64,000 bases of DNA, from positions 12,095 through 76,094 of the forward strand of contig CAZTVZ010000002.1 in assembly GCA_964617045.1 (NCBI GenBank), written 5' to 3'. The notes under the pieces were generated by a model that was not told the DNA's origin, did no database searches, and was given only the letters and a program-made list of their open reading frames with translations. This DNA is from an uncultured Gammaproteobacteria bacterium (GTDB taxonomy: Bacteria; Patescibacteriota; Microgenomatia; UBA8517). A program made the translations under genes and the position numbers. Shown here one piece after another: positions 1-64,000 of this stretch; within the stretch, counting starts at the first letter, position 1, and every line of letters starts with the position of its first letter.

Positions 1-1065
1 GAAAAGGAATTAAATCTGAGGCTGAATAAAAACGTCGGTGAATGGGATTGGGATTTACTTGCCAAATTCGACGAAAGCTTTTTATCTACAGTGGGTTTTT
101 CAAGTGAGGAGCTGGATGAAGTTTTTGATATAGACATAAACCCTGAGATATTTGATCTCAAAAAAGAACTTCAGAAATTGAGTATTACTAAAATCGAAGC
201 TCAAAAAGGAGATATCTATCAGCTTGGGCCTCACAAAATAATGGTCGGTGACTCAACCATCGAAAGCGACATACTAAAACTTATGGACGGTGAAAAAGCT
301 GACATGTGTTTCACTGATGAGCCATATTTAATTTCATACTTAACCGGCAAAACAAAACATGGAAAAGCAACAACTGGGTTCGGTGCAAAGAGAGATAGAA
401 GATATCTGGAAACGGAATCATTACCGGATAATTTCATGGATTTGTGGATGGATAATGTGGCTAAGGTGCAAAAGGAAGATTTTAGCATTATTTCTTTCGA
501 GAATTGGAAAAACCTCCCAAAGATGTGGGAGGCAATATCCAAGTACTGGAAGATCAGAAATTTAATAATTTGGCACCTACCCAATAGAATGCAGGGATTT
601 GCAGCAAAGTATAAATTTTTTAACAAATATGATATAGCTCTCTTGGGAACTAATTCATCAGATAAGTCTGATCTCAACTTAGAGCCTGAAGAGGAACTTT
701 TGCAAAATGAGTATCAAACGGCTTTGTATGCAACAAGTGGAAAACCCACCTGGGAAAAATACGAAAAAGGCAAAAAGTATTGTCCTACTGATTTTGTTGA
801 ATATAAAGCTGCAGATGAAAAAAGTTCTGGGCAAGGGATAATCTTCGGAACCAAGCCCGTAGAGATACTTTTGCCTTATCTCAAAGTCCTTACAAAAAGA
901 AACGATTTAGTAATTGAGCCTTTCTGCGGAAGTGGTAGCACCATGGTCAGTTGCGAAAAACTCAAAAGACGTTGCTATTCTATGGAAAAAAGCCCTGTTT
1001 ACGCTATGGTTGCAATTCACAGATGGGAGAAATTGACTGGACAGAAAGCTGTAAAAATAAAATGA
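1..1065 (+). CDS. phage-type DNA N6/N4 methyltransferase, 5'-partial (frame open to nt 1; upstream part likely ParB-like N domain)
   Basis: No stop codon in frame from nt 1. Beta-class motif order: TDEPY (DPPY-like motif IV) upstream of C-terminal EPFCGSGST (AdoMet motif I). Linker EWDWDLL...GFSSEEL is typical of ParB-MTase fusions. Stop TGA overlaps next gene ATG (ATGA). Confidence 0.65.
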   Translation, partial: EKELNLRLNKNVGEWDWDLLAKFDESFLSTVGFSSEELDEVFDIDINPEIFDLKKELQKLSITKIEAQKGDIYQLGPHKIMVGDSTIESDILKLMDGEKADMCFTDEPYLISYLTGKTKHGKATTGFGAKRDRRYLETESLPDNFMDLWMDNVAKVQKEDFSIISFENWKNLPKMWEAISKYWKIRNLIIWHLPNRMQGFAAKYKFFNKYDIALLGTNSSDKSDLNLEPEEELLQNEYQTALYATSGKPTWEKYEKGKKYCPTDFVEYKAADEKSSGQGIIFGTKPVEILLPYLKVLTKRNDLVIEPFCGSGSTMVSCEKLKRRCYSMEKSPVYAMVAIHRWEKLTGQKAVKIK

Positions 1066-1493
1066 CAAACTCAATTATAAAAAGACAATCAGCCCTGAAA
1101 AAAGATTTATTGGAAAAACTAAAGGAAACGCCCGTAGTTGAAGTTGCTTGCAGAAAAATCGGGATAGCTAGAGCCACATATTACAGATGGAGAATGAATG
1201 ATGAGAAGTTTGCAAAAGAAGCGGAGTTGGCCCTAGAAGCCGGGTCAGCATTAGTAAACGACATGGCGGAGAGCCAACTTCTAACGGCCATCAAGGATCA
1301 AAATATGACGGCTATCATTTATTGGTTAAATCATCACCATCCTGCATACGCCACTAAAATTGAGGTAACGGCGAATTTAAAAAATCAAAACGAAACATTA
1401 ACTCCTGAACAGGAGGCGTTGGTGACAAAAGCCTTACAGTTGGCTTCACTAATTCCGGCAGTAGAAAAGGAAGAAAAGGAGGGACAAAAATGA
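1062..1493 (+). CDS. phage terminase small subunit (HTH-containing)
   Basis: HTH segment VACRKIGIARATYYRWRMNDEKF. Position immediately upstream of and overlapping TerL. ORF-track start 951 lies inside the methylase; ATG at 1062 preferred. Confidence 0.5.
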   Translation: MTNSIIKRQSALKKDLLEKLKETPVVEVACRKIGIARATYYRWRMNDEKFAKEAELALEAGSALVNDMAESQLLTAIKDQNMTAIIYWLNHHHPAYATKIEVTANLKNQNETLTPEQEALVTKALQLASLIPAVEKEEKEGQK

Positions 1494-3004
1494 CTTATTT
1501 TCCACAGCTCGGCAAAGAAGAATTGGACAAGATCAGGAAAGACAGAAAAATAAGACGTGCTCTGGCAAGGAAGAGTCATTATTGGTTCTTCTCACTTTAC
1601 CTTCCTCACTACATTACGTGCGAATTTGCGCCGTTTCACCACGAGATATTCAAACTAACCGAAGAAGATGTCGAGTTTGCCGTTCTTGTCGCATTCCGCG
1701 GATCGGCAAAATCAACTTTAGTCACCCTCTCGTATGTGATTTGGGCAATCACTGGAATTCAGCAAAAGAAGTTTGTGTTAATCGTCAGTCAAACTCAAGC
1801 ACAGGCAAAACTGCACTTGGAAAATATAAAACGGGAACTTGAGAACAATGACCTACTAAAAGCTGATATAGGTCCATTTGAATCACCGAAAGATGAGTGG
1901 GGGTCAAATTCGATTGTAATTCCAAAGTTTGGAGCAAGAATTGCAGCAGTTTCTACCGAGCAAAGCATCCGTGGAGTCAGACATGGTCAATACAGACCAG
2001 ACCTCATTATTTGCGACGACATTGAGGATATTAACAGCGTTAAAACCAAAGAGGGGCGGGACAGAACCAACACCTGGTTTAATGCTGAAATTGTTCCGGT
2101 AGGTGACAAAGGTACAAAAACATTGGTAATCGGAAATCTTCTCCATGAAGACAGTTTGATAATGAGATTCAAAAAATCTATCTATGAGGGAAGATTATCG
2201 GGAGAATTTTTTGAATATCCGCTTCTTGATGACAGCAAAAATATTCTGTGGCCAGCCAAATACCCAACAATGGAAGATGTTGAAAAACTAAAGAAAACAT
2301 TTTTGCAGGAATCAGCTTTCTATCGGGAATATTTACTTAAAATAATTTCAGATGAGGACAGAATTGTTAAACGTGAGTGGATTAAATATTATGATGATCT
2401 CCCTTCTCCGGACGCAGATGATTTTGAATTTGCAGGTGTAGGAATCGATCTTGCCATCTCTGAAAGAGAATCGGCAGATTATACAGCCATGGTGTCCGCG
2501 TATATGTTCAGTCGTGATGAAAATCTGCGTGTATATATTCTTCCTAATCCCATAAACAAAAGAATGGATTTTCCGACAACAGTTAATATTGCAATTTCAC
2601 TTTCAAAAACGGTTGTGCATGGAGAACAGACAAAATTATTTATTGAGGAGGTTGGCTACCAAAAGGCTTTTATTGATTACCTGAGTAGCAAAAACATTCC
2701 CGTTGAGGGAGTTCAAGTCCATGGGCAGGATAAAAGAACACGTCTTGCCCTCGTAACTCACATAATTCAGCAGGGGAAAGTTTGGTTTCCAAGGCACGGT
2801 GCCGAAGAATTGATTAACCAACTGACTGGATTTGGAATCGAAAGACATGATGATTTAGCTGATGCATTTTCATTGTTACTTCTTAAAATACTTGAGGAGG
2901 CCAGTAAACCAGGGTTCCAATTTTGTATTGTCGATTGTTCACGACCGTATATAGACAATTTGTTCCGCGAGTTTCATGGAGATGATCCAGATGATTGGGA
3001 CTAG
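1490..3004 (+). CDS. phage terminase large subunit (ATPase + nuclease)
   Basis: Walker A-like AFRGSAKST, Walker B ICDDIED, C-terminal nuclease-like region GVGIDLAISERESADYTAMV. 504 aa. ATGA overlap with TerS. Confidence 0.8.
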   Translation: MTYFPQLGKEELDKIRKDRKIRRALARKSHYWFFSLYLPHYITCEFAPFHHEIFKLTEEDVEFAVLVAFRGSAKSTLVTLSYVIWAITGIQQKKFVLIVSQTQAQAKLHLENIKRELENNDLLKADIGPFESPKDEWGSNSIVIPKFGARIAAVSTEQSIRGVRHGQYRPDLIICDDIEDINSVKTKEGRDRTNTWFNAEIVPVGDKGTKTLVIGNLLHEDSLIMRFKKSIYEGRLSGEFFEYPLLDDSKNILWPAKYPTMEDVEKLKKTFLQESAFYREYLLKIISDEDRIVKREWIKYYDDLPSPDADDFEFAGVGIDLAISERESADYTAMVSAYMFSRDENLRVYILPNPINKRMDFPTTVNIAISLSKTVVHGEQTKLFIEEVGYQKAFIDYLSSKNIPVEGVQVHGQDKRTRLALVTHIIQQGKVWFPRHGAEELINQLTGFGIERHDDLADAFSLLLLKILEEASKPGFQFCIVDCSRPYIDNLFREFHGDDPDDWD

Positions 3005-3009
3005 TTACT

Positions 3010-3225
3010 TCAAAAGAGGTCGGAGATATCAGTCTTCAGCACTTTAGAAATTTTTGAGAGAAGTTTGAGGGATGGGGATTTCCTGCCCTGTTCGATATGC
3101 CCCATATGAGTTCTACTAATGTCTAGCTTGCTAGCCAGCCCCTCTTGAGACAGGTCAAGAGATTTTCTAAGCCTTTGGATTTTCTTCCCGAGTCTTTCTT
3201 TAGTTTGTTTAGTACTTCTGATCAT
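3010..3225 (-). CDS. XRE-family HTH transcriptional regulator (Cro/CI-like)
   Basis: LRKSLDLSQEGLASKLDISRTHMGHIEQGRKSPSLKLLSKISKVL matches HTH_3 pattern. 71 aa. Confidence 0.8.
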   Translation of the reverse strand: MIRSTKQTKERLGKKIQRLRKSLDLSQEGLASKLDISRTHMGHIEQGRKSPSLKLLSKISKVLKTDISDLF

Positions 3226-3260
3226 AAGCTATTATTGATAGCTATTAGGTCTCAATCTAC
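3226..3260. promoter_or_regulatory. operator-like palindromes between divergent XRE gene and downstream gene
   Basis: AGCTATTA repeated twice; ATAGCTAT is a perfect palindrome. Located directly upstream of the XRE start in the divergent intergenic region. Confidence 0.3.
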
Positions 3261-3356
3261 TAGCCATAAGCGAGCATATAGCCTCAACTTATGCTTGACT
3301 TTGAGGCAATTTACATGCATCATTCAGGTAATAGGAAAGAAAGGGGGTGAAATTTA

Positions 3357-3905
3357 ATGAAGAAACAATGTAAAGCTTGTAAATCAGAAATTGACGCAAA
3401 AGCCACTAAATGTCCGAAGTGTGGGGCTGACCAGAGAAATTGGTTTAGAAAACACCCTATTTTGACCGTTATTTTGGCACTTATTCTAATAGGAATGATT
3501 GGAGGTGCTGCCGGAGGCGATAAAAGTAGTTCCTCACAGTCAGAAAATAAACAACAGACAAAGGAGACTACTCAACCATCGCAAGAGGTTATTGTTGTCG
3601 CAGCACAAACCTTAGTTGGAGAATATGATAAAAATAAGCTTTCGGCACAAGATAAATATACAGGTAAACTAGTTCAAACAACCGGATATATAGTCAATAT
3701 CAGCAACGATATTACCGGAAGTTATTATCTATCTTTGAAACCAAACAACGATCAATATTACTTTGGTACCACAATTGCTTGCTATTTTGACAATAAGGAC
3801 GATCTAACATCCCTTGAGAAAGATCAAAAAGTAACAGTAAAAGGGAAAATGCAAGACATGACCTTGGGAATAGTAAATATTAAGGATTGTGAATTGGTTA
3901 AATAA
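3357..3905 (+). CDS. zinc-ribbon membrane protein with extracytoplasmic domain (phage accessory, function unknown)
   Basis: N-terminal CKACKSE...CPKCG zinc ribbon, one TM helix (ILTVILALILIGMIGGAAGG), Ser/Gln-rich linker, C-terminal beta-rich domain. Divergent from XRE. Confidence 0.5.
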   Translation: MKKQCKACKSEIDAKATKCPKCGADQRNWFRKHPILTVILALILIGMIGGAAGGDKSSSSQSENKQQTKETTQPSQEVIVVAAQTLVGEYDKNKLSAQDKYTGKLVQTTGYIVNISNDITGSYYLSLKPNNDQYYFGTTIACYFDNKDDLTSLEKDQKVTVKGKMQDMTLGIVNIKDCELVK

Positions 3906-4023
3906 AACGCTTTAGCCTTGGTAAAACAGTGACCGACCAGGGCTAGAGTTGTTTTAGGTGGTTTTTCTAAATCTTCAGATTGCGTCTGGACTTCACCCAC
4001 ACCTGCGGTACTCTCCCTTTAGG

Positions 4024-5337
4024 ATGCAAATAAGTCAGAACCAGGAACAAGAAATAATACCAATTGAGTATTGCCTTTATGCGAGAAAATCTTCCGAAAG
4101 TGACGAAAGGCAGGCAATGTCGATCGATTCACAGATAAAGGAAATGACTGATCTGGCAAAGAAAGAAAACCTAATAATTAGTGAGGTCAGACAAGAAAGT
4201 CATTCGGCCAAAGAGTCGGGACAAAGACCTGTGTTTGTACAACTTTTAAATGATCTGAGAAATGGAATTTTTGACGGAATTTTGACATGGGCTCCGGATA
4301 GGCTTTCCAGAAATGCCGGAGACTTGGGGATGTTGGTTGATTTAATGGATCAAGGAAAACTTCTAAAAATTAGAACTTTTTCCCAAACGTTTTCCAACAC
4401 ACCAAATGAGAAGTTCCTCCTCATGATTCTTTGTTCTCAAGCAAAGCTTGAAAATGATCAAAAGGGAGTGAATGTTAAACGGGGAATTCGGCATAAATGT
4501 GAGATGGGCTGGAGACCGGGAATGGCTCCAATCGGATATTACAACAGGGCATTTAATGGAGTTAAAGATATTGTTGTTGATCCGGATAGAGGCCATTTAA
4601 TAACTGAAATGTTTGAAAAAGCGATTAACGGAGAACATGGTAGATCGATTAAAAAGTGGGCAGATAAGGCGGGACTTAATAATCGGTCAGGAAAACCAAT
4701 TTATCTATCACAAATATACAGAATGCTTAAAGATACTTTCTATTATGGAGAATTTGAATATCCTGTTAACAGCGGAATTTGGTACAAAGGCTCCTACCCA
4801 CACTTGGTTACTAAAGAAATGTTTTTAAAGGTTCAAAAACTCAGAATGAGCATCCCGCCAAAAGCCAAATGGCGCAGTAAAAATATCTTATTCAGAGGAC
4901 TATTTAAATGTGCCAGTTGCCAAGCAGGAGTAACCTGTGAAGAGTCTTTCAGAGAAAGATTACACGGAGAGCCCAGGAGACACGTCTACTATCACTGTGG
5001 AAGAATCAGGGATCCAAATTGCAAAGAACCATTCGTGTCAGAAGAAAAATTAATTAGCTCATTAAATAAATACATCAGCTTTATGGCAAATAATCATCCT
5101 CAAACTGTTAGGTTGTCTCAAAAGATTAAAATTGGAATGGAAGCATATAACAATATTCGAGAAGAAGCCCTGATCCAACAGAATATCAATCCCAAAGGCA
5201 AGGCCCTGTCTTTTAACGAGTATGCCCAACACATTTTGAGGAACGGAACAAACGAGGAGAAAAAGGAAATGGCCATGGCTTTTGATAAACAACTCTATCT
5301 TCACAACAGAGAAGTCTGCGGGGCGCCGATCAAATAA
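4024..5337 (+). CDS. large serine recombinase (integrase)
   Basis: N-terminal resolvase motifs YARKSSESDERQAMSIDSQ (catalytic Ser) and DRLSRN. Large C-terminal recombinase domain with Cys-rich zinc ribbon (CASCQAG...HCGR). ORF-track start 3958; ATG at 4024 preferred. Confidence 0.85.
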   Translation: MQISQNQEQEIIPIEYCLYARKSSESDERQAMSIDSQIKEMTDLAKKENLIISEVRQESHSAKESGQRPVFVQLLNDLRNGIFDGILTWAPDRLSRNAGDLGMLVDLMDQGKLLKIRTFSQTFSNTPNEKFLLMILCSQAKLENDQKGVNVKRGIRHKCEMGWRPGMAPIGYYNRAFNGVKDIVVDPDRGHLITEMFEKAINGEHGRSIKKWADKAGLNNRSGKPIYLSQIYRMLKDTFYYGEFEYPVNSGIWYKGSYPHLVTKEMFLKVQKLRMSIPPKAKWRSKNILFRGLFKCASCQAGVTCEESFRERLHGEPRRHVYYHCGRIRDPNCKEPFVSEEKLISSLNKYISFMANNHPQTVRLSQKIKIGMEAYNNIREEALIQQNINPKGKALSFNEYAQHILRNGTNEEKKEMAMAFDKQLYLHNREVCGAPIK

Positions 5338-5338
5338 A

Positions 5339-5857
5339 TCAGGGCATAAAGAAGTAGCCATACTCATCAAACGGAAAATGTCCCGAAGGTCGGTTAAGAA
5401 GAATATCCGCTATTTGCCAGGCATCCATATTTTCGGAAATCCTGTATTCGGCGTTCGTATCAATGGTACGGTTTTTATCAACTACAATTGCTTTATCACT
5501 CGGAGTAACGTCTTTCGTATGCTCCAATGCATATCGAAGTGATTTTTCATCTCTAACAAAACCATAATAGGCAAGATTTCCCACAAGTGCATCTAAAGTA
5601 ACATTAGTATTTATTCTTAGATTGATGTTTCCGTCGACCCCCGGTCTTGATCTTGTTTCGGATGCTTCCTGGGGAGTCATATGGAGCCTTTCAATAAAAT
5701 AGTCCTCAACCTTTTTTGGAGAGCTCCAGCCCCTTCCAGGAGCTTTAACATTCTCCATGTTAGGCTTTTTTTCAGACAGGAAAAAGGCTGAAACTCCAAG
5801 AACTAAAAGAACTCCAACAATAATCAAATACCTGTTTTTGAGAAGCTTTTTAGCCAT
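5339..5857 (-). CDS. MltG/YceG-like endolytic transglycosylase, N-terminal fragment (truncated; ends just before the catalytic EGYLFPDTY-type motif)
   Basis: N-terminal TM anchor, YceG-like pattern (NAEYRISENMDAWQIADILL). Protein stops at ...FDEYGYFFMP, 1 nt from the recombinase stop codon. 172 aa versus about 350 expected. Confidence 0.45.
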   Translation of the reverse strand: MAKKLLKNRYLIIVGVLLVLGVSAFFLSEKKPNMENVKAPGRGWSSPKKVEDYFIERLHMTPQEASETRSRPGVDGNINLRINTNVTLDALVGNLAYYGFVRDEKSLRYALEHTKDVTPSDKAIVVDKNRTIDTNAEYRISENMDAWQIADILLNRPSGHFPFDEYGYFFMP

Positions 5858-6093
5858 ATCCAGTCAATTATATCTCATAAACTCAAACAAAGTAGAGATT
5901 CGAACGGAGGTTTTTCGAGGGTAAACGATGGTTATAGTCCTCCTCTTTCAAAATAGCACTTTAGACGGAAAATACGGGCTATTCGAGAGAGTCGGGTCAC
6001 TGAGGCTGCACACGCTTGCTGCCAGAAAGTGATTCTCACTCCAGCCTCAGGGTCCAGGTATTATTTTGTCAGTTTACACCAACATTTGCTTTA

Positions 6094-6129
6094 GAACAAA
6101 AAGATTCCACCCAATACTTGGGTGGAATC
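6094..6129 (-). terminator. rho-independent terminator downstream of hsp20
   Basis: Perfect 10-bp stem GATTCCACCC/GGGTGGAATC with 7-nt loop, followed on the minus strand by TTTTTGTTC. Confidence 0.6.
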
Positions 6130-6153
6130 TTAATTGAGTGTCTAAATTGACAC

Positions 6154-6582
6154 TTACTCACCAAGTGTTTTAACTTGGATTTTTTTCGGTTGCGCTTTTG
6201 GAGACTTCGCAAAGGCGATTGTCATTACTCCATGTTTATACGTAGCCTCTGGATCTTTAGTAGTATCTACATCCCCAGGAATAGCTACTCGATAGGAAAA
6301 TGATTGACTTGCCTTTCGGTAGTATTTCTTTTTCTTATCCTCTTCCTCTTCTTTTTTCTCTCCTCGAACCCAAACATATCCGTCCTGGAATGTCACATCC
6401 ACATTTTTAGGATCAATACCGGGAACGGCTGCTTCCACATAGACGTTATTTTCGTCTTCATAGATCGAAAGACCGCTTTGGGTTGAAGGGGAAGTTAACC
6501 ACTCCTCGTCTTCATCCCAAAAGTCTGGAAGAGAAAGGCTTGGAAAAGATAAAAGCCTTCTTGGAATTAGACTATTTGTCAT
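6154..6582 (-). CDS. Hsp20/alpha-crystallin family small heat shock protein
   Basis: Alpha-crystallin domain (VYVEAAVPGIDPKNVDVTFQDGYVWVRGEK...GVMTIAFAK). GGAGG 8 nt upstream of ATG at 6582. ORF track uses GTG at 6591. Confidence 0.85.
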   Translation of the reverse strand: MTNSLIPRRLLSFPSLSLPDFWDEDEEWLTSPSTQSGLSIYEDENNVYVEAAVPGIDPKNVDVTFQDGYVWVRGEKKEEEEDKKKKYYRKASQSFSYRVAIPGDVDTTKDPEATYKHGVMTIAFAKSPKAQPKKIQVKTLGE

Positions 6583-6606
6583 TTTTCTCACCTCCTTTCA
6601 TGTATA

Positions 6607-6633
6607 TTAGCAGTCTAATAAATGGAGTGCCAA
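6607..6633. promoter_or_regulatory. CIRCE-like inverted repeat (candidate HrcA-type operator) in hsp20 promoter
   Basis: On the hsp20 strand: TTGGCACTC-N9-GACTGCTAA versus CIRCE consensus TTAGCACTC-N9-GAGTGCTAA (1 mismatch per half). Flanked by -35 TTGACA; -10-like TAGACT lies within the right half. Confidence 0.6.
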
Positions 6634-6774
6634 TTTGTCAAGAGGGTTTTTAATTTGAGGTAGAAATAGTCCTGAATAACAAGGGTACGGTCCGAGACTT
6701 CTTAAAATAAGATGACACTTAGCAAACAGAATCGGGCTTTTTTAGAGCTTAGGGTCGCTTGGTGTCCAGTCTTG

Positions 6775-6845
6775 CTGCGGGTCAGGGATTCGAACCCCAA
6801 TAGGCAGATCCAGAATCTGCAGTCCTACCGTTAGACGAACCCGCA
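6775..6845 (-). tRNA. tRNA-Gln (anticodon CUG)
   Basis: Cloverleaf folded by hand: acceptor TGCGGGT/ACCCGCA with U1:A72 and G73 (bacterial Gln identity), D-arm GTCT-AACGGTA-GGAC, anticodon stem GCAGA/TCTGC, loop TTCTGGA, T-arm TGGGG-TTCGAAT-CCCTG. No encoded CCA. Confidence 0.75.
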
Positions 6846-6890
6846 TTATATCTTCAGTGTGATTTTATCAAATTGCGAAAGAAAATGGTT

Positions 6891-6927
6891 GCGGGGGATT
6901 GTTTTTTTTGGAAAAACTTTCCCCCGC
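6891..6927 (-). terminator. long GC-clamped hairpin between small ORF and tRNA-Gln (terminator-like)
   Basis: GCGGGGGA...TCCCCCGC outer stem with internal T8/A5 pairing. Confidence 0.35.
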
Positions 6928-6967
6928 TTTGGCTGGTACATTTGGCTGTCAACCCGTTTTACAGCTT

Positions 6968-7207
6968 TTAGCTGTTAAGTATTTTTAACGCTTTGTCAGT
7001 AAAACTGACTCGGTTATTCTTATCAATTTGAATAATTTCATATCGTATTAATGGCTTTGCATCACAAGCGGTAGGTGAGGCAGTGCCTTTAAAATTGGGA
7101 TTCTTGTTCATCATATTGACCAAGTTTCTGGCCATCTCCATGGAAATGCCGTTTATGTGTAAACTTGTGAGCTCTTCCTCGAGAGCTTTCCAATTATATA
7201 TAGTCAT
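6968..7207 (-). CDS. hypothetical small protein (79 aa)
   Basis: ORF only; no recognisable motif. Confidence 0.3.
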   Translation of the reverse strand: MTIYNWKALEEELTSLHINGISMEMARNLVNMMNKNPNFKGTASPTACDAKPLIRYEIIQIDKNNRVSFTDKALKILNS

Positions 7208-7374
7208 GTTTGTTTCTCTCCTTAGGACTAATGAGACAACGCAGGTGTTGTCTTTTATGTTGAACAGCCTTTATGTGCCAATGTGCCACCTATAAAAAGG
7301 TTATAGGTTCTTGTAGTATACAATTAGCCTCAAAAATTGTCAAAACTAGCCTGAGAAAGTATACTTTTAGGGGT

Positions 7375-8121
7375 ATGAATACGCTTGTTGCCGGTTTTTT
7401 AGGAGTAGTTCAGGGATTAACCGAATTCCTGCCTGTTTCCTCTTCGGGACACCTGGTTCTTTTTCAGAAACTGATTCCTAGTTTTTCTCAACCGGGGCTT
7501 ACTTTTGATGTTATTCTTCACTTCGGAACGCTTTTTGCCGTTCTTTTCTATTTCAGAAAAGATCTTTTAAAAATTAAATTCAGATACCTTTGGTTTTTAG
7601 GTATCGGTACGATACCTGCACTTCTTGTTGGTGTATTTGCCAGAGATTGGATAGAAGGAATGTTTGATAGTGGGAGTACCCTTTGGTTAGAATTTTTGGT
7701 TTCGGCACTGGTCAACTATTTGATATGGAAAATTATTCCCAAAGAGGGAGAGGTTAATACCAGAAACTCTTTTGTTACCGGTATTGCACAGGCAATTGCA
7801 ATCATACCCGCAATCAGCAGGTCTGGTGCAACAATATTTGCAGGACTTGTGCAGGGGGTTAAACCACAGGAGGCAGTAAAATATTCTTTTCTTCTTTCCG
7901 TACCAGCGATACTTGGGGCAAATATTCTTGAACTATTTTCTCTATCCTCTCAGGGTGTGGGTACGATAAACATTTTTGACTATTCCATAGGTTTTCTTGC
8001 GGCTTTCATCTCGGGTTTTTTCGCCATAAAACTTGTCTCAAAACTACTTCTCAATAGAAAATTCCTTTTCTTTGCCATTTACTGTGTAGTCGTTGCGGGA
8101 GTTGCTCTACTTGTTGATTAA
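7375..8121 (+). CDS. uppP: undecaprenyl-diphosphate phosphatase (UppP/BacA)
   Basis: Hallmark N-terminus MNTLVAGFLGVVQGLTEFLPVSSSGHL and SRSGATI motif. Multi-TM. AGGGG RBS before ATG at 7375. Confidence 0.9.
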   Translation: MNTLVAGFLGVVQGLTEFLPVSSSGHLVLFQKLIPSFSQPGLTFDVILHFGTLFAVLFYFRKDLLKIKFRYLWFLGIGTIPALLVGVFARDWIEGMFDSGSTLWLEFLVSALVNYLIWKIIPKEGEVNTRNSFVTGIAQAIAIIPAISRSGATIFAGLVQGVKPQEAVKYSFLLSVPAILGANILELFSLSSQGVGTINIFDYSIGFLAAFISGFFAIKLVSKLLLNRKFLFFAIYCVVVAGVALLVD

Positions 8122-8478
8122 AGGCAGAATCTTCGGAAGAAAAATAAACAGTCCAACAACGACAGAAAGAAGAGCTGACACAAATACAGCCGCGGCGGCC
8201 ACGTCTTTTGCTACTTTTGCTCTAGGTCTTCTTTTTGGTGATACTAAATCGGTTATTGCTTCCAGTGACGTGTTGATAAATTCGAGTATCAATACGAATG
8301 CAATCGTAAATGCCAATATTATCCACTCGGTGCTATTGATATTAAAGACAAATCCAAAAATTACGGCGAGAATCGCAAAACCCAAGTGAATTCTGATATT
8401 GGGTTCGTTTTTTATTGCTTCCACTATACCGTCCATAGCGTATCCGAAACTTGCAGTGGTGGAATGACGCTTGCTCAT
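8107..8478 (-). CDS. dgkA: diacylglycerol kinase family protein (DgkA-like; undecaprenol kinase in Gram-positive-type envelopes)
   Basis: Small 3-TM protein. N-terminus MSKRHSTTASFGYAMDGIVEAIKNEPNIRIH and EFINTSLE match the DgkA pattern. ORF-track start 8496. Confidence 0.75.
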   Translation of the reverse strand: MSKRHSTTASFGYAMDGIVEAIKNEPNIRIHLGFAILAVIFGFVFNINSTEWIILAFTIAFVLILEFINTSLEAITDLVSPKRRPRAKVAKDVAAAAVFVSALLSVVVGLFIFLPKILPLINK

Positions 8479-8516
8479 ATACTTAAAGTATAGCAAAGGT
8501 TATGTTAGGATGAATT

Positions 8517-9200
8517 ATGGCAATTATTAATAGAAGAAAAATACCAAGATTTCTAATTGTCGCACCTGTCTTATTTGTACTTTCTCTTCTTTTGTTGTCT
8601 TTGACAACAAACAGATCCTTGACGGTCAATACTGGTTGTGGCAAATGTGAAGTAAAAGAAATAATAGATCCTGATGCAAAATTGGGTCAATATAATGGCC
8701 AAGCGGTAAATATACCCAAATTATCTTTTAAGTCTACGAGCAACTATGTATTAGGTGCCAATAGCGAGAAAAAATGGATTGAAGTTGATTTGTCGGATCA
8801 AAAATTGAGAGCTTGGGACGGAGACAGTTTGTATTTAGAATCTCTGGTTTCTACGGGACTTCCTTGGTGGCCTACACCCCAAGGAGAATTCCGTATCTGG
8901 GCAAAAGTGCGTGCTACCAAAATGGAGGGTGGATCTGGTAAATATTATTACAATCTTCCCAATGTTCCGTATGTTATGTTTATGGAAAACGAAAAGGTTC
9001 CCGGTTGGAGGGGATACGGCCTTCATGGGACATATTGGCATAATGATTTCGGAAAAGTGCACTCCCACGGTTGTGTGAATTTACCGACCGATATTGCCGA
9101 AAAACTTTACTATTGGACGACACCCGAATTAAATGCCGGAAAAGGCTGGATATTTTCTGACGACAATAATCCCGGAACAAGAATAGTAATTCATGAATAA
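8517..9200 (+). CDS. L,D-transpeptidase (YkuD domain)
   Basis: Catalytic region YGLHGTYWHNDFGKVHSHGCVNL. N-terminal TM anchor. Confidence 0.85.
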   Translation: MAIINRRKIPRFLIVAPVLFVLSLLLLSLTTNRSLTVNTGCGKCEVKEIIDPDAKLGQYNGQAVNIPKLSFKSTSNYVLGANSEKKWIEVDLSDQKLRAWDGDSLYLESLVSTGLPWWPTPQGEFRIWAKVRATKMEGGSGKYYYNLPNVPYVMFMENEKVPGWRGYGLHGTYWHNDFGKVHSHGCVNLPTDIAEKLYYWTTPELNAGKGWIFSDDNNPGTRIVIHE

Positions 9201-9669
9201 TTTGATTTTCTCTTCGGAGAACCTGTTTATCACATTTCTGGCAAGTATTCTTATCTGGCTGATGTTTGCAGCCCTTCTTTTCGTGTGGGTTAAAAATAAA
9301 AGGGTAAGAAAAGATACCGCGATTAGGGCATTTTTGTCAGCACTGATAGCGTGGAGTGTTGCCGAAATAATAAAAATGATTATCAGTGTTCCGAGGCCGT
9401 ACGAAATAACCGGATACAGTCCTCTTACCGCGACAGTTCCGGGAACTAATTCATTTCCTTCAACACATTCGGCAGTTGCTGCCGCACTTGCAACAAGTTT
9501 GTTTCTGAGGGAGAAGTCGATAGGGATATATTTTGTAATGGGTGCGGTGGGGGTTGCTGTAGGGAGAATCCTTTCCAACGTTCATTATATTTTTGATGTT
9601 ATTGTCGGAATATGGATTGGAATTGTGGTTGGATTTGTGTCTTCAAAGGTAGGGATAAAAAGAAAATGA
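9193..9669 (+). CDS. PAP2-family membrane phosphatase (possible undecaprenyl-PP / lipid phosphatase)
   Basis: PAP2 motifs SFPSTHS and SNVHYIFDVIVG. 4-5 TM helices. Confidence 0.7.
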   Translation: MNNLIFSSENLFITFLASILIWLMFAALLFVWVKNKRVRKDTAIRAFLSALIAWSVAEIIKMIISVPRPYEITGYSPLTATVPGTNSFPSTHSAVAAALATSLFLREKSIGIYFVMGAVGVAVGRILSNVHYIFDVIVGIWIGIVVGFVSSKVGIKRK

Positions 9670-9672
9670 CAC

Positions 9673-9706
9673 TTGACTATTAGCAGTTAAAATAATAGAC
9701 TGCTAA
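9673..9706 (+). promoter_or_regulatory. lon promoter with embedded CIRCE-like inverted repeat
   Basis: -35 TTGACT, 17-nt spacer, -10-like TAGACT. IR TTAGCAGTT-N9-GACTGCTAA (9680-9706) ends 7 nt before the lon ATG. Same architecture as upstream of hsp20. Confidence 0.6.
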
Positions 9707-9713
9707 GATACAA

Positions 9714-12071
9714 ATGGAGAAATCAATATTAGCATTCCGACGTGTTCCGATTGTTGCAGTCAGAGGATCTGTTATCTTTCCACATACCGATACTCTTCTT
9801 TCTTTCGGGCGACCGAAATCCATAACAGCAGTAAATACTGCTTTTCAGGAAGATAGAGTTGTTGCGATATTTTCGCAAAAAGATCCCAGAACTTCCGATC
9901 CATCCGAAGACGATCTGTACCCGATAGGAACAATAGCAACAATAACCCAAATGATGTCCACGGACGGAGAGATCCATGCTCTTGTGAGAGGTCAGGCCAG
10001 GATAAAACTGGTTGAGGTTTTGGCCAAAGAACCGTATTTAATCGGAAAAGTATCTGAAATAAAAGAACAAGGATTAAATACCATTGAAGTCAAAGCGCTT
10101 TCTTCACAACTTCAAGAAATGTTCAAAAAAGCTGTTAATTTGGGAAAACAAGCCGAGATAATGACCGTAATGAAATTGATATCCGGACAAGTCGAACCCA
10201 TTGAACTTGTGGATCAGGTAGCTTCTTTATTGGATATTAAAACAACCGATAAACAAAAACTTTTGGAGATGCTCTCAGTTAAAGAAAGAATGGAAAAGGT
10301 GCTTAGTTATTTGGCAAAAGAAGTAAATGTATTGGATTTGGAAAAAACAATATCTTCCAAGACCCAAAAGAGATTTGAAGATCAAATGAGAAAAGCGATG
10401 CTTAGGGAAAAGAAAAGAACCATTGAGGCGGAATTGGGAGAAGAAGAAAGCGAACTTCCCGAAGAAGAAAGTAACGAATACAAAACAAAGATCAGAAATG
10501 CCAAGATGCCCAAAGCGGTAAGAGAAAAAGCAGAAAAAGAATTAAAGAGATTGTCTCAGATGTCTCCCCACAATCCCGAGACCGCATATATAAGAAATTA
10601 TTTGGACTGGCTTTGTGATGTTCCCTGGTCGGAAGTAACTCCCAATAATGTGTCGATTAAAAAAGCAGCCAAGGTTTTGGAAGATCGACATTACGGAATG
10701 AAAAAAGCAAAAGAAAGAATATTGGAATTTTTGGCGGTTATGAAACTCAAAAAAGAATCGAAAGAAGCACAACCCACGATACTTTGTTTCATGGGTCCAC
10801 CCGGGGTAGGAAAAACATCAATCGGAAAATCTATTGCGGAGTCCCTAAACAGAAAATTCGTTAGAATATCTTTAGGAGGCATCAGGGACGAAGCGGAGAT
10901 AAGGGGACACCGAAGAACTTACGTCGGTGCTCTTCCCGGAAGAATCATTCAGGGAATGAAAACTGCGGGTGTAGTAAATCCTGTTTTTATGCTCGACGAA
11001 ATAGACAAAATCGGAGTAGATTTCAGAGGTGATCCAAGTTCTGCACTGTTGGAAGCATTGGATCCGGAACAAAACAAAGAATTCTCCGATCACTATTTGG
11101 AAGTTCCTTACGACCTATCTCAAGCTATGTTTATCGCAACGGGAAACATGATGGATGGAATTCCCCATGCATTAAGAGACAGAATGGAAGTAATTACTTT
11201 TCCGGGATATACAGAGGACGAGAAATTACATATTGCGAAAGATTTCCTTTGGCCGAAACAATTAAGACTTCATGGACTTGAAAAAGAAAAATTAAATCTT
11301 ACCGACAAAGCAATGAGAGAGATAATTTCCAGATACACCAGGGAGTCGGGTGTCAGAGAATTGGAAAGAAACCTTGCGTCGATCTGTCGAAAAGTTGCCA
11401 AATTTATTGCTGAAGGAAAAAGATTCGAGAAGAAAATTGATTTGAAAGACGTACCAAAATTATTGGGACCACAAAAATTTACTTCGCAAATTGCCGAGAA
11501 GAAAGATGAAGTAGGAATGTCTACCGGTCTTGCGGTAACCCAGGTCGGAGGGGAAATATTGTTTATTGAAGTTGCCTTAATGCCCGGAAAAGGAAAATTA
11601 ACCCTTACAGGAAAACTTGGAGATGTTATGAAAGAGTCGGCAATGGCCGCATATACATGGGTTAAGGCACATTACAAAGAGTTGGGATTAAAACCGGATT
11701 TTGCCCAGACAATGGATGTCCATTTACACGTTCCGGAAGGTGCGGTGCCTAAAGACGGTCCATCGGCAGGGGTAACGCTCGCCACGGCACTTGTATCCGC
11801 ATTAACGGGTATACCCGTAAAGAGAAACGTCGGAATGACCGGAGAAATTACTCTTAGAGGAAGAGTTCTTGAGATAGGAGGGGTAAAAGAAAAGGTTATA
11901 GCAGGCCACAGGGCAGGACTTAAGACAATCGTGCTTCCCAAAGACAATCAAAAAGATATGGAAGATGTTCCGGAAGCCGTCAAAAAAGATATTAAATTCG
12001 TGTTTGCCTCCAGACTAAACGAAGTATTGGAAGTAGCACTAAAAAAATGGCCCGTTAAAACCTCGAATTAA
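9714..12071 (+). CDS. lon: ATP-dependent Lon protease
   Basis: Lon N domain, AAA+ Walker A GPPGVGKTS, C-terminal Ser-Lys protease domain (PKDGPSAGVT). 785 aa. Confidence 0.95.
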   Translation: MEKSILAFRRVPIVAVRGSVIFPHTDTLLSFGRPKSITAVNTAFQEDRVVAIFSQKDPRTSDPSEDDLYPIGTIATITQMMSTDGEIHALVRGQARIKLVEVLAKEPYLIGKVSEIKEQGLNTIEVKALSSQLQEMFKKAVNLGKQAEIMTVMKLISGQVEPIELVDQVASLLDIKTTDKQKLLEMLSVKERMEKVLSYLAKEVNVLDLEKTISSKTQKRFEDQMRKAMLREKKRTIEAELGEEESELPEEESNEYKTKIRNAKMPKAVREKAEKELKRLSQMSPHNPETAYIRNYLDWLCDVPWSEVTPNNVSIKKAAKVLEDRHYGMKKAKERILEFLAVMKLKKESKEAQPTILCFMGPPGVGKTSIGKSIAESLNRKFVRISLGGIRDEAEIRGHRRTYVGALPGRIIQGMKTAGVVNPVFMLDEIDKIGVDFRGDPSSALLEALDPEQNKEFSDHYLEVPYDLSQAMFIATGNMMDGIPHALRDRMEVITFPGYTEDEKLHIAKDFLWPKQLRLHGLEKEKLNLTDKAMREIISRYTRESGVRELERNLASICRKVAKFIAEGKRFEKKIDLKDVPKLLGPQKFTSQIAEKKDEVGMSTGLAVTQVGGEILFIEVALMPGKGKLTLTGKLGDVMKESAMAAYTWVKAHYKELGLKPDFAQTMDVHLHVPEGAVPKDGPSAGVTLATALVSALTGIPVKRNVGMTGEITLRGRVLEIGGVKEKVIAGHRAGLKTIVLPKDNQKDMEDVPEAVKKDIKFVFASRLNEVLEVALKKWPVKTSN

Positions 12072-12109
12072 CACACCCCAATCTGCTACCATATATTAAA
12101 TGACGGGAG

Positions 12110-12862
12110 GTGATTACTATGGAAAATAAATCAAGTATTCTTAATCCGGTTGTCTTTATCATATTCATTTTGGTTGCGATTTTCTTTTCTCCTTTGAAAA
12201 ATATCGACTGGGGAAATCTGAAAGTGGGAGATAGGGAAACAATAACCGTTACCGGTTCTGCGAAGACTCAGCAGAAATCTCAAATTGCTACTTTTACCGC
12301 CGGAGTTAATGTATATAGCGACAATAAAGAAGCCGCAATAAACGAGGCTAATGGAAAAATAAACGACATTACATCTAAGGCAAAAGAATTCGGAATAGAC
12401 GATAAAGATATTCAAACCCAAAACATGAGTGTTTACCAAACACAAGACTCTTATTGGGAAGACGGAAGACAAAAATATAGACCCGGACAATGGAGTGTTA
12501 ATAACGACGTTACAATTACTCTAAGAAGCGTTGAGAGAGCGGGGGAACTATACAATGTTCTTTCCTCGACCGGAGCGACAAATATTTACGGACCGAACTA
12601 TCAATCCGATGATCAAAAAGAATTGGAAGCAGGTCTTATAGAACAAGCAATTAAAGATGCAACGGAAAAAGCCAATGCTATGGCCAATGTCGGAGGAAGA
12701 AAATTGGGTAAGATTATTACTATTCAAGAAGGTGACACAACAGGTGGAATTGAAAATCCGGTTTTCTTTGCCAGAATGGATGCGGGCGGAGGAGGAGCAG
12801 CTCCCGAACCGGGATCCCAAACAATTAGTAAGCAGGTTACCGTTACATTTGAGCTTAAATAA
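12110..12862 (+). CDS. SIMPL/DUF541 family periplasmic protein
   Basis: N-terminal TM, then SIMPL-like pattern (ITVTGSAKTQQ...VNVYSDNKEAA...QTQNMSVYQTQ). Confidence 0.65.
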   Translation: MITMENKSSILNPVVFIIFILVAIFFSPLKNIDWGNLKVGDRETITVTGSAKTQQKSQIATFTAGVNVYSDNKEAAINEANGKINDITSKAKEFGIDDKDIQTQNMSVYQTQDSYWEDGRQKYRPGQWSVNNDVTITLRSVERAGELYNVLSSTGATNIYGPNYQSDDQKELEAGLIEQAIKDATEKANAMANVGGRKLGKIITIQEGDTTGGIENPVFFARMDAGGGGAAPEPGSQTISKQVTVTFELK

Positions 12863-12880
12863 GCCCAAATAGCCTTAATT

Positions 12881-12889
12881 TGATATAAT
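12881..12889 (+). promoter_or_regulatory. extended -10 promoter element (TGaTATAAT) upstream of tRNA-Glu
   Basis: TGATATAAT lies 17 nt upstream of the tRNA 5' end. Confidence 0.3.
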
Positions 12890-12906
12890 ATGGGGCAAGT
12901 AATAAT

Positions 12907-12979
12907 TGGCCCCATCGTCTAGTGGACTAGGACGGCAGGTTCTCATCCTGCAAACCTGGATTCGAATTCCAGTGGGGTC
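12907..12979 (+). tRNA. tRNA-Glu (anticodon CUC)
   Basis: Acceptor GGCCCCA/TGGGGTC. D-arm TCGTCTAGTGGACTAGGAC closely resembles bacterial tRNA-Glu. Anticodon stem GCAGG/CCTGC with loop TTCTCAT. T-arm CTGGA-TTCGAAT-TCCAG. 73 nt, no encoded CCA. Confidence 0.8.
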
Positions 12980-13871
12980 ACTTGATCTTCGTTCGAGTGT
13001 AACTGTCCAAATATTCACCTTTATTAACGGAAGCTGTCCCAATTTTGTTGAAGTAGCTTTCAATAATTGGTCTGAATTTTTCCTGTATATATCCTTCAGA
13101 ATAGGAACAGCCAATTACGAATGGTTTTATTCCAAGATCGTTCACTCGTTGTGTAAACTTAATCAGCTCCTTTTCGAGCTCTTGTTCATTTCCTTTGTAA
13201 AGGTAGCTTCCGTCCACTTCATAACCATTTGATATAAAATAATCTGCATCGATTGTGAGGATGATCTCTTTACTGGTGTTTTGAAATGATTCTATTTGCG
13301 AGAGAACTCTTCTGTGGAAGGCAATCTCCCTGATGTCTTTTCCTGCGGGTTTTTCAAGATACCATTCACCGGTTTTTTTATCGATATAAAACGTTTGGTC
13401 TGGTTGTCCGAAACCGAAATATTTTTTGTCGGGAGGGGTATTCCAAAATTTATATATTCTTACATTGTCTATTGAGGCTTCGGGTAGTACCCAGTAATAT
13501 TCGTCAATTACTCCTTCCATATCGTTTTCGGATATCATTGAGTTTACCCAGTTATAAATGTCCTCTGTTCCTTGAGTAATGTGTTCGTTTGTATTAATTG
13601 CATCCGAATGCCAATCAATGTTTATTAATATTTTATTGGTCTTACCTATCTTTCCGTCCTCGTGCAATTTTTCGTAAAAATCCAGTATTTGATTATGGTG
13701 TTCAAAACTATCATAAAAGCTACCGGAGAATATTTGAGTAATATTGTTGTCAAATGTTGTTTTCTCTTTTACGCTTTCAAAATATCCGTTAATCTCCGGA
13801 TAAAAAAACAGAAAGAACATTCCAATTATTGTTGCGAAGGAAAGAAGAATCAATTTTCCGAATCTATTCAC
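12978..13871 (-). CDS. hypothetical membrane-anchored protein (possible UPF0489-like DWHSD motif)
   Basis: N-terminal TM. ILINIDWHSDA motif. No confident family assignment. Confidence 0.45.
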   Translation of the reverse strand: MNRFGKLILLSFATIIGMFFLFFYPEINGYFESVKEKTTFDNNITQIFSGSFYDSFEHHNQILDFYEKLHEDGKIGKTNKILINIDWHSDAINTNEHITQGTEDIYNWVNSMISENDMEGVIDEYYWVLPEASIDNVRIYKFWNTPPDKKYFGFGQPDQTFYIDKKTGEWYLEKPAGKDIREIAFHRRVLSQIESFQNTSKEIILTIDADYFISNGYEVDGSYLYKGNEQELEKELIKFTQRVNDLGIKPFVIGCSYSEGYIQEKFRPIIESYFNKIGTASVNKGEYLDSYTRTKIK

Positions 13872-13892
13872 GACAACATTATACTAGAAGCA

Positions 13893-16800
13893 TTATCTTA
13901 ATCCGAAAAACTTTAGAATTTTTTCAAATATAGTTTCTTTTTTGGGAGGCTCCTGAATAGCGGGCATCTTATATTCAGGGGTTACGGAAGGAGTGATTAA
14001 AGGAGACTGTTCCGTATCAGGTTTGTTTGTGGTTATTTTCTGAGCAACTTGATTAACGGTATTTCTGATATTGTTGGTGAGAATTGAATACCTGCTTCCG
14101 GATTTGATGGATACTTCATTGGACCACGCACCGCTTGCACATCTATTGTAAGGAATTAACTTAAAGAAATATTTTATGTTGGGATTAAGTTTAGACACAA
14201 TAACGGATTTATCTCCGTATCTTGCAACGGATATTCCTCCGTGGATATATTTGCCCGATTGAACACCATAGACCAAATGGTAATCGGTTACCGGTTGCCA
14301 TGAATCGTTGAAATATATTTTAATTTTGTCTCCACCCAAAGATTCGACTTTCCAGATATACGGTGCACTTCCCGGTGCCGATTCACCGCAACTTCCTCCA
14401 CTTGAAGATGAACCTCCACTACTGCTGCCACCGGAATTGTTATTGTTGTCTCCCGAATCGGTGTTAAGAGAGATCATCATGTCCGGGTCATACACTTCGG
14501 CTTCTTCGGTTGTTGCATATGAATGAAATACAAGTTTAATGTATTCCAAGATTGGTGTTGAACCTTTGGTCATGGTAATCCTGAACCTTAATTGATCGCC
14601 GGCGGTCGGAAAGAATACCGTTTCACCGTACACAATCTCTTCCCAAGTTGTTCCTCCATCGTTAGAGATGGCATAGCTGGTCAAATCGTCCAAGGAATAT
14701 GCGCTTCCCGTACTTACGGATCCGATAATGCTTTCAAGTCTGAAGTAGTTGGCTGCCGCCATTCCGTAGGGAAGAGGTGGGATAATGATTACAGTGTTTT
14801 CTTCTTCGTACGATCTTGTTATTTCGACTTTGGATACACCAACTGCCTGAGAACCTATCCATATGGTGTCGTCGCTTTCTATATAGTATCCGAATCCGTT
14901 ACCTGTTCTGTATAGTGCGTCCGGAAGAGAGAAGTCATACGATACATCGTCAATGGTATCGGTATAAGTGCTGTTGTAATTAAACACTCTTATATGGCCT
15001 TCTCTGGTTGCAAAGATTATTTCGCTTCCGATTGGATCGTCACCTTCATGCCAATACATCTTTTGGATATGTTCATTACCGATATTGGCAATGGAGACCA
15101 TTAGGGCAAAAACATCATCATCCGTTGCTACCGTATCTTTAGTATCAAGTGTCCAGATACCAGCATCTCCACCGAACCAATAAATATTATTTTCGTCTTC
15201 GACTATGGAAAATGCTGCAGCTGTGTCGATAGAACCGGAAGTTGTTTTGTAACAAGTATCGTCCGATTTGTCGCCTGATGTTACACCCAAATCACAGATA
15301 TATGTTCCGTTAACATAACTATTTAATACAAGCGTGTTCCTGTCCGCATCGAAATATGTTCCAACGATATCGTTGTATCCGTCTTCCGCAACATCACCTC
15401 TGATGCCATCGCTTTGCCCCCAATAAGTAATGGTGTCGTCCTCAATGTCGAAGGTGTTTTTGGTGTCGATTCTTGCAATATAGTAACTACCCAAATCTTC
15501 GGCCTGCTCACCGTTGTTCAAGTTAACAAACAAGGCGGTTGTTGCCTGGGTGTTGTCGACGGCGAATACGGAAAAACCTCGATTGTATAGTTCAGCCGTT
15601 TCACTTGGGTAAGTTGTCCCGTCGATTACATTGAAATTGGTTTTACTGTTGTATGCAATATATGTATCGTCTCCAATATCGGACATTGTTCCCTTGGTGT
15701 CATATAAAATTGTTGTTCCGGATTGATAGTAGGAGATAAACAACATTCTGTTTGATCCCGCCATAAACTCCGTTACTTGGGTTACTCTTGAGTCGTGAAT
15801 CGAAGGATATAAAGTGTATGCATTGGTGTTTTTGTCCAAATACATTATGTCTCCTCTGTCCGTACCGATCCAGAGAAATCCAGAATCTATTGCGGGAGAA
15901 ACCGACACTTCTGCCTTACCAAAATCGTATCCGAAGAGGAAGTAATCCTTTTCGAATAGTGCTTGATAGTCAAAATCCAAAGTTGGTTTCAAATGCAGTT
16001 TTCCGTTTCCCCATACTCCGCTTGAAGCAAGTTGGTCTTGAAGAACGTGAGATCTGAAATCAATTTCTGCGGACACGGCAGTGACCGAAAGTCCGTCCGG
16101 TTGGTCAATTACTTCGAATGATTCTTCCACATTGGAGTGGGGGTTTCCTATAATCGGATCTGTCGTTAATCCGGCAGCATCGGTTGCCTGTAGTTCAATC
16201 GTGTGTGTTCCCGTATTTAAACCCGACAGACTGATTTCAAATTCTTCCATTGGAGAATCGAATGTTGAATTGTCTACAGTAACCCACTCCCCACCATCTA
16301 TACGATATTTCAAATTGGCGATGTTTGATGCCGTATCTCCCTCGTTTAATAATGTGTAATCTCTGACAAATCCTTTAATTGATACGTCTCTGTAAATTGT
16401 CGGATTGGGTGCAATTGTGTAAACAAAGATGTCCGGTGCCGTTTGGTCTGTTGCTTCAACAACGAACCTGTAGCTTGGGACTATGTCGGGCCTACTGTAG
16501 CCATATTCACCAAAATCAAGATTGTAGACATGGGTGTTTCCTCTGTCGTCCGTTGCTTTTACAAACATTACGTAAGTTCCGTCCGAAAGTTCGGGAAGAG
16601 TAACGGTTGCGGTTTCGCTGGTTTCATCCCAGGCAAGATCGTCAGGTGTAATAGATATCCATTCATTTACATATGCGGGAACGTTATATTCCGCAGATAC
16701 GATTGTTGATGCGTCCTGAAATCCCAATACTATGGAAGGAGTATTGTCTGTAACTCTGGATGCATTTGCGGGACCGGTAATTGTAATTGCGGGAGGAGCA

Positions 16801-19187
16801 TAGTCTCCGGGGGTGGAGTAAAACCTTATATCGTCAATTATTCCTTCCATTCCCTCTCCAATTATCAAGTCTCCTGAAGAAGAGGGGAGAGTATAGAAAG
16901 AACTAAACACTTCATTTACCGCCGGGTTGTCGTTTATCTTTGTCGAAACCATTTTGTTAACAGCGTCGTAAGATATTTCGACGTAATTCCAATCGTTATA
17001 AGTCAGATCGGCATTACCCGAATCATACTGAGTGTCCACCGAATAACCCATGCTGTTTTGGGCGGTAAAAGTGGAATAAATATGTCCCGTCTCCCTCATT
17101 GTTACCTGCCAAGAATTGAGACCGGTTTCGTTATATCTTTTACTGATTATTGTTCTTGACGTGTCGTTGTTGGCTGAAGATGGTCTGATCCAAAAAGAAA
17201 GTCTAAAACTTTCGTCCGCACCGGAAAAATCAAGAAGAGAACTTGCGTCGGTCAAAGTGAAAGAAGAAGAGTATTGATTAAAGATCAGAGATCTTCCCGA
17301 TACCCCGACCTCGTACGAAATTAATCCGTTGGAAATATATTCGTCTCCGTTCGGCCAAGTTTTTACCGGTAAACTTCCGGATGTATCTCCGGGGCTGTTT
17401 GGTTGATCCATAGGAAGCCATGCAACTATGTCTCCATCGGCATTTCTTAATATACTGAACCTTCCGTATCTATCGCTTCTTGTGGAAATTGGAGTACCGG
17501 AATTGTCCGTGGCACGAAACTCATACATGTAGGCTGTTTCGTCTGACAAGCCGGTTGCGGTACAAATAAAATCTTCACTTGTCGAGTTAAAACTCCCGTC
17601 GGAAGCGGTACAGGAAGACCATTCGTTGGGAGATGAAGCATTAAACAAACGAAAATCAACGGAGGCAATATCGCTGGTAAAAGATGCATTTCCGGTTATT
17701 TGATATGAATCTGCTTGGGTAACGGCACCTTTGGTTGCAAATGTGATAACAGGACCGGCGCTTATTGTATCCGGAAGCGTGTAGTTGCTGTATATTTTTA
17801 CCTCGTCCAGGTATCCGGTGTATCTATCGTTCCAGTCGTTAATCTGAAATGCTCCGGTCGATGCAGGTAAGGATTCTCCGTAAAGGGTAGACTCAACTGT
17901 TGGATTATTGTTTACCTTAATTGCGATTGTGCTTTCGGCTGCTTGTTTGTATGCAAATTGAACATGGTTCCATTCCCCAAAAGTGAGAACGGAATTGGTA
18001 TTATCTAGTCCCACAAATCTTTCGTTTATTTCGAGTGCCTCGTTAACTACATTAACAATTGCGTATGCATGGCGGCTTCCGTCCATTGCAATTTGCCAAG
18101 TAAATCCGTCTCCTGCGGTGTTTTGCTTTCCCATGATAAAGTACTTACCAAGCGAACCTCCGATTATTGGTTTTATCCAAAAATCTACAGTGAATTCTTT
18201 TGAGGCACCGTTATACGACAGGTTTCCGTCACCATCCGTATAAATTATTTTTGATGCTCCCTCACGAACGAAGTTGATTGCATTTCCGCTATATCCCCAA
18301 GATACTTGTCTGGGTGGATAATTTGCTTCCGCGTTTGTAGAAATTGTCGAGTAAGTGACTGCACCCTCGGTATCTATGGGTGAAGATATGTCTTCAAACT
18401 TGAACCAGCTTTGAAGAGTCGGCCCGACAACGGGAGTATTTGTTACTTCGTAAATAATGTAACTGCTGGGGATGGTTACATTGCTGTCTCCATCCGTGCC
18501 TCTGATTTCGAAAGAATATGCGGTTTCGTCATCAAGTCCGGTAATTGTACAAGTAAAGGGTTCGTCTTCCCCTTCCATGTCGTCAACGATTTGATCAAAA
18601 ACTCCGTCGTCGGCAGTACAATTGTGCCATCCTCCTTCGGTTTCGTCGTTGGTATCTCTGTATTGGATACTGTTTGTAATTTGATTATCGTAAGCGACTC
18701 CGGTTATTAATACTTGTCCCCCCGAAGAAGTTCCAGAATAAGAGTTCAGCGTAATTGTCGGTCCGAAATTAACATCTATTTCGTATGTTGTATAAAAACC
18801 CGGTTGAGTAGTATTTCCATTGTCATCCCATGCCATAAATTCATAAGTAACTTGTGGCAAATCAGTGGAGGTAAATAATTCAAATACTTCTTCGGTTTCG
18901 TCGTAATCGCCGTCATAAGCCGAAAGACCTGTTGGTGGAAGAAATTCTATATCCCCTTGATTGCGAAATTTAACGCCGGACACAATATCTTCAATGTCTG
19001 TTGCCGTACCGTAAAGAGAAATCATTCCGTCCGAAGTTTCATGAGAATTTATCACTATTGTAGGAGCTGCTTCATCGGCAATAATTGATTTAACAAAATT
19101 GAAGTTTTTTATTAGGTAGAGGGAGATAACAAGAAGGACTAAAATCCCGAGCTTATAGAGCAGTTTTAAATTTTTCAGCAAATTCAT
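13893..19187 (-). CDS. giant secreted/surface protein (1764 aa) with LamG/concanavalin-like and FN3-like domains
   Basis: N-terminal signal anchor. Two LamG-like modules (e.g. FTVDFWIKP...WNHVQFAY...LDEVKIYS). Gly/Ser linker GGSSSGGSSSSGG. C-terminal FN3-like module (YFFKLIPYNRCASGAWS). Confidence 0.85.
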   Translation of the reverse strand: MNLLKNLKLLYKLGILVLLVISLYLIKNFNFVKSIIADEAAPTIVINSHETSDGMISLYGTATDIEDIVSGVKFRNQGDIEFLPPTGLSAYDGDYDETEEVFELFTSTDLPQVTYEFMAWDDNGNTTQPGFYTTYEIDVNFGPTITLNSYSGTSSGGQVLITGVAYDNQITNSIQYRDTNDETEGGWHNCTADDGVFDQIVDDMEGEDEPFTCTITGLDDETAYSFEIRGTDGDSNVTIPSSYIIYEVTNTPVVGPTLQSWFKFEDISSPIDTEGAVTYSTISTNAEANYPPRQVSWGYSGNAINFVREGASKIIYTDGDGNLSYNGASKEFTVDFWIKPIIGGSLGKYFIMGKQNTAGDGFTWQIAMDGSRHAYAIVNVVNEALEINERFVGLDNTNSVLTFGEWNHVQFAYKQAAESTIAIKVNNNPTVESTLYGESLPASTGAFQINDWNDRYTGYLDEVKIYSNYTLPDTISAGPVITFATKGAVTQADSYQITGNASFTSDIASVDFRLFNASSPNEWSSCTASDGSFNSTSEDFICTATGLSDETAYMYEFRATDNSGTPISTRSDRYGRFSILRNADGDIVAWLPMDQPNSPGDTSGSLPVKTWPNGDEYISNGLISYEVGVSGRSLIFNQYSSSFTLTDASSLLDFSGADESFRLSFWIRPSSANNDTSRTIISKRYNETGLNSWQVTMRETGHIYSTFTAQNSMGYSVDTQYDSGNADLTYNDWNYVEISYDAVNKMVSTKINDNPAVNEVFSSFYTLPSSSGDLIIGEGMEGIIDDIRFYSTPGDYAPPAITITGPANASRVTDNTPSIVLGFQDASTIVSAEYNVPAYVNEWISITPDDLAWDETSETATVTLPELSDGTYVMFVKATDDRGNTHVYNLDFGEYGYSRPDIVPSYRFVVEATDQTAPDIFVYTIAPNPTIYRDVSIKGFVRDYTLLNEGDTASNIANLKYRIDGGEWVTVDNSTFDSPMEEFEISLSGLNTGTHTIELQATDAAGLTTDPIIGNPHSNVEESFEVIDQPDGLSVTAVSAEIDFRSHVLQDQLASSGVWGNGKLHLKPTLDFDYQALFEKDYFLFGYDFGKAEVSVSPAIDSGFLWIGTDRGDIMYLDKNTNAYTLYPSIHDSRVTQVTEFMAGSNRMLFISYYQSGTTILYDTKGTMSDIGDDTYIAYNSKTNFNVIDGTTYPSETAELYNRGFSVFAVDNTQATTALFVNLNNGEQAEDLGSYYIARIDTKNTFDIEDDTITYWGQSDGIRGDVAEDGYNDIVGTYFDADRNTLVLNSYVNGTYICDLGVTSGDKSDDTCYKTTSGSIDTAAAFSIVEDENNIYWFGGDAGIWTLDTKDTVATDDDVFALMVSIANIGNEHIQKMYWHEGDDPIGSEIIFATREGHIRVFNYNSTYTDTIDDVSYDFSLPDALYRTGNGFGYYIESDDTIWIGSQAVGVSKVEITRSYEEENTVIIIPPLPYGMAAANYFRLESIIGSVSTGSAYSLDDLTSYAISNDGGTTWEEIVYGETVFFPTAGDQLRFRITMTKGSTPILEYIKLVFHSYATTEEAEVYDPDMMISLNTDSGDNNNNSGGSSSGGSSSSGGSCGESAPGSAPYIWKVESLGGDKIKIYFNDSWQPVTDYHLVYGVQSGKYIHGGISVARYGDKSVIVSKLNPNIKYFFKLIPYNRCASGAWSNEVSIKSGSRYSILTNNIRNTVNQVAQKITTNKPDTEQSPLITPSVTPEYKMPAIQEPPKKETIFEKILKFFGLR

Positions 19188-19379
19188 CGCAAATTATTTT
19201 TTTGGACACATATTCATAATGTATCATTTAGCTTCGAAAGGCAACCCCCGTTTTTTTTGTTATCGGAGAAGTGCCAAAATGACTTAGAAATCTCTGCCTG
19301 ATGATGCATTCTGAGTTACTTGACAGGGGTGAAAATGGAGACTAAAATCTCTCTCTGTAAGGTTAAATTTAGGTTATTT

Positions 19380-19405
19380 CCCTCGTTACGGGGGGATTTT
19401 TTTTG
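19380..19405 (+). terminator. intrinsic-terminator-like hairpin + U-run in greA leader (possible attenuator)
   Basis: CCCTCG-TTAC-GGGGGG followed by T8, ending about 7 nt before the greA ATG. Confidence 0.4.
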
Positions 19406-19411
19406 ATCTAT

Positions 19412-19873
19412 ATGAACAAACTAGTACAAATGACAAAAGAGGGATTGGAAGCTCTAAAGACCGAGCTCAAAGATTTGGTTGAAGTTAAAAGACCTTCACT
19501 TGTGGAGAGGTTGTCTAATGCCAGATCTCAAGGTGATTTATCCGAAAACTCTGATTATGCCAATGCCAAGGAAGAGTTGGAATTTTTGGATGGAAGAATT
19601 GACGAAATCGGCGAAGTCCTCAAAAACGCCGTTGTTGTAAGCGGCAACGGAAAAAAGGACGGAGTCGGCGTGGGGACAAAAGTAACCGTTAAGGTAAACG
19701 GTTCGGAACATGTTTTTGAAATGGTTGGAGAATGGGAAGCCGATCCTGTAAATAAAAAGATATCTCCCGAATCTCCTTTGGGACAAGCTCTTTGTGGTAA
19801 AAAAGTCGGAGAAAAAGTTGAAGTTGAAGCTCCAGCCGGGACAATATCCTACGAGATAGTAAAAATCGATTAA
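19412..19873 (+). CDS. greA: transcription elongation factor GreA
   Basis: MTKEGLEALKTELKDL...RPSLVERLSNARSQGDLSENSDYANAKEE matches GreA N-terminal coiled coil. C-terminal FKBP-like domain. ORF track uses TTG at 19403. Confidence 0.9.
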   Translation: MNKLVQMTKEGLEALKTELKDLVEVKRPSLVERLSNARSQGDLSENSDYANAKEELEFLDGRIDEIGEVLKNAVVVSGNGKKDGVGVGTKVTVKVNGSEHVFEMVGEWEADPVNKKISPESPLGQALCGKKVGEKVEVEAPAGTISYEIVKID

Positions 19874-19919
19874 TCTTCAATCGTAATTTGTTTCCCTTTT
19901 TGCTAGAATAGCCTTAACT

Positions 19920-21476
19920 ATGTATTGGGCAGACAAACTGGCAAAAGAGATCGTTGAATCAGGTAAGCATCTTCCCTATTGGGTAGACGATATGAAGACC
20001 CCTTCCGGATACTCGCATATCGGTTCTTTGCGTGGTCCGATTATCCACTCGATGATTTATCGTGCACTTAAAGATCAAGGTAAAGAGGTAAAGTTTACTT
20101 TTATCTTTAACGATTTTGACTCCGCGGATGAACTTCCTCCGGAATTTAAGGAAGAATACAAAGAGTACATGGGATTTCCTCTTAAAAAAGTTCCTTCTCC
20201 GGATCCCAAATTTCAATCCATGGGAGATCTGTTGGCGGAGGATCTGAAAATTACTCTTCGTGAACTTGGGGTAGAAGGGGAATTTATTTCTTCTTGGGAA
20301 ATGTATCATCAAGGTAAGTTTGATGAGGTAATCAAGGAAGCTTTGGACAATTCGGAGAAGATTCAGGATATTTACCAGAAAGTATCTGGTTCGCAAAAGA
20401 AAGAAAAAGGTTGGCTGCCTTTACAAGTAATGTGCGAAAAATGCGGGAAACTCGGGACGACAAGGGTTTATGAATGGGACGGAAAAGAAGTTTCCTACAA
20501 ATGTGAACCTTCGATGGTTACATGGGCACAGGGCTGTGGACACGAAGGGAAAATTTCACCTTTTGGCGGTAACGGAAAATTGCCCTGGAAGGTGGATTGG
20601 GCAGCACATTGGAAAGTGGTTGGAATAACCATTGAAGGAGCGGGAAAAGATCATGGATCAGCAGGGGGGTCGTACGATATTGCTATGTCACTTTGTGATG
20701 AAGTATTCCACTACCCCAGACCATACAAGCTTCCATACGAATTCTTTTTGATTGGAGGAAAGAAAATGTCTTCTTCCAAAGGCTTGGGACTAAAATCTCA
20801 TGATGTAACAAAGTTGCTTCCTCCGAGTGTGGGAAGATTCCTTTTTTCCAGAACAGATCACAAAGAAGCAATTGATTTTGATCCGGTGGATACGATGACA
20901 ATACCCGATCTTTTTGACGAATACGACAGGTGTAGGGAAGCTTTCGTAACCGGATCCGATGAAGATTTGGGAAGAGCTTACGAATTGGCACAAGTTAATA
21001 GTGCAGACAAATCCAATTGTTATTTACCCAGATTTAGGGAAGTTGCTCAGGTTGTTCAAATGGGAAATATTGATATTGCAAAATACTTTGCGGATAAAAA
21101 GGGAAGTGAACTCAACGAAGAAGAACAAGAAATATTGGACGAAAGAATCAAATATTCCAGAGTATGGCTGGAAAAATATGCCCCGGAAGATGCCAAGTAT
21201 TCATTTAGGGAAAAATTGCCGGAGGTTAATCTTTCCGAAAAACAAAGAGAACTATTGGCAAAATTGTCATCGGAAGTATTCCATTCTAAAGCCCCCGAAG
21301 ATTTGGAAAAAACAATTTATGCAATCTCACAGGAAATGGACATTACTGCAAGAGATGCTTTCGGATCCATATATTCCGTTTTGCTTGGGAAGAATCATGG
21401 ACCAAAAGTTGCCTGGTTAATTTTTGGAATTGGGAAAGAAAAAGTGTCCGAAAGATTTGAGGAAGCTTCAAAATGA
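19920..21476 (+). CDS. lysK: lysine--tRNA ligase, class I (LysK-type)
   Basis: Class I motifs: HIGH-like GYSHIGSLRG and KMSKS-like KMSSSKG. Zinc-binding Cys cluster (CEKCGK...CEP...GCGH). 518 aa. Confidence 0.85.
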   Translation: MYWADKLAKEIVESGKHLPYWVDDMKTPSGYSHIGSLRGPIIHSMIYRALKDQGKEVKFTFIFNDFDSADELPPEFKEEYKEYMGFPLKKVPSPDPKFQSMGDLLAEDLKITLRELGVEGEFISSWEMYHQGKFDEVIKEALDNSEKIQDIYQKVSGSQKKEKGWLPLQVMCEKCGKLGTTRVYEWDGKEVSYKCEPSMVTWAQGCGHEGKISPFGGNGKLPWKVDWAAHWKVVGITIEGAGKDHGSAGGSYDIAMSLCDEVFHYPRPYKLPYEFFLIGGKKMSSSKGLGLKSHDVTKLLPPSVGRFLFSRTDHKEAIDFDPVDTMTIPDLFDEYDRCREAFVTGSDEDLGRAYELAQVNSADKSNCYLPRFREVAQVVQMGNIDIAKYFADKKGSELNEEEQEILDERIKYSRVWLEKYAPEDAKYSFREKLPEVNLSEKQRELLAKLSSEVFHSKAPEDLEKTIYAISQEMDITARDAFGSIYSVLLGKNHGPKVAWLIFGIGKEKVSERFEEASK

Positions 21477-22039
21477 TCAGTAGAGAAAGAGCACTGGAAA
21501 TACTTCACAATAATATGCAAAGCACAAATCTGCGCAGGCATTGTTATGCCGTGGAGGTTGTAATGAAAGCTCTTGCCAAACATTTTAAGGAAGATGGAGA
21601 TAAATGGGCGGTTGTTGGGCTTTTACATGATTCGGATTACGAGATTACGAAAGATAATCCGAAAGAGCACACATTAATTACCTTCAATTGGCTGAAAGAA
21701 ATTGGGGAGGACGATGAAGAAATATTATCTGCAATTTTGTCCCACAACTATGCGCATACGGGTAAGAATGAGCCGAAAAATAAATTGGAATGGTCATTGT
21801 ATACTTGCGACGAATTGACTGGGTTGATTGTTGCATGCGCACTTGTAAAACCGGACAAAAAACTGTCTTCCGTTACCGTGGATACGGTGATAAACAAATG
21901 GAACGAAAAATCGTTTGCCGCAGGTGTTGACAGAAAACAAATTGAATTGTGTGAAGACAAATTGGGAATAAAATTAAACGATTTTATCGGTATTGCCCTG
22001 AAAGCTATGCAGGAAATTGCTCCCGAATTGGGATTATAA
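21473..22039 (+). CDS. HD-domain phosphohydrolase
   Basis: H...HD motif (RRHCYAVE...LLHDSDYE) and downstream His/Asp. Confidence 0.7.
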   Translation: MISRERALEILHNNMQSTNLRRHCYAVEVVMKALAKHFKEDGDKWAVVGLLHDSDYEITKDNPKEHTLITFNWLKEIGEDDEEILSAILSHNYAHTGKNEPKNKLEWSLYTCDELTGLIVACALVKPDKKLSSVTVDTVINKWNEKSFAAGVDRKQIELCEDKLGIKLNDFIGIALKAMQEIAPELGL

Positions 22040-22046
22040 TAAATAA

Positions 22047-23285
22047 ATGTTGGACGCAAAATATATTTTAGAAAATTCAACCAAAGTGAAAGACGGAATT
22101 GCTGCGAAGCAGGTTGATCCAAAAATTGTCGATGAATTTATCTCTCTTTCCGAAGAAAGAAAATCAATGATCTCAAAAGTTGAAGAACTTAGATCTAAAA
22201 GGAACGAAATAGCAAAGTTGGGCCAGGCTTCAGAGGAGGGAAAAGAAATCAAAGAAGCTCTTAAAGATATCGAACCGAAATTGGCCGAGGTTGAAGAAAA
22301 ATACAAAAAAGTATTAAGAGAAATTCCCAATCTTCCCGCAGACGATGTAAAAGAAGGAAAAGATGAAAGAGAAAACGATATCGTCAGAAAATGGGGAGAA
22401 CCAAAATCTTTTTCTTTTACTCCAAAAGATCATGTTGAATTGGGAGAAAAATTGGGAATAATCGATATTGAAAGAGCGGCAAAAGTATCCGGAGCGAGGT
22501 TCGCATACTTAAAAGGAGACGGTGCTTTGCTTGAACTTGCACTGTATCAATATGCCGTGGATACTTTGACGAAAGAAGGATTTATCCCCGTAATTCCCCC
22601 TACCATGATCAAGACAGAATCAATGGAAGGAATGGGATATATGGAACACGGAGGGTCTGAAAATATGTATGTATTCGAAAAAGACGGACTTGTAATGGTG
22701 GGGACATCTGAACAATCGATAGGACCGATGCATAAAGGAGAAACAATTCCCCAAGACAAATTGCCCTTAAGGTATTTGGGCATTTCAAGCTGTTTCAGAA
22801 GAGAGACGGGAACTTCGGGAAAAGATATTAGGGGTATTTTAAGAGTCCATGAGTTTCATAAAGTGGAAATGTTCTCGTTTGTTAAACCCGAAGACAGTGA
22901 CGGTGAACATGAACTTTTTCTTTCGCTGGAAGAAAAATTATTACAAACGTTGAACATTCCGTATCAAGTGATAAAAATGTGCAGCGGTGACCTGGGGACT
23001 CCAGCTGCAAGAAAATATGATTTGGAAGCTTGGATTCCATCACAGGAGACTTATAGAGAATTAACTTCCACCTCAACAACAACAGATTACCAGGCAAGAA
23101 GATTGGGTATCAAATACCAGGACGGAATGAATACCGGATATGTACATACCGTTAACGGAACGGCTTTTGCAATCGGAAGAACTTTGATTGCCATATTGGA
23201 GAATTATCAAAACGAAGACGGATCCGTTGATGTGCCGGAAGTACTCAGAAAATACTTGGGCAAAGATAAACTATCTACTTCTTAA
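22047..23285 (+). CDS. serS: serine--tRNA ligase
   Basis: N-terminal coiled-coil arm. Class II motifs including FRRETGTSGKDIRGILRVHEFHKVE. 412 aa. Confidence 0.95.
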   Translation: MLDAKYILENSTKVKDGIAAKQVDPKIVDEFISLSEERKSMISKVEELRSKRNEIAKLGQASEEGKEIKEALKDIEPKLAEVEEKYKKVLREIPNLPADDVKEGKDERENDIVRKWGEPKSFSFTPKDHVELGEKLGIIDIERAAKVSGARFAYLKGDGALLELALYQYAVDTLTKEGFIPVIPPTMIKTESMEGMGYMEHGGSENMYVFEKDGLVMVGTSEQSIGPMHKGETIPQDKLPLRYLGISSCFRRETGTSGKDIRGILRVHEFHKVEMFSFVKPEDSDGEHELFLSLEEKLLQTLNIPYQVIKMCSGDLGTPAARKYDLEAWIPSQETYRELTSTSTTTDYQARRLGIKYQDGMNTGYVHTVNGTAFAIGRTLIAILENYQNEDGSVDVPEVLRKYLGKDKLSTS

Positions 23286-23954
23286 TTCTCTTATCGCTCC
23301 GTTGGCAATCCATTTTGCAGATTTCGAAGAAGGGTATTTATTCATTATTGTTTCGGATAGTTCGATCATCTCATTTTTGAGTTTCGGTCTGTTTTTTCCT
23401 ATTTGCCTGATTGCCCAATTGATTGCTTTTTTGACGAAATTTCTTTCGTCTGTTGCATGCTTAATTAAATATGGAAAGAATTTCTTGAAATCACCGTCTT
23501 TTAATTCTTTATTTTTGACTGCAAGAACTGCCATTAGTGCAAATCCGGCTCTTTTGTAATATTCCCCTTTTTTATTTGTCCACTCGATTGCTTTTTTGTG
23601 AGAGCAGGGGAGACTATACCAAATATTCATACATACTCCGTCGCAAATATCCCAACTATCGAATTCGCTTGCCCATTTGTCCATTTGATTTTCGGTTACC
23701 AATTCGGGTATGTCTATCATTCCGGCAAGATGTCTTGCTTCGTGAATATCGCTATCCCAGAGTTGAAGAGCAAGCTTGTGCAACTCGTTTTCTTTTCCCC
23801 GATATTCTTTTTTTATTGTTGCTGCGGTTTTTCTGAGATAAGGAATGGAAATACCCAAAAGATTGTTCCCTTTAATTCCGAATCTACTCATTCCTTCAAT
23901 GTTTTTTTCGTTTCTTTGTTTTTTTAATTCTGTAATTATGCTTTCGTAATTCAT
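23271..23954 (-). CDS. DNA alkylation repair protein (AlkD/AlkC-like HEAT-repeat glycosylase)
   Basis: About 227-aa helical repeat protein with aromatic-rich pattern (WDSD...W..EFDSWDICD) typical of the DNA_alkylation family. Confidence 0.6.
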   Translation of the reverse strand: MNYESIITELKKQRNEKNIEGMSRFGIKGNNLLGISIPYLRKTAATIKKEYRGKENELHKLALQLWDSDIHEARHLAGMIDIPELVTENQMDKWASEFDSWDICDGVCMNIWYSLPCSHKKAIEWTNKKGEYYKRAGFALMAVLAVKNKELKDGDFKKFFPYLIKHATDERNFVKKAINWAIRQIGKNRPKLKNEMIELSETIMNKYPSSKSAKWIANGAIRELRSR

Positions 23955-25114
23955 ATTCTTTTAAAATAAGTTTTACCCTTTAACTTTTCGGGCAATAGAC
24001 TCTTGTCGGAATATTTTTCGTACCCTTTACCGTAACCGATATCTTTCATTAGTTTTGTCGGCGCGTTTCGAATATTGAGAGGAACGGGTAAGTTTCCGTA
24101 TCGCTCCACATCTTTGAGAGCAGCCATATATGCGTCGTAAGATGATCTGTCTTTTTTGGCTAGAGACAGGTAGACAACACCGTGAGCAAGATTCTCGGCA
24201 CATTCGGGATATCCGATTATATGACACGCGTTGAATACTTCATTTGCAACAACAAGTGCAGTCGGTTGTGCCATGCCGATATCTTCGGATGCAAAAACAA
24301 CCATTCGGCGAGCAATGTATAAAGGATCTTGTCCTGCCAAAACCATTCTTGCCAAGTAATAAAGTGCCGCGTTTACATCTGATGCCCGCATTGATTTTAT
24401 AAATGCCGATATAACGTTGTAGAATTCTTCTCCTTGTTTGTCGAAAGTGTATTGCCTTCTTTGTAATGCTTGTTCAACCGTCTTAACGGTTAATATTTTA
24501 GAATTGGTTAAATTTTTGGCAATTTCGAGTACTGTGAGCGAAACCCTGGCATCACCGTTACTGGCCTCTATGAGAAAAGACATTGCGTCTTCGTTCATTT
24601 TTACCTTTAGCTTAAGGAGGCCTTTTTTGATTATCTTTTTCAGTTCTTTTTTCGTATGGCTGTTCATTATCAAAACCCTGGTTCGGGAGAGCAAAGGACC
24701 GATTACTTCGAAGGAGGGATTTTCCGTTGTTGCTCCGATTAATGTTATGTCTCCTTTTTCAACAAAGGGAAGCAATTTGTCCTGCTGCGCTTTGTTGAAA
24801 CGGTGTATCTCGTCAATCAGAACAACGGGGGGCTGGTCATTGTCCGGCTTCATAACTTTCTGAATTTCTTTCACCGATGCGGATACTGCCGAGAATTCAA
24901 AATACTCTCTTTTTAAAGTGTTTGCGATTATCCTTGCGAGTGTTGTTTTTCCAACACCGGGAGGTCCCCAAAAAACGAGAGATGGAAAGAATCCGGTTTT
25001 CTTGGCGTTAAGAAGAAGTTTTGTAACAATACCATTGTTTCCCACCAAATGTTCTTGCCCCACATAATCGTTAATGGTTTTTGGACGCAAGGTTTCTGCT
25101 AAAGGAACACTCAT
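23951..25114 (-). CDS. rarA: replication-associated recombination protein A (RarA/MgsA AAA+ ATPase)
   Basis: Walker A FWGPPGVGKTTLARIIA, Walker B VVLIDEIHRF, MgsA C-terminal helical domain. Confidence 0.9.
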   Translation of the reverse strand: MSVPLAETLRPKTINDYVGQEHLVGNNGIVTKLLLNAKKTGFFPSLVFWGPPGVGKTTLARIIANTLKREYFEFSAVSASVKEIQKVMKPDNDQPPVVLIDEIHRFNKAQQDKLLPFVEKGDITLIGATTENPSFEVIGPLLSRTRVLIMNSHTKKELKKIIKKGLLKLKVKMNEDAMSFLIEASNGDARVSLTVLEIAKNLTNSKILTVKTVEQALQRRQYTFDKQGEEFYNVISAFIKSMRASDVNAALYYLARMVLAGQDPLYIARRMVVFASEDIGMAQPTALVVANEVFNACHIIGYPECAENLAHGVVYLSLAKKDRSSYDAYMAALKDVERYGNLPVPLNIRNAPTKLMKDIGYGKGYEKYSDKSLLPEKLKGKTYFKRI

Positions 25115-25155
25115 TCGGTCATTTTATACCCAAAGAAAAACCGAAGTAAAGGAGA

Positions 25156-26334
25156 TTATTTATTGAATGATTGAAGTGCCTCTTTTTTAGCTATCAAATA
25201 AGCACCGGTTCCGACGAGTAACACGAAAAAGTTTACGACTCCTCCTATTACGGGAGGAACAATTACGACAGCATAAACAACAAGTCCGAGAAGATATGCA
25301 AGATATGGCGATTTGTTGGGCAGGATCTTTTTGCCCAAGGCATAAATTGTAAATATCTTGGCAACATAGAGCATTATCAAATACACAGGAAGGATTATGA
25401 AGGCAAGAGGAATTCCTATTACAGTTGCAAGCAGAATTATGAAAGCGAAAGGAGTCAAAAATACTGTTGCGAATCCAAGACCCATCGATTTCCAAAAATG
25501 TTTTGATACTGCTTCCGAAGATCCGTCCATGAACTTCTTGGACATTTTAATTATCAACATTCCGATAACAAGCAAAGATAATGTTCCCAGAATTCTTGCC
25601 CCCAAACTCATTCTCCCGAATTCTTCCCTGGTTTTCTCCCAATCCTTGTTGGCCTCTACTTTTACAGGCATGGGGTGTTCTATTACTTGACCTTTAACAA
25701 TTGCTGTTTGTGCGATTGTCGGTTTTACATCACTCCAATATTCGAATTTACCCAAGACATTGGCATTTTCGCCAAGCTTTATTTCACCCGCAACAACATC
25801 GAAATCTTTGGCCACTTTATTGTTCAAAATTACGTTACCGGCGGCAATATCGACGTTGTCGTTTATAGGTCCGTTAATTTCTATTGACCCTCCCGCGGCA
25901 ACAAAAGATCCGTTTATTACTGCATCTTCATCAATTATGATTTGTCCTCCGGCAACGGAAACATTTTTTCCGATTTTCCCTTTTATGTTTACTTGGCCTC
26001 CGATGATACGAAGATCTTCTTTTACTTCACCGGATATGGTAATTTCGCCTCCCGTAACCAAAAGATCGCCGTTTATTTTACCTGAAATATCAATTTTTCC
26101 TCCGGCAACATATGTATCTCCGGTTATTGTTCCTGCCAGATCTACTTGTTCTCCGTATGCGAAATAGGGATTGTGAATAATAATCGTTTTCTTATCAACC
26201 GAAAAATTCTTCATTTCCGGCAATTGTTCTTGGGCAAGCGCCCTTATCGGGAAGACAATAGAAAGAAGAAGAGACAATGCAAAAAATATTTTCTTCACAA
26301 TAATAATGATATTCTCACATATATTTTGAGTCAA
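25156..26334 (-). CDS. bactofilin-like (polymer-forming beta-helical repeat) protein fused to C-terminal multi-TM domain
   Basis: Signal-like N-terminus. About 180 aa of repeating G-x-[VI]-x-[VI]-x-G units (ISGKINGDLLVTGGEITISGEV...). Then 4-5 predicted TM helices. Confidence 0.5.
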   Translation of the reverse strand: MTQNICENIIIIVKKIFFALSLLLSIVFPIRALAQEQLPEMKNFSVDKKTIIIHNPYFAYGEQVDLAGTITGDTYVAGGKIDISGKINGDLLVTGGEITISGEVKEDLRIIGGQVNIKGKIGKNVSVAGGQIIIDEDAVINGSFVAAGGSIEINGPINDNVDIAAGNVILNNKVAKDFDVVAGEIKLGENANVLGKFEYWSDVKPTIAQTAIVKGQVIEHPMPVKVEANKDWEKTREEFGRMSLGARILGTLSLLVIGMLIIKMSKKFMDGSSEAVSKHFWKSMGLGFATVFLTPFAFIILLATVIGIPLAFIILPVYLIMLYVAKIFTIYALGKKILPNKSPYLAYLLGLVVYAVVIVPPVIGGVVNFFVLLVGTGAYLIAKKEALQSFNK

Positions 26335-26371
26335 TATATTATATTTGCCTCATTCCTGATAAAATGTATGC

Positions 26372-29050
26372 GTGTTTAATATATTTTCAAGGCTTCTTGA
26401 TATTAATCAGAAAGAAGTCGACAGATTAACCAGAATAGTCGAAAAGATTAACGAATTCGAACCTAAAATTAAGAAGTTGAAAGATTCCGATTTTGCAAAA
26501 AAAACGGATGAGTTCAAAAAAAGATTCGAAAAAGGGGAAGATTTGAAAGATATCCTTCCCGAAGCATATGCACTCGTAAGAGAAGCTTCATGGAGAGTTC
26601 TCGGAATGCGGCACTATGATGTCCAGCTGATGGCCTCGGTTGCACTGTTCGAAGGAAAAGTTGCAGAACAGAAAACCGGAGAAGGAAAAACGTTAGCTGC
26701 GGTACCGGCATTATATCTTCGGGCAATTTCAGGAGAGGGTGTTCATTTGGTTACGGTAAACGATTATTTGGCCAGACGTGATGCGGGATGGAATGCACCT
26801 GTTTTTAACATGCTGGGTTTGTCAGTAGGATCAATCATTCAGGATACAAAATCATTTATTTACGATCCGGAATACACCGACACCTCGCACGGTGACGAGA
26901 GACTTGCCCACCTGAAACCTTGTGAGAGAAGAGAGGCTTATAAAGCAGATATTACATATGGAACCAACAATGAATTCGGATTCGACTACTTAAGAGACAA
27001 TATGGTTTCCTCCTTGGAAGAAATGGTCCAAAGAGGTCATTATTTTGCCATTGTTGACGAAGTTGATTCTATTCTTATTGATGAGGCAAGAACTCCTCTT
27101 ATCATTTCTGCACCGGATACCGAGCCTACCGAAAAATATTATAAATTTGCAGAGCTTGTAGGAAAACTCAATCCTGATACCGATTACAAAGTTGACGAAA
27201 AAGCCAAATCGGCAACTCTTACTGAACATGGGATTGCAAAAGTAGAAAAAATTTTAGGAGTTGAGAATCTTTACGAAAAAGATTTTGAATCGATACATCA
27301 TATAGAAAACGCTCTTCGTGCAAGAAGTCTTTACCTGAAAGACAAGGATTATGTTGTTAAGGATAATCAGGTTACCATCGTCGACGAATTTACCGGAAGA
27401 CTTATGTTGGGAAGAAGATGGAGTGACGGATTGCATCAGGCTGTTGAGGCCAAAGAAGGAGTATCCATCCAACAGGAGAGCAAAACACTTGCTACTATTT
27501 CTTTTCAAAATTATTTCAGAATGTACAAACATCTTTCCGGAATGACGGGAACAGCATCAACGGAAGCGGAAGAATTTAGGAAGATTTACAAACTCGATGT
27601 TGTCGTTATTCCCACGCACAGACAGATGGCCAGGAAAGACAATTCCGATTCGATTTTTAAAACACTCAGAGGAAAATACGGTGCAATTGTTGCCGATATC
27701 GAAAAGATGCATCATGATGGTCAACCGGTACTTGTTGGTACGACATCAATCGAAAAGAATGAAATTATCTCCGAATACCTAAAAAGAAGAAAAATTCCCC
27801 ATAAAGTTTTAAACGCCAAGAACCATGAAAGCGAAGCTTTGATTATTTCGGAAGCAGGAAAAGAGGGGGCAGTTACTGTTGCCACCAATATGGCGGGAAG
27901 AGGAGTAGATATCGTATTGGGCGGAGCAATGCCAGACAGACGGGAAGGTCAAAGTCAGGAAGATTATCAAAATTCAAAAGAATACAAAGAATGGAAAAAA
28001 ACCCATGACAGAATAATTGATTTGGGAGGACTTCATGTTATAGGAACGGAAAGACACGAATCCAGGAGAATTGATAATCAGTTAAGGGGAAGATCTGGAA
28101 GACAGGGTGACCCCGGTTCTTCCAGATTCTATTTATCCTTGGAAGACGATTTGATGAGAATATTCGGAGGAGAACAAATTGGTGCGGTTATGGATAGACT
28201 CCAACTTCCAGAGGATCAGCCTATTGAGAACTCTTTGGTCAGCAGAGCAATAGAACAAGCCCAGGTAAAAGTTGAAGGATTCCATTTCGATATAAGAAAA
28301 AGATTGGTGGAGTTTGATGATGTTGCCAATCAACAAAGAGAAATTGTTTACAAGCTAAGAAGAAGAATGCTTGAGTCCCCGGATGTAAAAGAAGAAATCT
28401 TGGAAAAACTAAAAGTTCAAGCCGAAAACATAGTAGAAACATCTTGGTATGAATATGAATCATCCCCGGATTTAGACAAAATAATGGGTAATTTGTTGGA
28501 AATTATTCCTTTTGATGAAAAATCTTCAAAAAGAGTAAGGGAAGAACTGGAAAAGAGAAATTCTAAGTCCGAAATGGTTGAATTGTTGAAAGGAGTGATT
28601 ACCGATGTACACACCGCAAGAGAAAAACAGCTTTCTCCTGAAATAATGAGACAGGTTGAGAAGTATGCATATTTGGGATCTATCGATAAACTATGGATAG
28701 ACCACTTGGATCAGATAGAAAATCTGAGAGAAGGAATAGGCCTCAGAGCTTACGGACAAAGAGATCCTTTGGTCGAATTTAAAAATGAAGCGTTCAATCT
28801 GTTTGAAGGTTTGGTTTCAAGAATTGACGAGGAACTTTCAAGAAGATTGTTTAGAATCAATGTCGGAATTCCAAGAAGTGAAATTCCCTTGGAACGAGCT
28901 GTCGAGAATGTGGACCGAAACGATTCAACAGGGCTATCGGAAAATAGAAAGACCGATAAGCCCAAAACAAGTACCATTGGTAGAAACGATCCGTGCTGGT
29001 GCGGTAGTGGAAAAAAGTGGAAAAAGTGTCACTATCCGCAAACCGGATAG
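26372..29050 (+). CDS. secA: preprotein translocase ATPase SecA
   Basis: DEAD-like motor motifs, preprotein cross-linking and helical scaffold regions. C-terminal zinc finger CWCGSGKKWKKCH. 892 aa. Confidence 0.95.
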   Translation: MFNIFSRLLDINQKEVDRLTRIVEKINEFEPKIKKLKDSDFAKKTDEFKKRFEKGEDLKDILPEAYALVREASWRVLGMRHYDVQLMASVALFEGKVAEQKTGEGKTLAAVPALYLRAISGEGVHLVTVNDYLARRDAGWNAPVFNMLGLSVGSIIQDTKSFIYDPEYTDTSHGDERLAHLKPCERREAYKADITYGTNNEFGFDYLRDNMVSSLEEMVQRGHYFAIVDEVDSILIDEARTPLIISAPDTEPTEKYYKFAELVGKLNPDTDYKVDEKAKSATLTEHGIAKVEKILGVENLYEKDFESIHHIENALRARSLYLKDKDYVVKDNQVTIVDEFTGRLMLGRRWSDGLHQAVEAKEGVSIQQESKTLATISFQNYFRMYKHLSGMTGTASTEAEEFRKIYKLDVVVIPTHRQMARKDNSDSIFKTLRGKYGAIVADIEKMHHDGQPVLVGTTSIEKNEIISEYLKRRKIPHKVLNAKNHESEALIISEAGKEGAVTVATNMAGRGVDIVLGGAMPDRREGQSQEDYQNSKEYKEWKKTHDRIIDLGGLHVIGTERHESRRIDNQLRGRSGRQGDPGSSRFYLSLEDDLMRIFGGEQIGAVMDRLQLPEDQPIENSLVSRAIEQAQVKVEGFHFDIRKRLVEFDDVANQQREIVYKLRRRMLESPDVKEEILEKLKVQAENIVETSWYEYESSPDLDKIMGNLLEIIPFDEKSSKRVREELEKRNSKSEMVELLKGVITDVHTAREKQLSPEIMRQVEKYAYLGSIDKLWIDHLDQIENLREGIGLRAYGQRDPLVEFKNEAFNLFEGLVSRIDEELSRRLFRINVGIPRSEIPLERAVENVDRNDSTGLSENRKTDKPKTSTIGRNDPCWCGSGKKWKKCHYPQTG

Positions 29051-29074
29051 AAATTAATATAATAAATCTGCCTA

Positions 29075-31690
29075 ATGAAAAAAATAATATTATTAATTCT
29101 ACTAATAGTATCGGTAGTATTCTCCGTTTTACACTTTGGGGGAATAATAAGTGCAGACGATCCGCCCGTAATCAGCGATATTACCATTGTTCCGGATCTG
29201 GATATTTCCAGGTTTCTTCCGTACAACATCACTGCTCAAATAACCAATTGGCCCACATCAAGCTCGGCGACAGTAAGGATTGAAAACATCAACGGAAATG
29301 GAAACACTTCGTGTTGGGATTATTACGCCGACGGGACATGCGGATCTTCACCAATTGAGTTAACGATGAATTATGACTCGGGAAGTCTTTGGGAATCCAT
29401 AAATGTTTATCCCGATTATATTTATCCGGAGATCTATTTTGCCCCATCAGCAATTACTTGGGCAAATGCTCCTTCCAATATTTCCGTTCGACGAGGGAGC
29501 TACCATATGCTTCATTTTCATAATCCGTTTACCATGACTGCGAATCAAAGCTTTTGGATTGAATTTAATTCCGTTCCGGTAAACACCTCAACCTCAGCCG
29601 ATATGCAGATATATCTAGTCGAGAAAAATCACGACATTACTTACTTTAATTCCGATTGGAGAAATAATGCCGGAGTAGAGCTTGTAGGAACTTTTCTCAG
29701 GACTGCCACTTTTCATCACACCCATTCGGCAAACTCTTCCCATCATTTGGTTACTTTATCGACCAATGCCGATAAAACAGTCGGAACAAAAAGTCTGGAC
29801 ATATCGGGGGATTTTTGGGTAGTAATCTATACCGATGCTCAACCGGCCAACAGATCTTGGAATTTGCGTTATCAAACAAGTAGCCTTTGTACCAATACCA
29901 ACAGGTGGTATGTGGGAAATATTTCTGGATGGACAACGACTTATCAAAACGGATGTCCGGATGTGCATATTCATACTGCAAGAAGGGGTACAAATGCCGA
30001 CAATGTTTCGGCAACTGTTATTGCCGGAGGATCTTCAACCACAGAAACATTTTCTTTTGAGCCATTACCGAATTTACCCCCAAATTCAACGAGCTTTATA
30101 ACACCTGCCGTAAACGGATCTTATGCAGGAGTTGTTCCGATTACCTGGGATCCCGCAAGCGACCCAAATGGAGACTCCCTTACGTATAATTTGTTTTTAT
30201 TAAATTCGGAAGGAGCTACCGTCAGTACTTTGGCAACAGGTACGTCTTCAACTTCGTATAATCTTTCAACCGTCGGAGTTGTGGCCAACGGAAATTATGG
30301 CCTTAAAGGAGAGGTTTGCGACGGAGTGAACCCTTGTGTCGAATTTCTGCTCGGAGGGATATTCACAGTTGATAATACCGATCCAATAAGAACAATTTCC
30401 TCGGTTGTCATATCAAGCAACAATTCGAACACTTCATATGCAAAAGCAGGAGATGAAGTAACAATTGCTTTTGTTGCAAGCGGATCAATGGATGCTCCGA
30501 CGGTCGAAGTTTACTCCGGTGGAATTTCAGTTGTCGATACAATAAGTGTGACGAACCCATCGGGAGAAAATTGGGAAGCAGCGTTTACAGTTGGTTCGAT
30601 TGATACGGATGGGACGGTCGAGTTTAATATTAGTTCCACCGAATTAGATCGTGATTATTCCGCAACGACAGATTCTTCGTTGGTGACGATTGACAACACC
30701 GCTCCCTCAAATCCGGCATATTCTCCGTCTGCGAATTATTATTCCTCTTCACAAAACGTAGCAATAACCTCATCCGGATCTAACCATATTAGATTTACGA
30801 CTGACGGAACTAGTCCGACTTGTTCTTCTGGTAACCTGTACTCAAGTCCGATTAATGTTCTTTCGTCGATAACCATAAAATCAGTTGGATGTGATACTGC
30901 TGGTAACATTTCCGGTGTATCCGAGGCAAGGTATGATATTGCCGTTCCTGCCCCGACTTGTTCGGGACAGAAGATTGAAACAACTCCGGATTTATTTGAA
31001 ATCAGAACAACAAAAGACAGTGCTCAAATATTCTTCACTCCAATTTCGGGAGTGAATAATTACCATCTTAGTTATTCGGCAAACAGCAATGCCGAAGAAC
31101 ATGGATTAGAAGAAGTTTTGGATTCGGAAGGTGTGCAAACTCTTAATGTAAAAAGTCTTGAACCTGGGACGAAATACTATTTTAAAATCAGAGGTCATAA
31201 CAATTGTTCAAGCAGTGATTGGTCCGAAATATTTGCCGTTTCAACTATCATAGAAGCAACCGGTGTTCAAAGGACAAGTGAGTATAGCGGTTTAAAAATA
31301 GATAACACCGAAATCAAGAAAAGTGGAGAAGGAGAAGAGAAAGAGGGCAAAAAACTGATTATCAAAGTTCTCAAAGACGGCCTTCCGCTTCCTAATACCA
31401 AGGTTGAGATACATACCAAACCGATGGTTGGTTTTACCAATGACGAAGGGGTAGTTACGTTTGAGAATGTGGAAGAAGGCGATCATACAATAAAGATAAT
31501 CCACGAAAATGGTGAAGACGAACAGCCTTTGGCAATTTCGGGTGATAAATCACAATACGATATTGTTGTTAATGTTTCCTTGCAACAAAAAGAAGAAAAA
31601 CCGATAAATTATCTGTATTACGTAATAGGGGTGTTGTTAATTCCAGTAATATTCTTTATTATTCTGAAAAGGAAAAAGAGAAATGGATAA
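29075..31690 (+). CDS. large cell-surface protein (871 aa): signal peptide, Ig/FN3-like modules, carboxypeptidase-regulatory-like domain, C-terminal TM anchor
   Basis: N-terminal signal peptide. FN3-like module (YYFKIRGHNNCSSSDWSEI). CarbopepD_reg-like KVLKDGLPLPNTKVEIHTK...GDHTIKI. C-terminal hydrophobic helix followed by KRKKRNG. Confidence 0.75.
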   Translation: MKKIILLILLIVSVVFSVLHFGGIISADDPPVISDITIVPDLDISRFLPYNITAQITNWPTSSSATVRIENINGNGNTSCWDYYADGTCGSSPIELTMNYDSGSLWESINVYPDYIYPEIYFAPSAITWANAPSNISVRRGSYHMLHFHNPFTMTANQSFWIEFNSVPVNTSTSADMQIYLVEKNHDITYFNSDWRNNAGVELVGTFLRTATFHHTHSANSSHHLVTLSTNADKTVGTKSLDISGDFWVVIYTDAQPANRSWNLRYQTSSLCTNTNRWYVGNISGWTTTYQNGCPDVHIHTARRGTNADNVSATVIAGGSSTTETFSFEPLPNLPPNSTSFITPAVNGSYAGVVPITWDPASDPNGDSLTYNLFLLNSEGATVSTLATGTSSTSYNLSTVGVVANGNYGLKGEVCDGVNPCVEFLLGGIFTVDNTDPIRTISSVVISSNNSNTSYAKAGDEVTIAFVASGSMDAPTVEVYSGGISVVDTISVTNPSGENWEAAFTVGSIDTDGTVEFNISSTELDRDYSATTDSSLVTIDNTAPSNPAYSPSANYYSSSQNVAITSSGSNHIRFTTDGTSPTCSSGNLYSSPINVLSSITIKSVGCDTAGNISGVSEARYDIAVPAPTCSGQKIETTPDLFEIRTTKDSAQIFFTPISGVNNYHLSYSANSNAEEHGLEEVLDSEGVQTLNVKSLEPGTKYYFKIRGHNNCSSSDWSEIFAVSTIIEATGVQRTSEYSGLKIDNTEIKKSGEGEEKEGKKLIIKVLKDGLPLPNTKVEIHTKPMVGFTNDEGVVTFENVEEGDHTIKIIHENGEDEQPLAISGDKSQYDIVVNVSLQQKEEKPINYLYYVIGVLLIPVIFFIILKRKKRNG

Positions 31691-32141
31691 AGAGAAAAAT
31701 ATATTATTTGGTATTCTCGTGGCGGCGGTTATTCTGACCGCAGGACTATTAATATATAACAGCAATAAAAAGATTGTTGATGGTCCAATATTGGAAGACG
31801 GAAAGGAGGTTGAAACAGTGGGAAATTTACAAATTGAAGATTTGGCAGTCGGTAACGGAGCTGAAGCCGTAAAAGGAAATATTATTACGGTAAATTACAA
31901 AGGGACACTTACCGACGGTACACAGTTTGACAGTTCATACGATAGAGGAGAACCTTTTTCATTTAATCTTGGTGCCGGTCAGGTAATCCAAGGATGGGAA
32001 GAAGGATTTGTCGGAATGAAAGTGGGAGGAAAAAGAAAATTAACTATTCCTCCTTCAATGGGGTACGGATCAAGAGACATGGGAGTAATTCCTCCCAATT
32101 CGACATTGATTTTCGAGGTAGAACTATTAAAAGTAGAATAA
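31683..32141 (+). CDS. FKBP-type peptidyl-prolyl cis-trans isomerase (membrane-anchored)
   Basis: FKBP core VNYKGTLTDGTQFDSSYDRGEPFSFNLGAGQVIQGWEEG...LIFEVELL. N-terminal TM. Confidence 0.85.
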   Translation: MDKEKNILFGILVAAVILTAGLLIYNSNKKIVDGPILEDGKEVETVGNLQIEDLAVGNGAEAVKGNIITVNYKGTLTDGTQFDSSYDRGEPFSFNLGAGQVIQGWEEGFVGMKVGGKRKLTIPPSMGYGSRDMGVIPPNSTLIFEVELLKVE

Positions 32142-32185
32142 GTTTGGTTTGAATTGGTTATCTCTCGGAGTTATACTATCCGACA

Positions 32186-32395
32186 ATGAAAGAAAAACTA
32201 ACAGCAAACGAAGCCAGGGTGGAACTTGTAAGAGAGTTGTATGGCAAAGGAGTAAAATCCGAAAATCTTTCTGAAGACACTTCTCCTTGGGTAAAAGTAT
32301 CATTGGAAGGTCTTGAAAGAGGAGAGCCTTTAAACGAGGATACATTGTCAAAAATAGATATTTCCCAAAACAATAAATCCGCTCCAATAAAATAA
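32186..32395 (+). CDS. hypothetical small acidic protein (69 aa)
   Basis: ORF only, in intergenic space before tgt. Confidence 0.3.
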   Translation: MKEKLTANEARVELVRELYGKGVKSENLSEDTSPWVKVSLEGLERGEPLNEDTLSKIDISQNNKSAPIK

Positions 32396-32398
32396 TCA

Positions 32399-33472
32399 AT
32401 GAAAAAGTATTTTAGATCACGGTCAGGCAATATTTCTATGCCCATGTTTTTTCCCGATGCAACAAGAGCAGTTATTAGAACACTGGATTCTCAAGATATT
32501 ATTAATTCCGGAACAAAAGGCGTACTGGTTAATACTTTTCATCTTTGGCAAGAGATCAATACGAACACACTAGAAAAGTCGAATGGAATCGGTAATTTCA
32601 TGAATTTTAAGGGAGGTATTATTTCCGATTCGGGAGGATTCCAGGTGATGTCCTTGATAAAAAGCGGAGAAATGAAAGGAAAAGTAACCGATGAGGGTGT
32701 TGTAATGTATCCTTCAAGGAACAAAAAAGTTGTTTTGACTCCGGAGAAATCAATTGCCTTTCAAATTAGTTTGGGTACAGACATGGTTGTTGTTTTAGAT
32801 GATTTTACGGATCCTGATTCTACCCATGATGAAGCAAAGATGTCCGTTGAACGAACAATCGAATGGGCAAAAAGATCGAAGAAAGAGTTTGAAAAATTAA
32901 CAAAAGGAAAAAAACAAAAACCGTATCTTCTGGGTGTTTCCCAGGGTGGTTATTATCAAGATTTGAGAAAATATTGCACCGAAGAGCTGGTAAAAATAGG
33001 ATTTGACGGTTTAGGATACGGAGGCTGGCCTCTTAATAAAGACGGATCTTTTGATTATGAATCGGCAAGGACAATTTCCGATAACTCCCCCGAAGATTAT
33101 TTATTATATGGATTGGGAATCGGCAAGCCCGAAGAAATAGTTGAGTTAACCAAGATGGGATATTCCATATTTGATTGTGTATTGCCAACAAGAGATGCTA
33201 GACATAAAAGACTTTATTTATATACAGCAAAATCGTACAAAGATATTACTCTTAAAGGAAAATTCTACACTTATTACACTCCGGATAGAAGTGCTTATAC
33301 AGATGATTTGAGTAGTATCTCCGAAGCTTGTGATTGTTTGTTGTGTAAAAATTACTCAAAAGCTTATTTAGCACATTTGTTTAAAAAAGAACCGATGTCT
33401 GCAATGCGTTTATCTACTATTCACAATCTCCGTTTTTATTCAATGTTAATGGAAAAATTGCAAAACAGTTGA
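32399..33472 (+). CDS. tgt: queuine tRNA-ribosyltransferase (tRNA-guanine transglycosylase)
   Basis: Catalytic DSGGFQV, zinc site CDCLLC...H, TIM-barrel pattern. 357 aa. Confidence 0.85.
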   Translation: MKKYFRSRSGNISMPMFFPDATRAVIRTLDSQDIINSGTKGVLVNTFHLWQEINTNTLEKSNGIGNFMNFKGGIISDSGGFQVMSLIKSGEMKGKVTDEGVVMYPSRNKKVVLTPEKSIAFQISLGTDMVVVLDDFTDPDSTHDEAKMSVERTIEWAKRSKKEFEKLTKGKKQKPYLLGVSQGGYYQDLRKYCTEELVKIGFDGLGYGGWPLNKDGSFDYESARTISDNSPEDYLLYGLGIGKPEEIVELTKMGYSIFDCVLPTRDARHKRLYLYTAKSYKDITLKGKFYTYYTPDRSAYTDDLSSISEACDCLLCKNYSKAYLAHLFKKEPMSAMRLSTIHNLRFYSMLMEKLQNS

Positions 33473-33507
33473 CAAACAAGATTTAAATAGTTAAACTGCG
33501 ACGCAAT

Positions 33508-34161
33508 ATGGAAGAAGACCAATCACAGCAAGTTCAAACACAAGAAGTATTGAATCCTGCACCCATGGATGAAACTCCAAGCGTCGGCTTTCCCACAATG
33601 CCTCCTCAAAGACAGAAGTCAGGCGGCGGAAAATTAATTTTTGTAATTCTCGGAATTCTAATTCTTATTGGTTTGGGAGTATTTCTATTTGCAAGAGGTG
33701 GATCTGAAGAAAATATTTCCATATCACCCACTCCCACCGACTTTATTGAAGAAACCCCCACCCCTGAGGAGTCTACAACACCGACACCAACAGCTACTTC
33801 AATCGATAAAACGGAAATAACGATTGAAATTAAAAACGGTACGGGAATTGCAGGAGAAGCGGCTTTTCTTCAAACCAAACTGAAGGCTTTGGGATATTCG
33901 GATATGAGTGCCGGAAATGCCGATTCTCAGAACGAAACGACAACGACAGTTACTTTCTCGAAAACAACTCCATCTACCGTTGTTGATGAAATTACAAAAG
34001 AATTGGAAACAATATATACGGAAGTGACCGCCAAAACCTCTTCTACTCAAAAATCAGAAGTAGTAATTATTACCGGACTCCGAAAAGGTGCAACACCAAA
34101 GCCGTCCGCAACCGCAACGCCAACGGCAACAAAAACCCCAACCCCTACTGTTAACGACTGA
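33508..34161 (+). CDS. LytR_C-domain membrane protein with Pro/Thr-rich linkers
   Basis: N-terminal TM. LytR C-terminal-like IEIKNGTGIAGEAAFLQTKLKALGY. PT-rich tails. Confidence 0.55.
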   Translation: MEEDQSQQVQTQEVLNPAPMDETPSVGFPTMPPQRQKSGGGKLIFVILGILILIGLGVFLFARGGSEENISISPTPTDFIEETPTPEESTTPTPTATSIDKTEITIEIKNGTGIAGEAAFLQTKLKALGYSDMSAGNADSQNETTTTVTFSKTTPSTVVDEITKELETIYTEVTAKTSSTQKSEVVIITGLRKGATPKPSATATPTATKTPTPTVND

Positions 34162-34183
34162 TTTCTTCATTATTATTGTCTGA

Positions 34184-34669
34184 TTGTGTAAAATAATAGT
34201 AATGCCTGATATATTCGCAAAGTTAACCAGTAGTTTGAATTTTGAAATTCCCTTGGGTTCCTTTTCTTTCAGGCCTGCTGTGTGGCAGGCAATTGCCATA
34301 GTTGGTCTTATTTTTCTGCTTATTGTTGTTCTGGCAAGTGTACGAAGACATCATGTTGATTGGTCTTTTAAAGGAGCAGGTTTTGGAATTTTTTTTGGAT
34401 TTCTTCTTGCACTGATACTGGAAGGATTTTTAATTATTGGAGGAAGAACAGTATTTACCGAGTTGATCGGATGGGAAAATGCACCAAAACCGATAATGGT
34501 CGCCTTGGACAGAGGAAGAGAAAAATTGGTTGAGGTGCTCGGTGTAACCGATGAAATACCGACTTCAAATGCAAAAGATAAAGATAGTGTTGACACGGTT
34601 ATCGATAAATACCAGACCTTAACCCCCGAGGAGGCGAAAAAAGTTCGGGGAATGATTTGCCCCAACTAA
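34184..34669 (+). CDS. hypothetical membrane protein (2 TM)
   Basis: ORF with two hydrophobic helices; no motif. Confidence 0.4.
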   Translation: MCKIIVMPDIFAKLTSSLNFEIPLGSFSFRPAVWQAIAIVGLIFLLIVVLASVRRHHVDWSFKGAGFGIFFGFLLALILEGFLIIGGRTVFTELIGWENAPKPIMVALDRGREKLVEVLGVTDEIPTSNAKDKDSVDTVIDKYQTLTPEEAKKVRGMICPN

Positions 34670-34687
34670 GCTGATATACTTCCAGGT

Positions 34688-35761
34688 ATGTATGACATAA
34701 AACAAAGAATTGAAGATTTGGCCGAAAAGTACGCCGAATTTCTGAATTCCGTTAACTTAGACGGTAAAAAAGAAAATTATGGAAAGTTGGAAGGCGAATC
34801 TACGGATCCGTCATTGTGGAATGATCAGGAAAAAGCGAAAAATACTCTTAGAAAATTTGCTGACCTGAAAAAAGAAATCGAAGAAATTGAATCACTCGGA
34901 GATGAAATCAACACTCTTAAAGAGCTCTGCACAATGGAAGATTTATCCGAAGAACTTGAAAAAGAAGTGCTGAAAGCAGAAAAAACATTTCAAAAACTAA
35001 CTTTAAGTTCGTTTTTGTCCGGAAAATATGACAAAAATAATGCAATAGTCTCGATTCATGCCGGCCAAGGTGGAACAGAAGCAATGGATTGGTCAAGTAT
35101 GCTTCTTAGGATGTATTTGAAATATTGCGAGAATAAGGGATGGGAAACATCTGTAATCGATATGACCAGTGGTGAAGAGGCGGGAATAAAAAGTGTTACT
35201 TTTAAAGTTGTCGGACACTATGCATATGGTTATATGAAAGGTGAAGCAGGAGCTCATAGGTTGGTAAGACAATCACCTTTTAACGCGGACAAATTAAGAC
35301 AAACATCTTTCTCCTTGGTGGAAGTTCTTCCAGAAATTGAAGATGTGGATTCAGATACTATCCTTAAAGAAGAAGATATTGAAGTTCAATTTTTTCATTC
35401 ATCTTCACAAGGTGGACAAAACGTACAAAAAGTTTCTACGGCGGTAAGATTAACCCACAAACCGACGGGAATTGTTGTTACCGCTCAAGCGGAAAGATTT
35501 CAGGAACAAAACAGGAAAAACGCAATGAACCTCCTGCGTGCCAAACTTTGGGCACTTGAACAAGAAAAAGCACTTGCCGAAAAACGTGCCATTAAAGGTG
35601 AATATCGCCCTGCCGGATGGGGGACTCAGATCAGATCATATGTATTACATCCTTATAAAATGGTTAAAGATTTGAGAACTGAAGTTGAAACATCAAATAC
35701 GGAGGCTGTTCTTGACGGAGATCTCGATATGTTCGTTGAAGCGGAATTGCAATTGAATTAA
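34688..35761 (+). CDS. prfB: peptide chain release factor 2 (encoded without programmed frameshift)
   Basis: GGQ motif (SSQGGQNVQKV), SPF tripeptide (RQSPFNAD) specific to RF2. Continuous 357-aa ORF. Confidence 0.9.
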   Translation: MYDIKQRIEDLAEKYAEFLNSVNLDGKKENYGKLEGESTDPSLWNDQEKAKNTLRKFADLKKEIEEIESLGDEINTLKELCTMEDLSEELEKEVLKAEKTFQKLTLSSFLSGKYDKNNAIVSIHAGQGGTEAMDWSSMLLRMYLKYCENKGWETSVIDMTSGEEAGIKSVTFKVVGHYAYGYMKGEAGAHRLVRQSPFNADKLRQTSFSLVEVLPEIEDVDSDTILKEEDIEVQFFHSSSQGGQNVQKVSTAVRLTHKPTGIVVTAQAERFQEQNRKNAMNLLRAKLWALEQEKALAEKRAIKGEYRPAGWGTQIRSYVLHPYKMVKDLRTEVETSNTEAVLDGDLDMFVEAELQLN

Positions 35762-35790
35762 TTCATTGCAAGGTGCTATATTAGTTTATT

Positions 35791-36264
35791 ATGGATAACA
35801 TGCCGGTAAGACCAATGATTCCACAATCTCCACAGCCCACTGTACGGCCAATAAAGAAGTTCGATATAAAAAGTAATGCCATGCTTATTGCAGGTGTATT
35901 TTTGGTTGTTGCCTTGGGTGTGGGATCCGGATATTTATTGGCAAGGCAGGGTGTTCTTGGAGGATCAACCTCCACAAAAAGTGAAAGTACCGGAAAAGTT
36001 GAATCAATGACCGAAGCAGGTATTGATGATGAATCGCAATTTCCTGATACGGCCGAGGGTACGCTTGAAGAGGGTGGAATTGCAGGGGAAGGTACCCACC
36101 ATCTTGTTAGAACCGGAGGATCTTCACAAACCGTTTATCTTACCTCTACCGTAATAAATATGGATAATTTTGCAGGAAAGAAGGTTAAGGTTTGGGGTCA
36201 AACAGTATCCGCCAAAAAAGCGGGTTGGTTAATGGATGTGGGAAAAATTAAAGTAACCGAATAA
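35791..36264 (+). CDS. hypothetical membrane-anchored protein
   Basis: Pro-rich N-terminus, one TM, Ser/Thr/Gly-rich ectodomain. Confidence 0.4.
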   Translation: MDNMPVRPMIPQSPQPTVRPIKKFDIKSNAMLIAGVFLVVALGVGSGYLLARQGVLGGSTSTKSESTGKVESMTEAGIDDESQFPDTAEGTLEEGGIAGEGTHHLVRTGGSSQTVYLTSTVINMDNFAGKKVKVWGQTVSAKKAGWLMDVGKIKVTE

Positions 36265-36314
36265 TCTTCAAAAGCTTTATTTAAATCTTTTCATTTGATA
36301 CCCTTATTACAGCA

Positions 36315-37049
36315 ATGATTAAGTTTAAAAATGTATCAAAATCCTTCGGCAGCATTAAAGCATTGGAAGATGTTTCTTTTGAAGTAGACAAAGGAGAGTT
36401 TGTTTTTTTGACAGGCCCTTCCGGTGCTGGTAAAACAACACTTTTAAGACTTCTTTTGAGAGAGATGAAAGCGGACAAGGGAAAGATAGAGTTTGACGAT
36501 GTCGATATCACAACCTTACCCGACGAATATATTCCCCAATTTAGACAAAAAATCGGGGTTGTTTTTCAAGATTTCAAAATCCTTGAAGAAAGAACCGTAA
36601 GAGAGAATGTTGAAGTTGCGCTGGCCGTACTTGGAGTTCCGGAAGATCATTGGAAGGCAAGAGTTGATCAGGTTTTGAAACTTGTCGGTCTTTATGACAG
36701 ATCTGAACTATTTCCCAGGCAACTATCCGGTGGTGAAATTCAAAGAACTTCGATTGCAAGAGCTTTGGTTGTAAATCCAAAAATTATTCTTGCGGACGAA
36801 CCTACCGGTAATTTGGATTGGGAAACTGCGGACGGGCTCTTGGATTTGATGGAGAAAATAAACAAAGAAGGAAAAACAATAATTATGGCCACCCACAATC
36901 ATATGGTTTTGGAAAAGTATAAAAAGAGAAATATTAAAATTAAAGACGGAAAGATAGTCAGTAAAGAAAAAGTATCGGAAGAAAAACCCCATTCGACCGA
37001 AGAGCACAAAGAAGATAAAATGAAAGTTGAGGAAGAAAAAAATGAGTAA
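36315..37049 (+). CDS. ftsE: cell division ATP-binding protein FtsE (with Lys/Glu-rich C-terminal tail)
   Basis: ABC ATPase motifs GPSGAGKTT, LSGGEIQR, ILADEPTGNLD. Immediately followed by ftsX. Confidence 0.9.
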   Translation: MIKFKNVSKSFGSIKALEDVSFEVDKGEFVFLTGPSGAGKTTLLRLLLREMKADKGKIEFDDVDITTLPDEYIPQFRQKIGVVFQDFKILEERTVRENVEVALAVLGVPEDHWKARVDQVLKLVGLYDRSELFPRQLSGGEIQRTSIARALVVNPKIILADEPTGNLDWETADGLLDLMEKINKEGKTIIMATHNHMVLEKYKKRNIKIKDGKIVSKEKVSEEKPHSTEEHKEDKMKVEEEKNE

Positions 37050-37959
37050 TATTCATTTCAAAACGGCAACGGATTCCATAAGAAGATCTCCTTTCCAGGC
37101 ATTATCAGCAATTGTTGTTTTAACCCTCACTTTCTTTGTTGCAACAATGATGGCCGTTGTTGTTTATTCGACGTCCAATCTTATTAAATATTTCGAAACA
37201 AGACCTCAAATTATTGCTTTTCTCAAATCCGATTCAAACCCAGAGCAAATAGCAGATTTGCAAAACAGACTTGGACAGAACGAAAAATTAAAAGATGTTA
37301 AGTATGTATCCAAAGAAGAAGCACTATCTATATATAAAAGTGCGACATCGGATAACCCTCTTCTGGGAGAGCTTGTGAGCCCTTCAATATTTCCTGCCTC
37401 TTTGGAATTTTCGTTGGAAAATCTATCGTATGCAGAGGAGGTTATTAATTCTGTAAAGGAAGAACAAATTGTCGACCAGGTTGGTTTCACTGCCAGTTTG
37501 GGAGGGGAATCAACTCTAAACGATGTTGTCTCCAGATTGAGAACAATATCCTATTATGTCCGTATCGGTGGGGCGGTACTTGTCGCCATGTTGGCAGCAG
37601 TTTCATTCCTGGTTCTTGTTGTAATAATCGGCATGAGAATGGCTTCGAGAAAGGGAGAAATGGAAATATTGGATTTGATAGGTGCGACGCCTGCGTTTAT
37701 TCGTAGCCCGATTGTATTGGAAGCAACGATATATGCCCTGACTGGTGTATTTATAGGTTGGGTCACTTCTTTTCTTTTTTGGCTATACCTTACCCCGAAT
37801 GTAATTCGCTATTTCGGGGAGATTCCGGTTTTACCAGTGGGTACTCTGGATTTCTTCCTCCTCTTCCTCATTATTTTGGGGGGAGAACTGTTGATTGGAT
37901 TTCTCCTCACGTTATTTGGTAGCTTGCTTGCTATATCACGAGCACGCAAAACCAAATGA
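37042..37959 (+). CDS. ftsX: cell division permease FtsX
   Basis: 4-TM topology with large first extracytoplasmic loop. ATG overlaps ftsE stop. ORF-track start 37027. Confidence 0.85.
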   Translation: MSNIHFKTATDSIRRSPFQALSAIVVLTLTFFVATMMAVVVYSTSNLIKYFETRPQIIAFLKSDSNPEQIADLQNRLGQNEKLKDVKYVSKEEALSIYKSATSDNPLLGELVSPSIFPASLEFSLENLSYAEEVINSVKEEQIVDQVGFTASLGGESTLNDVVSRLRTISYYVRIGGAVLVAMLAAVSFLVLVVIIGMRMASRKGEMEILDLIGATPAFIRSPIVLEATIYALTGVFIGWVTSFLFWLYLTPNVIRYFGEIPVLPVGTLDFFLLFLIILGGELLIGFLLTLFGSLLAISRARKTK

Positions 37960-39116
37960 AAAGAATATTATTAATTTTCCTCTTATTAATTATCGTTACA
38001 CTTCTGAATCTATTCGGATCGAAGATAAGAGCCCAATCATGTACCGATATTAGTGATTTAAACGAAAGAATTTCCTGTTTGGAGGGGGAAGTATCCAAGC
38101 TGAAAAACCAGGGTGCAACATTGGCTAATCAAGTTGCACAATTTGATACGCAAATTCGCCTAACCCAATTGAAAATATCTCAAACCGAAGAAAAAATATC
38201 CCTTCTTGGAGGAAGAATTGATCAACTTGAAGGATCTCTGGACGCACTAACAAATGCTTTTTCATCTCGAGCAGTTGAAACATACAAAATGTCGAGACTT
38301 GGGGACCCCGCTTATATTATTATCTCGGCACCAAATCTCAACGAAGCAATGTCAAGATTCCATTACCTTCAAAGAATCCAAGAATCAGATCAAGATTTGC
38401 TCCAAAGATTAACTTCCGCACAAAACACTTATAAAAACGAAAAAGTGGATCAAGAGGAATTACAGGAACAATTACAGAAACAAAAAGCAGAGTTGGATTC
38501 CCAGAGAAGAGCTAAAAACACTCTCCTTGCCGAAACAAAAAACAGTGAATCCAAATATCAATCCCTTCTTAATCAGGCAAAAGCTCAGCTTGCGGCTATG
38601 CGCAGATTCGTTACGACTCAAGGAGGAGCAACAATACTTTCCAATCAAACCAAGTGCGACAGTTGGGGATGCTATTACAACCAAAGAGATGCCGAATGGG
38701 GCAATCTTGGATTGGGAGGGTCTTCGTATTCCGTTGCGGGATATGGATGTTTGGTTAGTTCCGTTTCAATGATTGCCAGTCATTACGGGAAAAACATTAA
38801 ACCAGGAAATATTGCAGTAATCGGTGAAGCATTTGTCCCCGGTACGGGTTACCTATATCACAGTTTCTCTGTAAATGGTGTAAAAGTGAGCATCTCTTCG
38901 GCTTCAAGGGACAACTTGGACAGCTATCTTAATTCCGGACAACCGGTAATTGCGGGCCTTTATTCGGGACCGGACCATTTTATTGTCATTCTTCGCAAAG
39001 ACGGAAATAATTACATAATGCATGATCCGTTTTTGGAAAATGGAGGAAACAGAAATCTTTCGGATAAATATAGCGTATCCGACATAAGCAGTTTAAGACT
39101 TGTATCCTTCAACTAG
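37956..39116 (+). CDS. coiled-coil protein with C-terminal C39-like (papain-fold) cysteine peptidase domain; candidate FtsEX-associated PG hydrolase (PcsB/EnvC analog)
   Basis: Signal peptide, about 200-aa heptad-rich coiled coil. C-terminal GYGCLVSSVSMIASHYG (Cys) and DHFIVIL...IMHDP (His) match the Peptidase_C39_2 pattern. Gene overlaps ftsX stop. Confidence 0.65.
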   Translation: MKRILLIFLLLIIVTLLNLFGSKIRAQSCTDISDLNERISCLEGEVSKLKNQGATLANQVAQFDTQIRLTQLKISQTEEKISLLGGRIDQLEGSLDALTNAFSSRAVETYKMSRLGDPAYIIISAPNLNEAMSRFHYLQRIQESDQDLLQRLTSAQNTYKNEKVDQEELQEQLQKQKAELDSQRRAKNTLLAETKNSESKYQSLLNQAKAQLAAMRRFVTTQGGATILSNQTKCDSWGCYYNQRDAEWGNLGLGGSSYSVAGYGCLVSSVSMIASHYGKNIKPGNIAVIGEAFVPGTGYLYHSFSVNGVKVSISSASRDNLDSYLNSGQPVIAGLYSGPDHFIVILRKDGNNYIMHDPFLENGGNRNLSDKYSVSDISSLRLVSFN

Positions 39117-39955
39117 TGTCAAAAAAGATTTGGACGATATTATTATTTGCCATTTTGTTTTTTGCTTCTGCCTCAACAACAAAAGCACAAGTTCTTATCA
39201 ACGAATTTAGCTCTTATGATTCTCCCGGTGATTGGGTAGAACTATATGCAATCGAAACAACGGATATATCGGGATGGCATTTAAGAGACACTTCGGCAAC
39301 AAACGATAAAATAATCCCTGAAGGAACAATGTTAAATGCAGGAAGCTTTTATATTATCGAATACAGTAATTATCTGGATAAATCAGGTGATGTGATTTAC
39401 CTTAAAAAAGCCGACAACTCTACTGTTGTGGATTCCATTCCCTATGGAGATGAGGGTGGAGTATGTGCTCCGGGTTCGGGAGAATCTGTCGGAAGATATC
39501 CCGATGGGGGAAACACTATCGAAAGAATGAGTAGTCAAACCAAAGGAACTGCAAATTCATCAGTATTCAATGTATGTCCGACTCCAACCCCGACTCCCAC
39601 TCCGACTCCAACACCCACCCCAACCTCGACTTCAACTTCTACGCCAACAGCAGTAACAACAGTTTCTGCGACTAAAACGCCTTCTCCGACAAAAACTCCT
39701 ACTCCAACAAAAAAAATAAGTCCTACCGAAACAAAGGAACTGGACAATACAATTGCTGTTTTGAGAGATGTTAGTCCGACACCGACGGAAGATGAGGAGC
39801 CTGTTGTTTTGGGGGTAAGTAAAAGAAAAATTCCACCATCCGCATACGTTTTGATGGGTTTGGGAGGGTTAATGGTTCTTGGGGGAACTCTTGTGCTAAT
39901 CAAAAAAGTAAAGGAAAATAAATATAACGGAAATGAAAATTCTCACATTCTTTAA
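39116..39955 (+). CDS. lamin-tail-domain (LTD) surface protein with Pro-Thr repeat stalk and C-terminal TM anchor
   Basis: LTD pattern VLINEFSSYDSPGDWVELY...ISGWHL...YIIEY. (PT)n stalk. C-terminal hydrophobic helix. Confidence 0.7.
   Translation: MSKKIWTILLFAILFFASASTTKAQVLINEFSSYDSPGDWVELYAIETTDISGWHLRDTSATNDKIIPEGTMLNAGSFYIIEYSNYLDKSGDVIYLKKADNSTVVDSIPYGDEGGVCAPGSGESVGRYPDGGNTIERMSSQTKGTANSSVFNVCPTPTPTPTPTPTPTPTSTSTSTPTAVTTVSATKTPSPTKTPTPTKKISPTETKELDNTIAVLRDVSPTPTEDEEPVVLGVSKRKIPPSAYVLMGLGGLMVLGGTLVLIKKVKENKYNGNENSHIL
39578..39652 (+). repeat. Pro-Thr (PT)n coding microsatellite-like repeat within LTD gene
   Basis: Tandem CCGACTCCAACC-type units encoding PTPTPTPTPTPTPTST. Confidence 0.6.
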
Positions 39956-40349
39956 ATATTGGCTTCCTCCATTTTTATGGTCTTTATTGATTTTTAAATT
40001 CTCTTCAAGAATGCTACCTTCCACTTCCGATTTTTATTGGAACGATTTTATTGTCAAAAAGTCGGCACACATTGTGATGTATGCAACATATGCAATGCTA
40101 ATTTTTAGAGCATTCAAAGGGAGCGGCTTAGATAAAAAACGTTCAATTGTTTTGGCTTTTGTCATTTCTTTGGCATATGCATTTTCGGACGAATTCCATC
40201 AATCCTTTGTACCCGGAAGAACGGCGCGCATTTATGATTTGGTTTTTGATACAATTGGTGCGTCGGTTTCGCTTTTTACCATATGGAAATTATCACCAAA
40301 AACGCCGAGGATACTAAAGAACTTGGCAGAAAAATTGGATCTTCTATAA
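39933..40349 (+). CDS. VanZ-family membrane protein
   Basis: VanZ-like pattern (KSAHIVMYATYAMLIFRAF...FSDEFHQSFVPGR...DLVFDTIGA). Confidence 0.7.
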   Translation: MKILTFFKYWLPPFLWSLLIFKFSSRMLPSTSDFYWNDFIVKKSAHIVMYATYAMLIFRAFKGSGLDKKRSIVLAFVISLAYAFSDEFHQSFVPGRTARIYDLVFDTIGASVSLFTIWKLSPKTPRILKNLAEKLDLL

Positions 40350-40705
40350 AGGGGGGAGAAATATTCGCACTTTCCGGAAACTTGGGTGCCGGAAAAACTA
40401 CCTTCATGCAGGGATTTGCTGAAGGATTGGGATACTTGGGAAGGCTTACATCCCCAACTTTTATTTTAATGAGACAGTACTCCTTGCACGAAAAAACTCT
40501 TTTTCATTTGGATTTGTACCGTTTTGAGAAAAACATAAAAGACGAAATAGATAATCTTGGAGTGACCGATTTGTGGGGAAGAAAAGAAAACATTATGGTT
40601 ATCGAGTGGGCGGAGAAAATTAAAGAGTATTTACCAGAAAAGACAAAATGGATTAATTTTGAGATAATTGGTGACACGGAAAGGAAAATTACATATGAAG
40701 GGTAA
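40283..40705 (+). CDS. tsaE: tRNA t6A37 biosynthesis ATPase TsaE (YjeE)
   Basis: P-loop GNLGAGKTTFMQGFAEGLG and downstream SPTF, characteristic of TsaE. Confidence 0.85.
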   Translation: MEIITKNAEDTKELGRKIGSSIKGGEIFALSGNLGAGKTTFMQGFAEGLGYLGRLTSPTFILMRQYSLHEKTLFHLDLYRFEKNIKDEIDNLGVTDLWGRKENIMVIEWAEKIKEYLPEKTKWINFEIIGDTERKITYEG

Positions 40706-41684
40706 AATATTGGTTACCGGAGGTGCCGGGTACATTGGATCCTTTATGGTGAGGGCTTTGAAAAAAGCAGGTTTCACTCCGGTTATTGCCGACAATCTTT
40801 CTTCAGGTCATAAAGAAGCGGTTAAAGATTTTAAGTTTTATCAGATAGATATTGCGGAAGAACCAAATAAACTGGAGGAAATATTCAAAAAGGAAAAATT
40901 CCTAGGTGTTGTGAATATGGCGAGTTATATACAAATGGGTGAATCTTTCAGAAACCCGGCAAAATATTTCGATAATAACTTGAGAATTGCAATTAATGTA
41001 TTAAATATGATGGCCAAATATAATGTGCCTTATTTTATTTTTTCTTCTTCGGCTGGAGTGTATGGGAATCCAGAAAGGACACCTATTCGTGAAGACGACA
41101 GAAAAAATCCTCTTAATCCTTACGGAGAAACCAAATACCAGATTGAACGAATGCTTCAATGGTATGACACTGCATACGGTATGAAATTTGTTGCTTTAAG
41201 GTATTTTAATGCCGCAGGGGGAGCCATGGACGGATCCATTGGAGAAGACCATCCTGACGAAAGCCATTTGATACCTATTGCCTTGAAGTGTGCAATGGAA
41301 GACAGAGAATTTACCATTTTCGGTAAAGATTATAAAACCAAAGATGGGACATGCGAAAGAGATTATGTTCATGTACTGGATTTGTCAGAAGCACATGTTC
41401 TTGCACTCAAGTATTTGATTAAAGGAGGAAAAAGCGAATACGTGAATTGTGCCGTAGGTAAAGGATATTCCAACAACCAGATTGTAAAAGAAATCGAAAA
41501 AGTATTGGGTAAAAAGATGGCCGTAAAATACGGAGAAAGAAGAGCCGGAGATGCGGATAAACTATATGCTGCAAACTCAAAGATCAAAAAAATACTCGGA
41601 TGGAAACCCAAGTATGGACTCAATGAAATAATTTCTAGTGCCCACAAATGGCACAGCATGCATCCCAAAGGATATTTAAAATGA
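40695..41684 (+). CDS. galE: UDP-glucose 4-epimerase
   Basis: Rossmann TGGAGYIGS, catalytic YGETKYQIE (YxxxK), SDR extended family. ORF-track start 40668. Confidence 0.85.
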   Translation: MKGKILVTGGAGYIGSFMVRALKKAGFTPVIADNLSSGHKEAVKDFKFYQIDIAEEPNKLEEIFKKEKFLGVVNMASYIQMGESFRNPAKYFDNNLRIAINVLNMMAKYNVPYFIFSSSAGVYGNPERTPIREDDRKNPLNPYGETKYQIERMLQWYDTAYGMKFVALRYFNAAGGAMDGSIGEDHPDESHLIPIALKCAMEDREFTIFGKDYKTKDGTCERDYVHVLDLSEAHVLALKYLIKGGKSEYVNCAVGKGYSNNQIVKEIEKVLGKKMAVKYGERRAGDADKLYAANSKIKKILGWKPKYGLNEIISSAHKWHSMHPKGYLK

Positions 41685-41980
41685 AACTCTATATAGATAC
41701 TTCAAACAGGGAAAATACGGTTGTTGAGATAGACGGAGAAAGAACCGAATCGGGTGGGGGGAATAAATCGCAAAGACTCCTGTCTTTGATAAAAGAAGCA
41801 ATGGATAAAAAACAAATTGATTTTTCCGATTTTTCCGAGATTGAAGTAAATACAGGACCTGGTTCTTTTACGGGTTTAAAAGTGGGTGTTGCGGTTGCTC
41901 AAACACTTGGATGGGCATTGGGAATTCCTGTTAACGGAAAAGATCTGAGGAAGGGCGGATCAATAGACATAAATTATTAA
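41681..41980 (+). CDS. tsaB: minimal TsaB (YeaZ) N-terminal-domain-only protein (about 99 aa)
   Basis: MKLYIDTS...VVEIDGE...GPGSFTGLKVGVAVAQTLGWALGIPV matches the TsaB N-terminal ASKHA half; C-terminal half absent. ATGA overlap with galE. Confidence 0.6.
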   Translation: MKLYIDTSNRENTVVEIDGERTESGGGNKSQRLLSLIKEAMDKKQIDFSDFSEIEVNTGPGSFTGLKVGVAVAQTLGWALGIPVNGKDLRKGGSIDINY

Positions 41981-42675
41981 TGGGTTTTTGGGATTCCCGG
42001 ACTCTTGTGCCCTCTATTACTTCCTGGAATGTTGATTGGAGAAAATGGGTAAAGGATGCAGACGAACTTGGTATTAAATCATTGGCAATCTTTCTTACCG
42101 GGATAGACAAATCGGAAAGACCCGAGCTTTATAAACTTCTTGATGAGAGCAATGTAGAAAATATTCCTTTTGTTCACCTCAAAAGCGACATGGATTTGTG
42201 GGAGTTGGATTACTTTGTGGAAAAGTGGGGAACCAAGGCTTTCAATATTCACACTGAGAAAGAATATAGACAGGAAAACGATATATCCAAATACAAGAAT
42301 ATAATCTATGTCGAAAATGTTCATTTGAAACTTGACGAAGAAGAGGTGAAAAGATGGGGAGGCTTGTGTATAGATGTAAATCATATCGAAGAAGCAAAAT
42401 ACATCTATAAAGATATCCATGAACATAACCTTGAGGTAATGAAGAAATACAAAGTCGGTTGTAATCATTTATCACCCCTCAAGGCTGATATTGCTACCGA
42501 TCTGGAATTCAAAAATACTCACCTTGTCGAAAACCTGTCGGAATTTGATTATCTGGACAATTATGAATCGAGATTCTTCGGGCCAATAATGGCTTTGGAG
42601 GTACGCAACCCCTTGAAGGAACAATTACCCATGTTGAAATACGTAGTAGAATTACTTGATGGCAAAGAAAAGTAA
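41980..42675 (+). CDS. hypothetical protein (231 aa)
   Basis: ORF with ATGA-type overlaps to neighbours; no recognisable motif. Confidence 0.4.
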   Translation: MGFWDSRTLVPSITSWNVDWRKWVKDADELGIKSLAIFLTGIDKSERPELYKLLDESNVENIPFVHLKSDMDLWELDYFVEKWGTKAFNIHTEKEYRQENDISKYKNIIYVENVHLKLDEEEVKRWGGLCIDVNHIEEAKYIYKDIHEHNLEVMKKYKVGCNHLSPLKADIATDLEFKNTHLVENLSEFDYLDNYESRFFGPIMALEVRNPLKEQLPMLKYVVELLDGKEK

Positions 42676-43270
42676 AATCAACTGGACCAAAACACTTGGC
42701 CTTATCGGAGACATTCTCATATTAATCGGACTTGTTGCCATAGTCCTTACCTTCAGGGAAGCCGCACAAAAAGAAGTAAGCTATACGGTTCGAAAAACAT
42801 TCAATATTCCTTATAAGGAAAAAGATCTAACTCCGGGGAATAAAGACTTTTGGATTGTAATTCCCAAAATTGGTGCTTCATCAAGGGTAATTGCCGACGT
42901 TAGTCCTTCAAACGAGGAAGAATATTTGAGTGCCCTAAGAAGGGGAGTTGCTCACGCTAAAGGTTCGACTTATCCGGGAGATTTTGGTAATACATATATC
43001 TTTGCCCACTCAACGGATACTTTTTATAATGTAGGACAATACAATGCTGTTTTCTTTTTACTCGGCAAGTTGAATAAAGGAGACAATATAGAAATTTACT
43101 ATAAGGAGAAGAAATATGATTATATTGTTAATGAAGTTAAGGTTGTTGACGCTGCCGATGTTAAATACCTCGGCAAGCTTGGAGAATGGAATACTTTAAC
43201 CTTGCAAACATGTTATCCTCCGGGAACCACATTAAAACGTCTTGTAGTAGTTGCTGATCAAAAGATTTGA
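42656..43270 (+). CDS. sortase (transpeptidase)
   Basis: N-terminal TM. Catalytic His region YIFAHST and TLxTC motif LTLQTCYP. Confidence 0.8.
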   Translation: MMAKKSKINWTKTLGLIGDILILIGLVAIVLTFREAAQKEVSYTVRKTFNIPYKEKDLTPGNKDFWIVIPKIGASSRVIADVSPSNEEEYLSALRRGVAHAKGSTYPGDFGNTYIFAHSTDTFYNVGQYNAVFFLLGKLNKGDNIEIYYKEKKYDYIVNEVKVVDAADVKYLGKLGEWNTLTLQTCYPPGTTLKRLVVVADQKI

Positions 43271-43316
43271 CAACACCTATAACCGGGTGTATAACATCAA
43301 AGTACCTAAAGAAAAG

Positions 43317-46300
43317 ATGAGTCGAAATAAAGCAAACAGACTGTTCTCATTCCTCGCCCTCTTTTCTATTGTCTTCAACAATATCCTCACACCACTTTCA
43401 GTTTATGCAGAAGATGTTCAAGAAAATCCACAACAACAAGAAGATGTTCTTGTTGAACCAGCTCCTTCAACCGAAGAAACACAAGATCAAGTTGAGATAA
43501 CTCCAACCGAAACAATTATTCCGACGCCAACTGTTGAAGAATCGATTATTACTACACCAGAAGCAACTCCGGAAGTAAGTGGGGAAACAAACGAAGCAGC
43601 ACAACCGCAAGCTCCTCCTGTAACGGATACTCCTACCCCTACTCCTTCAGTTGAGATAGTAGCTCCACAAGGTGACGAAAAATTGCAGGTAAATATTGTT
43701 GAAGATGTTCAAGCTGTATCAATCGATTTTATGGATATTCAATACAATCCGGACGGAACAGCCTCAATTAAAACAGATAAATTGGATTATGCACCAACAG
43801 ATGTTGTTGTAATAACAGGTACCGGATTCGATGTTTTAACGGAATATGACCTTCTTATTACGGGTACTAATGATTTTAATTACACCACCAAAGTAACAGC
43901 AAGTGATAAAGGAGAAATTCTTTATTCCTATCAATTAGATGGAACTTATCGACCTGAATATAAAGTTGAAATTAAATCAGGAGATGTGGTTATTGCGGAA
44001 GCAACATTTACTGATGCTGATACAAGTTTGAATACACCTGATGATGTCGATGGGAATATCTCTATTTCAGGAGGTGACCATAATTGGTCTAACTCTTCAG
44101 ACGCACGAACATCAAACAATGATAGAGCGTACGTACTGATAACCAGTTCAAGTAACATATCAAATTACTTAAGAGCCACAGATTTTGATTTTTCGATACC
44201 GAATGATGCTTTGATCAACGGAATAACTGTTGTTATTGAAAGAAGTGAAGGTGGGCAAAATCCATCAAAAATTAGGGATTACTCGGTTCGTCTTGTGAAA
44301 AATGATAATGTTGTTGGGGACAACAAGGCAAAAACCGGTATTGATTGGCCGCTTAGCGATGGTACTGAAAACTACGGTGGTGTGGGTGATTTGTGGGGTG
44401 AATCATGGACTGCGAACGAAATTAACAGTAACAAATTTGGTGTCGCACTTTCAGTGGGAAGAAACAGTGGTGGTGATGAATACGCCAGGGTAGATGCAAT
44501 TTCAATATCAGTGAATTATTCTTTGTCCAGCGAACAAAAGGAATACTGGTGTCATTGTGCTGCAAGTGGTGTTTGCAATACCCTTCATCTTCCGATGTCG
44601 GCGTTAATAAGTGCTGGTCATGTAGATGCCAATGGAAATCCTCTTCACGCTGGCGATTATGCTGGACAATGTATTCAAAAAGGTACGATTGTTGTAAAGA
44701 AGGTAACTAATCCTAACACCGATACCACAACGATGTTCAGTTTTAGTGGTAACGCTGGCGGAATGATGGGTAATGGTGAACAGATCAATTGGGGACAACA
44801 AAATCCCGGAAGTTATACCATGACGGAAGATGATCCTTCTGCTTTGGGTTACGAACTTGAATCAATTTCTTGTAATGATGGGGCTTCGCAAACACCATCT
44901 ACATGGGATTTAAATAGTAGAACGGTTTATCTTAACCTCGATTCTGGAGAGAATCTTGAATGTACGTTTACAAACAAAAAATTACCTGTGACCTTTTCGA
45001 TTAACAAATACATTGATCAGGATGGTGATTTGGAAAATACGACAGGAGACAGATCCGATGGTGTGGGATGGACTTTCCAAATATACAAAGAAGGAGCAGC
45101 TCCTCAATTGATGGCAACCGGAACAACCGATTCTACTGGAAATATATCTATGCCTCCCTTCTATCCCGAATCAGGGAAAACATATAGAGTTGTTGAGCAA
45201 TCTCAATCCGGATATTCATTTGTATCCGCCAAGTGTGGTATAGCTGCTACACCAAGGGGGCAAATTGGAACGGACTCGGTTGACTCAATCTCTGTAAATC
45301 CTGGAGAGAACATTGTTTGCGATTTTTACAACAAACCTGCAACGGGAGTTTTGAAAATCACGAAAGATTCAAGGCCGAACGATACACAAGACTTTTTGTT
45401 CACAATTAGGGATTCTCAAGGAAATATTGTGGGAAATGCGGAATTGGATGATTGGTCAGGATCAAGTAGGCCTGACAACAAATCATTTACGCTTAATGCA
45501 GGAACATATTACATAACGGAAACGGTTGAAGGTGGTTCTCCCGATTGGAAACTGACCGATGCCGTATGTACTACAGACACAGGATCTTTGGGTAATTATG
45601 GTTTTACTCCAGACGGAAGGTTTAGTGCAGAAGTTCTTCCGGGACAAAACATGAATTGTACTTTTATTAACACCAAGTATGGTGGGGTATACGGCGAGAA
45701 ATTTAACGATAAAAACGGAAACAATATCGATGATTCTGGAGAAGAAGATTTGAGAGGATGGAGAATATATGTTGATCTTAATGAAAACGGTAAATACGAT
45801 TCTGGTGAACCGACCGATGTAACAGATAGTGGTGGGGACTATTCAATCGGTGGACTTCTTCCTGGAGAATACAGTATTTGTGAAGTTCAACAAAGTGGAT
45901 GGTATAGTTCACTTCCCAATAACGCTCTTTGTCAAAAAACGACCATTCATTCCGACGGAGGAGATTGGGATGAGGTCAGCTTTGGAAACCACGGTATTGT
46001 AACAATTAAAGCTTACAAGATTGTGTGTCCGATGGAAGCATTTCTTCCGAATTGGGGTTATGGACCGTATGGATCTATCGACGGTGGAACAGCCGATTGG
46101 TTTCTCTCTCATCACACCGGTTGTTATTACCAAGACAATTGGGAATTCCAGTGGGGATACGGCGGAAGAGGTGGAGTATCGTCAGTGCCGGGTGACTATA
46201 TTGGATACGCTCCAAAAACGGGAGATGATTATGATGAATGGAAGAATTTTAATACCGCAACAAACAACCACTATGGAAGCCAATATTCAGCCAAAGCATA

Positions 46301-47483
46301 TATTAGTGATCTTAAAGGATCCTCCAGTCTTTGGGTGAGAGAAGTTCTTCCTTCAGACGAATGGTTGCCTTTCAGCGATGATACAACCTGGCCGAGAGAC
46401 AATGATGTAAGTGCGGAGATGTATTGTTCCGGAGATATCCTGAATTACGATAACTATGATGAGATTAACAACCCTCTTTATGGGGAATCCTATTACTGTA
46501 TCGCTTTCAATACCTTAAACAAAGGAAAGATTACCGGAGTGAAATGGGAAGATGTTGACGGAGATATGCATTATGAACGAGGAGAAAATACGATAGCGGG
46601 CTGGAATATTACCGCCACAGATTCTCAAGGTCATTCGTATTCAGCAAGCACCAATGCAAGCGGTGAGTACGAATTTGACAACTTGATGCCCGGCGAATAC
46701 ACGATATGTGAAGAAAATCAAAGAGGTTATATTCAAACATATCCTTCGGAACAGTCTTGCCATACAGTAACTGTAATAGGGGGAAGAACTGAAAGCGGTA
46801 ATAATTTTGGAAATATGCCGGTTGATTTGAATCTTGCGATCGAGAAGACAAATATTCTCAATACCTCCAATGCTACCGTCGATTATACAATCAAGGTAAC
46901 AAACACCGGGAACATGAACTTTAACTCTTATGAAATCCATGATGCTCTCCCCGGAGGGTTTACTTATCTTGCAGGGAGTTCGTATTTGAATGACAACCCG
47001 ATAGACGATCCGGTATTCAATAGCGGTGAAGCAATGTGGTCAATTGAGGAAGGTTTAGAAATTGGAGAAACAGCTATCCTTACATATAGAGCAACTTTTG
47101 ATTCGGGTCTTCCTGCAGGATTCTATACCAACTTTGCCTATGCGGTTGGAGTATTCTACTACCCTTGGGATAATCCGGAACCTTCAGTATTTGAAAGGGC
47201 AATGATTGTTGATGACTCTGACGATTATACCCACGAAGAGCCGATTATCATTCGGGTATCGGATACCGCGACAACCGAAATTGTTGATTCTCAAGTCGAA
47301 CTTCTTTCATCTGTAAGCTATGGAGGAAAATTGACAGGACAAGTATTGGGAGCATCAACGGACGTCCTTCCCGCGACAGGATCGGAAACTTGGGTTATAA
47401 TGCTCGCAACCGCTTTTGTGGTAGTAGGATTTGTAACAAAAGGAGCAGCAATAATGATAGAGAGGAAAAGAAAAAATGAATAA
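43317..47483 (+). CDS. giant LPxTG-anchored surface protein (about 1389 aa) with SdrD-B/CnaB-like and DUF11-like repeats
   Basis: Signal peptide. Acidic Pro/Thr-rich region. Ca-binding-like DxNxDxSGE repeats. DUF11-like module. C-terminal sorting signal LPATG + hydrophobic helix + KRKKNE. ORF-track start 43251 (TTG) overlaps the sortase. Confidence 0.85.
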   Translation: MSRNKANRLFSFLALFSIVFNNILTPLSVYAEDVQENPQQQEDVLVEPAPSTEETQDQVEITPTETIIPTPTVEESIITTPEATPEVSGETNEAAQPQAPPVTDTPTPTPSVEIVAPQGDEKLQVNIVEDVQAVSIDFMDIQYNPDGTASIKTDKLDYAPTDVVVITGTGFDVLTEYDLLITGTNDFNYTTKVTASDKGEILYSYQLDGTYRPEYKVEIKSGDVVIAEATFTDADTSLNTPDDVDGNISISGGDHNWSNSSDARTSNNDRAYVLITSSSNISNYLRATDFDFSIPNDALINGITVVIERSEGGQNPSKIRDYSVRLVKNDNVVGDNKAKTGIDWPLSDGTENYGGVGDLWGESWTANEINSNKFGVALSVGRNSGGDEYARVDAISISVNYSLSSEQKEYWCHCAASGVCNTLHLPMSALISAGHVDANGNPLHAGDYAGQCIQKGTIVVKKVTNPNTDTTTMFSFSGNAGGMMGNGEQINWGQQNPGSYTMTEDDPSALGYELESISCNDGASQTPSTWDLNSRTVYLNLDSGENLECTFTNKKLPVTFSINKYIDQDGDLENTTGDRSDGVGWTFQIYKEGAAPQLMATGTTDSTGNISMPPFYPESGKTYRVVEQSQSGYSFVSAKCGIAATPRGQIGTDSVDSISVNPGENIVCDFYNKPATGVLKITKDSRPNDTQDFLFTIRDSQGNIVGNAELDDWSGSSRPDNKSFTLNAGTYYITETVEGGSPDWKLTDAVCTTDTGSLGNYGFTPDGRFSAEVLPGQNMNCTFINTKYGGVYGEKFNDKNGNNIDDSGEEDLRGWRIYVDLNENGKYDSGEPTDVTDSGGDYSIGGLLPGEYSICEVQQSGWYSSLPNNALCQKTTIHSDGGDWDEVSFGNHGIVTIKAYKIVCPMEAFLPNWGYGPYGSIDGGTADWFLSHHTGCYYQDNWEFQWGYGGRGGVSSVPGDYIGYAPKTGDDYDEWKNFNTATNNHYGSQYSAKAYISDLKGSSSLWVREVLPSDEWLPFSDDTTWPRDNDVSAEMYCSGDILNYDNYDEINNPLYGESYYCIAFNTLNKGKITGVKWEDVDGDMHYERGENTIAGWNITATDSQGHSYSASTNASGEYEFDNLMPGEYTICEENQRGYIQTYPSEQSCHTVTVIGGRTESGNNFGNMPVDLNLAIEKTNILNTSNATVDYTIKVTNTGNMNFNSYEIHDALPGGFTYLAGSSYLNDNPIDDPVFNSGEAMWSIEEGLEIGETAILTYRATFDSGLPAGFYTNFAYAVGVFYYPWDNPEPSVFERAMIVDDSDDYTHEEPIIIRVSDTATTEIVDSQVELLSSVSYGGKLTGQVLGASTDVLPATGSETWVIMLATAFVVVGFVTKGAAIMIERKRKNE

Positions 47484-48405
47484 ATTAATCACCGGATTTT
47501 TGTTGTCTTTGATAGGGCTATTTTTTGCGGGATCTGCTTATGCACAAATGTCTCCAAAGGTTGCAATAACTCAACTTCCCGAATATACCAAAACAAATTC
47601 ATTGAAATTGCAGTATTCGGCTATTTCATCTAATCCTGCGGACATAACGGCGCAGTTCTACTACAGGAAAGATGGTAATTCATATGTACCTTTTGGAGGA
47701 GTGTTCACTGGTTCCAATGGGGTAATTCAAACAACCGATATGCAAATTAACGATCAAGCAAAATATTATTTCAAGGTAGTTTTGAATTCCGGGCAAGAGT
47801 CCGAAACATGGACAACTTACGATGTATCTGCACCCGGAGAACCAGGCGGATTTTCCAAAGAAAGACTTGGACCGACAACATACAGAATTAAATGGCACAC
47901 ACCAAACAGCGACGATTTTTCCCAGGTTATTATCTATCGGGGAGAAAAGATTGATATTGAAGCCAACAGTGGAGCCGAAGTTGCCAGGGTCGGAGGAACA
48001 AAAGACACCGATTATGAATGGGTAGACAACGGAGTTGATCCGACAAAAGATTATTACTACGTTGTTAGAGCAGTAGACAAAGCGGGCAATACATCTTCTT
48101 TGATTGGAGATGCTGAACTCGCGGCAGTGCTAGGAATATCCACCACCGGAACAATTTCACAGTCTTCAGGAAGTGTTCCCGAAGGATCGGTTGTAACATT
48201 GCCGAAAGAAGAACCGGAAGGACAAGTATTGGAAGAATCGACAGAGGTGGTTGAAGAAGAAATAATAAATATGGACAAAGAACTCGAGAACGGTATTGCC
48301 AAGACGGTTGTTAAAAGAATTACATCCAGCTGGATTCTTACGGCAGCAATCGTAGTCGCGTTTGTAGCAGGATTTACTTCCTACTTTATCTCCAAAAGAA
48401 AATAA
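47476..48405 (+). CDS. FN3-like domain membrane protein (signal peptide + C-terminal TM)
   Basis: Signal peptide, FN3-like module (YRIKWHTPNSDDFSQVIIYRG), C-terminal TM. Confidence 0.5.
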   Translation: MNKLITGFLLSLIGLFFAGSAYAQMSPKVAITQLPEYTKTNSLKLQYSAISSNPADITAQFYYRKDGNSYVPFGGVFTGSNGVIQTTDMQINDQAKYYFKVVLNSGQESETWTTYDVSAPGEPGGFSKERLGPTTYRIKWHTPNSDDFSQVIIYRGEKIDIEANSGAEVARVGGTKDTDYEWVDNGVDPTKDYYYVVRAVDKAGNTSSLIGDAELAAVLGISTTGTISQSSGSVPEGSVVTLPKEEPEGQVLEESTEVVEEEIINMDKELENGIAKTVVKRITSSWILTAAIVVAFVAGFTSYFISKRK

Positions 48406-48447
48406 AGCTTACTTGATAAAAATAGCCTCGCGGATTAAGATTAAGTA

Positions 48448-49398
48448 ATGAAATTTGCCCATAAAATTGCCCATCTTTTTTGGCCGAGAGAATCAAACAA
48501 TCACAAAGCCAAGTTGCTTCATAATTCTAGCCTTGCTGTTATTGCAGTATGTTTAATAATATTTCAGGGAATACTTACTTATCTTCCACGTATCGCCCCC
48601 GATGTTCTTGGATATGCATCAAATATCTCACCAGAAGAAGTAATAAGGCTTACCAATGAAAAAAGAGCTCAGAATGGACTTTCTCCGTTGACTGCCAATG
48701 CGACATTGTCACAGGCGGCTCAGGCAAAAGGATTGCATATGTTGGAACACGATTATTGGGCCCATTTTTCTCCTGATGGCGTAAGCCCTTGGACATTTTT
48801 TGCCAATTTTGGTTACAGCTATAAATATGCCGGAGAAAATCTTGCTCGTGATTTCCGGGATCCTTCCTCCGCTGTAGAAGCTTGGATGAATTCGCAAGCC
48901 CACAAAGACAATATGCTTTCTCCAAAGTATAAAGAAATAGGTATAGCGGTTGTGGAAGGTGACTTGGCCGGAGTCGATACTACTATAATAGTACAGTTTT
49001 TCGGAACTCAGGCTGCCGACACAATTCCCGTTCAGCCTATTGCCCAAATCACACCGGTGGTCACGGTAGCTCCCGAGATATCACCTATAATTAGTGTGGA
49101 AACACCGACACCCACTCAAGCTGAAGCACCGACGTTAACTGTTACACCCACACCTTCATTTATCGAGATATCCCCGTCTCCTCAGGTGCAGGCAAAAGTC
49201 TTGGTATCACCGTTTAATGCATCAAAAACTTTATCCATTGCTATTGTGGCAATATTATTGGGCGTTCTCGTTATTGACGGTGTCGTGACTTCAAGAAAAA
49301 GAATTGCCAGAATTGGAGGAAGAACTTTTGCACATGTATCTTTCCTGGGAATGATTTTGGTGATAATAATTATACTTAGAGCGGGGAGGGTAATATGA
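48448..49398 (+). CDS. CAP/SCP/PR1-like domain protein (YkwD-like) with C-terminal TM
   Basis: CAP motifs (NEKRAQNGLSPL, HDYWAHFSP, GENLAR, HKDNMLSPKYKEIGIA). Confidence 0.75.
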   Translation: MKFAHKIAHLFWPRESNNHKAKLLHNSSLAVIAVCLIIFQGILTYLPRIAPDVLGYASNISPEEVIRLTNEKRAQNGLSPLTANATLSQAAQAKGLHMLEHDYWAHFSPDGVSPWTFFANFGYSYKYAGENLARDFRDPSSAVEAWMNSQAHKDNMLSPKYKEIGIAVVEGDLAGVDTTIIVQFFGTQAADTIPVQPIAQITPVVTVAPEISPIISVETPTPTQAEAPTLTVTPTPSFIEISPSPQVQAKVLVSPFNASKTLSIAIVAILLGVLVIDGVVTSRKRIARIGGRTFAHVSFLGMILVIIIILRAGRVI

Positions 49399-49652
49399 AA
49401 AACATTGCAAAACATTTACCTCACTATTTTCCTTTAATGGGAATTCTTGCGGCTGCAGTAATCGGCTTTATATATCTTCCTCAGGACAGATTTTGGCAAA
49501 TTGCAATTACCGTTGCCATGTCGGTTTCGTATGTTGTTTGGGGTATTGTTCACCACCATCTTTACAAGGATTTTAAACTAAATATTCTCATTGAATACCT
49601 GGTTGTGGCATTTCTGGGTATGATATTGGTATTCTCACTCCTCATAAAATAA
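49395..49652 (+). CDS. hypothetical small membrane protein (85 aa)
   Basis: Two hydrophobic helices; overlaps upstream stop. Confidence 0.35.
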   Translation: MKNIAKHLPHYFPLMGILAAAVIGFIYLPQDRFWQIAITVAMSVSYVVWGIVHHHLYKDFKLNILIEYLVVAFLGMILVFSLLIK

Positions 49653-49706
49653 TTCCTAAAAATTGGTCATTTTGGATGATTTTAGCCTCGAAAGAGAGTA
49701 TAATCG

Positions 49707-50213
49707 TTGGGTATGAAAGAAAAACATCAGGATTTTATCTCGCCCACAAAAGGGCCTCTTTCCAAAGAAGAGGTTATCTCCGATATTGCCAAATTTATTG
49801 AATCAGGCCCCAATGAAAAATACCATATTGTATTGGGTACCGATTCTCAAGCTCACAACGATGACGGTGAGGACCATATTAATTTCGTAACCGCCCTTAT
49901 TGTTCATAGGGAAGGGAAAGGTGCTAAATACTACTGGAGGAAACAGGTCATTAAAGAAAAACCAATATTGAGAAAAAAGATTTGGACTGAAACAACAATA
50001 TCTCTTCTGACAGCTCAAGAATTAGTTCCGGAACTAAATGAAGCAATTACGGCAGTGAAGTTTGATTTTGAGATTCATATCGATGTTGGACCTTTGGGAA
50101 AAACAAGGGAAATGATCAAAGAAGTTGTTGGAATGATTAACGGAAACGGATTTGTGGCGAAAACAAAACCGGAAAGTTGGGGTGCTTCTTCTGTTGCCGA
50201 CAAGCACACTTAA
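49707..50213 (+). CDS. DUF458/YkuK-like RNase H-fold protein
   Basis: YHIVLGTDSQ and overall about 170-aa architecture resemble YkuK family. Confidence 0.45.
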   Translation: MGMKEKHQDFISPTKGPLSKEEVISDIAKFIESGPNEKYHIVLGTDSQAHNDDGEDHINFVTALIVHREGKGAKYYWRKQVIKEKPILRKKIWTETTISLLTAQELVPELNEAITAVKFDFEIHIDVGPLGKTREMIKEVVGMINGNGFVAKTKPESWGASSVADKHT

Positions 50214-50267
50214 CAGCCAGTTGAAATTAGTTATTTGATTTGATATGTTTAAGCATACAATTATAGT

Positions 50268-50984
50268 ATGAAAGGCGTTGTCTTAGCAGGCGGTTTAGGA
50301 TCAAGGTTATACCCTTTAACTTACGCTACCAATAAACATTTACTCCCCGTTTACGATCAGCCTATGGTATATTATCCGATCCAGACATTGGTAGGTGCAG
50401 GAATTCACGAAATAATGGTTGTTACCGGTGGTCCTCATGCAGGAGATTTTATAAATGTTTTGAAAAACGGAGATAAATTTGGAGTTTCTCATTTGGAATA
50501 TGCATTCCAAGAAGGTGAAGGAGGAATTGCAGATGCGCTTAGATTGGCAAAAAGTTTTTCGGATGGTGAACCGATTTGTGTTATTTTAGGAGACAATTGT
50601 ACGGATGCCGACATATCCGAATCTGTGCAGAACTTCAAATCGGGTGCAACAATATTCTTAAAAGAAGTTCCAGATCCTCAAAGATTCGGATGTCCCGAAA
50701 TGGACGACAAGGGTAATATTATAAACATAATAGAGAAACCCAAGAATCCTCCAACAAATTATGCTGTAACCGGATTATATTTTTACGACAAGGATGTTTT
50801 TGACAAGATTGAATCAATTAAGCCTTCAGACAGAGGAGAGCTAGAAATTACGGACATAAACAATTTATATCTCAAAGAAGGAAAGCTTAATTGGAGTTTG
50901 TTGAAAGGGTACTGGCGTGATGCCGGTACATTTGCTACACTATTCGAGGCCAATAAGTATTGGGCAGATAAGAAGGAGGCGTAA
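50268..50984 (+). CDS. rfbA: glucose-1-phosphate thymidylyl/nucleotidyl-transferase (short RmlA-like)
   Basis: MKGVVLAGGLGSRLYPLTYATNKHLLPVYDQPMVYYPIQTL signature. Confidence 0.8.
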   Translation: MKGVVLAGGLGSRLYPLTYATNKHLLPVYDQPMVYYPIQTLVGAGIHEIMVVTGGPHAGDFINVLKNGDKFGVSHLEYAFQEGEGGIADALRLAKSFSDGEPICVILGDNCTDADISESVQNFKSGATIFLKEVPDPQRFGCPEMDDKGNIINIIEKPKNPPTNYAVTGLYFYDKDVFDKIESIKPSDRGELEITDINNLYLKEGKLNWSLLKGYWRDAGTFATLFEANKYWADKKEA

Positions 50985-50994
50985 GAGAAACGAA

Positions 50995-52011
50995 ATGAAT
51001 TTATTAGTATGTGGAGGTGCCGGTTTTATAGGATCGAACTTTATTAGAGTGTTTCTTGAAGAACACCCTCAGGATAAGGTTGTCAATTTGGATAAATTAA
51101 CCTATGCCGGCAATTTGGAAAACTTGAAGGATGTTGAAAACAATCCAAATTATAAATTTGTTCAAGGAGATATCACCGACCTCGAGAGATTAAATGAAGT
51201 AATCAAAGAAAACTCAATCACCCATATTATTAATTTTGCGGCAGAGACACACGTTGATAGGTCAATTCATGGTGGATGTAAAGATTTTGTCTTAACAAAC
51301 ACATTGGGAGTGCAAATGATTCTCGATGCAGCCAAATTTAACAACATCGAAAAAATGGTTAACGTATCAACAGACGAAGTATATGGCGCACTTGAACTGG
51401 ACGAAGACAGAAAATTCACTGAAAAAACTCCCATTTGGCCAAATATGCCCTATGCAGCAGCAAAAGCAGGCGGAGATTTAATGTGTAATGCCTATTGGGT
51501 AACACACAAAGTTCCTGTAATTGTCACACACTGTTCAAATAATTATGGACCTTATCAATATCCGGAAAAATTAATTCCATTCTTTATTTTTAAAGCAATG
51601 GCTGGAGAAAAGTTGCCGGTGTACGGGGACGGATTGAATGTGCGTGATTGGATTTATGTAACAGATCATGCAAAAGCCTTAATTCTTCTTTTGGAGAAAG
51701 GTGTTCCCGGTGAGGTATATAATATTGGTTCTGATAATGAAAGAAATAATTTGGAAGTAACCAAAATGATACTTAAACATCTTGGTAAGCCTGAAGATGC
51801 ATTTGAGTATGTACAAGATAGACCTGGCCACGACAGAAGATATGCAATTGACGCTTCTAAGATAATGGCTTTAGGATGGAAACCGGAATATCCTCTTGAG
51901 AAATTTGAAGAAGGGTTAAGGAAGACCATTGATTGGTATTTGGAAAACAAAGACTGGGTTGACCATTTGAGAGAAAAAGCCAAAGAAGCAAACGCCCATA
52001 TTAAAAAATAA
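50995..52011 (+). CDS. rfbB: dTDP-glucose 4,6-dehydratase
   Basis: GGAGFIGSN Rossmann, catalytic YAAAKAGGD (YxxxK), STDEVYG. ATG at 50995; ORF-track start 50917 overlaps rfbA. Confidence 0.9.
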   Translation: MNLLVCGGAGFIGSNFIRVFLEEHPQDKVVNLDKLTYAGNLENLKDVENNPNYKFVQGDITDLERLNEVIKENSITHIINFAAETHVDRSIHGGCKDFVLTNTLGVQMILDAAKFNNIEKMVNVSTDEVYGALELDEDRKFTEKTPIWPNMPYAAAKAGGDLMCNAYWVTHKVPVIVTHCSNNYGPYQYPEKLIPFFIFKAMAGEKLPVYGDGLNVRDWIYVTDHAKALILLLEKGVPGEVYNIGSDNERNNLEVTKMILKHLGKPEDAFEYVQDRPGHDRRYAIDASKIMALGWKPEYPLEKFEEGLRKTIDWYLENKDWVDHLREKAKEANAHIKK

Positions 52012-52433
52012 TGGCACCAAAATTTAATCCAATTGATGTTCAGGTTGCTGATGCTCCGAATTTCACCATGAACGTTCTCGAAATTGTAAAGAAAATTCCC
52101 GAAGGGACATCTTTTGAAGTAAAACGTTTGTATTGGTTAACAAATGTTAAAAACGAAAAGATGTCCGGGAAACATGCACACACCGATGAAGATGAAATAT
52201 TTGTAGTCTTGCAGGGCAGTGCAGAATTAACCTTGGATGACGGAACGGGGGAAGAACAGGTAATGATGAACACTGGCCAAATGATATGGGTTCCTAGGTT
52301 GATTTGGCACGGATTTACCAAACTATCCGACGATTCGATAGTGCTTGCGTTATCAAGCACTCTTTACGATCCAGATAGAAAAGGCTATGTGAACGATAAA
52401 GAACAATTTATCCAATTAGCAACGAACAAATGA
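52011..52433 (+). CDS. FdtA/QdtA-like dTDP-4-keto-6-deoxyhexose 3,4-ketoisomerase (WxcM C-terminal-like cupin)
   Basis: About 140-aa cupin. Pattern KRLYWL...GKHAHTDEDEIFVVLQGS...LDDG...VWHGF...DSIVLALSS parallels FdtA (RVYYIFD...RGFHAHKKLEQVLVCLNGS...LDDG...VWHEM...DCVMMVLAS) as recalled from memory. Confidence 0.7.
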   Translation: MAPKFNPIDVQVADAPNFTMNVLEIVKKIPEGTSFEVKRLYWLTNVKNEKMSGKHAHTDEDEIFVVLQGSAELTLDDGTGEEQVMMNTGQMIWVPRLIWHGFTKLSDDSIVLALSSTLYDPDRKGYVNDKEQFIQLATNK

Positions 52434-53344
52434 GTGAAAGACTTCTTGTAACAGGTGCATCCGGTTTGGTGGGATCGAGATTCGTAGAACTGAAATCTCC
52501 TGATTGTGAAGTGTTGCCTACGGACATTAATACTTTCGATATTACGGATCGTGCCTCAGTGGAAAAATTTATTTTGGAAAATAAACCAACAGCGATAATC
52601 CATTTTGCCGGATATACGGATGTAGAAGGGGCTGAAAAAGAAAGAGGGCAAGAATCCGGCCCTGCATGGGAAGTAAACGTTTTAGGAACCAGAAATATTG
52701 CAGAAACGGCAGCAAAAAATGGGGTGTACATGATTCATATTTCGACCGATTTTGTGTTCAAAGGATCCGAGGATGATAAAGGACCCCATTCGGAAGATAA
52801 ACCTTTACCCGCCGACAATAATGGAATCGGTTGGTATGGCTGGACCAAAAAATTAGCCGAAGACGAGGTTCGGAAAGCCCATCCCAATGCATCCATTGCC
52901 AGGATAAGTTATCCGTTTAGAGCAAATTTTGAAGGTAAAAAAGATTTTGCCAGAAGTATTCTTTCTTTGTACGAAGGGGGAACACTATATCCTCTTTTCT
53001 CCGACCAATATCTAACACCGGCATTTATCGACGATATCGCCAAAGCATTAAATATATTGGTCAATAAAAAATTGCCCGGCACATTTCATCTGGTTTGTAC
53101 GGGAGTGACAACACCATTTGAATTTGGGAATTATCTATTGGAGAAAGCAAAAGGAGTAAAAGATGCTGTAAAACCTGGTTCTCTGAAAGAATTTATGAGT
53201 GTTCCGGGAAGGACGCCAAAACCTATGTATGGGGGACTTTTAAATGAAAAAACAGAAAGTATTTTGGGAATGAAATTTTTAACGTGGAAAGAAGCAATTG
53301 ACGAGCTCGTAAGGCAAATTAACTCTTCAAAAGATCAGGCCTAA
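52430..53344 (+). CDS. RmlD-like NAD(P)H-dependent dTDP-ketosugar reductase
   Basis: VTGASGLVGS Rossmann. RmlD substrate-binding-type SDR with YGWTKKLAE (YxxxK). Confidence 0.7.
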   Translation: MSERLLVTGASGLVGSRFVELKSPDCEVLPTDINTFDITDRASVEKFILENKPTAIIHFAGYTDVEGAEKERGQESGPAWEVNVLGTRNIAETAAKNGVYMIHISTDFVFKGSEDDKGPHSEDKPLPADNNGIGWYGWTKKLAEDEVRKAHPNASIARISYPFRANFEGKKDFARSILSLYEGGTLYPLFSDQYLTPAFIDDIAKALNILVNKKLPGTFHLVCTGVTTPFEFGNYLLEKAKGVKDAVKPGSLKEFMSVPGRTPKPMYGGLLNEKTESILGMKFLTWKEAIDELVRQINSSKDQA

Positions 53345-53990
53345 CTTTCATTGTTTTTTCTCGAGATTTCTCCTTTTTCCATTTTTCAATTTCACCATGA
53401 TTACCTCCCAGTAGTATTTCGGGAACTTTCCATCCTTTAAAACTTTCCGGCCTTGTGTATTGGGGGTATTCGAGTAGCCCGTCCGAAAATGATTCGTTTA
53501 TCGTTGCTTCTTCTTTTTTGAGAACTCCCGGGATTAGTCTGGCGACAGAATCGGCAATCAGCATTGCAGGCAACTCTCCACCCGTAAGAACAAAATCACC
53601 GATAGAAATTTCCTCGTCTACCAAATGATCGTGGATTCTTTCGTCAAATCCCTCAAAATGCCCCGCAAGGATTATTAAGTGTTTCAGTTTGGAATATTCC
53701 CTGGCTTTTTCTTGGGTATATTTATTTCCTCTTGGAGTTGTTATTACAACTTTGCATCCCGGAGTTTTAATTTCTTCCAGAATTTTATAAACCGGTTCTA
53801 CCATAATTATCATTCCTGCCCCTCCACTATACGGTCGGTCATCAACCGTTCTTCTTTCCCCAAGACCGTACTTTCTCAAATCATGAATGTTAAGCTCTAG
53901 AAGACCTTTTTCCTGGGCACGTTTAACAATAGATTCACTAAAGGGCCCCTCAAACATATTTGGAAATAATGTGACAATATCTATCCTCAT
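53319..53990 (-). CDS. trmD: tRNA (guanine37-N1)-methyltransferase
   Basis: MRIDIVTLFPNMFEGPF N-terminus and SPOUT knot motifs. Confidence 0.9.
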   Translation of the reverse strand: MRIDIVTLFPNMFEGPFSESIVKRAQEKGLLELNIHDLRKYGLGERRTVDDRPYSGGAGMIIMVEPVYKILEEIKTPGCKVVITTPRGNKYTQEKAREYSKLKHLIILAGHFEGFDERIHDHLVDEEISIGDFVLTGGELPAMLIADSVARLIPGVLKKEEATINESFSDGLLEYPQYTRPESFKGWKVPEILLGGNHGEIEKWKKEKSREKTMKVRPDLLKS

Positions 53991-54020
53991 GGTTGTATTT
54001 TACCAGCCTGGAGTGATAAA

Positions 54021-55175
54021 GTGAAAACAATGAATAAAGTCGTAATAATAATGCCCACCTATAACGAGAAGGGTAATATTACAAAAATGATCGATACCCT
54101 CTTCAAAGAGGAATTCCCCAAGATATCCGAAGCTGAAATGCATCTTCTTGTAGTTGACGATAATTCTCCTGATGGAACCGGGGAAGTTGTTAAAGAAAAA
54201 ATGAAATCGCATAAAAACCTGCATCTTTTAACCGGAGAAAAACAGGGTTTGGGTTGGGCTTACATTAGAGGTATGAAACATGCAATGAAAGAATTGTCAG
54301 CCGATGCCGTAATGGAAATGGATGCGGATTTCCAGCATCCTCCGCGATTTGTCAAACCAATGGTTGAAGCTTATCTGAATGGAGCTGACTATTGTATTGG
54401 AAGCAGATATATTAAAGGTGGTTCGGTACCCAAAGAATGGGCGTTTTCCAGAAAGGCTATCTCATTTTTGGGAAATCTTTTTATAAGACTGGTTCTTCTT
54501 AAACCAGGGCTTCACGATTTGACGACAGGTTTTAGATTAACAAAAGTTGAGGGGGTACTCGATAAAATTGAACTCGATAACCTTATGGAACCGAAAAGAT
54601 TTGCTTACAAGGTTGATCTTCTTTATCAGAGTATCAAAAATTCCAAGAAAGTAGTTGAGGTTCCGCTCGAATTTGCTCCAAGACTTGAAGAGGCATCAAA
54701 GTTTAATCCCAAAGAAATGATATCTACTTTCAAAGTTGCGATTATTTTGGGGATTAAAGACAAGATGAAAATAATTAAATTCGGTACGGTTGGTTTTATT
54801 GGATTCATGGTTAATTTTATTTTAATCAGAGTTTTCAGGTCGTTTGGGTTACCGGAGATGGTTGTTTGGTTTTTGGCAACAGAGGCTGCAATAGTAAACA
54901 ATTTTGTGTTCAATAATATATGGACTTTTAAGGAAGCTCAGATATCGGGAATTGGTAAATGGTTGCAGAAGTTTTTGCAGTTCAATCTTACTTCCGCCGG
55001 AGCATTGGCAATTCAAACCGTTTTCGGATCTTTGGGGGTAAAATGGTTTGGAGCACAATATGACTGGTTAATACTCGCAGTAGTGGTTGTCTTTATGGTC
55101 CTTCCTTACAATTACACGATGTACAATCTTGTTATTTGGAAGACTTGGAAAAACCCTTTTTCTAAAAAAAAGTAA
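54021..55175 (+). CDS. GT2 polyprenyl-phosphate glycosyltransferase (Dpm1/GtrB-like) fused to GtrA-like membrane domain
   Basis: GT2 motifs (IIMPTYNE, VVDDNSPDGT, DADFQHPP). C-terminal 4-TM GtrA-like region. Confidence 0.8.
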   Translation: MKTMNKVVIIMPTYNEKGNITKMIDTLFKEEFPKISEAEMHLLVVDDNSPDGTGEVVKEKMKSHKNLHLLTGEKQGLGWAYIRGMKHAMKELSADAVMEMDADFQHPPRFVKPMVEAYLNGADYCIGSRYIKGGSVPKEWAFSRKAISFLGNLFIRLVLLKPGLHDLTTGFRLTKVEGVLDKIELDNLMEPKRFAYKVDLLYQSIKNSKKVVEVPLEFAPRLEEASKFNPKEMISTFKVAIILGIKDKMKIIKFGTVGFIGFMVNFILIRVFRSFGLPEMVVWFLATEAAIVNNFVFNNIWTFKEAQISGIGKWLQKFLQFNLTSAGALAIQTVFGSLGVKWFGAQYDWLILAVVVVFMVLPYNYTMYNLVIWKTWKNPFSKKK

Positions 55176-55219
55176 TCTGAGAGCTTTTGAGAGAACTGCC
55201 TTTGCTATAATATTCCGAA

Positions 55220-56092
55220 ATGGCCGAAAAATTGACTAACCCCGAGCAGAGGGAAAGAGACTTCAATAAAATGCTCGTTGCCGAATATTTGAAATACGGT
55301 TCTGTCGACGAAGTCTATCGAAGACACGATTACAATCTCCCCATATCTTATCCCGGATATCAGAGACTTTTGGACAGATGGGGGATAGTCAAATCAGCCG
55401 GTCCAAACAGTACTCTTTCGGAAGCTATTACTTTCATGACAATGCTTTCGGATCACAAAATGCCCCTGGAAACTGTTTACAGGAAACTACCCCCGAGCTT
55501 TAAAACATCTATGGCAACCATGCATAGAATTCTTCACAACATTAAAGAGGGTGCAACAAGAAGGTTTGGAACCGCAGTTGTTGTTACAAGAGAGGGTGAA
55601 GATGAAAAAATGCTTGTCGGAGAAGATATTTCAACTCCGAGATTGGAATACGGAAAACCTTATGGCTCAGTGTCTTTACCTATGACATTTTCAAAGATGA
55701 GTGAAACTCCCAAGGAATCGGTAAAAAGAGTATTGCAGCAGGAAGTGTTTACAAAAGAAACAATTGAAAATGTATTTCCGGAAAATATTATCCCAAACGA
55801 TATTAAACCATTTATGTATTTTGACATTGCCGACATCAATGTCGCCGTATTTCATTTGGTATTGCCTAAGAAAACGTTAGTTAAGAATTTTAGTAGTTTC
55901 AAATTGCACGACTATCGTTTTGCCGATATTTCAGAATTTATGGGAAGTGAAAGAAAAGCGCATGTCAGATCAGGTATGAGAGATATCGCAGAAGGGTACA
56001 AAAAATTTATTGAAGGCTCAACTGTAGAGGCGAAAGTATCAAATCTTAACGTGAGGTTGTCTCAATTGGCTCCGGAATACTTACATTATTAG
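55220..56092 (+). CDS. hypothetical protein (290 aa)
   Basis: ORF only. Confidence 0.4.
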   Translation: MAEKLTNPEQRERDFNKMLVAEYLKYGSVDEVYRRHDYNLPISYPGYQRLLDRWGIVKSAGPNSTLSEAITFMTMLSDHKMPLETVYRKLPPSFKTSMATMHRILHNIKEGATRRFGTAVVVTREGEDEKMLVGEDISTPRLEYGKPYGSVSLPMTFSKMSETPKESVKRVLQQEVFTKETIENVFPENIIPNDIKPFMYFDIADINVAVFHLVLPKKTLVKNFSSFKLHDYRFADISEFMGSERKAHVRSGMRDIAEGYKKFIEGSTVEAKVSNLNVRLSQLAPEYLHY

Positions 56093-56264
56093 ATTTGTTT
56101 TCAAAAATTACTCCATGTTGTTCTGCTAATTCCACAACGTTCACAGGTTTGGTTACGGTTCGAATATCCGCTTTGCAATTCTCGCATATACCTCTTGGAG
56201 GAAGGGAGATCTCTCCACATCCGTTACAAACACTACCTTCCAGGCGAAGAAGCGAATGTTTCAT
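56046..56264 (-). CDS. small zinc-ribbon protein
   Basis: CNGCGE...CENCK four-Cys ribbon. Convergent with and overlapping the previous gene's 3' end. Confidence 0.4.
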   Translation of the reverse strand: MKHSLLRLEGSVCNGCGEISLPPRGICENCKADIRTVTKPVNVVELAEQHGVIFENKSNNVSIPEPIETTSR

Positions 56265-56384
56265 TCTCCAAAATCTAGGAACTTCCATCTTAAATGAGAT
56301 TATAAGCGGTTAAATCTATCAAACACTATCAACTTGGTGTATGCACTTGTGGAAGAATAGCTTCAAATTTGCTAGACTTCAGAT

Positions 56385-57095
56385 ATGGCTAAGTACCTAA
56401 TAGATAAACTGTCGGTTTTCTTTCCCGCCTACAACGAAGAAATTAATATAAGAAGTACCGTTACAAAAGCCGTAAACGTTTTGAATAAAACCGCTAAAAC
56501 TTGGGAAATTATTATTGTTAACGACGGATCGAAAGACAAGACGGGTGAAATATCAGACTCTATGGCCAAAAAAGACAAGAGAATAAGGGTAATTCACCAC
56601 AACCCCAACAGGGGGTACGGAGCAGCCTTAAAAAGCGGTTTATATGGTTCCAGATATCCTTGGATTGTGTTTACAGACTCTGACGGACAGTTTGATTTTG
56701 CTCAACTTCCAAACTTTATTAACACACAAAAAGAAACAGGAGCAGATCTTGTAATCGGATACTATCTTGAAAGAAAAGTACCCTTCAACAGGAAACTAAA
56801 TACTTTTTTGTGGCAAACGGTTGTAAATATTCTTTTTGGACTACATGTAAAAGATATTGATTGCGGATTTAAATTAATCAGTAAAAAGGTGTTGGACAAG
56901 ATTCCAAAACTTGAATCCGAAAGAGGAGCTTTTATTTCCAGCGAGTTTTTAATAAAGGCCAAAAAGATGAAATTTAAGATTGTGGAAATTGGCGCAAAAC
57001 ATTTTCCGGCCAAAAAACCGGGTACGGGTGCCCATCTGAATGTAATAATCAAAAGCTTCATTGATCTTTTCAGATTATGGAAAAAATTAAGGTAA
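56385..57095 (+). CDS. GT2 polyprenyl-phosphate glycosyltransferase (Dpm1/ArnC-like)
   Basis: LSVFFPAYNEE, IIVNDGSKDKT, TDSDGQFD motifs. Confidence 0.85.
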   Translation: MAKYLIDKLSVFFPAYNEEINIRSTVTKAVNVLNKTAKTWEIIIVNDGSKDKTGEISDSMAKKDKRIRVIHHNPNRGYGAALKSGLYGSRYPWIVFTDSDGQFDFAQLPNFINTQKETGADLVIGYYLERKVPFNRKLNTFLWQTVVNILFGLHVKDIDCGFKLISKKVLDKIPKLESERGAFISSEFLIKAKKMKFKIVEIGAKHFPAKKPGTGAHLNVIIKSFIDLFRLWKKLR

Positions 57096-58588
57096 AGATT
57101 AGGGGTTTTTTAAAAAACAACACAAAAGAAATAATCGTCGTTGGTATTATTCTTCTTTTGGCTGCATTCTTGAGGTTATATCGTATTTCCGAATATATGC
57201 AATTTATGGGCGACGAAGGCAGGGATATGATTGTTGTCAGAAATCTCCTTGTAAACAAAGACCTTATCCTTATAGGGCCGGGCACATCGGTGGGCAATAT
57301 GTACTTGGGGCCATTATACTATTATCTTATTGCACCGGCACTTCTTCTGTTCGATTTTGAACCGGTTGGGCCGGCAATAATGGTTGCGCTATTGGGGGTT
57401 GGAACTGTGCTTTTAACATACTTACTTACCAAAAAGTGGTTTGGTATTAGAGCTGGTGTTATTGCGGCTTTTTTCAGTGCAATATCGTATCTCTTTATCA
57501 AATACTCGATATTTTCCTGGAATCCGAACGTTCTTCCTTTTTTCTCGATTCTTTCGGTGTTTCTGCTAAGTGAAATAAAAGAAAAGAAAAGTTGGCTGAT
57601 TATTCCATCGCTTGCTTCTTTTGCTTTTGTTCTGCAGTCCCATTACATGGGGATATTTTTATTTCCGGTTCTTCTGACTATATGGATTTATAAACTCAAA
57701 AACGACAAAGCTGTTAAAAGATACCTTGTAAATACTTTATTGGGGGTATTGTTGTTCTTACTCTTGATGTCACCGCTTCTTATTTTCGACCTGAGACACG
57801 GAATGATGAATTACAACGCGCTTATGGTTTATCTTAATGGGCTTGGAGGTTCCAGGACTTATTCAACGGTTACTTTATTCGATAGGGTTTTATCCAATTT
57901 TCGGTTTATGGTCGGAGAAGTTGTTGGTTCAAAGTTTGACACAATTATTACCGGCGGTTATTCGTTCCTCCTTGTGATAGGAATGATTTACCTTTCTTTC
58001 TATCACAAAAACAAATACGCAGTGTTGACGACAATAATTTGGTTTGTTATTGCGGTGTTGGGGCTAACTATCTACGGTGGAAGAATAATATCCCACTACT
58101 ATGGTTATGCCTTTGCAGTTATTCCGATAATCGTAGGTGCTGTTGTGGGCGATTTAATGAAAAGAAAATATTTGGGTATTATCTTCGCTTTTCTTCTAAT
58201 GTCCCCGGTTATTTATTTTGCTGTGATTAATTCCAATTTAAATTGGAAACCAAATCGGCTCGTACAAAAAGCCGAAGCGGTTGCGGATAAAATAATTGAG
58301 GAATCCGAAGGAAAAGAGTTAAACCTTGCGGTATTGTCCAATTTTAATTATGAAGATGGATACCAATATTTTGTTGAGAAGAAAGGATACGTTGCAAAAG
58401 ACATTGATCCTTCGAAATTCAACGAGACTGTAACGGATCAGCTGTTTGTTGTTTGTGAGCTGGAGGAAGAAAATTGCAAACCTACAAGCAATCCCAATAC
58501 TCAAATTGCCAATTTCGGCTGGAGTAAAATTGTCGGTAAATGGCAAATTGAAAACGTTATTTTATATAAATTAACCCATATACAATGA
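57077..58588 (+). CDS. GT-C fold membrane glycosyltransferase (ArnT/PMT-like), paralog 1
   Basis: About 11-13 TM. First-loop acidic motif MGDEGRD and conserved LIGPGTSVGNMYLGPLYYYL shared with paralogs 2-3. Confidence 0.65.
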   Translation: MEKIKVKIRGFLKNNTKEIIVVGIILLLAAFLRLYRISEYMQFMGDEGRDMIVVRNLLVNKDLILIGPGTSVGNMYLGPLYYYLIAPALLLFDFEPVGPAIMVALLGVGTVLLTYLLTKKWFGIRAGVIAAFFSAISYLFIKYSIFSWNPNVLPFFSILSVFLLSEIKEKKSWLIIPSLASFAFVLQSHYMGIFLFPVLLTIWIYKLKNDKAVKRYLVNTLLGVLLFLLLMSPLLIFDLRHGMMNYNALMVYLNGLGGSRTYSTVTLFDRVLSNFRFMVGEVVGSKFDTIITGGYSFLLVIGMIYLSFYHKNKYAVLTTIIWFVIAVLGLTIYGGRIISHYYGYAFAVIPIIVGAVVGDLMKRKYLGIIFAFLLMSPVIYFAVINSNLNWKPNRLVQKAEAVADKIIEESEGKELNLAVLSNFNYEDGYQYFVEKKGYVAKDIDPSKFNETVTDQLFVVCELEEENCKPTSNPNTQIANFGWSKIVGKWQIENVILYKLTHIQ

Positions 58589-60063
58589 AAAAACTGTTTA
58601 CACCGCTTAATATGCTTCTTTTTTCTATTTTGGTTATTGCTCTGGTTTTAAGGATTAATCACACGGAAAGAATTCTCGGTTTTTGGTATGACCAAGGAAG
58701 AGATGCTCAAGTAGTTTGGGATTTTATACACAAAGGAAAGTTTTTCTTGATTGGACCTACAACCGGTATTGAAGGTATTTTTAGAGGCCCCTGGTACTAT
58801 TGGCTAATTACACCCTTTTATTTTTTGTCCAAAGGAAACCCTGTTCTTCCGGCAATGTTTCTTGCCTCAACAACCGTTTTGGGAATATATTTTCTTTATA
58901 AAATCGGTGAAAGATTGGGAGGAGTAAAAACAGGGATATTTGCATCGGTACTTGCCACGTTGTCTTTCTACCTTGTTTCGGCATCAAGATGGTTAAGTAA
59001 TCCCACACCGATGTTCCTCATCAGCACTTTAACGGTTTGGTTTTTGCTAAGGTTTATTGACGGGAAGAAGTTTTCTCTTATTTGGGTGGGTCTATTAACG
59101 GGACTTGCAATTCAGTTCGGTTCGGCAGCTGAGGTTTTTTATATCCCTTCAATTTTTATTCTTTTACTTATTTACAAAAAGAAAATTAAAAATATTGGCA
59201 AATTGATACTACCGGCGATGATGTTTGTTCTCATTTTTATTCCACAGCTGTGGTTCAATTTCCGACACGATGGTGTATTTTTGGCGGCATTAAATAAATT
59301 TTTGGTTGAAGAGCAAAGTTTTAAATTATCTTTTTGGCAAATGATACAGGTAAGATTTCCTTTTTATCTCGACATGATTTCCTCAAAATTCTGGTTAAAC
59401 GATGTTAAGGCGTTTACTCCGTTTGTCGGTGCCGTAATTGCGGCAATGATTATGTATTGGAAAGAAATGTGGAAGAAAGACGAATTTAAGATTATTTTTA
59501 TTTTTACACTGACACCTTTTTTGGGAATGCTGTTTTTCCAAGGAAACCACGGAAATGTATATGAATATTATTTTTCGGGTTACTTTTATCTTTGGATTCT
59601 CCTTTTTGCTTATTGTTTGATAATGCTTGCGAGAAGTTTTGTCGGAAAGATTGTATTAATTGTTTTTATGGGGATATTCCTTTTCAAAAACATTCCTTTG
59701 TCTTATGGAATGGCTTTTAGAATGGGAGATGATGGAACCTCCGCAATATACTTGAGCAATCAAAAAAAGATAATCGATTGGATATACGATGATGCTACAG
59801 ATCAACCTTTTAATATCGATGTTTATGTTCCCCCTGTAATACCGCATGCATACAACTATCTCTTTGAATGGTATGGTGGGACTGTTAAGGAGAGACAGCC
59901 GAATAAAGAATTGGTGGATACTTTGTACACGATATATGAACTTGATATTCCCCATCCCGAAAGACTTGATGTTTGGTTAAAACGTCAGGATACGATAGGC
60001 AAGGTTGTTGACGAATACAGATATGGAGGAATAACCGTACAAAAAAGGATTAGAATCCAATGA
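58585..60063 (+). CDS. GT-C fold membrane glycosyltransferase, paralog 2
   Basis: YDQGRD and LIGPTTGIEGIFRGPWYYWL; ATGA overlap with paralog 1. Confidence 0.65.
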   Translation: MKKLFTPLNMLLFSILVIALVLRINHTERILGFWYDQGRDAQVVWDFIHKGKFFLIGPTTGIEGIFRGPWYYWLITPFYFLSKGNPVLPAMFLASTTVLGIYFLYKIGERLGGVKTGIFASVLATLSFYLVSASRWLSNPTPMFLISTLTVWFLLRFIDGKKFSLIWVGLLTGLAIQFGSAAEVFYIPSIFILLLIYKKKIKNIGKLILPAMMFVLIFIPQLWFNFRHDGVFLAALNKFLVEEQSFKLSFWQMIQVRFPFYLDMISSKFWLNDVKAFTPFVGAVIAAMIMYWKEMWKKDEFKIIFIFTLTPFLGMLFFQGNHGNVYEYYFSGYFYLWILLFAYCLIMLARSFVGKIVLIVFMGIFLFKNIPLSYGMAFRMGDDGTSAIYLSNQKKIIDWIYDDATDQPFNIDVYVPPVIPHAYNYLFEWYGGTVKERQPNKELVDTLYTIYELDIPHPERLDVWLKRQDTIGKVVDEYRYGGITVQKRIRIQ

Positions 60064-61541
60064 TTAATAAAATACTTAAAAGCCCGCTGTTTTATTTGAT
60101 CTTGATAGTTATCATTGCAACAGGATTGAGATTGTTCAGACTTTCCGATTATTTTTACTATGCACACGATAACGATTTGGCCGCATGGATGGTGAAGGAC
60201 ATTGTAAAAAATGGACACCTTAGATTAATCGGACAGGAGACCTCAACGGCAGGAATATTTATTGGTCCATTTTTTTACTATCTTATGATTCCGTTCTTTT
60301 TACTTACTAATCTCGATCCGATTGGAATTACTTATTCTGGAATTATTCTTGGTATCGTAACGACACTCAGTTTCTTTTATGTATTTTACTCAACTCACAA
60401 CAAAAAAGTTGCTTTTATTGCAACCATTATCTATGCAACATCGCAATATTTGGTTTTCAACGACAAGGAGATTGTTCCTACGATGTTTGTTTATCTTTGG
60501 ACTGTTTGGTATTACTTCGCTATAAAAAAGCTATTGGATGGAAAAAAGATTGGTTATATTGTTTCGGGTATACTAATCAGTTTTATTTGGCATATAAATT
60601 TTGCTCTTGTGCTTCTTCTTCCTTTAATCCCCGTTGCAATCCTAATGTCAGGAAAGAAATTGAATTATAGATATATTCTTTATGGATTATTGGCAATTAT
60701 TCCCATGTCCATTCCGTTATTACTGTTTGAATTTAGACATGGATTCATGCAGATAAACGCTTTAATTACCTCGCTTACAACAACTCAAAGCCAAGTATTC
60801 ACGCTTTCGGAAAGATTCAATAGAGTATTGGAGTTATCCGGGAAAAACTTAAAAAGCCTTCTTCTCCCGGGAATATTCGAAGGGGCAAGTATGTATGCAA
60901 CGATAGTTGGGGTTATAGTACTTTTCCTGGCAATATATAAAAAAATAATGGATAAAAAAACCGGAATATTAATTTTCTCCTGGATACTTTTATATATGCT
61001 TTTCTTTACTTTTTATTCAAAGATATTATCTGAATATTATTTAAACGGAATGATTGTTGCCTGGATTGTTGTTTTTTCTATTCTTATCGGAAGACTTTTT
61101 GAAATGAATAACAAGACAAAAATTTTGGGTGCTCTTTTAATGTTTATGGTTGTTGAATCAAACTTGGAGGCAATATATTTGATGCCAATAAATAAAAGCG
61201 GATATTTACACAGAAAAGAAATTGTCAGATTAATAGACGAGGACAGGCAAAAACAGGATTATCCTTGTGTATCGGTTTCTTATATCACTGAGGTCGGCAA
61301 TGATTTGGGATATCGATTCTTTTTTTATCTGAGAGATATGCATGTCGGTAAACCGGCCGGTGGTGCACCCGTTTATTCAATTGTTTATCCTTTATCAATG
61401 GTAGACAAAGTAGACTTGGAGGTCGGTGCTTTGGGTCTCATTTATCCTGACTATAAAAAATACAGTAAAGCCGAAATCGAAAAAGTGTGTTCAGGTGAAA
61501 ATCCCAACTTATTTGAGCCGATGTTCGGGTATACTGAATAG
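60060..61541 (+). CDS. GT-C fold membrane glycosyltransferase, paralog 3
   Basis: HDNDLAAW and LIGQETSTAGIFIGPFFYYL; overlap with paralog 2. Confidence 0.65.
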   Translation: MINKILKSPLFYLILIVIIATGLRLFRLSDYFYYAHDNDLAAWMVKDIVKNGHLRLIGQETSTAGIFIGPFFYYLMIPFFLLTNLDPIGITYSGIILGIVTTLSFFYVFYSTHNKKVAFIATIIYATSQYLVFNDKEIVPTMFVYLWTVWYYFAIKKLLDGKKIGYIVSGILISFIWHINFALVLLLPLIPVAILMSGKKLNYRYILYGLLAIIPMSIPLLLFEFRHGFMQINALITSLTTTQSQVFTLSERFNRVLELSGKNLKSLLLPGIFEGASMYATIVGVIVLFLAIYKKIMDKKTGILIFSWILLYMLFFTFYSKILSEYYLNGMIVAWIVVFSILIGRLFEMNNKTKILGALLMFMVVESNLEAIYLMPINKSGYLHRKEIVRLIDEDRQKQDYPCVSVSYITEVGNDLGYRFFFYLRDMHVGKPAGGAPVYSIVYPLSMVDKVDLEVGALGLIYPDYKKYSKAEIEKVCSGENPNLFEPMFGYTE

Positions 61542-61545
61542 ACAT

Positions 61546-62298
61546 ATGTTTTTAACCGTAATTATTCCTTGTTATAACGAATCAGCCAATCTGAAAAGAG
61601 GGGTTTTGAGAGATGTTTATAAATATCTCTCCGGAAAGATGTTTTCTTGGGAGGTACTTGTTTCGGACGACGGATCGACCGACGACAGCAAGGATGTAAT
61701 CAAAAAAGAAATTGCAAAACTGCGAGGTTTTAAACTTCTTGAAAATCCACACGGAGGAAAACCGTCGGCCCTTCTCTATGGAATCCGTGCTGCGAAAGGG
61801 GATTATATATTGTTTACAGACATGGACCAATCAACACCAATCACGGAATTGGAAAAGTTAATTCCTTTTGTTAAAGATAACGATGTGGTAATCGGTTCGA
61901 GAGGAATGAAGAGGGAAAATTTTCCTCTTTACAGAAAAATGGGTGCGGCGGTGTTTATGAGCATCAGAAGAGCTCTTATTCTTCCCGAAATAAAAGATAC
62001 GCAATGCGGATTTAAATTGTTTGAAGCAAATGCTCTTAAAAAAGCATTTCCAAAGTTGGAGTTTTTTCAAAAGAATGAAAAAGTTGTCGGATGGAAGGTT
62101 ACTTCGTTTGATGTCGAATTATTGCAAATCTTGAAAATGATGCGCAAGAAAATAAAAGAAATTACCGTTACCTGGATCGACGAAGACACAAGTAGTAGTA
62201 AAGGTGGAGGATTATCGAGATATGTTAAAGAATCCAAAGAAATGCTTTTACAAATATTGAGGGTAAAAATTAACGAACTCCGCGGCGTATACAAATGA
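61546..62298 (+). CDS. GT2 polyprenyl-phosphate glycosyltransferase (Dpm1-like)
   Basis: VIIPCYNESANL, LVSDDGSTDDS, TDMDQST. ATG at 61546 preferred over ORF-track start 61426, which lies inside the upstream gene. Confidence 0.8.
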   Translation: MFLTVIIPCYNESANLKRGVLRDVYKYLSGKMFSWEVLVSDDGSTDDSKDVIKKEIAKLRGFKLLENPHGGKPSALLYGIRAAKGDYILFTDMDQSTPITELEKLIPFVKDNDVVIGSRGMKRENFPLYRKMGAAVFMSIRRALILPEIKDTQCGFKLFEANALKKAFPKLEFFQKNEKVVGWKVTSFDVELLQILKMMRKKIKEITVTWIDEDTSSSKGGGLSRYVKESKEMLLQILRVKINELRGVYK

Positions 62299-63818
62299 AA
62301 CAATTTTTGAAAGACAAAAAGGCAATGCTTATTCTTGGTGTTTTGTTAGTGTTGGGAATTATTTTCAGGTTTGTAAATTTGACACAGGTTCCGGTATTTG
62401 CCGATGAAGCGATATATTTAAGATGGGCTCAAATAATGAGAGCCGAAGAGACATTGAGATTTCTTCCGCTTTCCGATGGAAAACAACCCCTCTATATGTG
62501 GACAGTCATTCCCTTTTTTAAATTTATTTCCGATCCTCTTGTTGCAGGAAGAATTCTTTCTATTCTTACGGGGCTTGCAACGGGAATTTTTATATATCTT
62601 TCTTCCCGTCTTCTTTTTGAAAACAAAAAAGTTGCAATATTAGCATTTGCCATTTCGATGTTGTCACCATTTTTAATATTCTTCAACAAACTTGCTCTTG
62701 TTGATTCAATGCTAGCAATGTTTGGGGTAATGACTTTTTTCTTTACTTTACTTACGGCAAAAACAAGAAGGAATGATTGGGCGATAGTTGCAGGTGCATG
62801 TTTAGGTGCCGCATATCTCACCAAATCACCGGCATTGTTTTTTGCTTTAGGAATCCCTTTTTCTCTTCTTCTGTTTTCTTATAAAGGAAAAGGGTTTAAG
62901 GGAATATTAAATGCAATATTTTTGATTGCCTTGATTGAAATAATCGGTTACGCAATTAGTAATATATTAAGACTTGGCCCAAATTTTCATTTAATCAAAA
63001 TGAGAAATATGGATTATGTTTATCCGATTAACCACATACTCGAAAGTCCGTTTTCTCCTTTTGTTTCTCATTTTAAAGCATCATTCGAATATCTATGGAT
63101 AATGGGACCGTCTGCGTTATTAGGTTTATTCTTTTTGGGGATCTTCACAAATCTCAGAAAATATTGGAGGGAAATAATCTTCACTTTGGCATTTATTGCA
63201 ATTCCACTTATAGCCAACAGTGAATATGCAAAGGTATATACGGCAAGATATATGTTGTACATGGTGCCTTTTATCGCCCTATTGGCGGGAAATGCAATCG
63301 ACTATAAAAACAAAGTATTAAATGTGGTAGTAAATATTTTGATTATTTTATTTATTGGTCATAGTATGTTTATCAATTTGGAAACAATATATGCTGTCGA
63401 AAAAGTGAATCTTCCGAGGGGAGAAAGATCTGGTTATTTTGAAGAATGGACTGCCGGATACGGGATTAAAGAAATATCGGAATTTCTTAAAGAAGAACGT
63501 AAGGATAATCCAAATAAAAAGATAGTAGTCGGAACTGAAGGATATTTTGGAACCCTACCCGACGGACTTCAAATGTATATGAGTGATACTCCTGAAGTAA
63601 TCGTAATCGGTGTCGGATTAGGGATTGATAGAATTCCGAATCCTCTTTTAGAATCATTCAAAAGTGGAAATAGTACTTATCTTGTTGTTAATAATTCCAG
63701 ATTGTTGGGTAACCCGGAGAAGATGGGAATGGAAATTGTGGCGGCTTATCCAAAACAAGTCAGACCTGACGGATCAAGAGAGTCATTGTATCTGCTTAAA
63801 GTGAAAGGAATTAGATAA
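62295..63818 (+). CDS. GT-C fold membrane glycosyltransferase (ArnT/PMT_2-like, DE motif), paralog 4
   Basis: VFADEAIYLRWAQ first-loop motif typical of ArnT/GT39/GT83. Multi-TM. Confidence 0.7.
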   Translation: MKQFLKDKKAMLILGVLLVLGIIFRFVNLTQVPVFADEAIYLRWAQIMRAEETLRFLPLSDGKQPLYMWTVIPFFKFISDPLVAGRILSILTGLATGIFIYLSSRLLFENKKVAILAFAISMLSPFLIFFNKLALVDSMLAMFGVMTFFFTLLTAKTRRNDWAIVAGACLGAAYLTKSPALFFALGIPFSLLLFSYKGKGFKGILNAIFLIALIEIIGYAISNILRLGPNFHLIKMRNMDYVYPINHILESPFSPFVSHFKASFEYLWIMGPSALLGLFFLGIFTNLRKYWREIIFTLAFIAIPLIANSEYAKVYTARYMLYMVPFIALLAGNAIDYKNKVLNVVVNILIILFIGHSMFINLETIYAVEKVNLPRGERSGYFEEWTAGYGIKEISEFLKEERKDNPNKKIVVGTEGYFGTLPDGLQMYMSDTPEVIVIGVGLGIDRIPNPLLESFKSGNSTYLVVNNSRLLGNPEKMGMEIVAAYPKQVRPDGSRESLYLLKVKGIR

Positions 63819-64000
63819 TGGCTAATGCTCCCGGGGATAACCTGGATCCTACCGACGAGATTAATTTATCAACCGTTAAAGAAAGGGCGGTCAAAGGTGT
63901 TGTTGTCTTAACCGGTAGAACATTTTTTCTTAGTATTATTTCGCTTGTTGCCACCGGTCTTCTTACAGTATTTTTGGATCCTAGCGAATTCGGTATTTTT
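63818..64000 (+). CDS. polysaccharide/oligosaccharide flippase-like membrane protein (Wzx/MOP-type), 3'-partial
   Basis: N-terminus followed by first TM helices; runs off the window end. Assignment from position and TM pattern only. Confidence 0.4.
   Translation, partial: MANAPGDNLDPTDEINLSTVKERAVKGVVVLTGRTFFLSIISLVATGLLTVFLDPSEFGIF

Follow-up and report, generated by a model that had tools for sequence, protein, structure and literature searches.

Described elements and the present locus

Islands and prophages placed by large serine recombinases (LSRs), such as those with phiC31/Bxb1-type integrases, the SCCmec Ccr recombinases and XisF of the fdxN element, share a Resolvase, Recombinase and Zn-ribbon architecture of the recombinase, a recombinase gene near the island edge, and a very short junction repeat with no long direct repeats. 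As targets, tRNA genes are more usual for tyrosine integrases, which are also generally used by the phage satellites compared here (SaPI/PICI, cf-PICI and PICMI). SaPI/PICI satellites carry TerS only, and cf-PICI carry capsid genes and HNH-TerS-TerL (bioRxiv 10.1101/2022.09.08.507074). PICMI have int, alpA and prim, carry no packaging genes and are packaged as concatemers (PMC10803314).

We consider it probable that positions 1-6770 of the window (the whole stretch of DNA analysed, 64,000 nt) form the right-hand part (6.8 kb) of a 12,366-bp mobile genomic island in a Microgenomates genome (candidate phyla radiation, CPR); this judgment covers the explanation as a whole, that is, LSR placement at the 3' flank of tRNA-Gln(CTG), the backbone, the cargo at the ends and a 172-aa ORF, named g172, as an accessory gene. 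The kind of island is ordinary and its form moderately unusual. It has the features listed above for LSR islands and prophages, and differs from them in its target, a tRNA 3' flank that is left intact, and in its CPR host. With phage satellites it shares a small integrated element, an integrase, a repressor-type regulator, packaging genes, anti-phage-type cargo and the lack of tail genes, and with PICMI a minimal gene set. However, it shows TerS and TerL yet no capsid, portal or protease gene, unlike cf-PICI, and lacks the primase or replication genes of PICI, P4 and PICMI; furthermore, it carries a serine recombinase, and no helper phage, excised circle or pac site was identified for it. Compared with the marker sets of PICI, cf-PICI, P4, PLE and PICMI (primase/replicase and AlpA or Stl-type regulation for PICI, P4 and PICMI; capsid genes and HNH-TerS-TerL for cf-PICI), the island has only TerS, TerL, XRE and integrase in common, and none of its genes was recognised as a primase, replicase, AlpA, capsid, portal or HNH gene. 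Integrative mobilizable elements with a serine recombinase (PMC5704250) resemble in gene set the group A elements that carry g172 elsewhere; the window island is without their transfer genes and shares with group A just g172 and the recombinase family. Full-text literature searches on Patescibacteria/CPR mobile elements and on phage satellites yielded no account of such elements.

Insertion between tRNA-Gln and DUF5667

Contig L007 is 100% identical to positions 1-6803 of the window and adds 8,978 nt leftward. Three related lineages show tRNA-Gln upstream of a DUF5667 gene, with a gap of 56-58 nt in two of them, and no element genes. These empty sites come from relatives with a DUF5667 72-81% identical to that of the island host, not from the same species: tRNA-Gln(CTG) lies 58 nt upstream of DUF5667 in L060 (81% identity), tRNA-Gln(TTG) lies 56 nt upstream in L061/L062 (76%), and in L063 (72%) tRNA-Gln is followed by a scar and then DUF5667. 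Synteny with the window is lost beyond this gene pair. The tRNA-Gln(CTG) of the window, detected by ARAGORN (6774-6845, minus strand), is an intact chromosomal attachment site. Since both genes are adjacent in the relatives and split by 12,366 bp here, the island spans from about 5.6 kb left of the window to about position 6770. Its insertion relative to the empty sites is established, and the junctions are fixed to within a few nucleotides.

In tRNA orientation, attB of L060 reads ...CCCGCAG CAAAG GGTTAAGG, the tRNA-side junction of the window ...CCCGCAG CAAG ACTGGACACC, and the far-side junction ...TGTCGCA CAAG GGGTAATAT...ATG (DUF5667). Comparison of both junctions with L060 and L061 locates the short repeat CAAG (CTTG on the plus strand) at 6771-6774, minus strand, and its far partner at window positions -5599 to -5596 (L007 3379-3382); the crossover position is read solely from this 4-nt repeat and a weak similarity of the flanking arm. 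No inverted or direct repeat joining both island ends was longer than chance, and a search of the left end for copies of tRNA-Gln or its spacer gave nothing above 16 nt. The locus shows what is expected of an LSR element, namely insertion into an empty site (as seen in the 72-81% relatives), defined junctions and a short common core only. The element-side arm of the tRNA-proximal junction, formed by the motif CCTGAATAACAAGGGTACGG and a spacer of about 95 nt beside the tRNA (6671-6770, minus strand), is conserved; in L046, motif and spacer recur in the interval from the recombinase stop to tRNA-Gln, and the motif is also found in L059. In the proposed mechanism, the LSR would have inserted the island between tRNA-Gln(CTG), at its 3' flank, and the DUF5667 gene, and would excise and integrate it at a core around CAAG.

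The sequence-only reading had described a phage-derived LSR integrative element that ends at 5337/5338 inside a split mltG. An LSR element with phage genes and without structural genes is indeed present, but its end is not there: the island runs through g172 and an HSP20 cassette to about 6770. Integration into mltG is contradicted by the element-free relatives, with their tRNA-Gln directly upstream of DUF5667. The MltG C-terminal fragment expected beyond the left end did not appear in the 9 kb searched leftward, where the left flank is an intact DUF5667, and inverted or direct repeats of the 5337/5338 junction, sought in 13 kb leftward, gave nothing above shuffled controls. This removes a false lead, with no mltG disruption and no cell-wall phenotype to expect, and leaves a precisely delimited island with identified empty sites in a host group with poorly documented mobile elements.

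Backbone genes and their other copies

The conserved backbone comprises p273, a ParB-methyltransferase, TerS, TerL, an XRE regulator, a variable membrane protein and the recombinase, with variable cargo at both ends. Far-side cargo would be proteins of 1178 aa (p1178) and 270 aa (p270), without assigned function, and tRNA-side cargo g172 and an HSP20 cassette bearing its own junction-like site. Searches of p1178, p270 and p273 against Pfam, PADLOC, PHROGs and NCBIfam gave nothing at E <= 0.01. The backbone protein p273 shows an HTH-like C-terminus and has no assigned function: it gave a single chance-level Pfam match (E 0.08), and Foldseek of its family model (pLDDT 81) against PDB returned only spurious 14-3-3 matches (TM 0.22).

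The window opens with the C-terminal 354 codons of a ParB_N and N6/N4 DNA methyltransferase (1-1065, plus strand; Pfam N6_N4_Mtase E 9e-21) that starts 251 nt to the left; the full protein in L007 has 438 aa and both ParB_N and N6_N4_Mtase domains (phrog_498 E 2e-76). It is followed on the same strand by a TerS-like small terminase (1023-1493), with weak matches throughout (PHROG small-terminase E 6e-7 to 2e-4, Pfam Sf6_terminase/HTH) and a slot immediately upstream of TerL that is kept in all copies, and by the large terminase TerL (1490-3004; Terminase_6C E 5e-7, phrog_38 E 1e-80), whose dN/dS versus L009 is 0.03. An alternative TerS start at 1062 creates an ATGA overlap with the methyltransferase stop (1062-1065), and a further ATGA overlap is found at 1490-1493. 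An XRE/Cro-CI type HTH regulator (3010-3225, minus strand; HTH_3 E 2e-13), 87-90% identical in L005, L009 and L059, is divergent from a Zn-ribbon/TM/OB-fold membrane protein (3357-3905, plus strand; tRNA_anti-like E 4e-21, Zn_ribbon_3), whose match phrog_8545 (E 2e-13) is annotated as 'superinfection exclusion Sie-like'. The latter is a variable backbone slot, occupied by other genes in other copies.

The large serine recombinase has 437 aa from the ATG at 4024 (4024-5337, plus strand), and a GTG at 3958 is also open as a start. It shows the complete domain set of an LSR, with Resolvase (E 1e-20), Recombinase (E 6e-12) and the zinc beta-ribbon Zn_ribbon_recom (E 6e-5), and matches the integrase family phrog_95 (E 3e-56); its N-terminal motif YARKSSESDERQ, as read from the sequence, holds the candidate catalytic serine. 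The best NCBIfam matches were CcrB, XisF and CcrA, all far under their cut-offs. No recombination directionality factor was recognised by sequence in the island. The dN/dS of the recombinase is 0.02-0.05 and that of the backbone genes 0.02-0.09, with saturated synonymous sites.

Pfam and PHROGs bear out this gene row as the sequence-only reading had given it, with ParB_N seen in L007; two ATGA-type overlaps and the absence of portal, capsid and tail genes after it are likewise confirmed. The two fates it had offered for the element did not hold: structural genes of a prophage are absent from the 9 kb upstream of the window, and a degraded remnant does not agree with the dN/dS values of the backbone. 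With the whole island accounted for, Pfam and PHROGs found no portal, capsid, tail or recognisable replication genes in it. The portal, major capsid, tail and lysis genes that a complete temperate prophage carries in its integrated unit are thus missing, and L059 and the IMG/VR copies likewise gave no matches to them in the same databases.

At least 14 loci conserve the order methyltransferase-TerS-TerL-LSR, while their flanks vary and their cargo is often defence-like; HsdR/HsdS, SNF2 with NOV_C, and Dcm-Vsr genes flank many copies. The backbone is conserved and under purifying selection. L059 is an independent copy, with flanks unrelated to those of the window and homology to L007 that begins exactly at the p1178 stop. 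It contains p1176 (66% identical to p1178), a p273 homologue, methyltransferase, TerS, TerL, XRE, OB protein, recombinase and tRNA-Gln(CTG), and a different cargo gene of 205 aa (p205). In L046, the recombinase is directly convergent on tRNA-Gln, with the spacer found in the window and no g172. No terminal repeats coinciding with the module were found in IMG/VR contigs; the provirus caller may have cut these contigs at the borders of genes, and their ends were not taken as evidence.

A full terminase and a methyltransferase are present in the island, whereas capsid, portal and tail genes and any recognisable replication gene are missing; on this ground we tentatively suggest a helper-dependent, satellite-like spread, in which its own DNA might be packaged into the capsids of a helper phage. 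More doubtfully, the backbone could represent a previously undescribed family of helper-dependent CPR elements, with their own terminase and a protective methyltransferase and no capsid or replication genes, tRNA integration through an LSR, and exchangeable cargo slots at both ends for defence genes, HSP20 or g172, the last a YceG-N-like envelope protein shared with a separate family of integrative elements that bear a relaxase and a coupling protein. For the mining of CPR genomes or IMG/VR 'proviruses', it is useful that a compact, terminase-bearing and capsid-free backbone recurs in many loci and that serine-recombinase elements repeatedly integrate at tRNA-Gln, a hot spot for them; contigs with such a backbone are flagged as viral though unable to encode a virion.

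g172 and the tRNA-side cargo

The product of g172 (5339-5857, minus strand) is a membrane-anchored accessory protein, complete at 172 aa, with a domain that remotely resembles the N-terminal part of YceG. It has 217 homologues; nearly all of those among the matches listed have 165-175 aa and cover the whole query, with a ...YFFMP C-terminus common to 30/30 aligned. The gene is under purifying selection (dN/dS 0.05-0.09). It is rare: 185,579 species genomes contain only 32 loci. Profile searching across 1.84 billion representatives gave 54 clusters, all of <=270 aa except four weak multi-repeat matches, and no MltG-length relative. Elsewhere g172 is internal to a 7.1-kb group A LSR element, delimited by comparison of L026 and L020 (90% nt identity, unrelated flanks). 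This element has a tRNA gene at its end and encodes a serine recombinase, DUF2958, a Replic_Relax (relaxase-like) protein and an ATPase that resembles coupling proteins. g172 is therefore a complete accessory gene that moves with Microgenomates mobile elements and not a fragment of mltG.

Upstream of g172 lies a conserved leader (5858-6014, minus strand; about 80% nt identity to L005 and L009), whose tRNA-proximal part is homologous to the sequence after tRNA-Gln in other copies (alignments with L046, L005, L009 and L013). It adjoins an internal junction-like site (6015-6043, minus strand), a degenerate 25-mer resembling the tRNA-Gln 3' half plus CAAG, for which the alignment partner in L009 and L005 is the real tRNA-Gln/leader junction. 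Between this site and tRNA-Gln, a 750-bp cassette holds an HSP20 small heat-shock protein gene (6154-6591, minus strand; HSP20 E 4e-17) and was found in no other copy or related locus compared. The internal junction-like site and the g172 loci without the recombinase module (L012, L014 and L018) show that the island is composite, with g172 perhaps acquired separately.

An element integrated in mltG, with g172 as the 5' half of the gene, attR at about 5330-5345 and the 3' half beyond the left end, would account for the recombinase stop (5335-5337), which does lie 1 nt from the end of the convergent g172 ORF, and for the window/L009 homology, which breaks exactly at 5337|5338 and would also fit a junction there; the weak N-terminal YceG similarity of the g172 family points the same way. 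Even so, we regard this explanation as extremely improbable. Convergent gaps of 1 or 0 nt at the g172 stop also occur in loci with unrelated neighbours, so the abutment alone is not an integration signature, and the L009 break is an indel of two extra genes (p64 and p171) inside the island. The g172 ORF gave no Pfam YceG match at E <= 0.1, its profile no match to PDB sequences at E <= 10 and Foldseek searches of its model no MltG; the YceG catalytic domain is absent from all 217 homologues and 54 representative clusters. The completeness of the family, its purifying selection, the DUF5667 left flank and the tRNA-Gln empty sites are also against a split gene. The sequence-only reading had made HMM homology to MltG/YceG its own measure, and on that measure it is refuted. 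A bona fide mltG was also sought in ten TM-bearing ORFs of the window (250-870 aa), and none was found.

A two-step origin would disrupt no gene: g172 and its leader would be the remnant of an older tRNA-Gln element, at whose g172 3' end the terminase-recombinase module later integrated site-specifically, with 5337/5338 as a true att junction. It agrees with the presence of g172 beside tRNA-Gln in the three module-free loci, with the position of the junction in group A elements and L046, where it follows the recombinase gene directly, and with the fact that all copies with a recombinase at least 73% identical and a visible right flank abut g172, two extra genes lying between in L009. Nevertheless, we consider it unlikely. 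Deletion can produce module-free loci, as seen from L016, which retains a C-terminal remnant of the recombinase beside p171 and g172; the backbone is bounded by tRNA-Gln without g172 in L059 and L046; the recombinase neighbour varies among copies (g172, p171 or p205), so a common target is lacking; and homology links the g172 leader to the element-side spacer of L046. The island might instead be a domesticated prophage remnant, now immobile, whose methyltransferase, terminase, Sie-like protein and recombinase would be kept by the host to serve in defence or regulated DNA rearrangement. The lack of structural and replication genes, the purifying selection and the defence-type genes beside many copies suit this idea, which we nonetheless find rather improbable: the backbone occurs in unrelated chromosomal neighbourhoods (window, L059 and L005), its genes are mosaic (between window and L005, TerL is 41% identical, the recombinase, XRE and OB protein 84-90%, and housekeeping genes 59-73%), and independent gene loss in more than 14 lineages would be unlikely to end each time in the same minimal set.

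Like MltG/YceG, g172 is anchored in the membrane at its N-terminus and continues with a domain weakly similar to the first 64-90 positions of Pfam YceG (PF02618; 275 positions, gathering score 32.4 bits), and it differs from them in lacking the catalytic domain and in being a stand-alone protein of about 170 aa on mobile elements. The earlier impression of an MltG has, nevertheless, a weak real basis: 20/30 family members gave sub-threshold YceG matches (best E 8e-4), and two longer paralogues reached 18-20 bits, below the cut-off, over the N-terminal 64-90 of the 275 positions.

Gene content and limits of the island

ORF listing and profile searches of the window bore out the gene row described in the sequence-only reading. 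The plus strand contains an N6/N4 DNA methyltransferase gene that runs off the window start, a TerS-like gene (1023 or 1062 to 1493), TerL (1490-3004; Terminase_6C; phrog_38, E 1e-80), a gene for a Zn-ribbon/TM/OB-fold protein (OB protein, 3357-3905; tRNA_anti-like; PHROG 'Sie-like') and a large serine recombinase gene (4024-5337; Resolvase, Recombinase and Zn_ribbon_recom), while an XRE regulator (3010-3225) is encoded on the minus strand. The ATGA overlaps reported for this row are present, as is the 1-nt gap that separates the stop of the recombinase gene (5335-5337) from that of g172, a convergent minus-strand ORF of 172 amino acids (5339-5857). Source names of homologues point to a genome of the Microgenomates/Woesebacteria type. 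The Logan contig L007 matches window 1-6803 at 100%, adds 8,978 nt leftward (negative coordinates) and contains the methyltransferase at full length with a ParB_N domain; the identical contig comes from samples SRR24756002-5. At L007 8659-8696 (window -319..-282), at the end of the p273 gene and just 5' of the methyltransferase gene, there is a perfect palindrome, CATCAATTAAGCTTAATTGATG, a possible terminator or operator that is kept in locus L009 (92% over 38 nt). The far end of the island, L007 3393-7738 (window -5585..-1240), encodes proteins of 1178 and 270 aa (p1178 and p270) with no match in Pfam, PADLOC, PHROGs or NCBIfam.

A tRNA-Gln(CTG) precedes g172 in the window and in the compared loci L005, L009, L013, L014, L016 and L018, and a tRNA-Gln(TTG) lies about 1 kb 5' of g172 in L012. 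The g172 leader, of about 155 nt, is conserved and begins at the tRNA 3' end. Empty sites were sought through homologues of the left-flank DUF5667 gene (L007 2514-3305), whose contigs were then read. The gene lies 58 nt downstream of tRNA-Gln(CTG) in L060 (DUF5667 81% identical) and 56 nt downstream of tRNA-Gln(TTG) in L061/L062 (76%), and L063 (72%) shows the order tRNA-Gln, scar, DUF5667; none of them contains island genes. In the window genome, 12,366 bp separate tRNA-Gln and DUF5667. In tRNA orientation, attB in L060 reads ...CCCGCAG CAAAG GGTTAAGG..., the tRNA-side junction of the window ...CCCGCAG CAAG ACTGGACACC..., and the far-side junction ...TGTCGCA CAAG GGGTAATAT...ATG, which leads into DUF5667. 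The adjacency of the two genes in relatives, their distance here and the CAAG junctions place the island at window -5595 to 6770, with CAAG on both flanks. The tRNA-side CAAG (6771-6774) has a 1-base overlap with the ARAGORN tRNA call, the tRNA-Gln is left intact, and both g172 and the HSP20 gene are inside the island. It is a tRNA-associated genomic island of an ordinary kind, moderately unusual in form and host. In L063, the stretch between tRNA-Gln and DUF5667 (3367-4000) contains a 102-aa ORF, a tRNA-3'-like remnant and a leader-like stretch, with no element genes, and looks like the scar of an earlier integration at the same site.

The g172 protein and its family

The g172 ORF had been taken for a truncated mltG into which the element had integrated. 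It shows no match to Pfam YceG at E <= 0.1. Its homologues (n=217), among those listed, are nearly all of 165-175 aa with the whole query covered, and the C-terminus ...GHFxFDEYxYFFMP is common to 30 of 30 aligned homologues; dN/dS against L005 and L009 is 0.05-0.09. Among 1.84 billion representative proteins, the family profile picked out just 54 clusters and no relative of MltG length. Uniform length, common C-terminus, low dN/dS and the lack of MltG-length relatives rule out a truncated mltG, and g172 is complete. The profile had no match to PDB sequences at E <= 10, nor did the AlphaFold model (pLDDT 80) give a Foldseek match in PDB or BFVD.

The MltG likeness has a weak real basis, since 20 of 30 family members show sub-threshold YceG matches (best E 8e-4). 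The best N-terminal matches, still sub-threshold, belong to two paralogues of 215-218 aa, L015 9014-9670 (-) and L048 11291-11941 (+), which score 18-20 bits against a cut-off of 32.4 bits, and are confined in both to the first 64-90 of 275 model positions. These paralogues have only the central domain in common with g172 (40-51% identity), and they also adjoin terminase-recombinase modules. The catalytic domain is absent from every family member. As the YceG matches are weak and limited to N-terminal positions, g172 is a membrane-anchored protein that stands alone and has a domain remotely like the YceG N-terminus. Of the sequence-only reading, the gene row and a phage-gene-bearing integrative element with a serine recombinase stand; integration into mltG and its truncation are refuted, and the element has its end and target 1.4 kb away from the proposed place, at the tRNA-Gln flank. 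The methyltransferase gene of L015 has a divergent neighbour that encodes a LexA/S24-type repressor.

A search of 185,579 species genomes with highly conserved family peptide patterns found only 32 g172 loci, several on contigs binned to unrelated phyla. In about 18 loci, g172 is inside a unit of ~7.1 kb with the order hairpin-rich left end, DUF2958, 67-aa ORF, g172, Replic_Relax protein, coupling-protein-like ATPase (DUF87/TrwB/TraG-D_C), XRE, small ORF and large serine recombinase, which ends at a convergent tRNA-Leu or tRNA-Glu. This family is found in Microgenomates (L026 9160-16320; L020 9234-16383; also L030, L034, L022, L036, L028 and others). L026 and L020, assigned to different candidate classes, have exactly this unit in common, at 90% nt identity, and unrelated flanks; therefore, the unit has fixed bounds and g172 is internal. 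g172 is an accessory, element-borne gene.

Cargo and composite structure at tRNA-Gln

L059, an NCBI MAG contig with both flanks unrelated to the window's, contains p1176 (66% identical to p1178), a p273 homologue, methyltransferase, TerS, TerL, XRE, OB protein and recombinase (62%), followed by a different cargo gene of 205 aa (p205) and tRNA-Gln(CTG). The stop of p1178 is the exact point where its homology with L007 starts, and it lacks the 270-aa gene. In L046, the recombinase is directly convergent on tRNA-Gln(TTG), with no g172, and the ~95-nt spacer and motif CTGAATAACAAGGGTACGG are those adjoining the window tRNA-Gln. The interval between recombinase gene and tRNA varies in content: it is empty in L046, with p205 in its place in L059, g172 in L005 and L013, g172, p64 and p171 in L009, and g172 and an HSP20 cassette in the window. 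This interval is thus a cargo slot. The window/L009 homology break at 5337|5338 was rejected as a chromosome junction, because it falls on the boundary of a 782-bp indel that comprises p64 and p171.

Window 6015-6043 is a third junction-like site, in which 25 nt that form a degenerate version of the tRNA-Gln 3' half are followed by CAAG and the g172 leader; in L009 and L005, its counterpart in the alignment is the real junction of tRNA and leader. The 750-bp HSP20 cassette (6015-6770) is bounded by this degenerate repeat with CAAG on one side and by the intact tRNA-Gln on the other; it holds the motif CCTGAATAACAAGGGTACGG (6671-6690), whose counterpart in L046 overlaps a recombinase stop codon. 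The cassette may be what is left of a second element, and the arrangement resembles the outcome of two successive events at one tRNA, of which the outer has shrunk to the cassette; recombination between related islands is a possible alternative. The conserved g172 leader of L014 (6840-7110) is interrupted by two short palindromic inserts resembling miniature transposable elements.

The backbone and its possible mode of transfer

At least 14 loci have in common the order methyltransferase, TerS, TerL, a slot of variable content (XRE, Sie-like or other) and recombinase, and their recombinases are 45-94% identical to that of the window. Flanks vary between copies, often with defence-type genes (HsdR and HsdS; SNF2 helicase with NOV_C; Dcm-Vsr), and also include an HSP70-like protein with an AAA ATPase. 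Identity of the window to L005 reaches 84-90% for recombinase, OB protein and XRE and just 41% for TerL, compared with 59-73% for housekeeping proteins; the composition is mosaic. Methyltransferase, TerS, TerL and recombinase show dN/dS of 0.02-0.09, with synonymous sites saturated. No match to portal, capsid, protease, tail, lysis, primase or replicase families was found in the island or the other copies examined, as had been noted for portal, capsid and tail genes. The island had been proposed to be a prophage or a degraded remnant; it lacks structural and replication genes, yet its backbone is under purifying selection, and it is therefore neither a complete nor a decaying prophage.

At the sequence level, placement at the tRNA-Gln flank is site-specific, and the recombinase, the terminase pair and the methyltransferase are intact and under selection. 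The recombinase would insert and excise the island at a core around CAAG. To judge from gene content, building a virion would exceed the element's own coding capacity, and helper-dependent packaging of its own DNA into helper phage capsids would be the most economical account of TerS and TerL in so small an island, a reading we adopt tentatively. The ParB-methyltransferase would protect transferred DNA and the XRE regulator would serve as a switch; the host would gain from the Sie-like protein and the end cargo. Retention of a domesticated remnant for defence is an unlikely explanation. Slightly less likely still is a history of two steps, with insertion of the module at the 3' end of a g172 gene already in place. 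g172 is found without the recombinase module in L012, L014 and L018, and L016 keeps a C-terminal recombinase remnant, so that modules have been gained and lost at the tRNA-Gln site; the module stands next to the tRNA without g172 in L046.

Helper-dependent packaging would set the island beside known satellites, from which it differs. PICMI carry int, alpA and prim without packaging genes (PMC10803314), and cf-PICI carry capsid genes with HNH-TerS-TerL (bioRxiv 10.1101/2022.09.08.507074); the island carries the marker set of neither. No prior description of such elements was found in the full-text literature on Patescibacteria/CPR mobile elements and phage satellites, which weakly suggests novelty. 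The IMG/VR contig 3300014205_009253 contains two separate methyltransferase-TerS-TerL-recombinase modules (L054 3516-8120 and L052 5983-11263), about 17 kb apart, with unannotated genes between them.

Follow-up and report, generated by a model that had tools for sequence, protein, structure and literature searches.

The canonical targets of the heat-shock repressor HrcA are groE and dnaK. Its operator is CIRCE (TTAGCACTC-N9-GAGTGCTAA), which in Bacillus subtilis is placed between the -10 hexamer and the start codon. CtsR with its box and HspR with HAIR are other repressor-operator pairs at chaperone or protease promoters, and lon and clp are typical targets. To our knowledge, the CtsR heptad repeat and HAIR are unrelated in sequence to the motifs described here and do not resemble them. 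The Mollicutes have kept very few regulators, HrcA among them. Their HrcA regulon contains the dnaK operon, as well as clpB and lon, with a CIRCE at lon, and their functional CIRCE sites reportedly have at most two mismatches (PMC5138195). The lon gene of M. pneumoniae carries a CIRCE and is also driven by the promoter of trigger factor, which is upstream (PMC7737663). As for genes for small heat-shock proteins (HSPs), hsp16 of Lactobacillus acidophilus has a perfect canonical CIRCE upstream, and control by HrcA was predicted (PMC3179173). So CIRCE at lon and at a small HSP gene has been published before, and the regulation that we describe is of an ordinary kind.

We analyzed a 64-kb stretch of DNA (the window) from an uncultured Woesebacteria-like bacterium, which belongs to the Candidate Phyla Radiation (CPR). 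The window is part of an NCBI contig of 144,918 bp, and the organism is present in samples SRR24756002-5. The window contains two CIRCE-like sites, at hsp20 (site 1) and at lon (site 2). As in canonical CIRCE, each site is a 27-bp inverted repeat: 9-bp arms flank a 9-bp spacer, and the core is TTAGCA...TGCTAA. Also as in the canonical system, the sites are at sigma-70/sigma-A-type promoters of protein-quality-control genes, and repression by an HrcA dimer would be expected by analogy. There are several differences. We find the sites at hsp20 and lon, and groE and dnaK are absent from the window. At position 7 of the arms, G and C are swapped (CAGTC / GACTG). Operator and predicted promoter are fused: the spacer contains the left arm, and the right arm forms part of the -10. 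And in CPR relatives, HrcA has about 240 amino acids, not about 340.

Compared to the Mollicutes, this is again a reduced-genome bacterium with a CIRCE at lon, but it belongs to another phylum and its lon leader is predicted to be short and to lack a Shine-Dalgarno (SD) sequence. Also, lon would have a dedicated promoter in the 44-nt gap after its upstream neighbor (a PAP2 gene), in contrast to the additional trigger-factor promoter in M. pneumoniae. Like hsp16 of L. acidophilus, the small HSP gene is preceded by a CIRCE, but this site is a hybrid that overlaps the -10 instead of a perfect canonical CIRCE.

CIRCE-like sites in the predicted promoters of hsp20 and lon

Site 1 reads TTAGCAGTC-TAATAAATG-GAGTGCCAA on the plus strand. 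On the strand of hsp20, it reads TTGGCACTC-N9-GACTGCTAA, with TTGACA and two more bases ahead of it. Site 2 reads TTAGCAGTT-AAAATAATA-GACTGCTAA on the plus strand, with TTGACT and one more base ahead. (Coordinates are in Table 1.) In pattern searches with up to three mismatches, these were the only CIRCE-like palindromes in the window. Relative to the variant TTAGCAGTC-N9-GACTGCTAA, site 1 has two mismatches and site 2 has one, and shuffled sequences are expected to give 0.00 such sites. Relative to canonical CIRCE, site 1 has two mismatches and site 2 has three (0.05 expected from shuffling). Site 1 combines one canonical-type arm (CACTC) with one variant arm (GACTG). The string TAGACTGCTAA is found exactly twice in the window, once in each site. 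With Rfam, we found two tRNAs in the window and nothing else.

Both sites lie inside predicted promoters of heat-shock genes. A promoter scan identified TTGACA-18-TAGACT upstream of hsp20 (6641 to 6612 on the minus strand, score 10/12) and TTGACT-17-TAGACT upstream of lon (9673 to 9701 on the plus strand, score 9/12). Both genes are thus preceded by a candidate sigma-70-type promoter, with -35 and -10 hexamers that are 17-18 nt apart. In each case, the left half-site is within the promoter's spacer, directly 3' of the -35, and the right half-site (GACTGCTAA) contributes four bases to the -10 hexamer, TAGACT. A -10-like TAGACT is present at one further gene in the window as well (56385).

Table 1. 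Coordinates of hsp20, lon, and the associated predicted regulatory elements in the window
Feature	Position	Strand	Evidence
Intrinsic-terminator-like hairpin 3' of hsp20	6101..6131	-	14-bp stem and T-run
hsp20, small heat-shock protein, 142 aa	6154..6582	-	Pfam PF00011, 3.6e-17
Shine-Dalgarno GGAGG, hsp20	6591..6595	-	read from the sequence; 8 nt 5' of the ATG at 6582
Putative CIRCE operator 1 (site 1)	6607..6633		2 mismatches to canonical; CIRCE in 9/9 hsp20 ortholog groups
Predicted -10 hexamer TAGACT, hsp20 promoter, overlaps right arm	6612..6617	-	promoter scan, 18-nt spacer
Predicted -35 hexamer TTGACA, hsp20 promoter	6636..6641	-	promoter scan; kept in eight ortholog groups
Predicted -35 hexamer TTGACT, lon promoter	9673..9678	+	promoter scan; 4 nt past the PAP2 stop codon
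Putative CIRCE operator 2 (site 2), TTAGCAGTT-N9-GACTGCTAA	9680..9706		orthologous position filled in 79/80 lon loci
Predicted -10 hexamer TAGACT, lon promoter, overlaps right arm	9696..9701	+	promoter scan, 17-nt spacer
lon, ATP-dependent protease La, 785 aa	9714..12071	+	Lon_C 2.3e-89; N-terminal alignment with orthologs

We place the start codon of lon at 9714 because there is an in-frame stop codon (TAG) at 9696-9698 and no start codon in between. The substrate-binding domain of Lon (from Pfam) begins at residue 11. Between the end of lon's -10 and the ATG are 12 nt, so the predicted leader is about 5-6 nt, and it has no SD sequence. Few genes of the source genome carry SD sites. The short predicted leader of lon, without an SD sequence, fits this genome's general style, with SD-poor and often leaderless gene starts.

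These results agree with a previous reading of the window, made from the sequence only. It had described two matched CIRCE-like sites with a common promoter architecture, which is correct to the base. Its placement of the operators inside promoters was confirmed, as far as predicted promoters go, by the scan and by the comparison of orthologs (see below). And its proposal that the lon transcript is nearly leaderless fits the geometry of the predicted promoter, as well as the short gaps upstream of orthologous lon genes.

Conservation of the sites and occurrence of the CIRCE variant in other genomes

We compared the lon site to 80 related metagenomic loci, which encode Woesebacteria-type Lon proteins that are 65-79% identical. 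The promoter-operator is kept in 79 of them, and at the remaining locus, no upstream DNA is present. Large Woesebacteria contigs with this lon promoter include Ga0154628_11 (323 kb), Ga0172379_10000004 (593 kb), and Ga0265292_1000010 (765 kb). The consensus of the 67 distinct sites is TTGAC[A/T], 1 nt, NT[A/G]GCA, N10, TAGACTGCTAA. Across these sites, TTGAC[A/T] is nearly invariant and TAGACTGCTAA is essentially invariant. Both cores, GCA and TGC, never vary, in a region that is otherwise an unconserved promoter spacer. The left arm clearly varies more than the right (at positions 1, 3, and 7-9), so part of the conservation reflects constraint on the promoter (the -10) rather than on the operator. 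From the end of the CIRCE, the ATG is 1-5 nt away at 14 of 78 orthologs and at most 10 nt away at 38 of 78.

For Hsp20, we found 899 homologs, and the best 120 of the 899 reach 93% identity. We examined nine distinct groups of hsp20 orthologs (70-89% identical). These groups sit in unrelated gene neighborhoods, yet CIRCE is upstream of hsp20 in all of them. TTGACA lies 2-5 nt 5' of the left arm of the CIRCE in eight of the nine groups, and TAGACT or TAGATT is likewise present at the orthologs L205, L208, and L224. The SD sequence is kept as GGAGG or GGGGG across all of the groups.

We also scanned GTDB genomes for the pattern TTAGCAGT-N11-ACTGCTAA, which matched at least 120 loci. In 98 of 121 listed sites, the two inner positions that the pattern leaves unspecified have C and G, versus 1/16 by chance. 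Among the matches listed, a heat-shock-type gene directly adjoins the variant site at 97 of 120 loci: 45 groES, 23 hrcA, 14 rpoH-like sigma factors, 7 clpB/C-type genes, 7 htpG, and 2 lon (one locus is counted under both groES and hrcA). Many phyla, CPR among them, have the variant upstream of groES and hrcA. CPR examples include hrcA from Levybacteria, Uhrbacteria, Saccharibacteria, and Paceibacteria and lon from Roizmanbacteria and Shapirobacteria. Judging from this distribution, TTAGCAGTC-N9-GACTGCTAA is a widespread natural variant of CIRCE. Also, we counted 74 copies of TAGACTGCTAA in 1.44 Mb of related DNA, and 73 of them have the left arm at the distance expected for CIRCE. In Uhrbacteria, the hrcA-grpE-hsp20-dnaK operon is preceded by TTGACG, 2 nt, a CIRCE that contains TAGACT, and 2 nt before the ATG. 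This is the same promoter-operator design on hrcA itself, with a small HSP gene inside a CIRCE operon.

That the sites are CIRCE, as the sequence-only reading had it, is borne out by the groES and hrcA context elsewhere and by the conservation at lon and hsp20. The comparative evidence also supports the suggestion that hsp20 and lon may share a heat-shock regulon. The same reading had set lon and the small HSP gene apart from the canonical groE/dnaK targets, but such targets are not unprecedented, given lon of the Mollicutes and hsp16 of L. acidophilus.

Alternative explanations and the search for hrcA

Overall, we think that sites 1 and 2 are probably HrcA operators, each fused with a housekeeping sigma-70-type promoter (with a probability of roughly 85%). 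Counting against this, the three mismatches of site 2 to canonical CIRCE exceed the reported maximum of two for functional sites in Mollicutes (PMC5138195). The conserved block might instead be only a strong and unusual promoter (with TAGACTGCTAA as an extended -10 or discriminator, for instance) that no repressor binds, so that the likeness to CIRCE is incidental. This could account for the nearly invariant right arm (plus TA) beside a variable left arm, for the -35/-10 spacing that is held strictly at 17-18 nt, for the extended-10-like TG two bases 5' of TAGACT in 42 of the 67 lon sites, and for the resemblance of TAGACT to the -10 of the gene at 56385. But the left core, T[A/G]GCA, is invariant at positions 2 and 4-6 in the 67 lon sites, and it sits in the spacer, where sigma-70 promoters require no specific sequence. 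Furthermore, at some hrcA and groES genes of CPR, the palindrome is outside the promoter hexamers, 3' of the -10, and hsp20 orthologs shift the -10 into the spacer of the CIRCE while retaining both arms. A pure promoter is very improbable, and we rejected TAGACTGCTAA as a stand-alone promoter motif given the left arm that accompanies it in 73 of 74 occurrences. We consider it extremely unlikely that the inverted repeat works as an RNA hairpin (a terminator or attenuator for PAP2, or a 5' stability element) and not as a DNA operator. The lon site does fold (-11 kcal/mol, z = -3.9) and begins 10 nt after the stop codon of PAP2, but no T-run follows the stem, and folding is weak at the hsp20 site (-6.3 kcal/mol, z = -1.7). 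The inner positions of the left stem vary, and the right arm, which is invariant, shows no compensating changes. At left position 8, for instance, 35 of 67 sites have an A that faces an invariant A. Also, the -10 is inside the right arm, so transcripts from these promoters would not include the hairpin. Both covariation and geometry led us to reject a hairpin or terminator.

Another possibility is that the palindrome is the operator of a different repressor, which took over the site after hrcA was lost from this lineage. Indeed, there is no hrcA in the readable DNA from this organism or its closest relatives. Using Pfam, we found no hrcA, groES/EL, or dnaK among the approximately 55 open reading frames of the window. 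Six HrcA queries (tblastn) gave no hrcA in either the window or the lon loci of relatives, and searches with CPR HrcA, GroES, and the window's Hsp20 against the window and the 80 lon loci gave no hrcA, groES/EL, or dnaK. None of these genes was found in about 13 kb of additional flanking sequence past both ends of the window, either (Logan contigs from the same organism). And in CPR relatives, HrcA is atypical: it is shorter than usual because about 115 internal residues are absent, which suggests that the system is evolving in the CPR radiation. (The best 120 HrcA matches listed are all Levybacteria-like.) However, the genome is roughly 1 Mb long and we inspected only about 80 kb, so the absence of hrcA there means little. 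The core of the motif, TTAGCA-N15-TGCTAA, is identical to that of CIRCE. And the motif lies directly 5' of hrcA in five other CPR lineages, including one from Microgenomatia (Levybacteria), which implies autoregulation. We consider replacement of HrcA by another repressor to be improbable.

Predicted regulation and its implications

If sites 1 and 2 are HrcA operators, then we infer that HrcA binds them and represses hsp20 and lon until heat induces both genes. An HrcA dimer on the palindrome would cover the spacer, the -10, and the predicted start site, and we propose that RNA polymerase is therefore excluded. We predict that transcription of lon begins near 9708 and that of hsp20 near 6605 on the minus strand. 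Upon heating, unfolded proteins would accumulate and HrcA would become inactive (in model bacteria, via titration of GroEL), so that hsp20 and lon would be derepressed together. For hsp20, translation would then use a leader of about 23 nt that has a strong SD sequence, and for lon, a leader of about 5-6 nt that has none.

A more speculative idea, which we consider doubtful, is that Woesebacteria-like CPR have a minimal heat-shock circuit. It would comprise a truncated HrcA of about 240 amino acids that lacks the inserted dimerizing domain, a fused cassette upstream of lon and hsp20 (TTGACA, 1-2 nt, TTAGCA, N10, TAGACTGCTAA) at which the repressor and the sigma factor compete for shared bases, and a near-leaderless lon mRNA. 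If this were true, then the invariant right arm and the loose left arm would reflect a change in how the short HrcA binds, beyond the constraint from the -10.

Our understanding of HrcA and CIRCE as such is unchanged. In a literature search, we found no work that links HrcA/CIRCE with CPR or Patescibacteria in this sense and no relevant report of leaderless mRNAs in CPR. Almost no regulation has been described in the CPR, and the predicted operator is a concrete and well-conserved transcription-factor site with its promoter architecture. The TTGACA-17-TAGACT module, along with SD-poor gene starts that have the -10 near the start codon, may be useful for annotating promoters and start sites in metagenome-assembled genomes of CPR. 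Finally, the sites predict that lon and the small HSP gene belong to the front line of the heat-shock response in these reduced genomes, as in the Mollicutes.

Two promoter-operators in the window

CIRCE, the operator of the heat-shock repressor HrcA, is an inverted repeat whose two arms flank a 9-nt spacer. The sequence-only reading had proposed matched CIRCE-like operators within the hsp20 and lon promoters, and re-reading the window confirmed the sequence and layout of both sites (see the table). In a consensus promoter scan, the hsp20 promoter is TTGACA-18-TAGACT and the lon promoter is TTGACT-17-TAGACT. At hsp20, a ~23-nt leader containing GGAGG separates the operator from the ATG at 6582; at lon, GATACAA lies between the operator and the ATG at 9714. 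The start of lon is unambiguous because there is an in-frame TAG within the -10 and no start codon between this TAG and the ATG. (After nine residues, Lon has the motif R-V-P-I-V-A-V-R-G, which matches its orthologues.) Pfam confirmed that the hsp20 product belongs to the HSP20 family (3.6e-17) and that Lon is complete, with substrate-binding, AAA, lid, and Lon_C domains.

Pattern searches that allowed up to 3 mismatches found only these two CIRCE-like sites in the 64 kb. Shuffled sequences gave an expectation of 0.05 sites in the window for the canonical CIRCE consensus and 0.00 for the variant consensus of the two sites. The site at hsp20 is a hybrid of both CIRCE forms. The right-arm sequence TAGACTGCTAA occurs exactly twice in the window, once in each site.

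Features of the window and of comparison loci (L-numbers, from other genomes or metagenomes)
Feature	Position	Strand	Remark
N6/N4 DNA methylase	91-1065		mobile/phage-like block
HTH protein	951-1493		mobile/phage-like block
Terminase-large-subunit-like ORF	1490-3004		mobile/phage-like block
tRNA_anti-like OB-fold protein	3357-3905		mobile/phage-like block
Large serine recombinase	3958-5337		mobile/phage-like block
hsp20 promoter-operator	6641 down to 6607	-	TTGACA-AA-TTGGCACTC-CATTTATTA-GACTGCTAA, read from sequence
tRNA-Gln	6774-6845	-	
79-aa ORF	6968-7207	-	
uppP/bacA	7273-8121		
Overlapping divergent promoter-like sites	7315-7365	- and +	TTGACA-17-TATACT (-), TTGTCA-17-TATACT (+)
lon promoter-operator	9673-9706	+	TTGACT-A-TTAGCAGTT-AAAATAATA-GACTGCTAA, read from sequence
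Very large ORF	13893-19187	-	1764 aa
Sortase	42656-43270		
Very large ORF	43251-47483	+	1410 aa
Starts 6 nt after a -10-like hexamer	22047, 26372, 48448, 56385		
Starts 6 nt after a -10-like hexamer	53990, 13871, 25114	-	
hrcA-grpE-hsp20-dnaK operon under CIRCE	L064 2846-6609		Uhrbacteria MAG
Short CPR hrcA	L064 2875-3558, L113 3819-4535		
Short CPR hrcA	L068 440-1165, L031 187-903, L122 3625-4281	-	
Duplicated hrcA start	L068 1160-1345	-	Levybacteria MAG

Other features were seen in the window. A mobile or phage-like block (91-5337) adjoins hsp20 and tRNA-Gln, and the divergent promoter-like sites were reported between the 79-aa ORF and uppP/bacA. The 1410-aa ORF follows a sortase gene, and its product is possibly a surface protein.

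Conservation at lon and hsp20

Using the window's Lon as the query, we scanned metagenomes and obtained 80 loci whose Lon is 65-79% identical (the named relatives are Candidatus Woesebacteria). A CIRCE-like site lies directly upstream of lon in 79 of them, and the 80th locus begins within the gene. We derived a pattern from 67 distinct sequences, including the window's site and two lon sites from GTDB genomes (L036 from Roizmanbacteria and L123 from Shapirobacteria). The pattern begins with a nearly invariant -35, TTGAC[A/T], and then one base. The left arm, [T/C]T[A/G]GCA, never varies at positions 2 and 4-6 and is free at positions 7-9; the spacer has TG at the extended -10 position in 42 of the 67 sequences; and the right arm, TAGACTGCTAA, is essentially invariant. 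The right arm is more conserved than the left because it doubles as the -10.

A motif that is only a promoter is ruled out, because the conserved core of the left arm falls within the otherwise unconstrained promoter spacer and because 73 of the 74 copies of TAGACTGCTAA in 1.44 Mb of related DNA have this left arm at the CIRCE distance. A role as an RNA structure fails on comparison: the left arm varies at inner-stem positions, and the right arm, being invariant, shows no compensatory changes. Also, the predicted transcripts would begin beyond the palindrome and thus lack the CIRCE hairpin. The operator spans the spacer and the -10, and HrcA bound there would be expected to prevent RNA polymerase from binding at all.

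For hsp20, there are 899 homologues of the protein, and the best 120 of these are up to 93% identical. We compared nine groups, namely the window's gene and eight fetched orthologue groups with 70-89% identity (L205, L208, L209, L211, L215, L224, L226, and L228). All nine have an upstream CIRCE, and in eight, TTGACA lies 2-5 nt ahead of the left arm. Where the gap is 2 nt, as in the window, the right arm contains the -10 (TAGACT or TAGATT); where it is 4-5 nt, the -10 (TATAAG, TATATT, or TATTAT) is within the CIRCE spacer. Both arms are retained in either register, which points to an operator and not a promoter element. The orthologues are found in gene neighbourhoods unrelated to one another, yet each has its own CIRCE promoter; hsp20 and its operator seem to move, or to be retained, together as an independent unit.

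The variant palindrome and HrcA

We searched one genome per GTDB species for TTAGCAGT-N11-ACTGCTAA and found at least 120 loci in this sample. C and G occupy the unspecified inner arm positions at 98 of the 121 sites listed (1/16 would be expected by chance). We clustered the ORFs that lead away from each site and used Pfam to annotate cluster representatives. Among the 120 loci listed, the neighbours include groES (45), hrcA (23), a ~294-aa sigma-70-family, rpoH-like gene (14), ClpB/ClpC-type ATPases (7), htpG (7), and lon (2); 97 have a neighbour of these heat-shock types, and one has both groES and hrcA. Given the C/G bias and these neighbours, TTAGCAGTC-N9-GACTGCTAA is a natural version of the HrcA operator and a widespread one, present in Clostridia, Dehalococcoidia, Acidobacteriota, Xanthomonadales, and CPR bacteria. 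Arm position 7 tolerates C or G. Together with the sites kept at lon and hsp20 orthologues, its presence at groES and hrcA elsewhere bears out the proposed CIRCE identity of the window's sites.

In the rpoH-like group, the gene, probably rpoH, starts 1-35 nt (mostly 1-11 nt) away from TTAGCAGT[C/G]-N9-GACTGCTAA. (The 14 loci are L006, L017, L025, L030, L034, L040-L042, L052, L061, L073, L075, L087, and L116; all are Xanthomonadales except L116, a Competibacteraceae MAG.) CIRCE at rpoH is known in Geobacter (PMC545781).

Neither the 64-kb window, nor the ~13 kb past its ends, nor the lon loci of the relatives contained hrcA, groES/EL, or dnaK. In CPR bacteria of other lineages, hrcA directly follows the same palindrome. 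The Uhrbacteria operon (L064) has the window's fused promoter-operator design: TTGACG, 2 nt, CIRCE with TAGACT in the right arm, 2 nt, and ATG. It also has a small HSP gene within the CIRCE operon. From the shared palindrome and this design, we infer that HrcA binds the window's operators. Levybacteria and Woesebacteria belong to one class, and 5942 homologues were found for a Levybacteria HrcA.

CPR HrcAs are short (219-244 aa). They lack ~115 internal residues of the longer, ~330-350-aa HrcAs (alignment A1, columns 134-248), which we take to be the inserted dimerising domain. Their N-terminal winged helix aligns with residues 15-105 of T. maritima HrcA (1STZ).

Leaders and relation to known systems

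The prediction that the lon transcript is nearly leaderless appears right: lon lacks an SD, and its -10 ends 12 nt ahead of the ATG. Among orthologues, the end of CIRCE is 1-90 nt from the ATG of lon (at most 10 nt in 38 of 78 and at most 5 nt in 14 of 78). Only ~13 of the window's 56 genes have an SD-like motif, and at several genes, including those for SerRS, SecA, and TrmD, a -10-like hexamer (TATAAT, TAAAAT, or TAGACT) ends exactly 6 nt ahead of the start codon. This suggests that leaderless mRNAs are common and that near-leaderless starts are a general style of this Woesebacteria-like genome, not specific to lon. We found no literature on leaderless mRNAs in CPR bacteria.

In the Levybacteria locus (L068), hrcA has two copies of its first seven codons (ATGCATGATCTTACACAGCGA). 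One copy is 9 nt past the CIRCE promoter, and the other, ~146 nt downstream, is the start of the real ORF. The segment separating the copies, which includes a GC-rich hairpin and an SD, seems to have been inserted into an hrcA that was ancestrally leaderless.

We found no papers that describe HrcA-CIRCE in CPR bacteria. Elsewhere, groESL forms the core of an HrcA regulon whose other members vary (PMC545781); in Mollicutes, CIRCE targets include lon (PMC5138195, PMC7737663), and in L. acidophilus, a CIRCE precedes a small HSP gene (PMC3179173). For the window's two sites, we infer the transcription start sites, HrcA binding, and heat induction. Judged from these comparisons, this is a classical HrcA-CIRCE system with modest twists: the fusion of promoter and operator and the short SD-less leader in the window, and the short HrcA proteins of its CPR relatives.

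Follow-up and report, generated by a model that had tools for sequence, protein, structure and literature searches.

Few sugar pathways are as well known as the synthesis of dTDP-L-rhamnose, in which RmlC is regarded as indispensable. The locus described here raises the question of what a cupin of the FdtA type does at the place that RmlC usually occupies. We analysed a stretch of 64 kb (the window), which belongs to a contig of at least 145 kb, and found the following features:

50240..50267, plus strand: promoter-like site (TTGATA-16-TATAGT), a consensus match only (10/12), directly 5' of the RmlA gene
50268..50984, plus strand: RmlA-type gene, 238 aa, PF00483 NTP_transferase (E 7.8e-57)
50995..52011, plus strand: RmlB gene, 338 aa, PF16363 (E 5e-74), TIGR01181 (455 bits)
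52011..52433, plus strand: gene of an FdtA/QdtA-fold cupin in the RmlC slot, 140 aa, PF05523 (84.6 bits)
52430..53344, plus strand: gene of an RmlD-family NAD(P)H-dependent reductase, 304 aa, PF04321 (E 1.3e-53)

The four open reading frames are co-oriented and abut each other at 50268-53344, and their profile matches bear out the gene content and the family assignments given in the initial annotation. The RmlB frame is open from 50917, and its likely start is the ATG at 50995 with GGAGG ahead of it. RmlA and RmlB are separated by a gap of 10 nt, RmlB and the cupin overlap by 1 nt (TAATG), and the cupin and RmlD overlap by 4 nt (ATGA); the cupin is thus predicted to be translationally coupled to both neighbours, RmlB and RmlD. 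The promoter-like site is weak evidence since 18 such sites were counted in the region when 13.7 were expected. Judged by its genes, the locus is a predicted dTDP-6-deoxyhexose operon of a candidate phyla radiation (CPR) bacterium, with an FdtA-fold cupin where RmlC is usual.

For the 238-aa protein, the best NCBIfam models were rmlA and rmlA_long, both under their cut-offs (TIGR01207 rmlA, 241 bits vs a cut-off of 360), and it is probably a short-form sugar-1-phosphate nucleotidyltransferase, the glucose-1-phosphate thymidylyltransferase RmlA. Its identity to RmlA from sister loci is 62-69%, whether these loci carry the cupin or RmlC. The 338-aa protein scored 455 bits with the dTDP-glucose 4,6-dehydratase model TIGR01181 (cut-off 365) and 374 bits with the solved RmlB 6bi4, and it carries the STDEVYG and YAAAK (YxxxK) motifs; by these features it is predicted to be a bona fide RmlB. 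Its identity to the RmlB of other cupin loci is 76-80% and to the RmlB beside canonical RmlC 44-53%, and 55 alignment columns separate the cupin-partnered from the RmlC-partnered type. We considered that the cupin-associated RmlB might be an unusual dehydratase, and neither its motifs nor its PDB similarity supported this idea.

The initial annotation had described the 140-aa protein as FdtA/QdtA-like rather than as an RmlC, and our comparisons agree with that. The protein scored 84.6 bits with the PF05523 FdtA profile (cut-off 23) and remained under the cut-offs of the RmlC profiles (PF00908, 23.6 vs 27; TIGR01221, 17.1 vs 155.75); hhalign against Woesebacteria RmlCs gave an E-value of 0.069. 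In phmmer searches of the PDB, FdtA, QdtA and WlaRA were matched with E-values of 1.6e-16 to 5.6e-7, and RmlC with 2e-3 or worse. When an AF2 model of the cupin (pLDDT 95.4) was compared with the PDB by Foldseek, the TM-scores were 0.80-0.85 for ketoisomerases and 0.66-0.71 for RmlC, and all of the top 42 fold matches were 3,4-ketoisomerases. Relative to the PF05523 enzymes FdtA, QdtA, WlaRA, WlaRB and FdtD (2pa7, 4o9e, 5tpv, 5tpu, 4mzu), the fold superimposes with an rmsd of 1.8-2.9 A. The protein shares 21-27% identity with the FdtA/QdtA ketoisomerases, keeps their His pair, WH motif and KR-x-Y strand and, like them, acts after RmlB.

Inspection of the active site suggested that this likeness is incomplete. 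The catalytic His pair to which the initial annotation had drawn attention is present (H55/H57, equivalent to FdtA H49/H51) and is invariant in 121 subfamily members; W99-H100, R39, Y41 and Y126 are invariant in the subfamily, too, and H100 lies at the position of FdtA H95. We dropped the His pair as a discriminator of ketoisomerases and RmlC; it is not specific, because PF00908 proteins carry HxH too (WHIH in the RmlC of locus L092, WHLH in the short RmlC of L100). The base His of RmlC aligns with H55, and the position of the RmlC acid Tyr is L114 in the cupin, an assignment of moderate confidence since it aligns remote homologues. At the N-terminal DxRGxL turn, classical PF05523 members have D in 96%, R in 96% and G in 100% of the sequences; the subfamily of the window cupin has T/A-P-x-F (DAPNF in the window), and the DxRG arginine (FdtA R15) is lost. 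The two motifs nearly exclude each other (120, 63 and 3 sequences). This site, R15 in FdtA and Y17 in QdtA, is tied to product stereochemistry, and a QdtA mutant with Y17R and a second change at R97 (probably R97H) has been solved (4zu7), altered at the site equivalent to FdtA R15. The arginine of RGxHxH (FdtA R46) is present in 100% of the classical members (96-100% across our counts), whereas the subfamily has T in 80% and the window protein S52. Invariant E60, E62 and R123 were gained, the latter in a region with a 2-residue insertion (SSTNYxPxRxxY). Taken together, these data place the cupin in a distinct subfamily of FdtA-fold proteins that is large, comes mostly from Patescibacteria and has a predicted remodelled active site.

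RmlC itself was not found in the window by tblastn or with an HMM built from Woesebacteria RmlCs, and a broad cupin jackhmmer search of the window matched only the open reading frame at 52005-52430. This search was seeded by a short RmlC and drifted into the whole cupin superfamily, so that its full run is only a sensitive cupin detector; relatedness to the short RmlC was read from the first iteration (phmmer). A DegT aminotransferase was not found in the window by tblastn, and Pfam scans of about 40 window ORFs (about 15 lay outside the scan) showed neither aminotransferase nor acetyltransferase. The earlier statement that RmlC and aminotransferase genes are lacking near the cluster is in line with these searches.

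Between the window and sister genomes (Woesebacteria), we found a common gene order of CAP, an 86-aa gene, an RNaseH-like gene, RmlA, RmlB, a variable gene, RmlD, trmD (on the minus strand) and GT2-GtrA, then GT2 and PMT_2. The variable gene encodes the cupin in the window as well as in L004, L007, L009, L013 and L017; it is a PF00908 RmlC in L090, L092, L093, L098 and L099 and part of an RmlB::RmlC fusion in L096. Thus, the cupin occupies the slot between rmlB and rmlD that RmlC holds in six syntenic sister loci. When a cupin locus (L013) was compared with an RmlC locus (L099), identities were 87% for TrmD, 75% for RmlD, 72% for RmlA and 47% for RmlB, and RmlB and the cupin swap jointly as a two-gene module. 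The downstream glycosyltransferase locus, which the initial annotation presumed to consume the sugar, is equally conserved beside canonical rmlBCD clusters.

RmlD did not follow this swap. The window RmlD is 47-52% identical to the six RmlC-partnered RmlDs at the same syntenic position. Among 7 cupin-partnered and 6 RmlC-partnered RmlDs no separating alignment columns were found, nor were any in the TrmD control, and the two groups interleave in an NJ tree. The protein scored 182 bits with PF04321 and 174 with TIGR01214 (cut-off 224). Low scores of this kind run through the lineage, with 154-174 bits for cupin-partnered and 155-173 for RmlC-partnered RmlDs; we therefore discarded the score as a sign of a non-RmlD function. 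The best PDB matches were all dTDP-4-dehydrorhamnose reductases (1vl0, 5.5e-31), and the GxxGxxG motif (TGASGLVG) and the S/T-Y-K triad, with STD and YGWTK, are present. By these alignments, RmlD is predicted not to be adapted to the partner type. The initial annotation had held that its reading would fail if an rmlC gene lay elsewhere and the reductase were a bona fide RmlD; the latter part holds by orthology, and the rmlC part finds no counterpart in the window.

The arrangement of RmlB, cupin and RmlD recurs in at least 74 distinct environmental or metagenomic loci, and this recurrence argues against a chance gene order. The cupin lies directly 3' of RmlB in 59 of 62 loci and is followed by RmlD in 42 of 56 (41 within 4 kb and one RmlD::RmlA fusion). 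All 38 nearby reductases belong to PF04321, and 17 of them reach approximately the rmlD equivalog cut-off. Of the searched loci L001-L089, none gave a DegT aminotransferase, which was present beside classical FdtA in both controls (L094, L095); an acyltransferase never adjoined the cupin subfamily. Apart from L100, the approximately 73 other distinct cupin loci showed no PF00908 protein in as much of the flanking 5 kb or so as their contigs covered. In L100, an SDR and a short PF00908 protein lie 7 kb upstream of an RmlB-cupin-RmlD module, so that coexistence of the two cupin types is possible. In L059, a Gfo/Idh/MocA oxidoreductase directly follows the cupin, and this family includes sugar 3-ketoreductases. 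In some loci the cupin and RmlD are separated by ORFs of about 180 aa, which we inspected as hidden RmlCs; they turned out to be NUDIX, NTPase, IMPase, GT2 or HD proteins. Our literature searches turned up no account of an FdtA-like cupin that partners an RmlD.

On the basis of these comparisons we tentatively favour, with slightly less than even confidence, the reading that the cupin functionally replaces RmlC without being its orthologue and supplies an ordinary RmlD. A module of a distinct RmlB type and an FdtA-fold cupin has displaced RmlB and RmlC in situ. RmlA would form dTDP-glucose and RmlB dTDP-4-keto-6-deoxy-D-glucose; H55 of the cupin, the equivalent of the RmlC and FdtA base, would then deprotonate beside the 4-keto group and the cupin would deliver the same 4-keto intermediate as RmlC does in sister genomes. 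The unmodified orthologous RmlD would reduce this intermediate at C-4, most likely to dTDP-L-rhamnose. We infer both the epimerase rather than 3,4-ketoisomerase action of the cupin and the identity of the final sugar from sequence comparison. FdtA chemistry starts with a His-mediated deprotonation next to the 4-keto group. RmlC takes the same first step (PMC9095892), and we counted this shared chemistry in favour of the replacement. Against it stand the firm placement of sequence and fold among the ketoisomerases with the catalytic His pair retained, the Leu (L114) where RmlC has its acid Tyr, the co-swapping of RmlB, which a simple epimerase replacement does not need, the coexistence of both cupin types in L100 and the oxidoreductase behind the cupin in L059. 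Moreover, we know of no FdtA-family enzyme that epimerises.

Alternatively, the RmlB-cupin module may make an intermediate other than that of RmlC, either 3-keto or singly epimerised, which an unmodified RmlD accepts; we regard this as possible but doubtful. The former version, in which the cupin is a genuine dTDP-4-keto-6-deoxyglucose 3,4-ketoisomerase and reduction of its 3-keto product by the RmlD-family enzyme yields a D-configured 6-deoxyhexose (candidates are D-fucose, D-quinovose, 6-deoxy-D-gulose and 6-deoxy-D-allose), appears unlikely. It draws on the PF05523 membership, the His pair with H100 at the FdtA H95 position, the closeness of the fold to FdtA, WlaRA and QdtA, the oxidoreductase of L059 and the separate PF00908-SDR pair of L100, which suggests a different product of the cupin branch there. 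However, this route asks RmlD to reduce a D-sugar at C-3 although cupin-partnered RmlDs are up to 75% identical to RmlC-partnered orthologues and free of partner-specific columns, 17 of 38 cupin-partnered reductases are at about the rmlD equivalog level, the cupin has lost two arginines found in nearly all classical ketoisomerases, and the usual aminotransferase partner is never present. To our knowledge there is no RmlD-family 3-ketoreductase, which also counts against this route. The product predicted by the initial annotation via the 3-keto sugar (D-fucose or a 6-deoxy-gulose/allose-type sugar) is not backed by the orthology of RmlD, its lack of partner-specific columns and the equal TIGR01214 scores. 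Quite improbable, in our view, is the singly epimerised version, in which the cupin acts most simply at C-3, the carbon deprotonated by FdtA-type enzymes, and RmlD reduces C-4 to yield, for example, dTDP-6-deoxy-D-allose. It would be the least change from FdtA chemistry and would parallel ChmJ/GerF-type pathways, and it agrees with the lack of an aminotransferase and the constant coupling of the cupin to a 4-reductase-type SDR; an unchanged RmlD, however, must accept a D-ribo instead of an L-lyxo 4-ketosugar. That single-site RmlC paralogues exist, and that their residues do not predict specificity (PMC9095892), speaks for it.

We give little credence to a canonical rmlC elsewhere in the genome that serves RmlD and leaves the cupin to a side-branch or accessory role. 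The window covers only 64 kb of the contig and the L100 PF00908 protein lies 7 kb from the module, but the RmlC of sister genomes sits in exactly the cupin slot, no PF00908 protein turned up in the window or in the covered surroundings of the other loci, and the cupin is coupled to both neighbours. In addition, CPR genomes are small and rarely redundant. Very improbable is a division of labour in which the cupin-associated RmlB fixes the configuration at C-5 while it dehydrates, in the manner of inverting 4,6-dehydratases, the cupin epimerises C-3 only and both together replace RmlB and RmlC. Although this would explain the joint travel of RmlB and cupin and the 55 type-specific columns, the motifs of the window RmlB (STDEVYG and YxxxK) are of the retaining type, it passes the RmlB equivalog and matches solved RmlBs like the other type does, and the known inverting dehydratases are members of another SDR subfamily.

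Unlike FdtA/QdtA ketoisomerases, the window cupin has neither the DxRG arginine nor an arginine ahead of GxHxH and carries E60, E62 and R123, and its subfamily is flanked by RmlB and RmlD, never by a DegT aminotransferase or acyltransferase. With the RmlC of rmlABCD operons (PF00908) it shares the slot, the cupin superfamily and the aligned base His; in contrast to RmlC it has 140 instead of about 190 aa, neither a Tyr at the acid position nor a DxRGxF motif, scores under the PF00908 and TIGR01221 cut-offs, and its fold is clearly nearer to ketoisomerases. The RmlC paralogues ChmJ/NovW (3-epimerase) and EvaD (5-epimerase) act on dTDP-4-keto-6-deoxyglucose, and a 4-ketoreductase then yields a non-rhamnose 6-deoxyhexose (PMC9095892, Table 1). 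They are possible functional analogues, but unlike the window cupin they belong to PF00908 and have the complete His/Tyr set. The dTDP-rhamnose pathway Agl11-Agl14 of Haloferax volcanii, whose product was assigned by mass only, involves the short 156-aa epimerase Agl13 (PMC4022621). It resembles our operon in having four enzymes and an unusually short cupin that works with RmlD. The short PF00908 protein of L100 ends in SWEIVHG, like the Agl13 C-terminus NAEIHG encoded by a published reverse primer (PMC4022621), and is only remotely related to the window cupin (phmmer E about 3e-3); for this reason, Agl13 is probably a different cupin type. A plasmid tblastn gave no haloarchaeal match.

If the cupin is an epimerase, the cupin superfamily would have solved this task a second time and independently, and neither the His pair nor PF05523 membership could be taken to define ketoisomerase chemistry. 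If it is instead a ketoisomerase, the scope of RmlD-type reductases would be wider than assumed and CPR surfaces would carry an unexpected sugar. Should the intermediate differ from that of RmlC and the unmodified RmlD accept it, the dTDP-derived 6-deoxyhexose displayed by many CPR bacteria would not be L-rhamnose, its pathway would be without characterised precedent, and the RmlD family would have an unrecognised regio- or stereo-flexibility. Given the recurrence in at least 74 loci, many of these bacteria may make a deoxysugar with an uncharacterised enzyme. In the sources, members of the subfamily are labelled 'FdtA/QdtA family cupin', 'mannose-6-phosphate isomerase-like protein' or 'uncharacterized cupin superfamily protein'. 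With such labels in the RmlC slot, pathway reconstructions may score rhamnose synthesis as incomplete. In the plasmid collection, only classical FdtA contexts turned up. Domain fusions among the cupin homologues told us something only about the classical members, which were joined to DegT, GT or methyltransferase domains or occurred as tandem cupins.

Four genes of a dTDP-deoxyhexose pathway had been placed at 50268-53344 by the initial annotation, and our analysis of ORFs and profile scores bore out this arrangement, with all four genes co-oriented. Relatives that carry names are Candidatus Woesebacteria and members of the Microgenomates and Patescibacteria groups, so that the window probably derives from a CPR bacterium of this affiliation.

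Genes of the cluster in the window
50268-50984, plus strand: gene 1, short sugar-1-phosphate nucleotidyltransferase (PF00483, E 7.8e-57)
from 50995 (likely ATG start), plus strand: gene 2, dTDP-glucose 4,6-dehydratase (TIGR01181, 455 bits, cut-off 365)
52011-52433, plus strand: gene 3, cupin of 140 aa (PF05523 FdtA, 84.6 bits)
52430-53344, plus strand: gene 4, RmlD-family reductase (PF04321, E 1.3e-53)

For gene 1, rmlA models were the best scorers, yet they stayed under their cut-offs. Gene 3 scored 23.6 bits with the RmlC family PF00908, which is below the cut-off of 27, and the best PDB matches of gene 4 were all dTDP-4-dehydrorhamnose reductases. The genes are joined, in this order, by a 10-nt gap, TAATG and ATGA, and these junctions suggest that they form a single translationally coupled operon. 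The cluster had also been described as lacking both RmlC and an aminotransferase, and indeed neither an RmlC-like gene nor a DegT aminotransferase was found anywhere in the 64-kb window; Pfam scans of some 40 other ORFs returned housekeeping, envelope and glycosyltransferase genes.

At the sequence level, the cupin was nearest to solved 3,4-ketoisomerases (WlaRA 1.6e-16, FdtA 8.7e-13; RmlC 2e-3 or worse). Its AlphaFold model, which was built from 121 homologues, reached a pLDDT of 95.4, and the top 42 fold matches in the PDB were all ketoisomerases (TM-score 0.80-0.85), with RmlC-family structures ranking after them (0.66-0.71). Residues H55 and H57 align with the catalytic pair of FdtA, and in a remote-homologue alignment the acid Tyr of RmlC falls on L114. 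By this alignment, which had been proposed as a check on the annotation, the cupin is FdtA-like and not RmlC-like. The His pair itself is not isomerase-specific: PF00908 proteins of related loci carry WHIH (L092, an RmlC-type sister locus) or WHLH (L100, from a MAG labelled Candidatus Udaeobacter).

An exhaustive profile search and a word-indexed search showed that the cupin belongs to a large subfamily, mainly from Patescibacteria MAGs, the members of which are labelled in databases as 'FdtA/QdtA family cupin domain-containing protein', 'mannose-6-phosphate isomerase-like' or 'uncharacterized cupin'. Residues R39, Y41, H55, H57, W99, H100 and Y126 are shared between the subfamily and classical single-domain FdtA homologues. 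Lost from the subfamily are the Arg preceding GxHxH (100% conserved in classical members) and the N-terminal D-x-R-G turn (D and R 96%, G 100%), which RmlC has too. The solved QdtA Y17R/R97H mutant, in which we take the second substitution to be to His, concerns the site equivalent to this turn. Gained were the invariant E60 and E62 as well as R123, which is located inside a two-residue insertion (SSTNYxPxRxxY). Profile and fold place the cupin in the PF05523 superfamily together with FdtA and QdtA; unlike the characterized enzymes, it has neither of the two conserved arginines and no aminotransferase partnership, and to label it an ordinary 3,4-ketoisomerase would be inappropriate. Nor is it a member of the RmlC family, yet it sits in RmlC's place in the operon.

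Neighbourhoods of RmlD homologues were sampled in nine look-ups. Among those of homologues with about 50% identity to the window RmlD, we found six Woesebacteria/Microgenomates loci that share a common gene order with the window: CAP-domain gene, 86-aa gene, RNaseH-like gene, rmlA, rmlB, X, rmlD, convergent trmD, GT2-GtrA, 290-aa gene, GT2, PMT_2. In these six, the X position is held by a canonical PF00908 RmlC (190-194 aa) or by part of an RmlB::RmlC fusion. Such a fusion of 526 aa is encoded by the RmlC-type locus L096 (735-2315), and three other RmlC-type loci (L090, 3488-5395; L093, 29-1933; L098, 1532-3424) encode double-length RmlBs of 630-635 aa, for which no intein domain is recorded.

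Protein identity between L013 (X is the cupin) and L099 (X is RmlC)
TrmD: 87%
RmlD: 75%
RmlA: 72%
RmlB: 47%

The identities of RmlA, RmlD, TrmD and the GT2-GtrA gene follow organismal relatedness regardless of X. RmlB shares 76-83% identity among cupin loci, a value that drops to 43-57% when cupin and RmlC types are compared; both types score above the TIGR01181 cut-off and resemble solved RmlBs to the same degree. Not a single column split seven cupin-partnered RmlDs from six RmlC-partnered ones, and none split the TrmD control; in RmlB, 55 columns separated the two types. In a neighbour-joining tree (BLOSUM distances) the RmlDs of both partner types interleave, and their TIGR01214 scores are alike (154-174 with the cupin, 155-173 with RmlC). 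Since RmlB splits by type and RmlD, RmlA and TrmD do not, we conclude that rmlB and X were replaced as a unit. Judged by its sequence, RmlD is without any sign of adaptation to a new substrate.

A metagenome scan yielded 80 loci, which encode 74 distinct cupins. Upstream sequence was long enough to judge in 62 loci; RmlB directly precedes the cupin in 55 of these, and four others have it no more than 1.5 kb away. Downstream, 56 loci could be judged: 25 have an RmlD-family gene next to the cupin and another 16 have one at up to 4 kb; in one further locus (L040, 2262-3884) an RmlD::RmlA fusion of 540 aa directly follows the cupin. Each of the 38 distinct reductases encoded nearby has a PF04321 match, and 17 of them reach the E-value that corresponds to the trusted cut-off of TIGR01214. 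DegT aminotransferases were absent from the cupin loci searched but present in both classical-FdtA positive controls (Sulfitobacter plasmid, Acetoanaerobium). The ORFs between cupin and RmlD were ruled out as hidden RmlCs, as they encode NUDIX, NTPase, IMPase, GT2 or HD proteins. A NUDIX hydrolase gene is located there in several loci (L019, 5451-5996; L025, 5432-5971; L028, 5432-5968), and at L101 NUDIX and HIT genes are found shortly upstream of RmlB.

At L059 (707-2754) a Gfo/Idh/MocA oxidoreductase and an ATP-grasp enzyme follow the cupin in place of RmlD, which is the sole such case among the 74 loci. L100 carries two modules (1377-2798 and 8947-11890), a pair of an SDR and a short PF00908 cupin (160 aa, WHLH, lacking a Tyr where RmlC has its acid) and, 7 kb downstream of it, an RmlB-cupin-RmlD-HD module, and thus may harbour two dTDP-6-deoxyhexose branches within one organism. 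The short protein resembles the published C-terminus of the Haloferax Agl13 epimerase (156 aa; PMC4022621), which we considered as a possible precedent; the window cupin is only remotely related to the short protein of L100.

The simplest reading of these data is a non-orthologous displacement of RmlC by an FdtA-fold cupin with putative epimerase activity, and we consider this reading quite possible, if tentative. The cupin would then hand RmlD the same 4-keto intermediate as RmlC does in the sister genomes, and the product would most likely be dTDP-L-rhamnose. The FdtA mechanism opens with a deprotonation, mediated by His, at the position adjacent to the 4-keto group. RmlC employs such a deprotonation as well, and the specificity of epimerases cannot be predicted from their active-site residues (PMC9095892). 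Because the two enzymes share this step, displacement is mechanistically conceivable. To our knowledge, epimerase activity is unprecedented in the FdtA family. The initial annotation had instead predicted a true ketoisomerase feeding a 3-ketoreductase, with D-fucose or a 6-deoxy-gulose/allose-type sugar as product. The cupin's fold and its conserved His pair do suggest such an isomerase, but RmlD has no partner-specific columns and is orthologous to the RmlC-partnered RmlDs. The annotated genes and families thus stand, and the predicted chemistry is doubtful.

Several observations count against displacement of RmlC. It offers no explanation for the co-transfer of RmlB with the cupin; that a special RmlB and the cupin each carry out one of the two epimerisations is very improbable. 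The oxidoreductase following the cupin at L059 speaks against displacement too, as do the two modules of L100, which suggest that at least one organism has separate branches. The cupin might also be a mono-epimerase acting at C-3, or an rmlC gene might be located elsewhere in the genome, beyond the 64-kb window; we regard either of these as improbable. A full-text literature search retrieved no description of an FdtA-like cupin paired with RmlD, and this rml operon variant, which is real and conserved, is apparently undescribed.

Neighbouring genes in the window
13893-19187, minus strand: ORF of 1764 aa
40668-41684: another extended-SDR gene, 9 kb upstream of the cluster (PF01370/PF16363, 338 aa)
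42656-47483: sortase gene (PF04203) directly upstream of a 1410-aa ORF
49707-50213: RNaseH-like gene (PF04308), directly upstream of the rml cluster
53319-53990, minus strand: trmD, converging on rmlD and overlapping its 3' end by 26 nt
54021-63818: glycosylation block (GT2-GtrA fusion, 290-aa gene without Pfam match, GT2, two PMT_2, 493-aa ORF, GT2, 507-aa ORF)
57077-58588 and 58585-60063: the PMT_2 (GT-C) genes
62295-63818: 507-aa ORF, last of the block

The 1410-aa ORF ends with LPATGSE, a hydrophobic stretch and a basic tail, the signature of an LPXTG-type surface protein, and its positional homologue at L092 has SpaA/SdrD_B/CLIPPER domains. The position of the RNaseH-like gene is kept in most relatives with upstream sequence, cupin and RmlC types alike, and convergent rmlD and trmD, overlapping or not, recur in most Woesebacteria-type relatives. 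The 493-aa ORF of the glycosylation block has no Pfam match, and the block as such is equally conserved beside canonical rmlBCD clusters.
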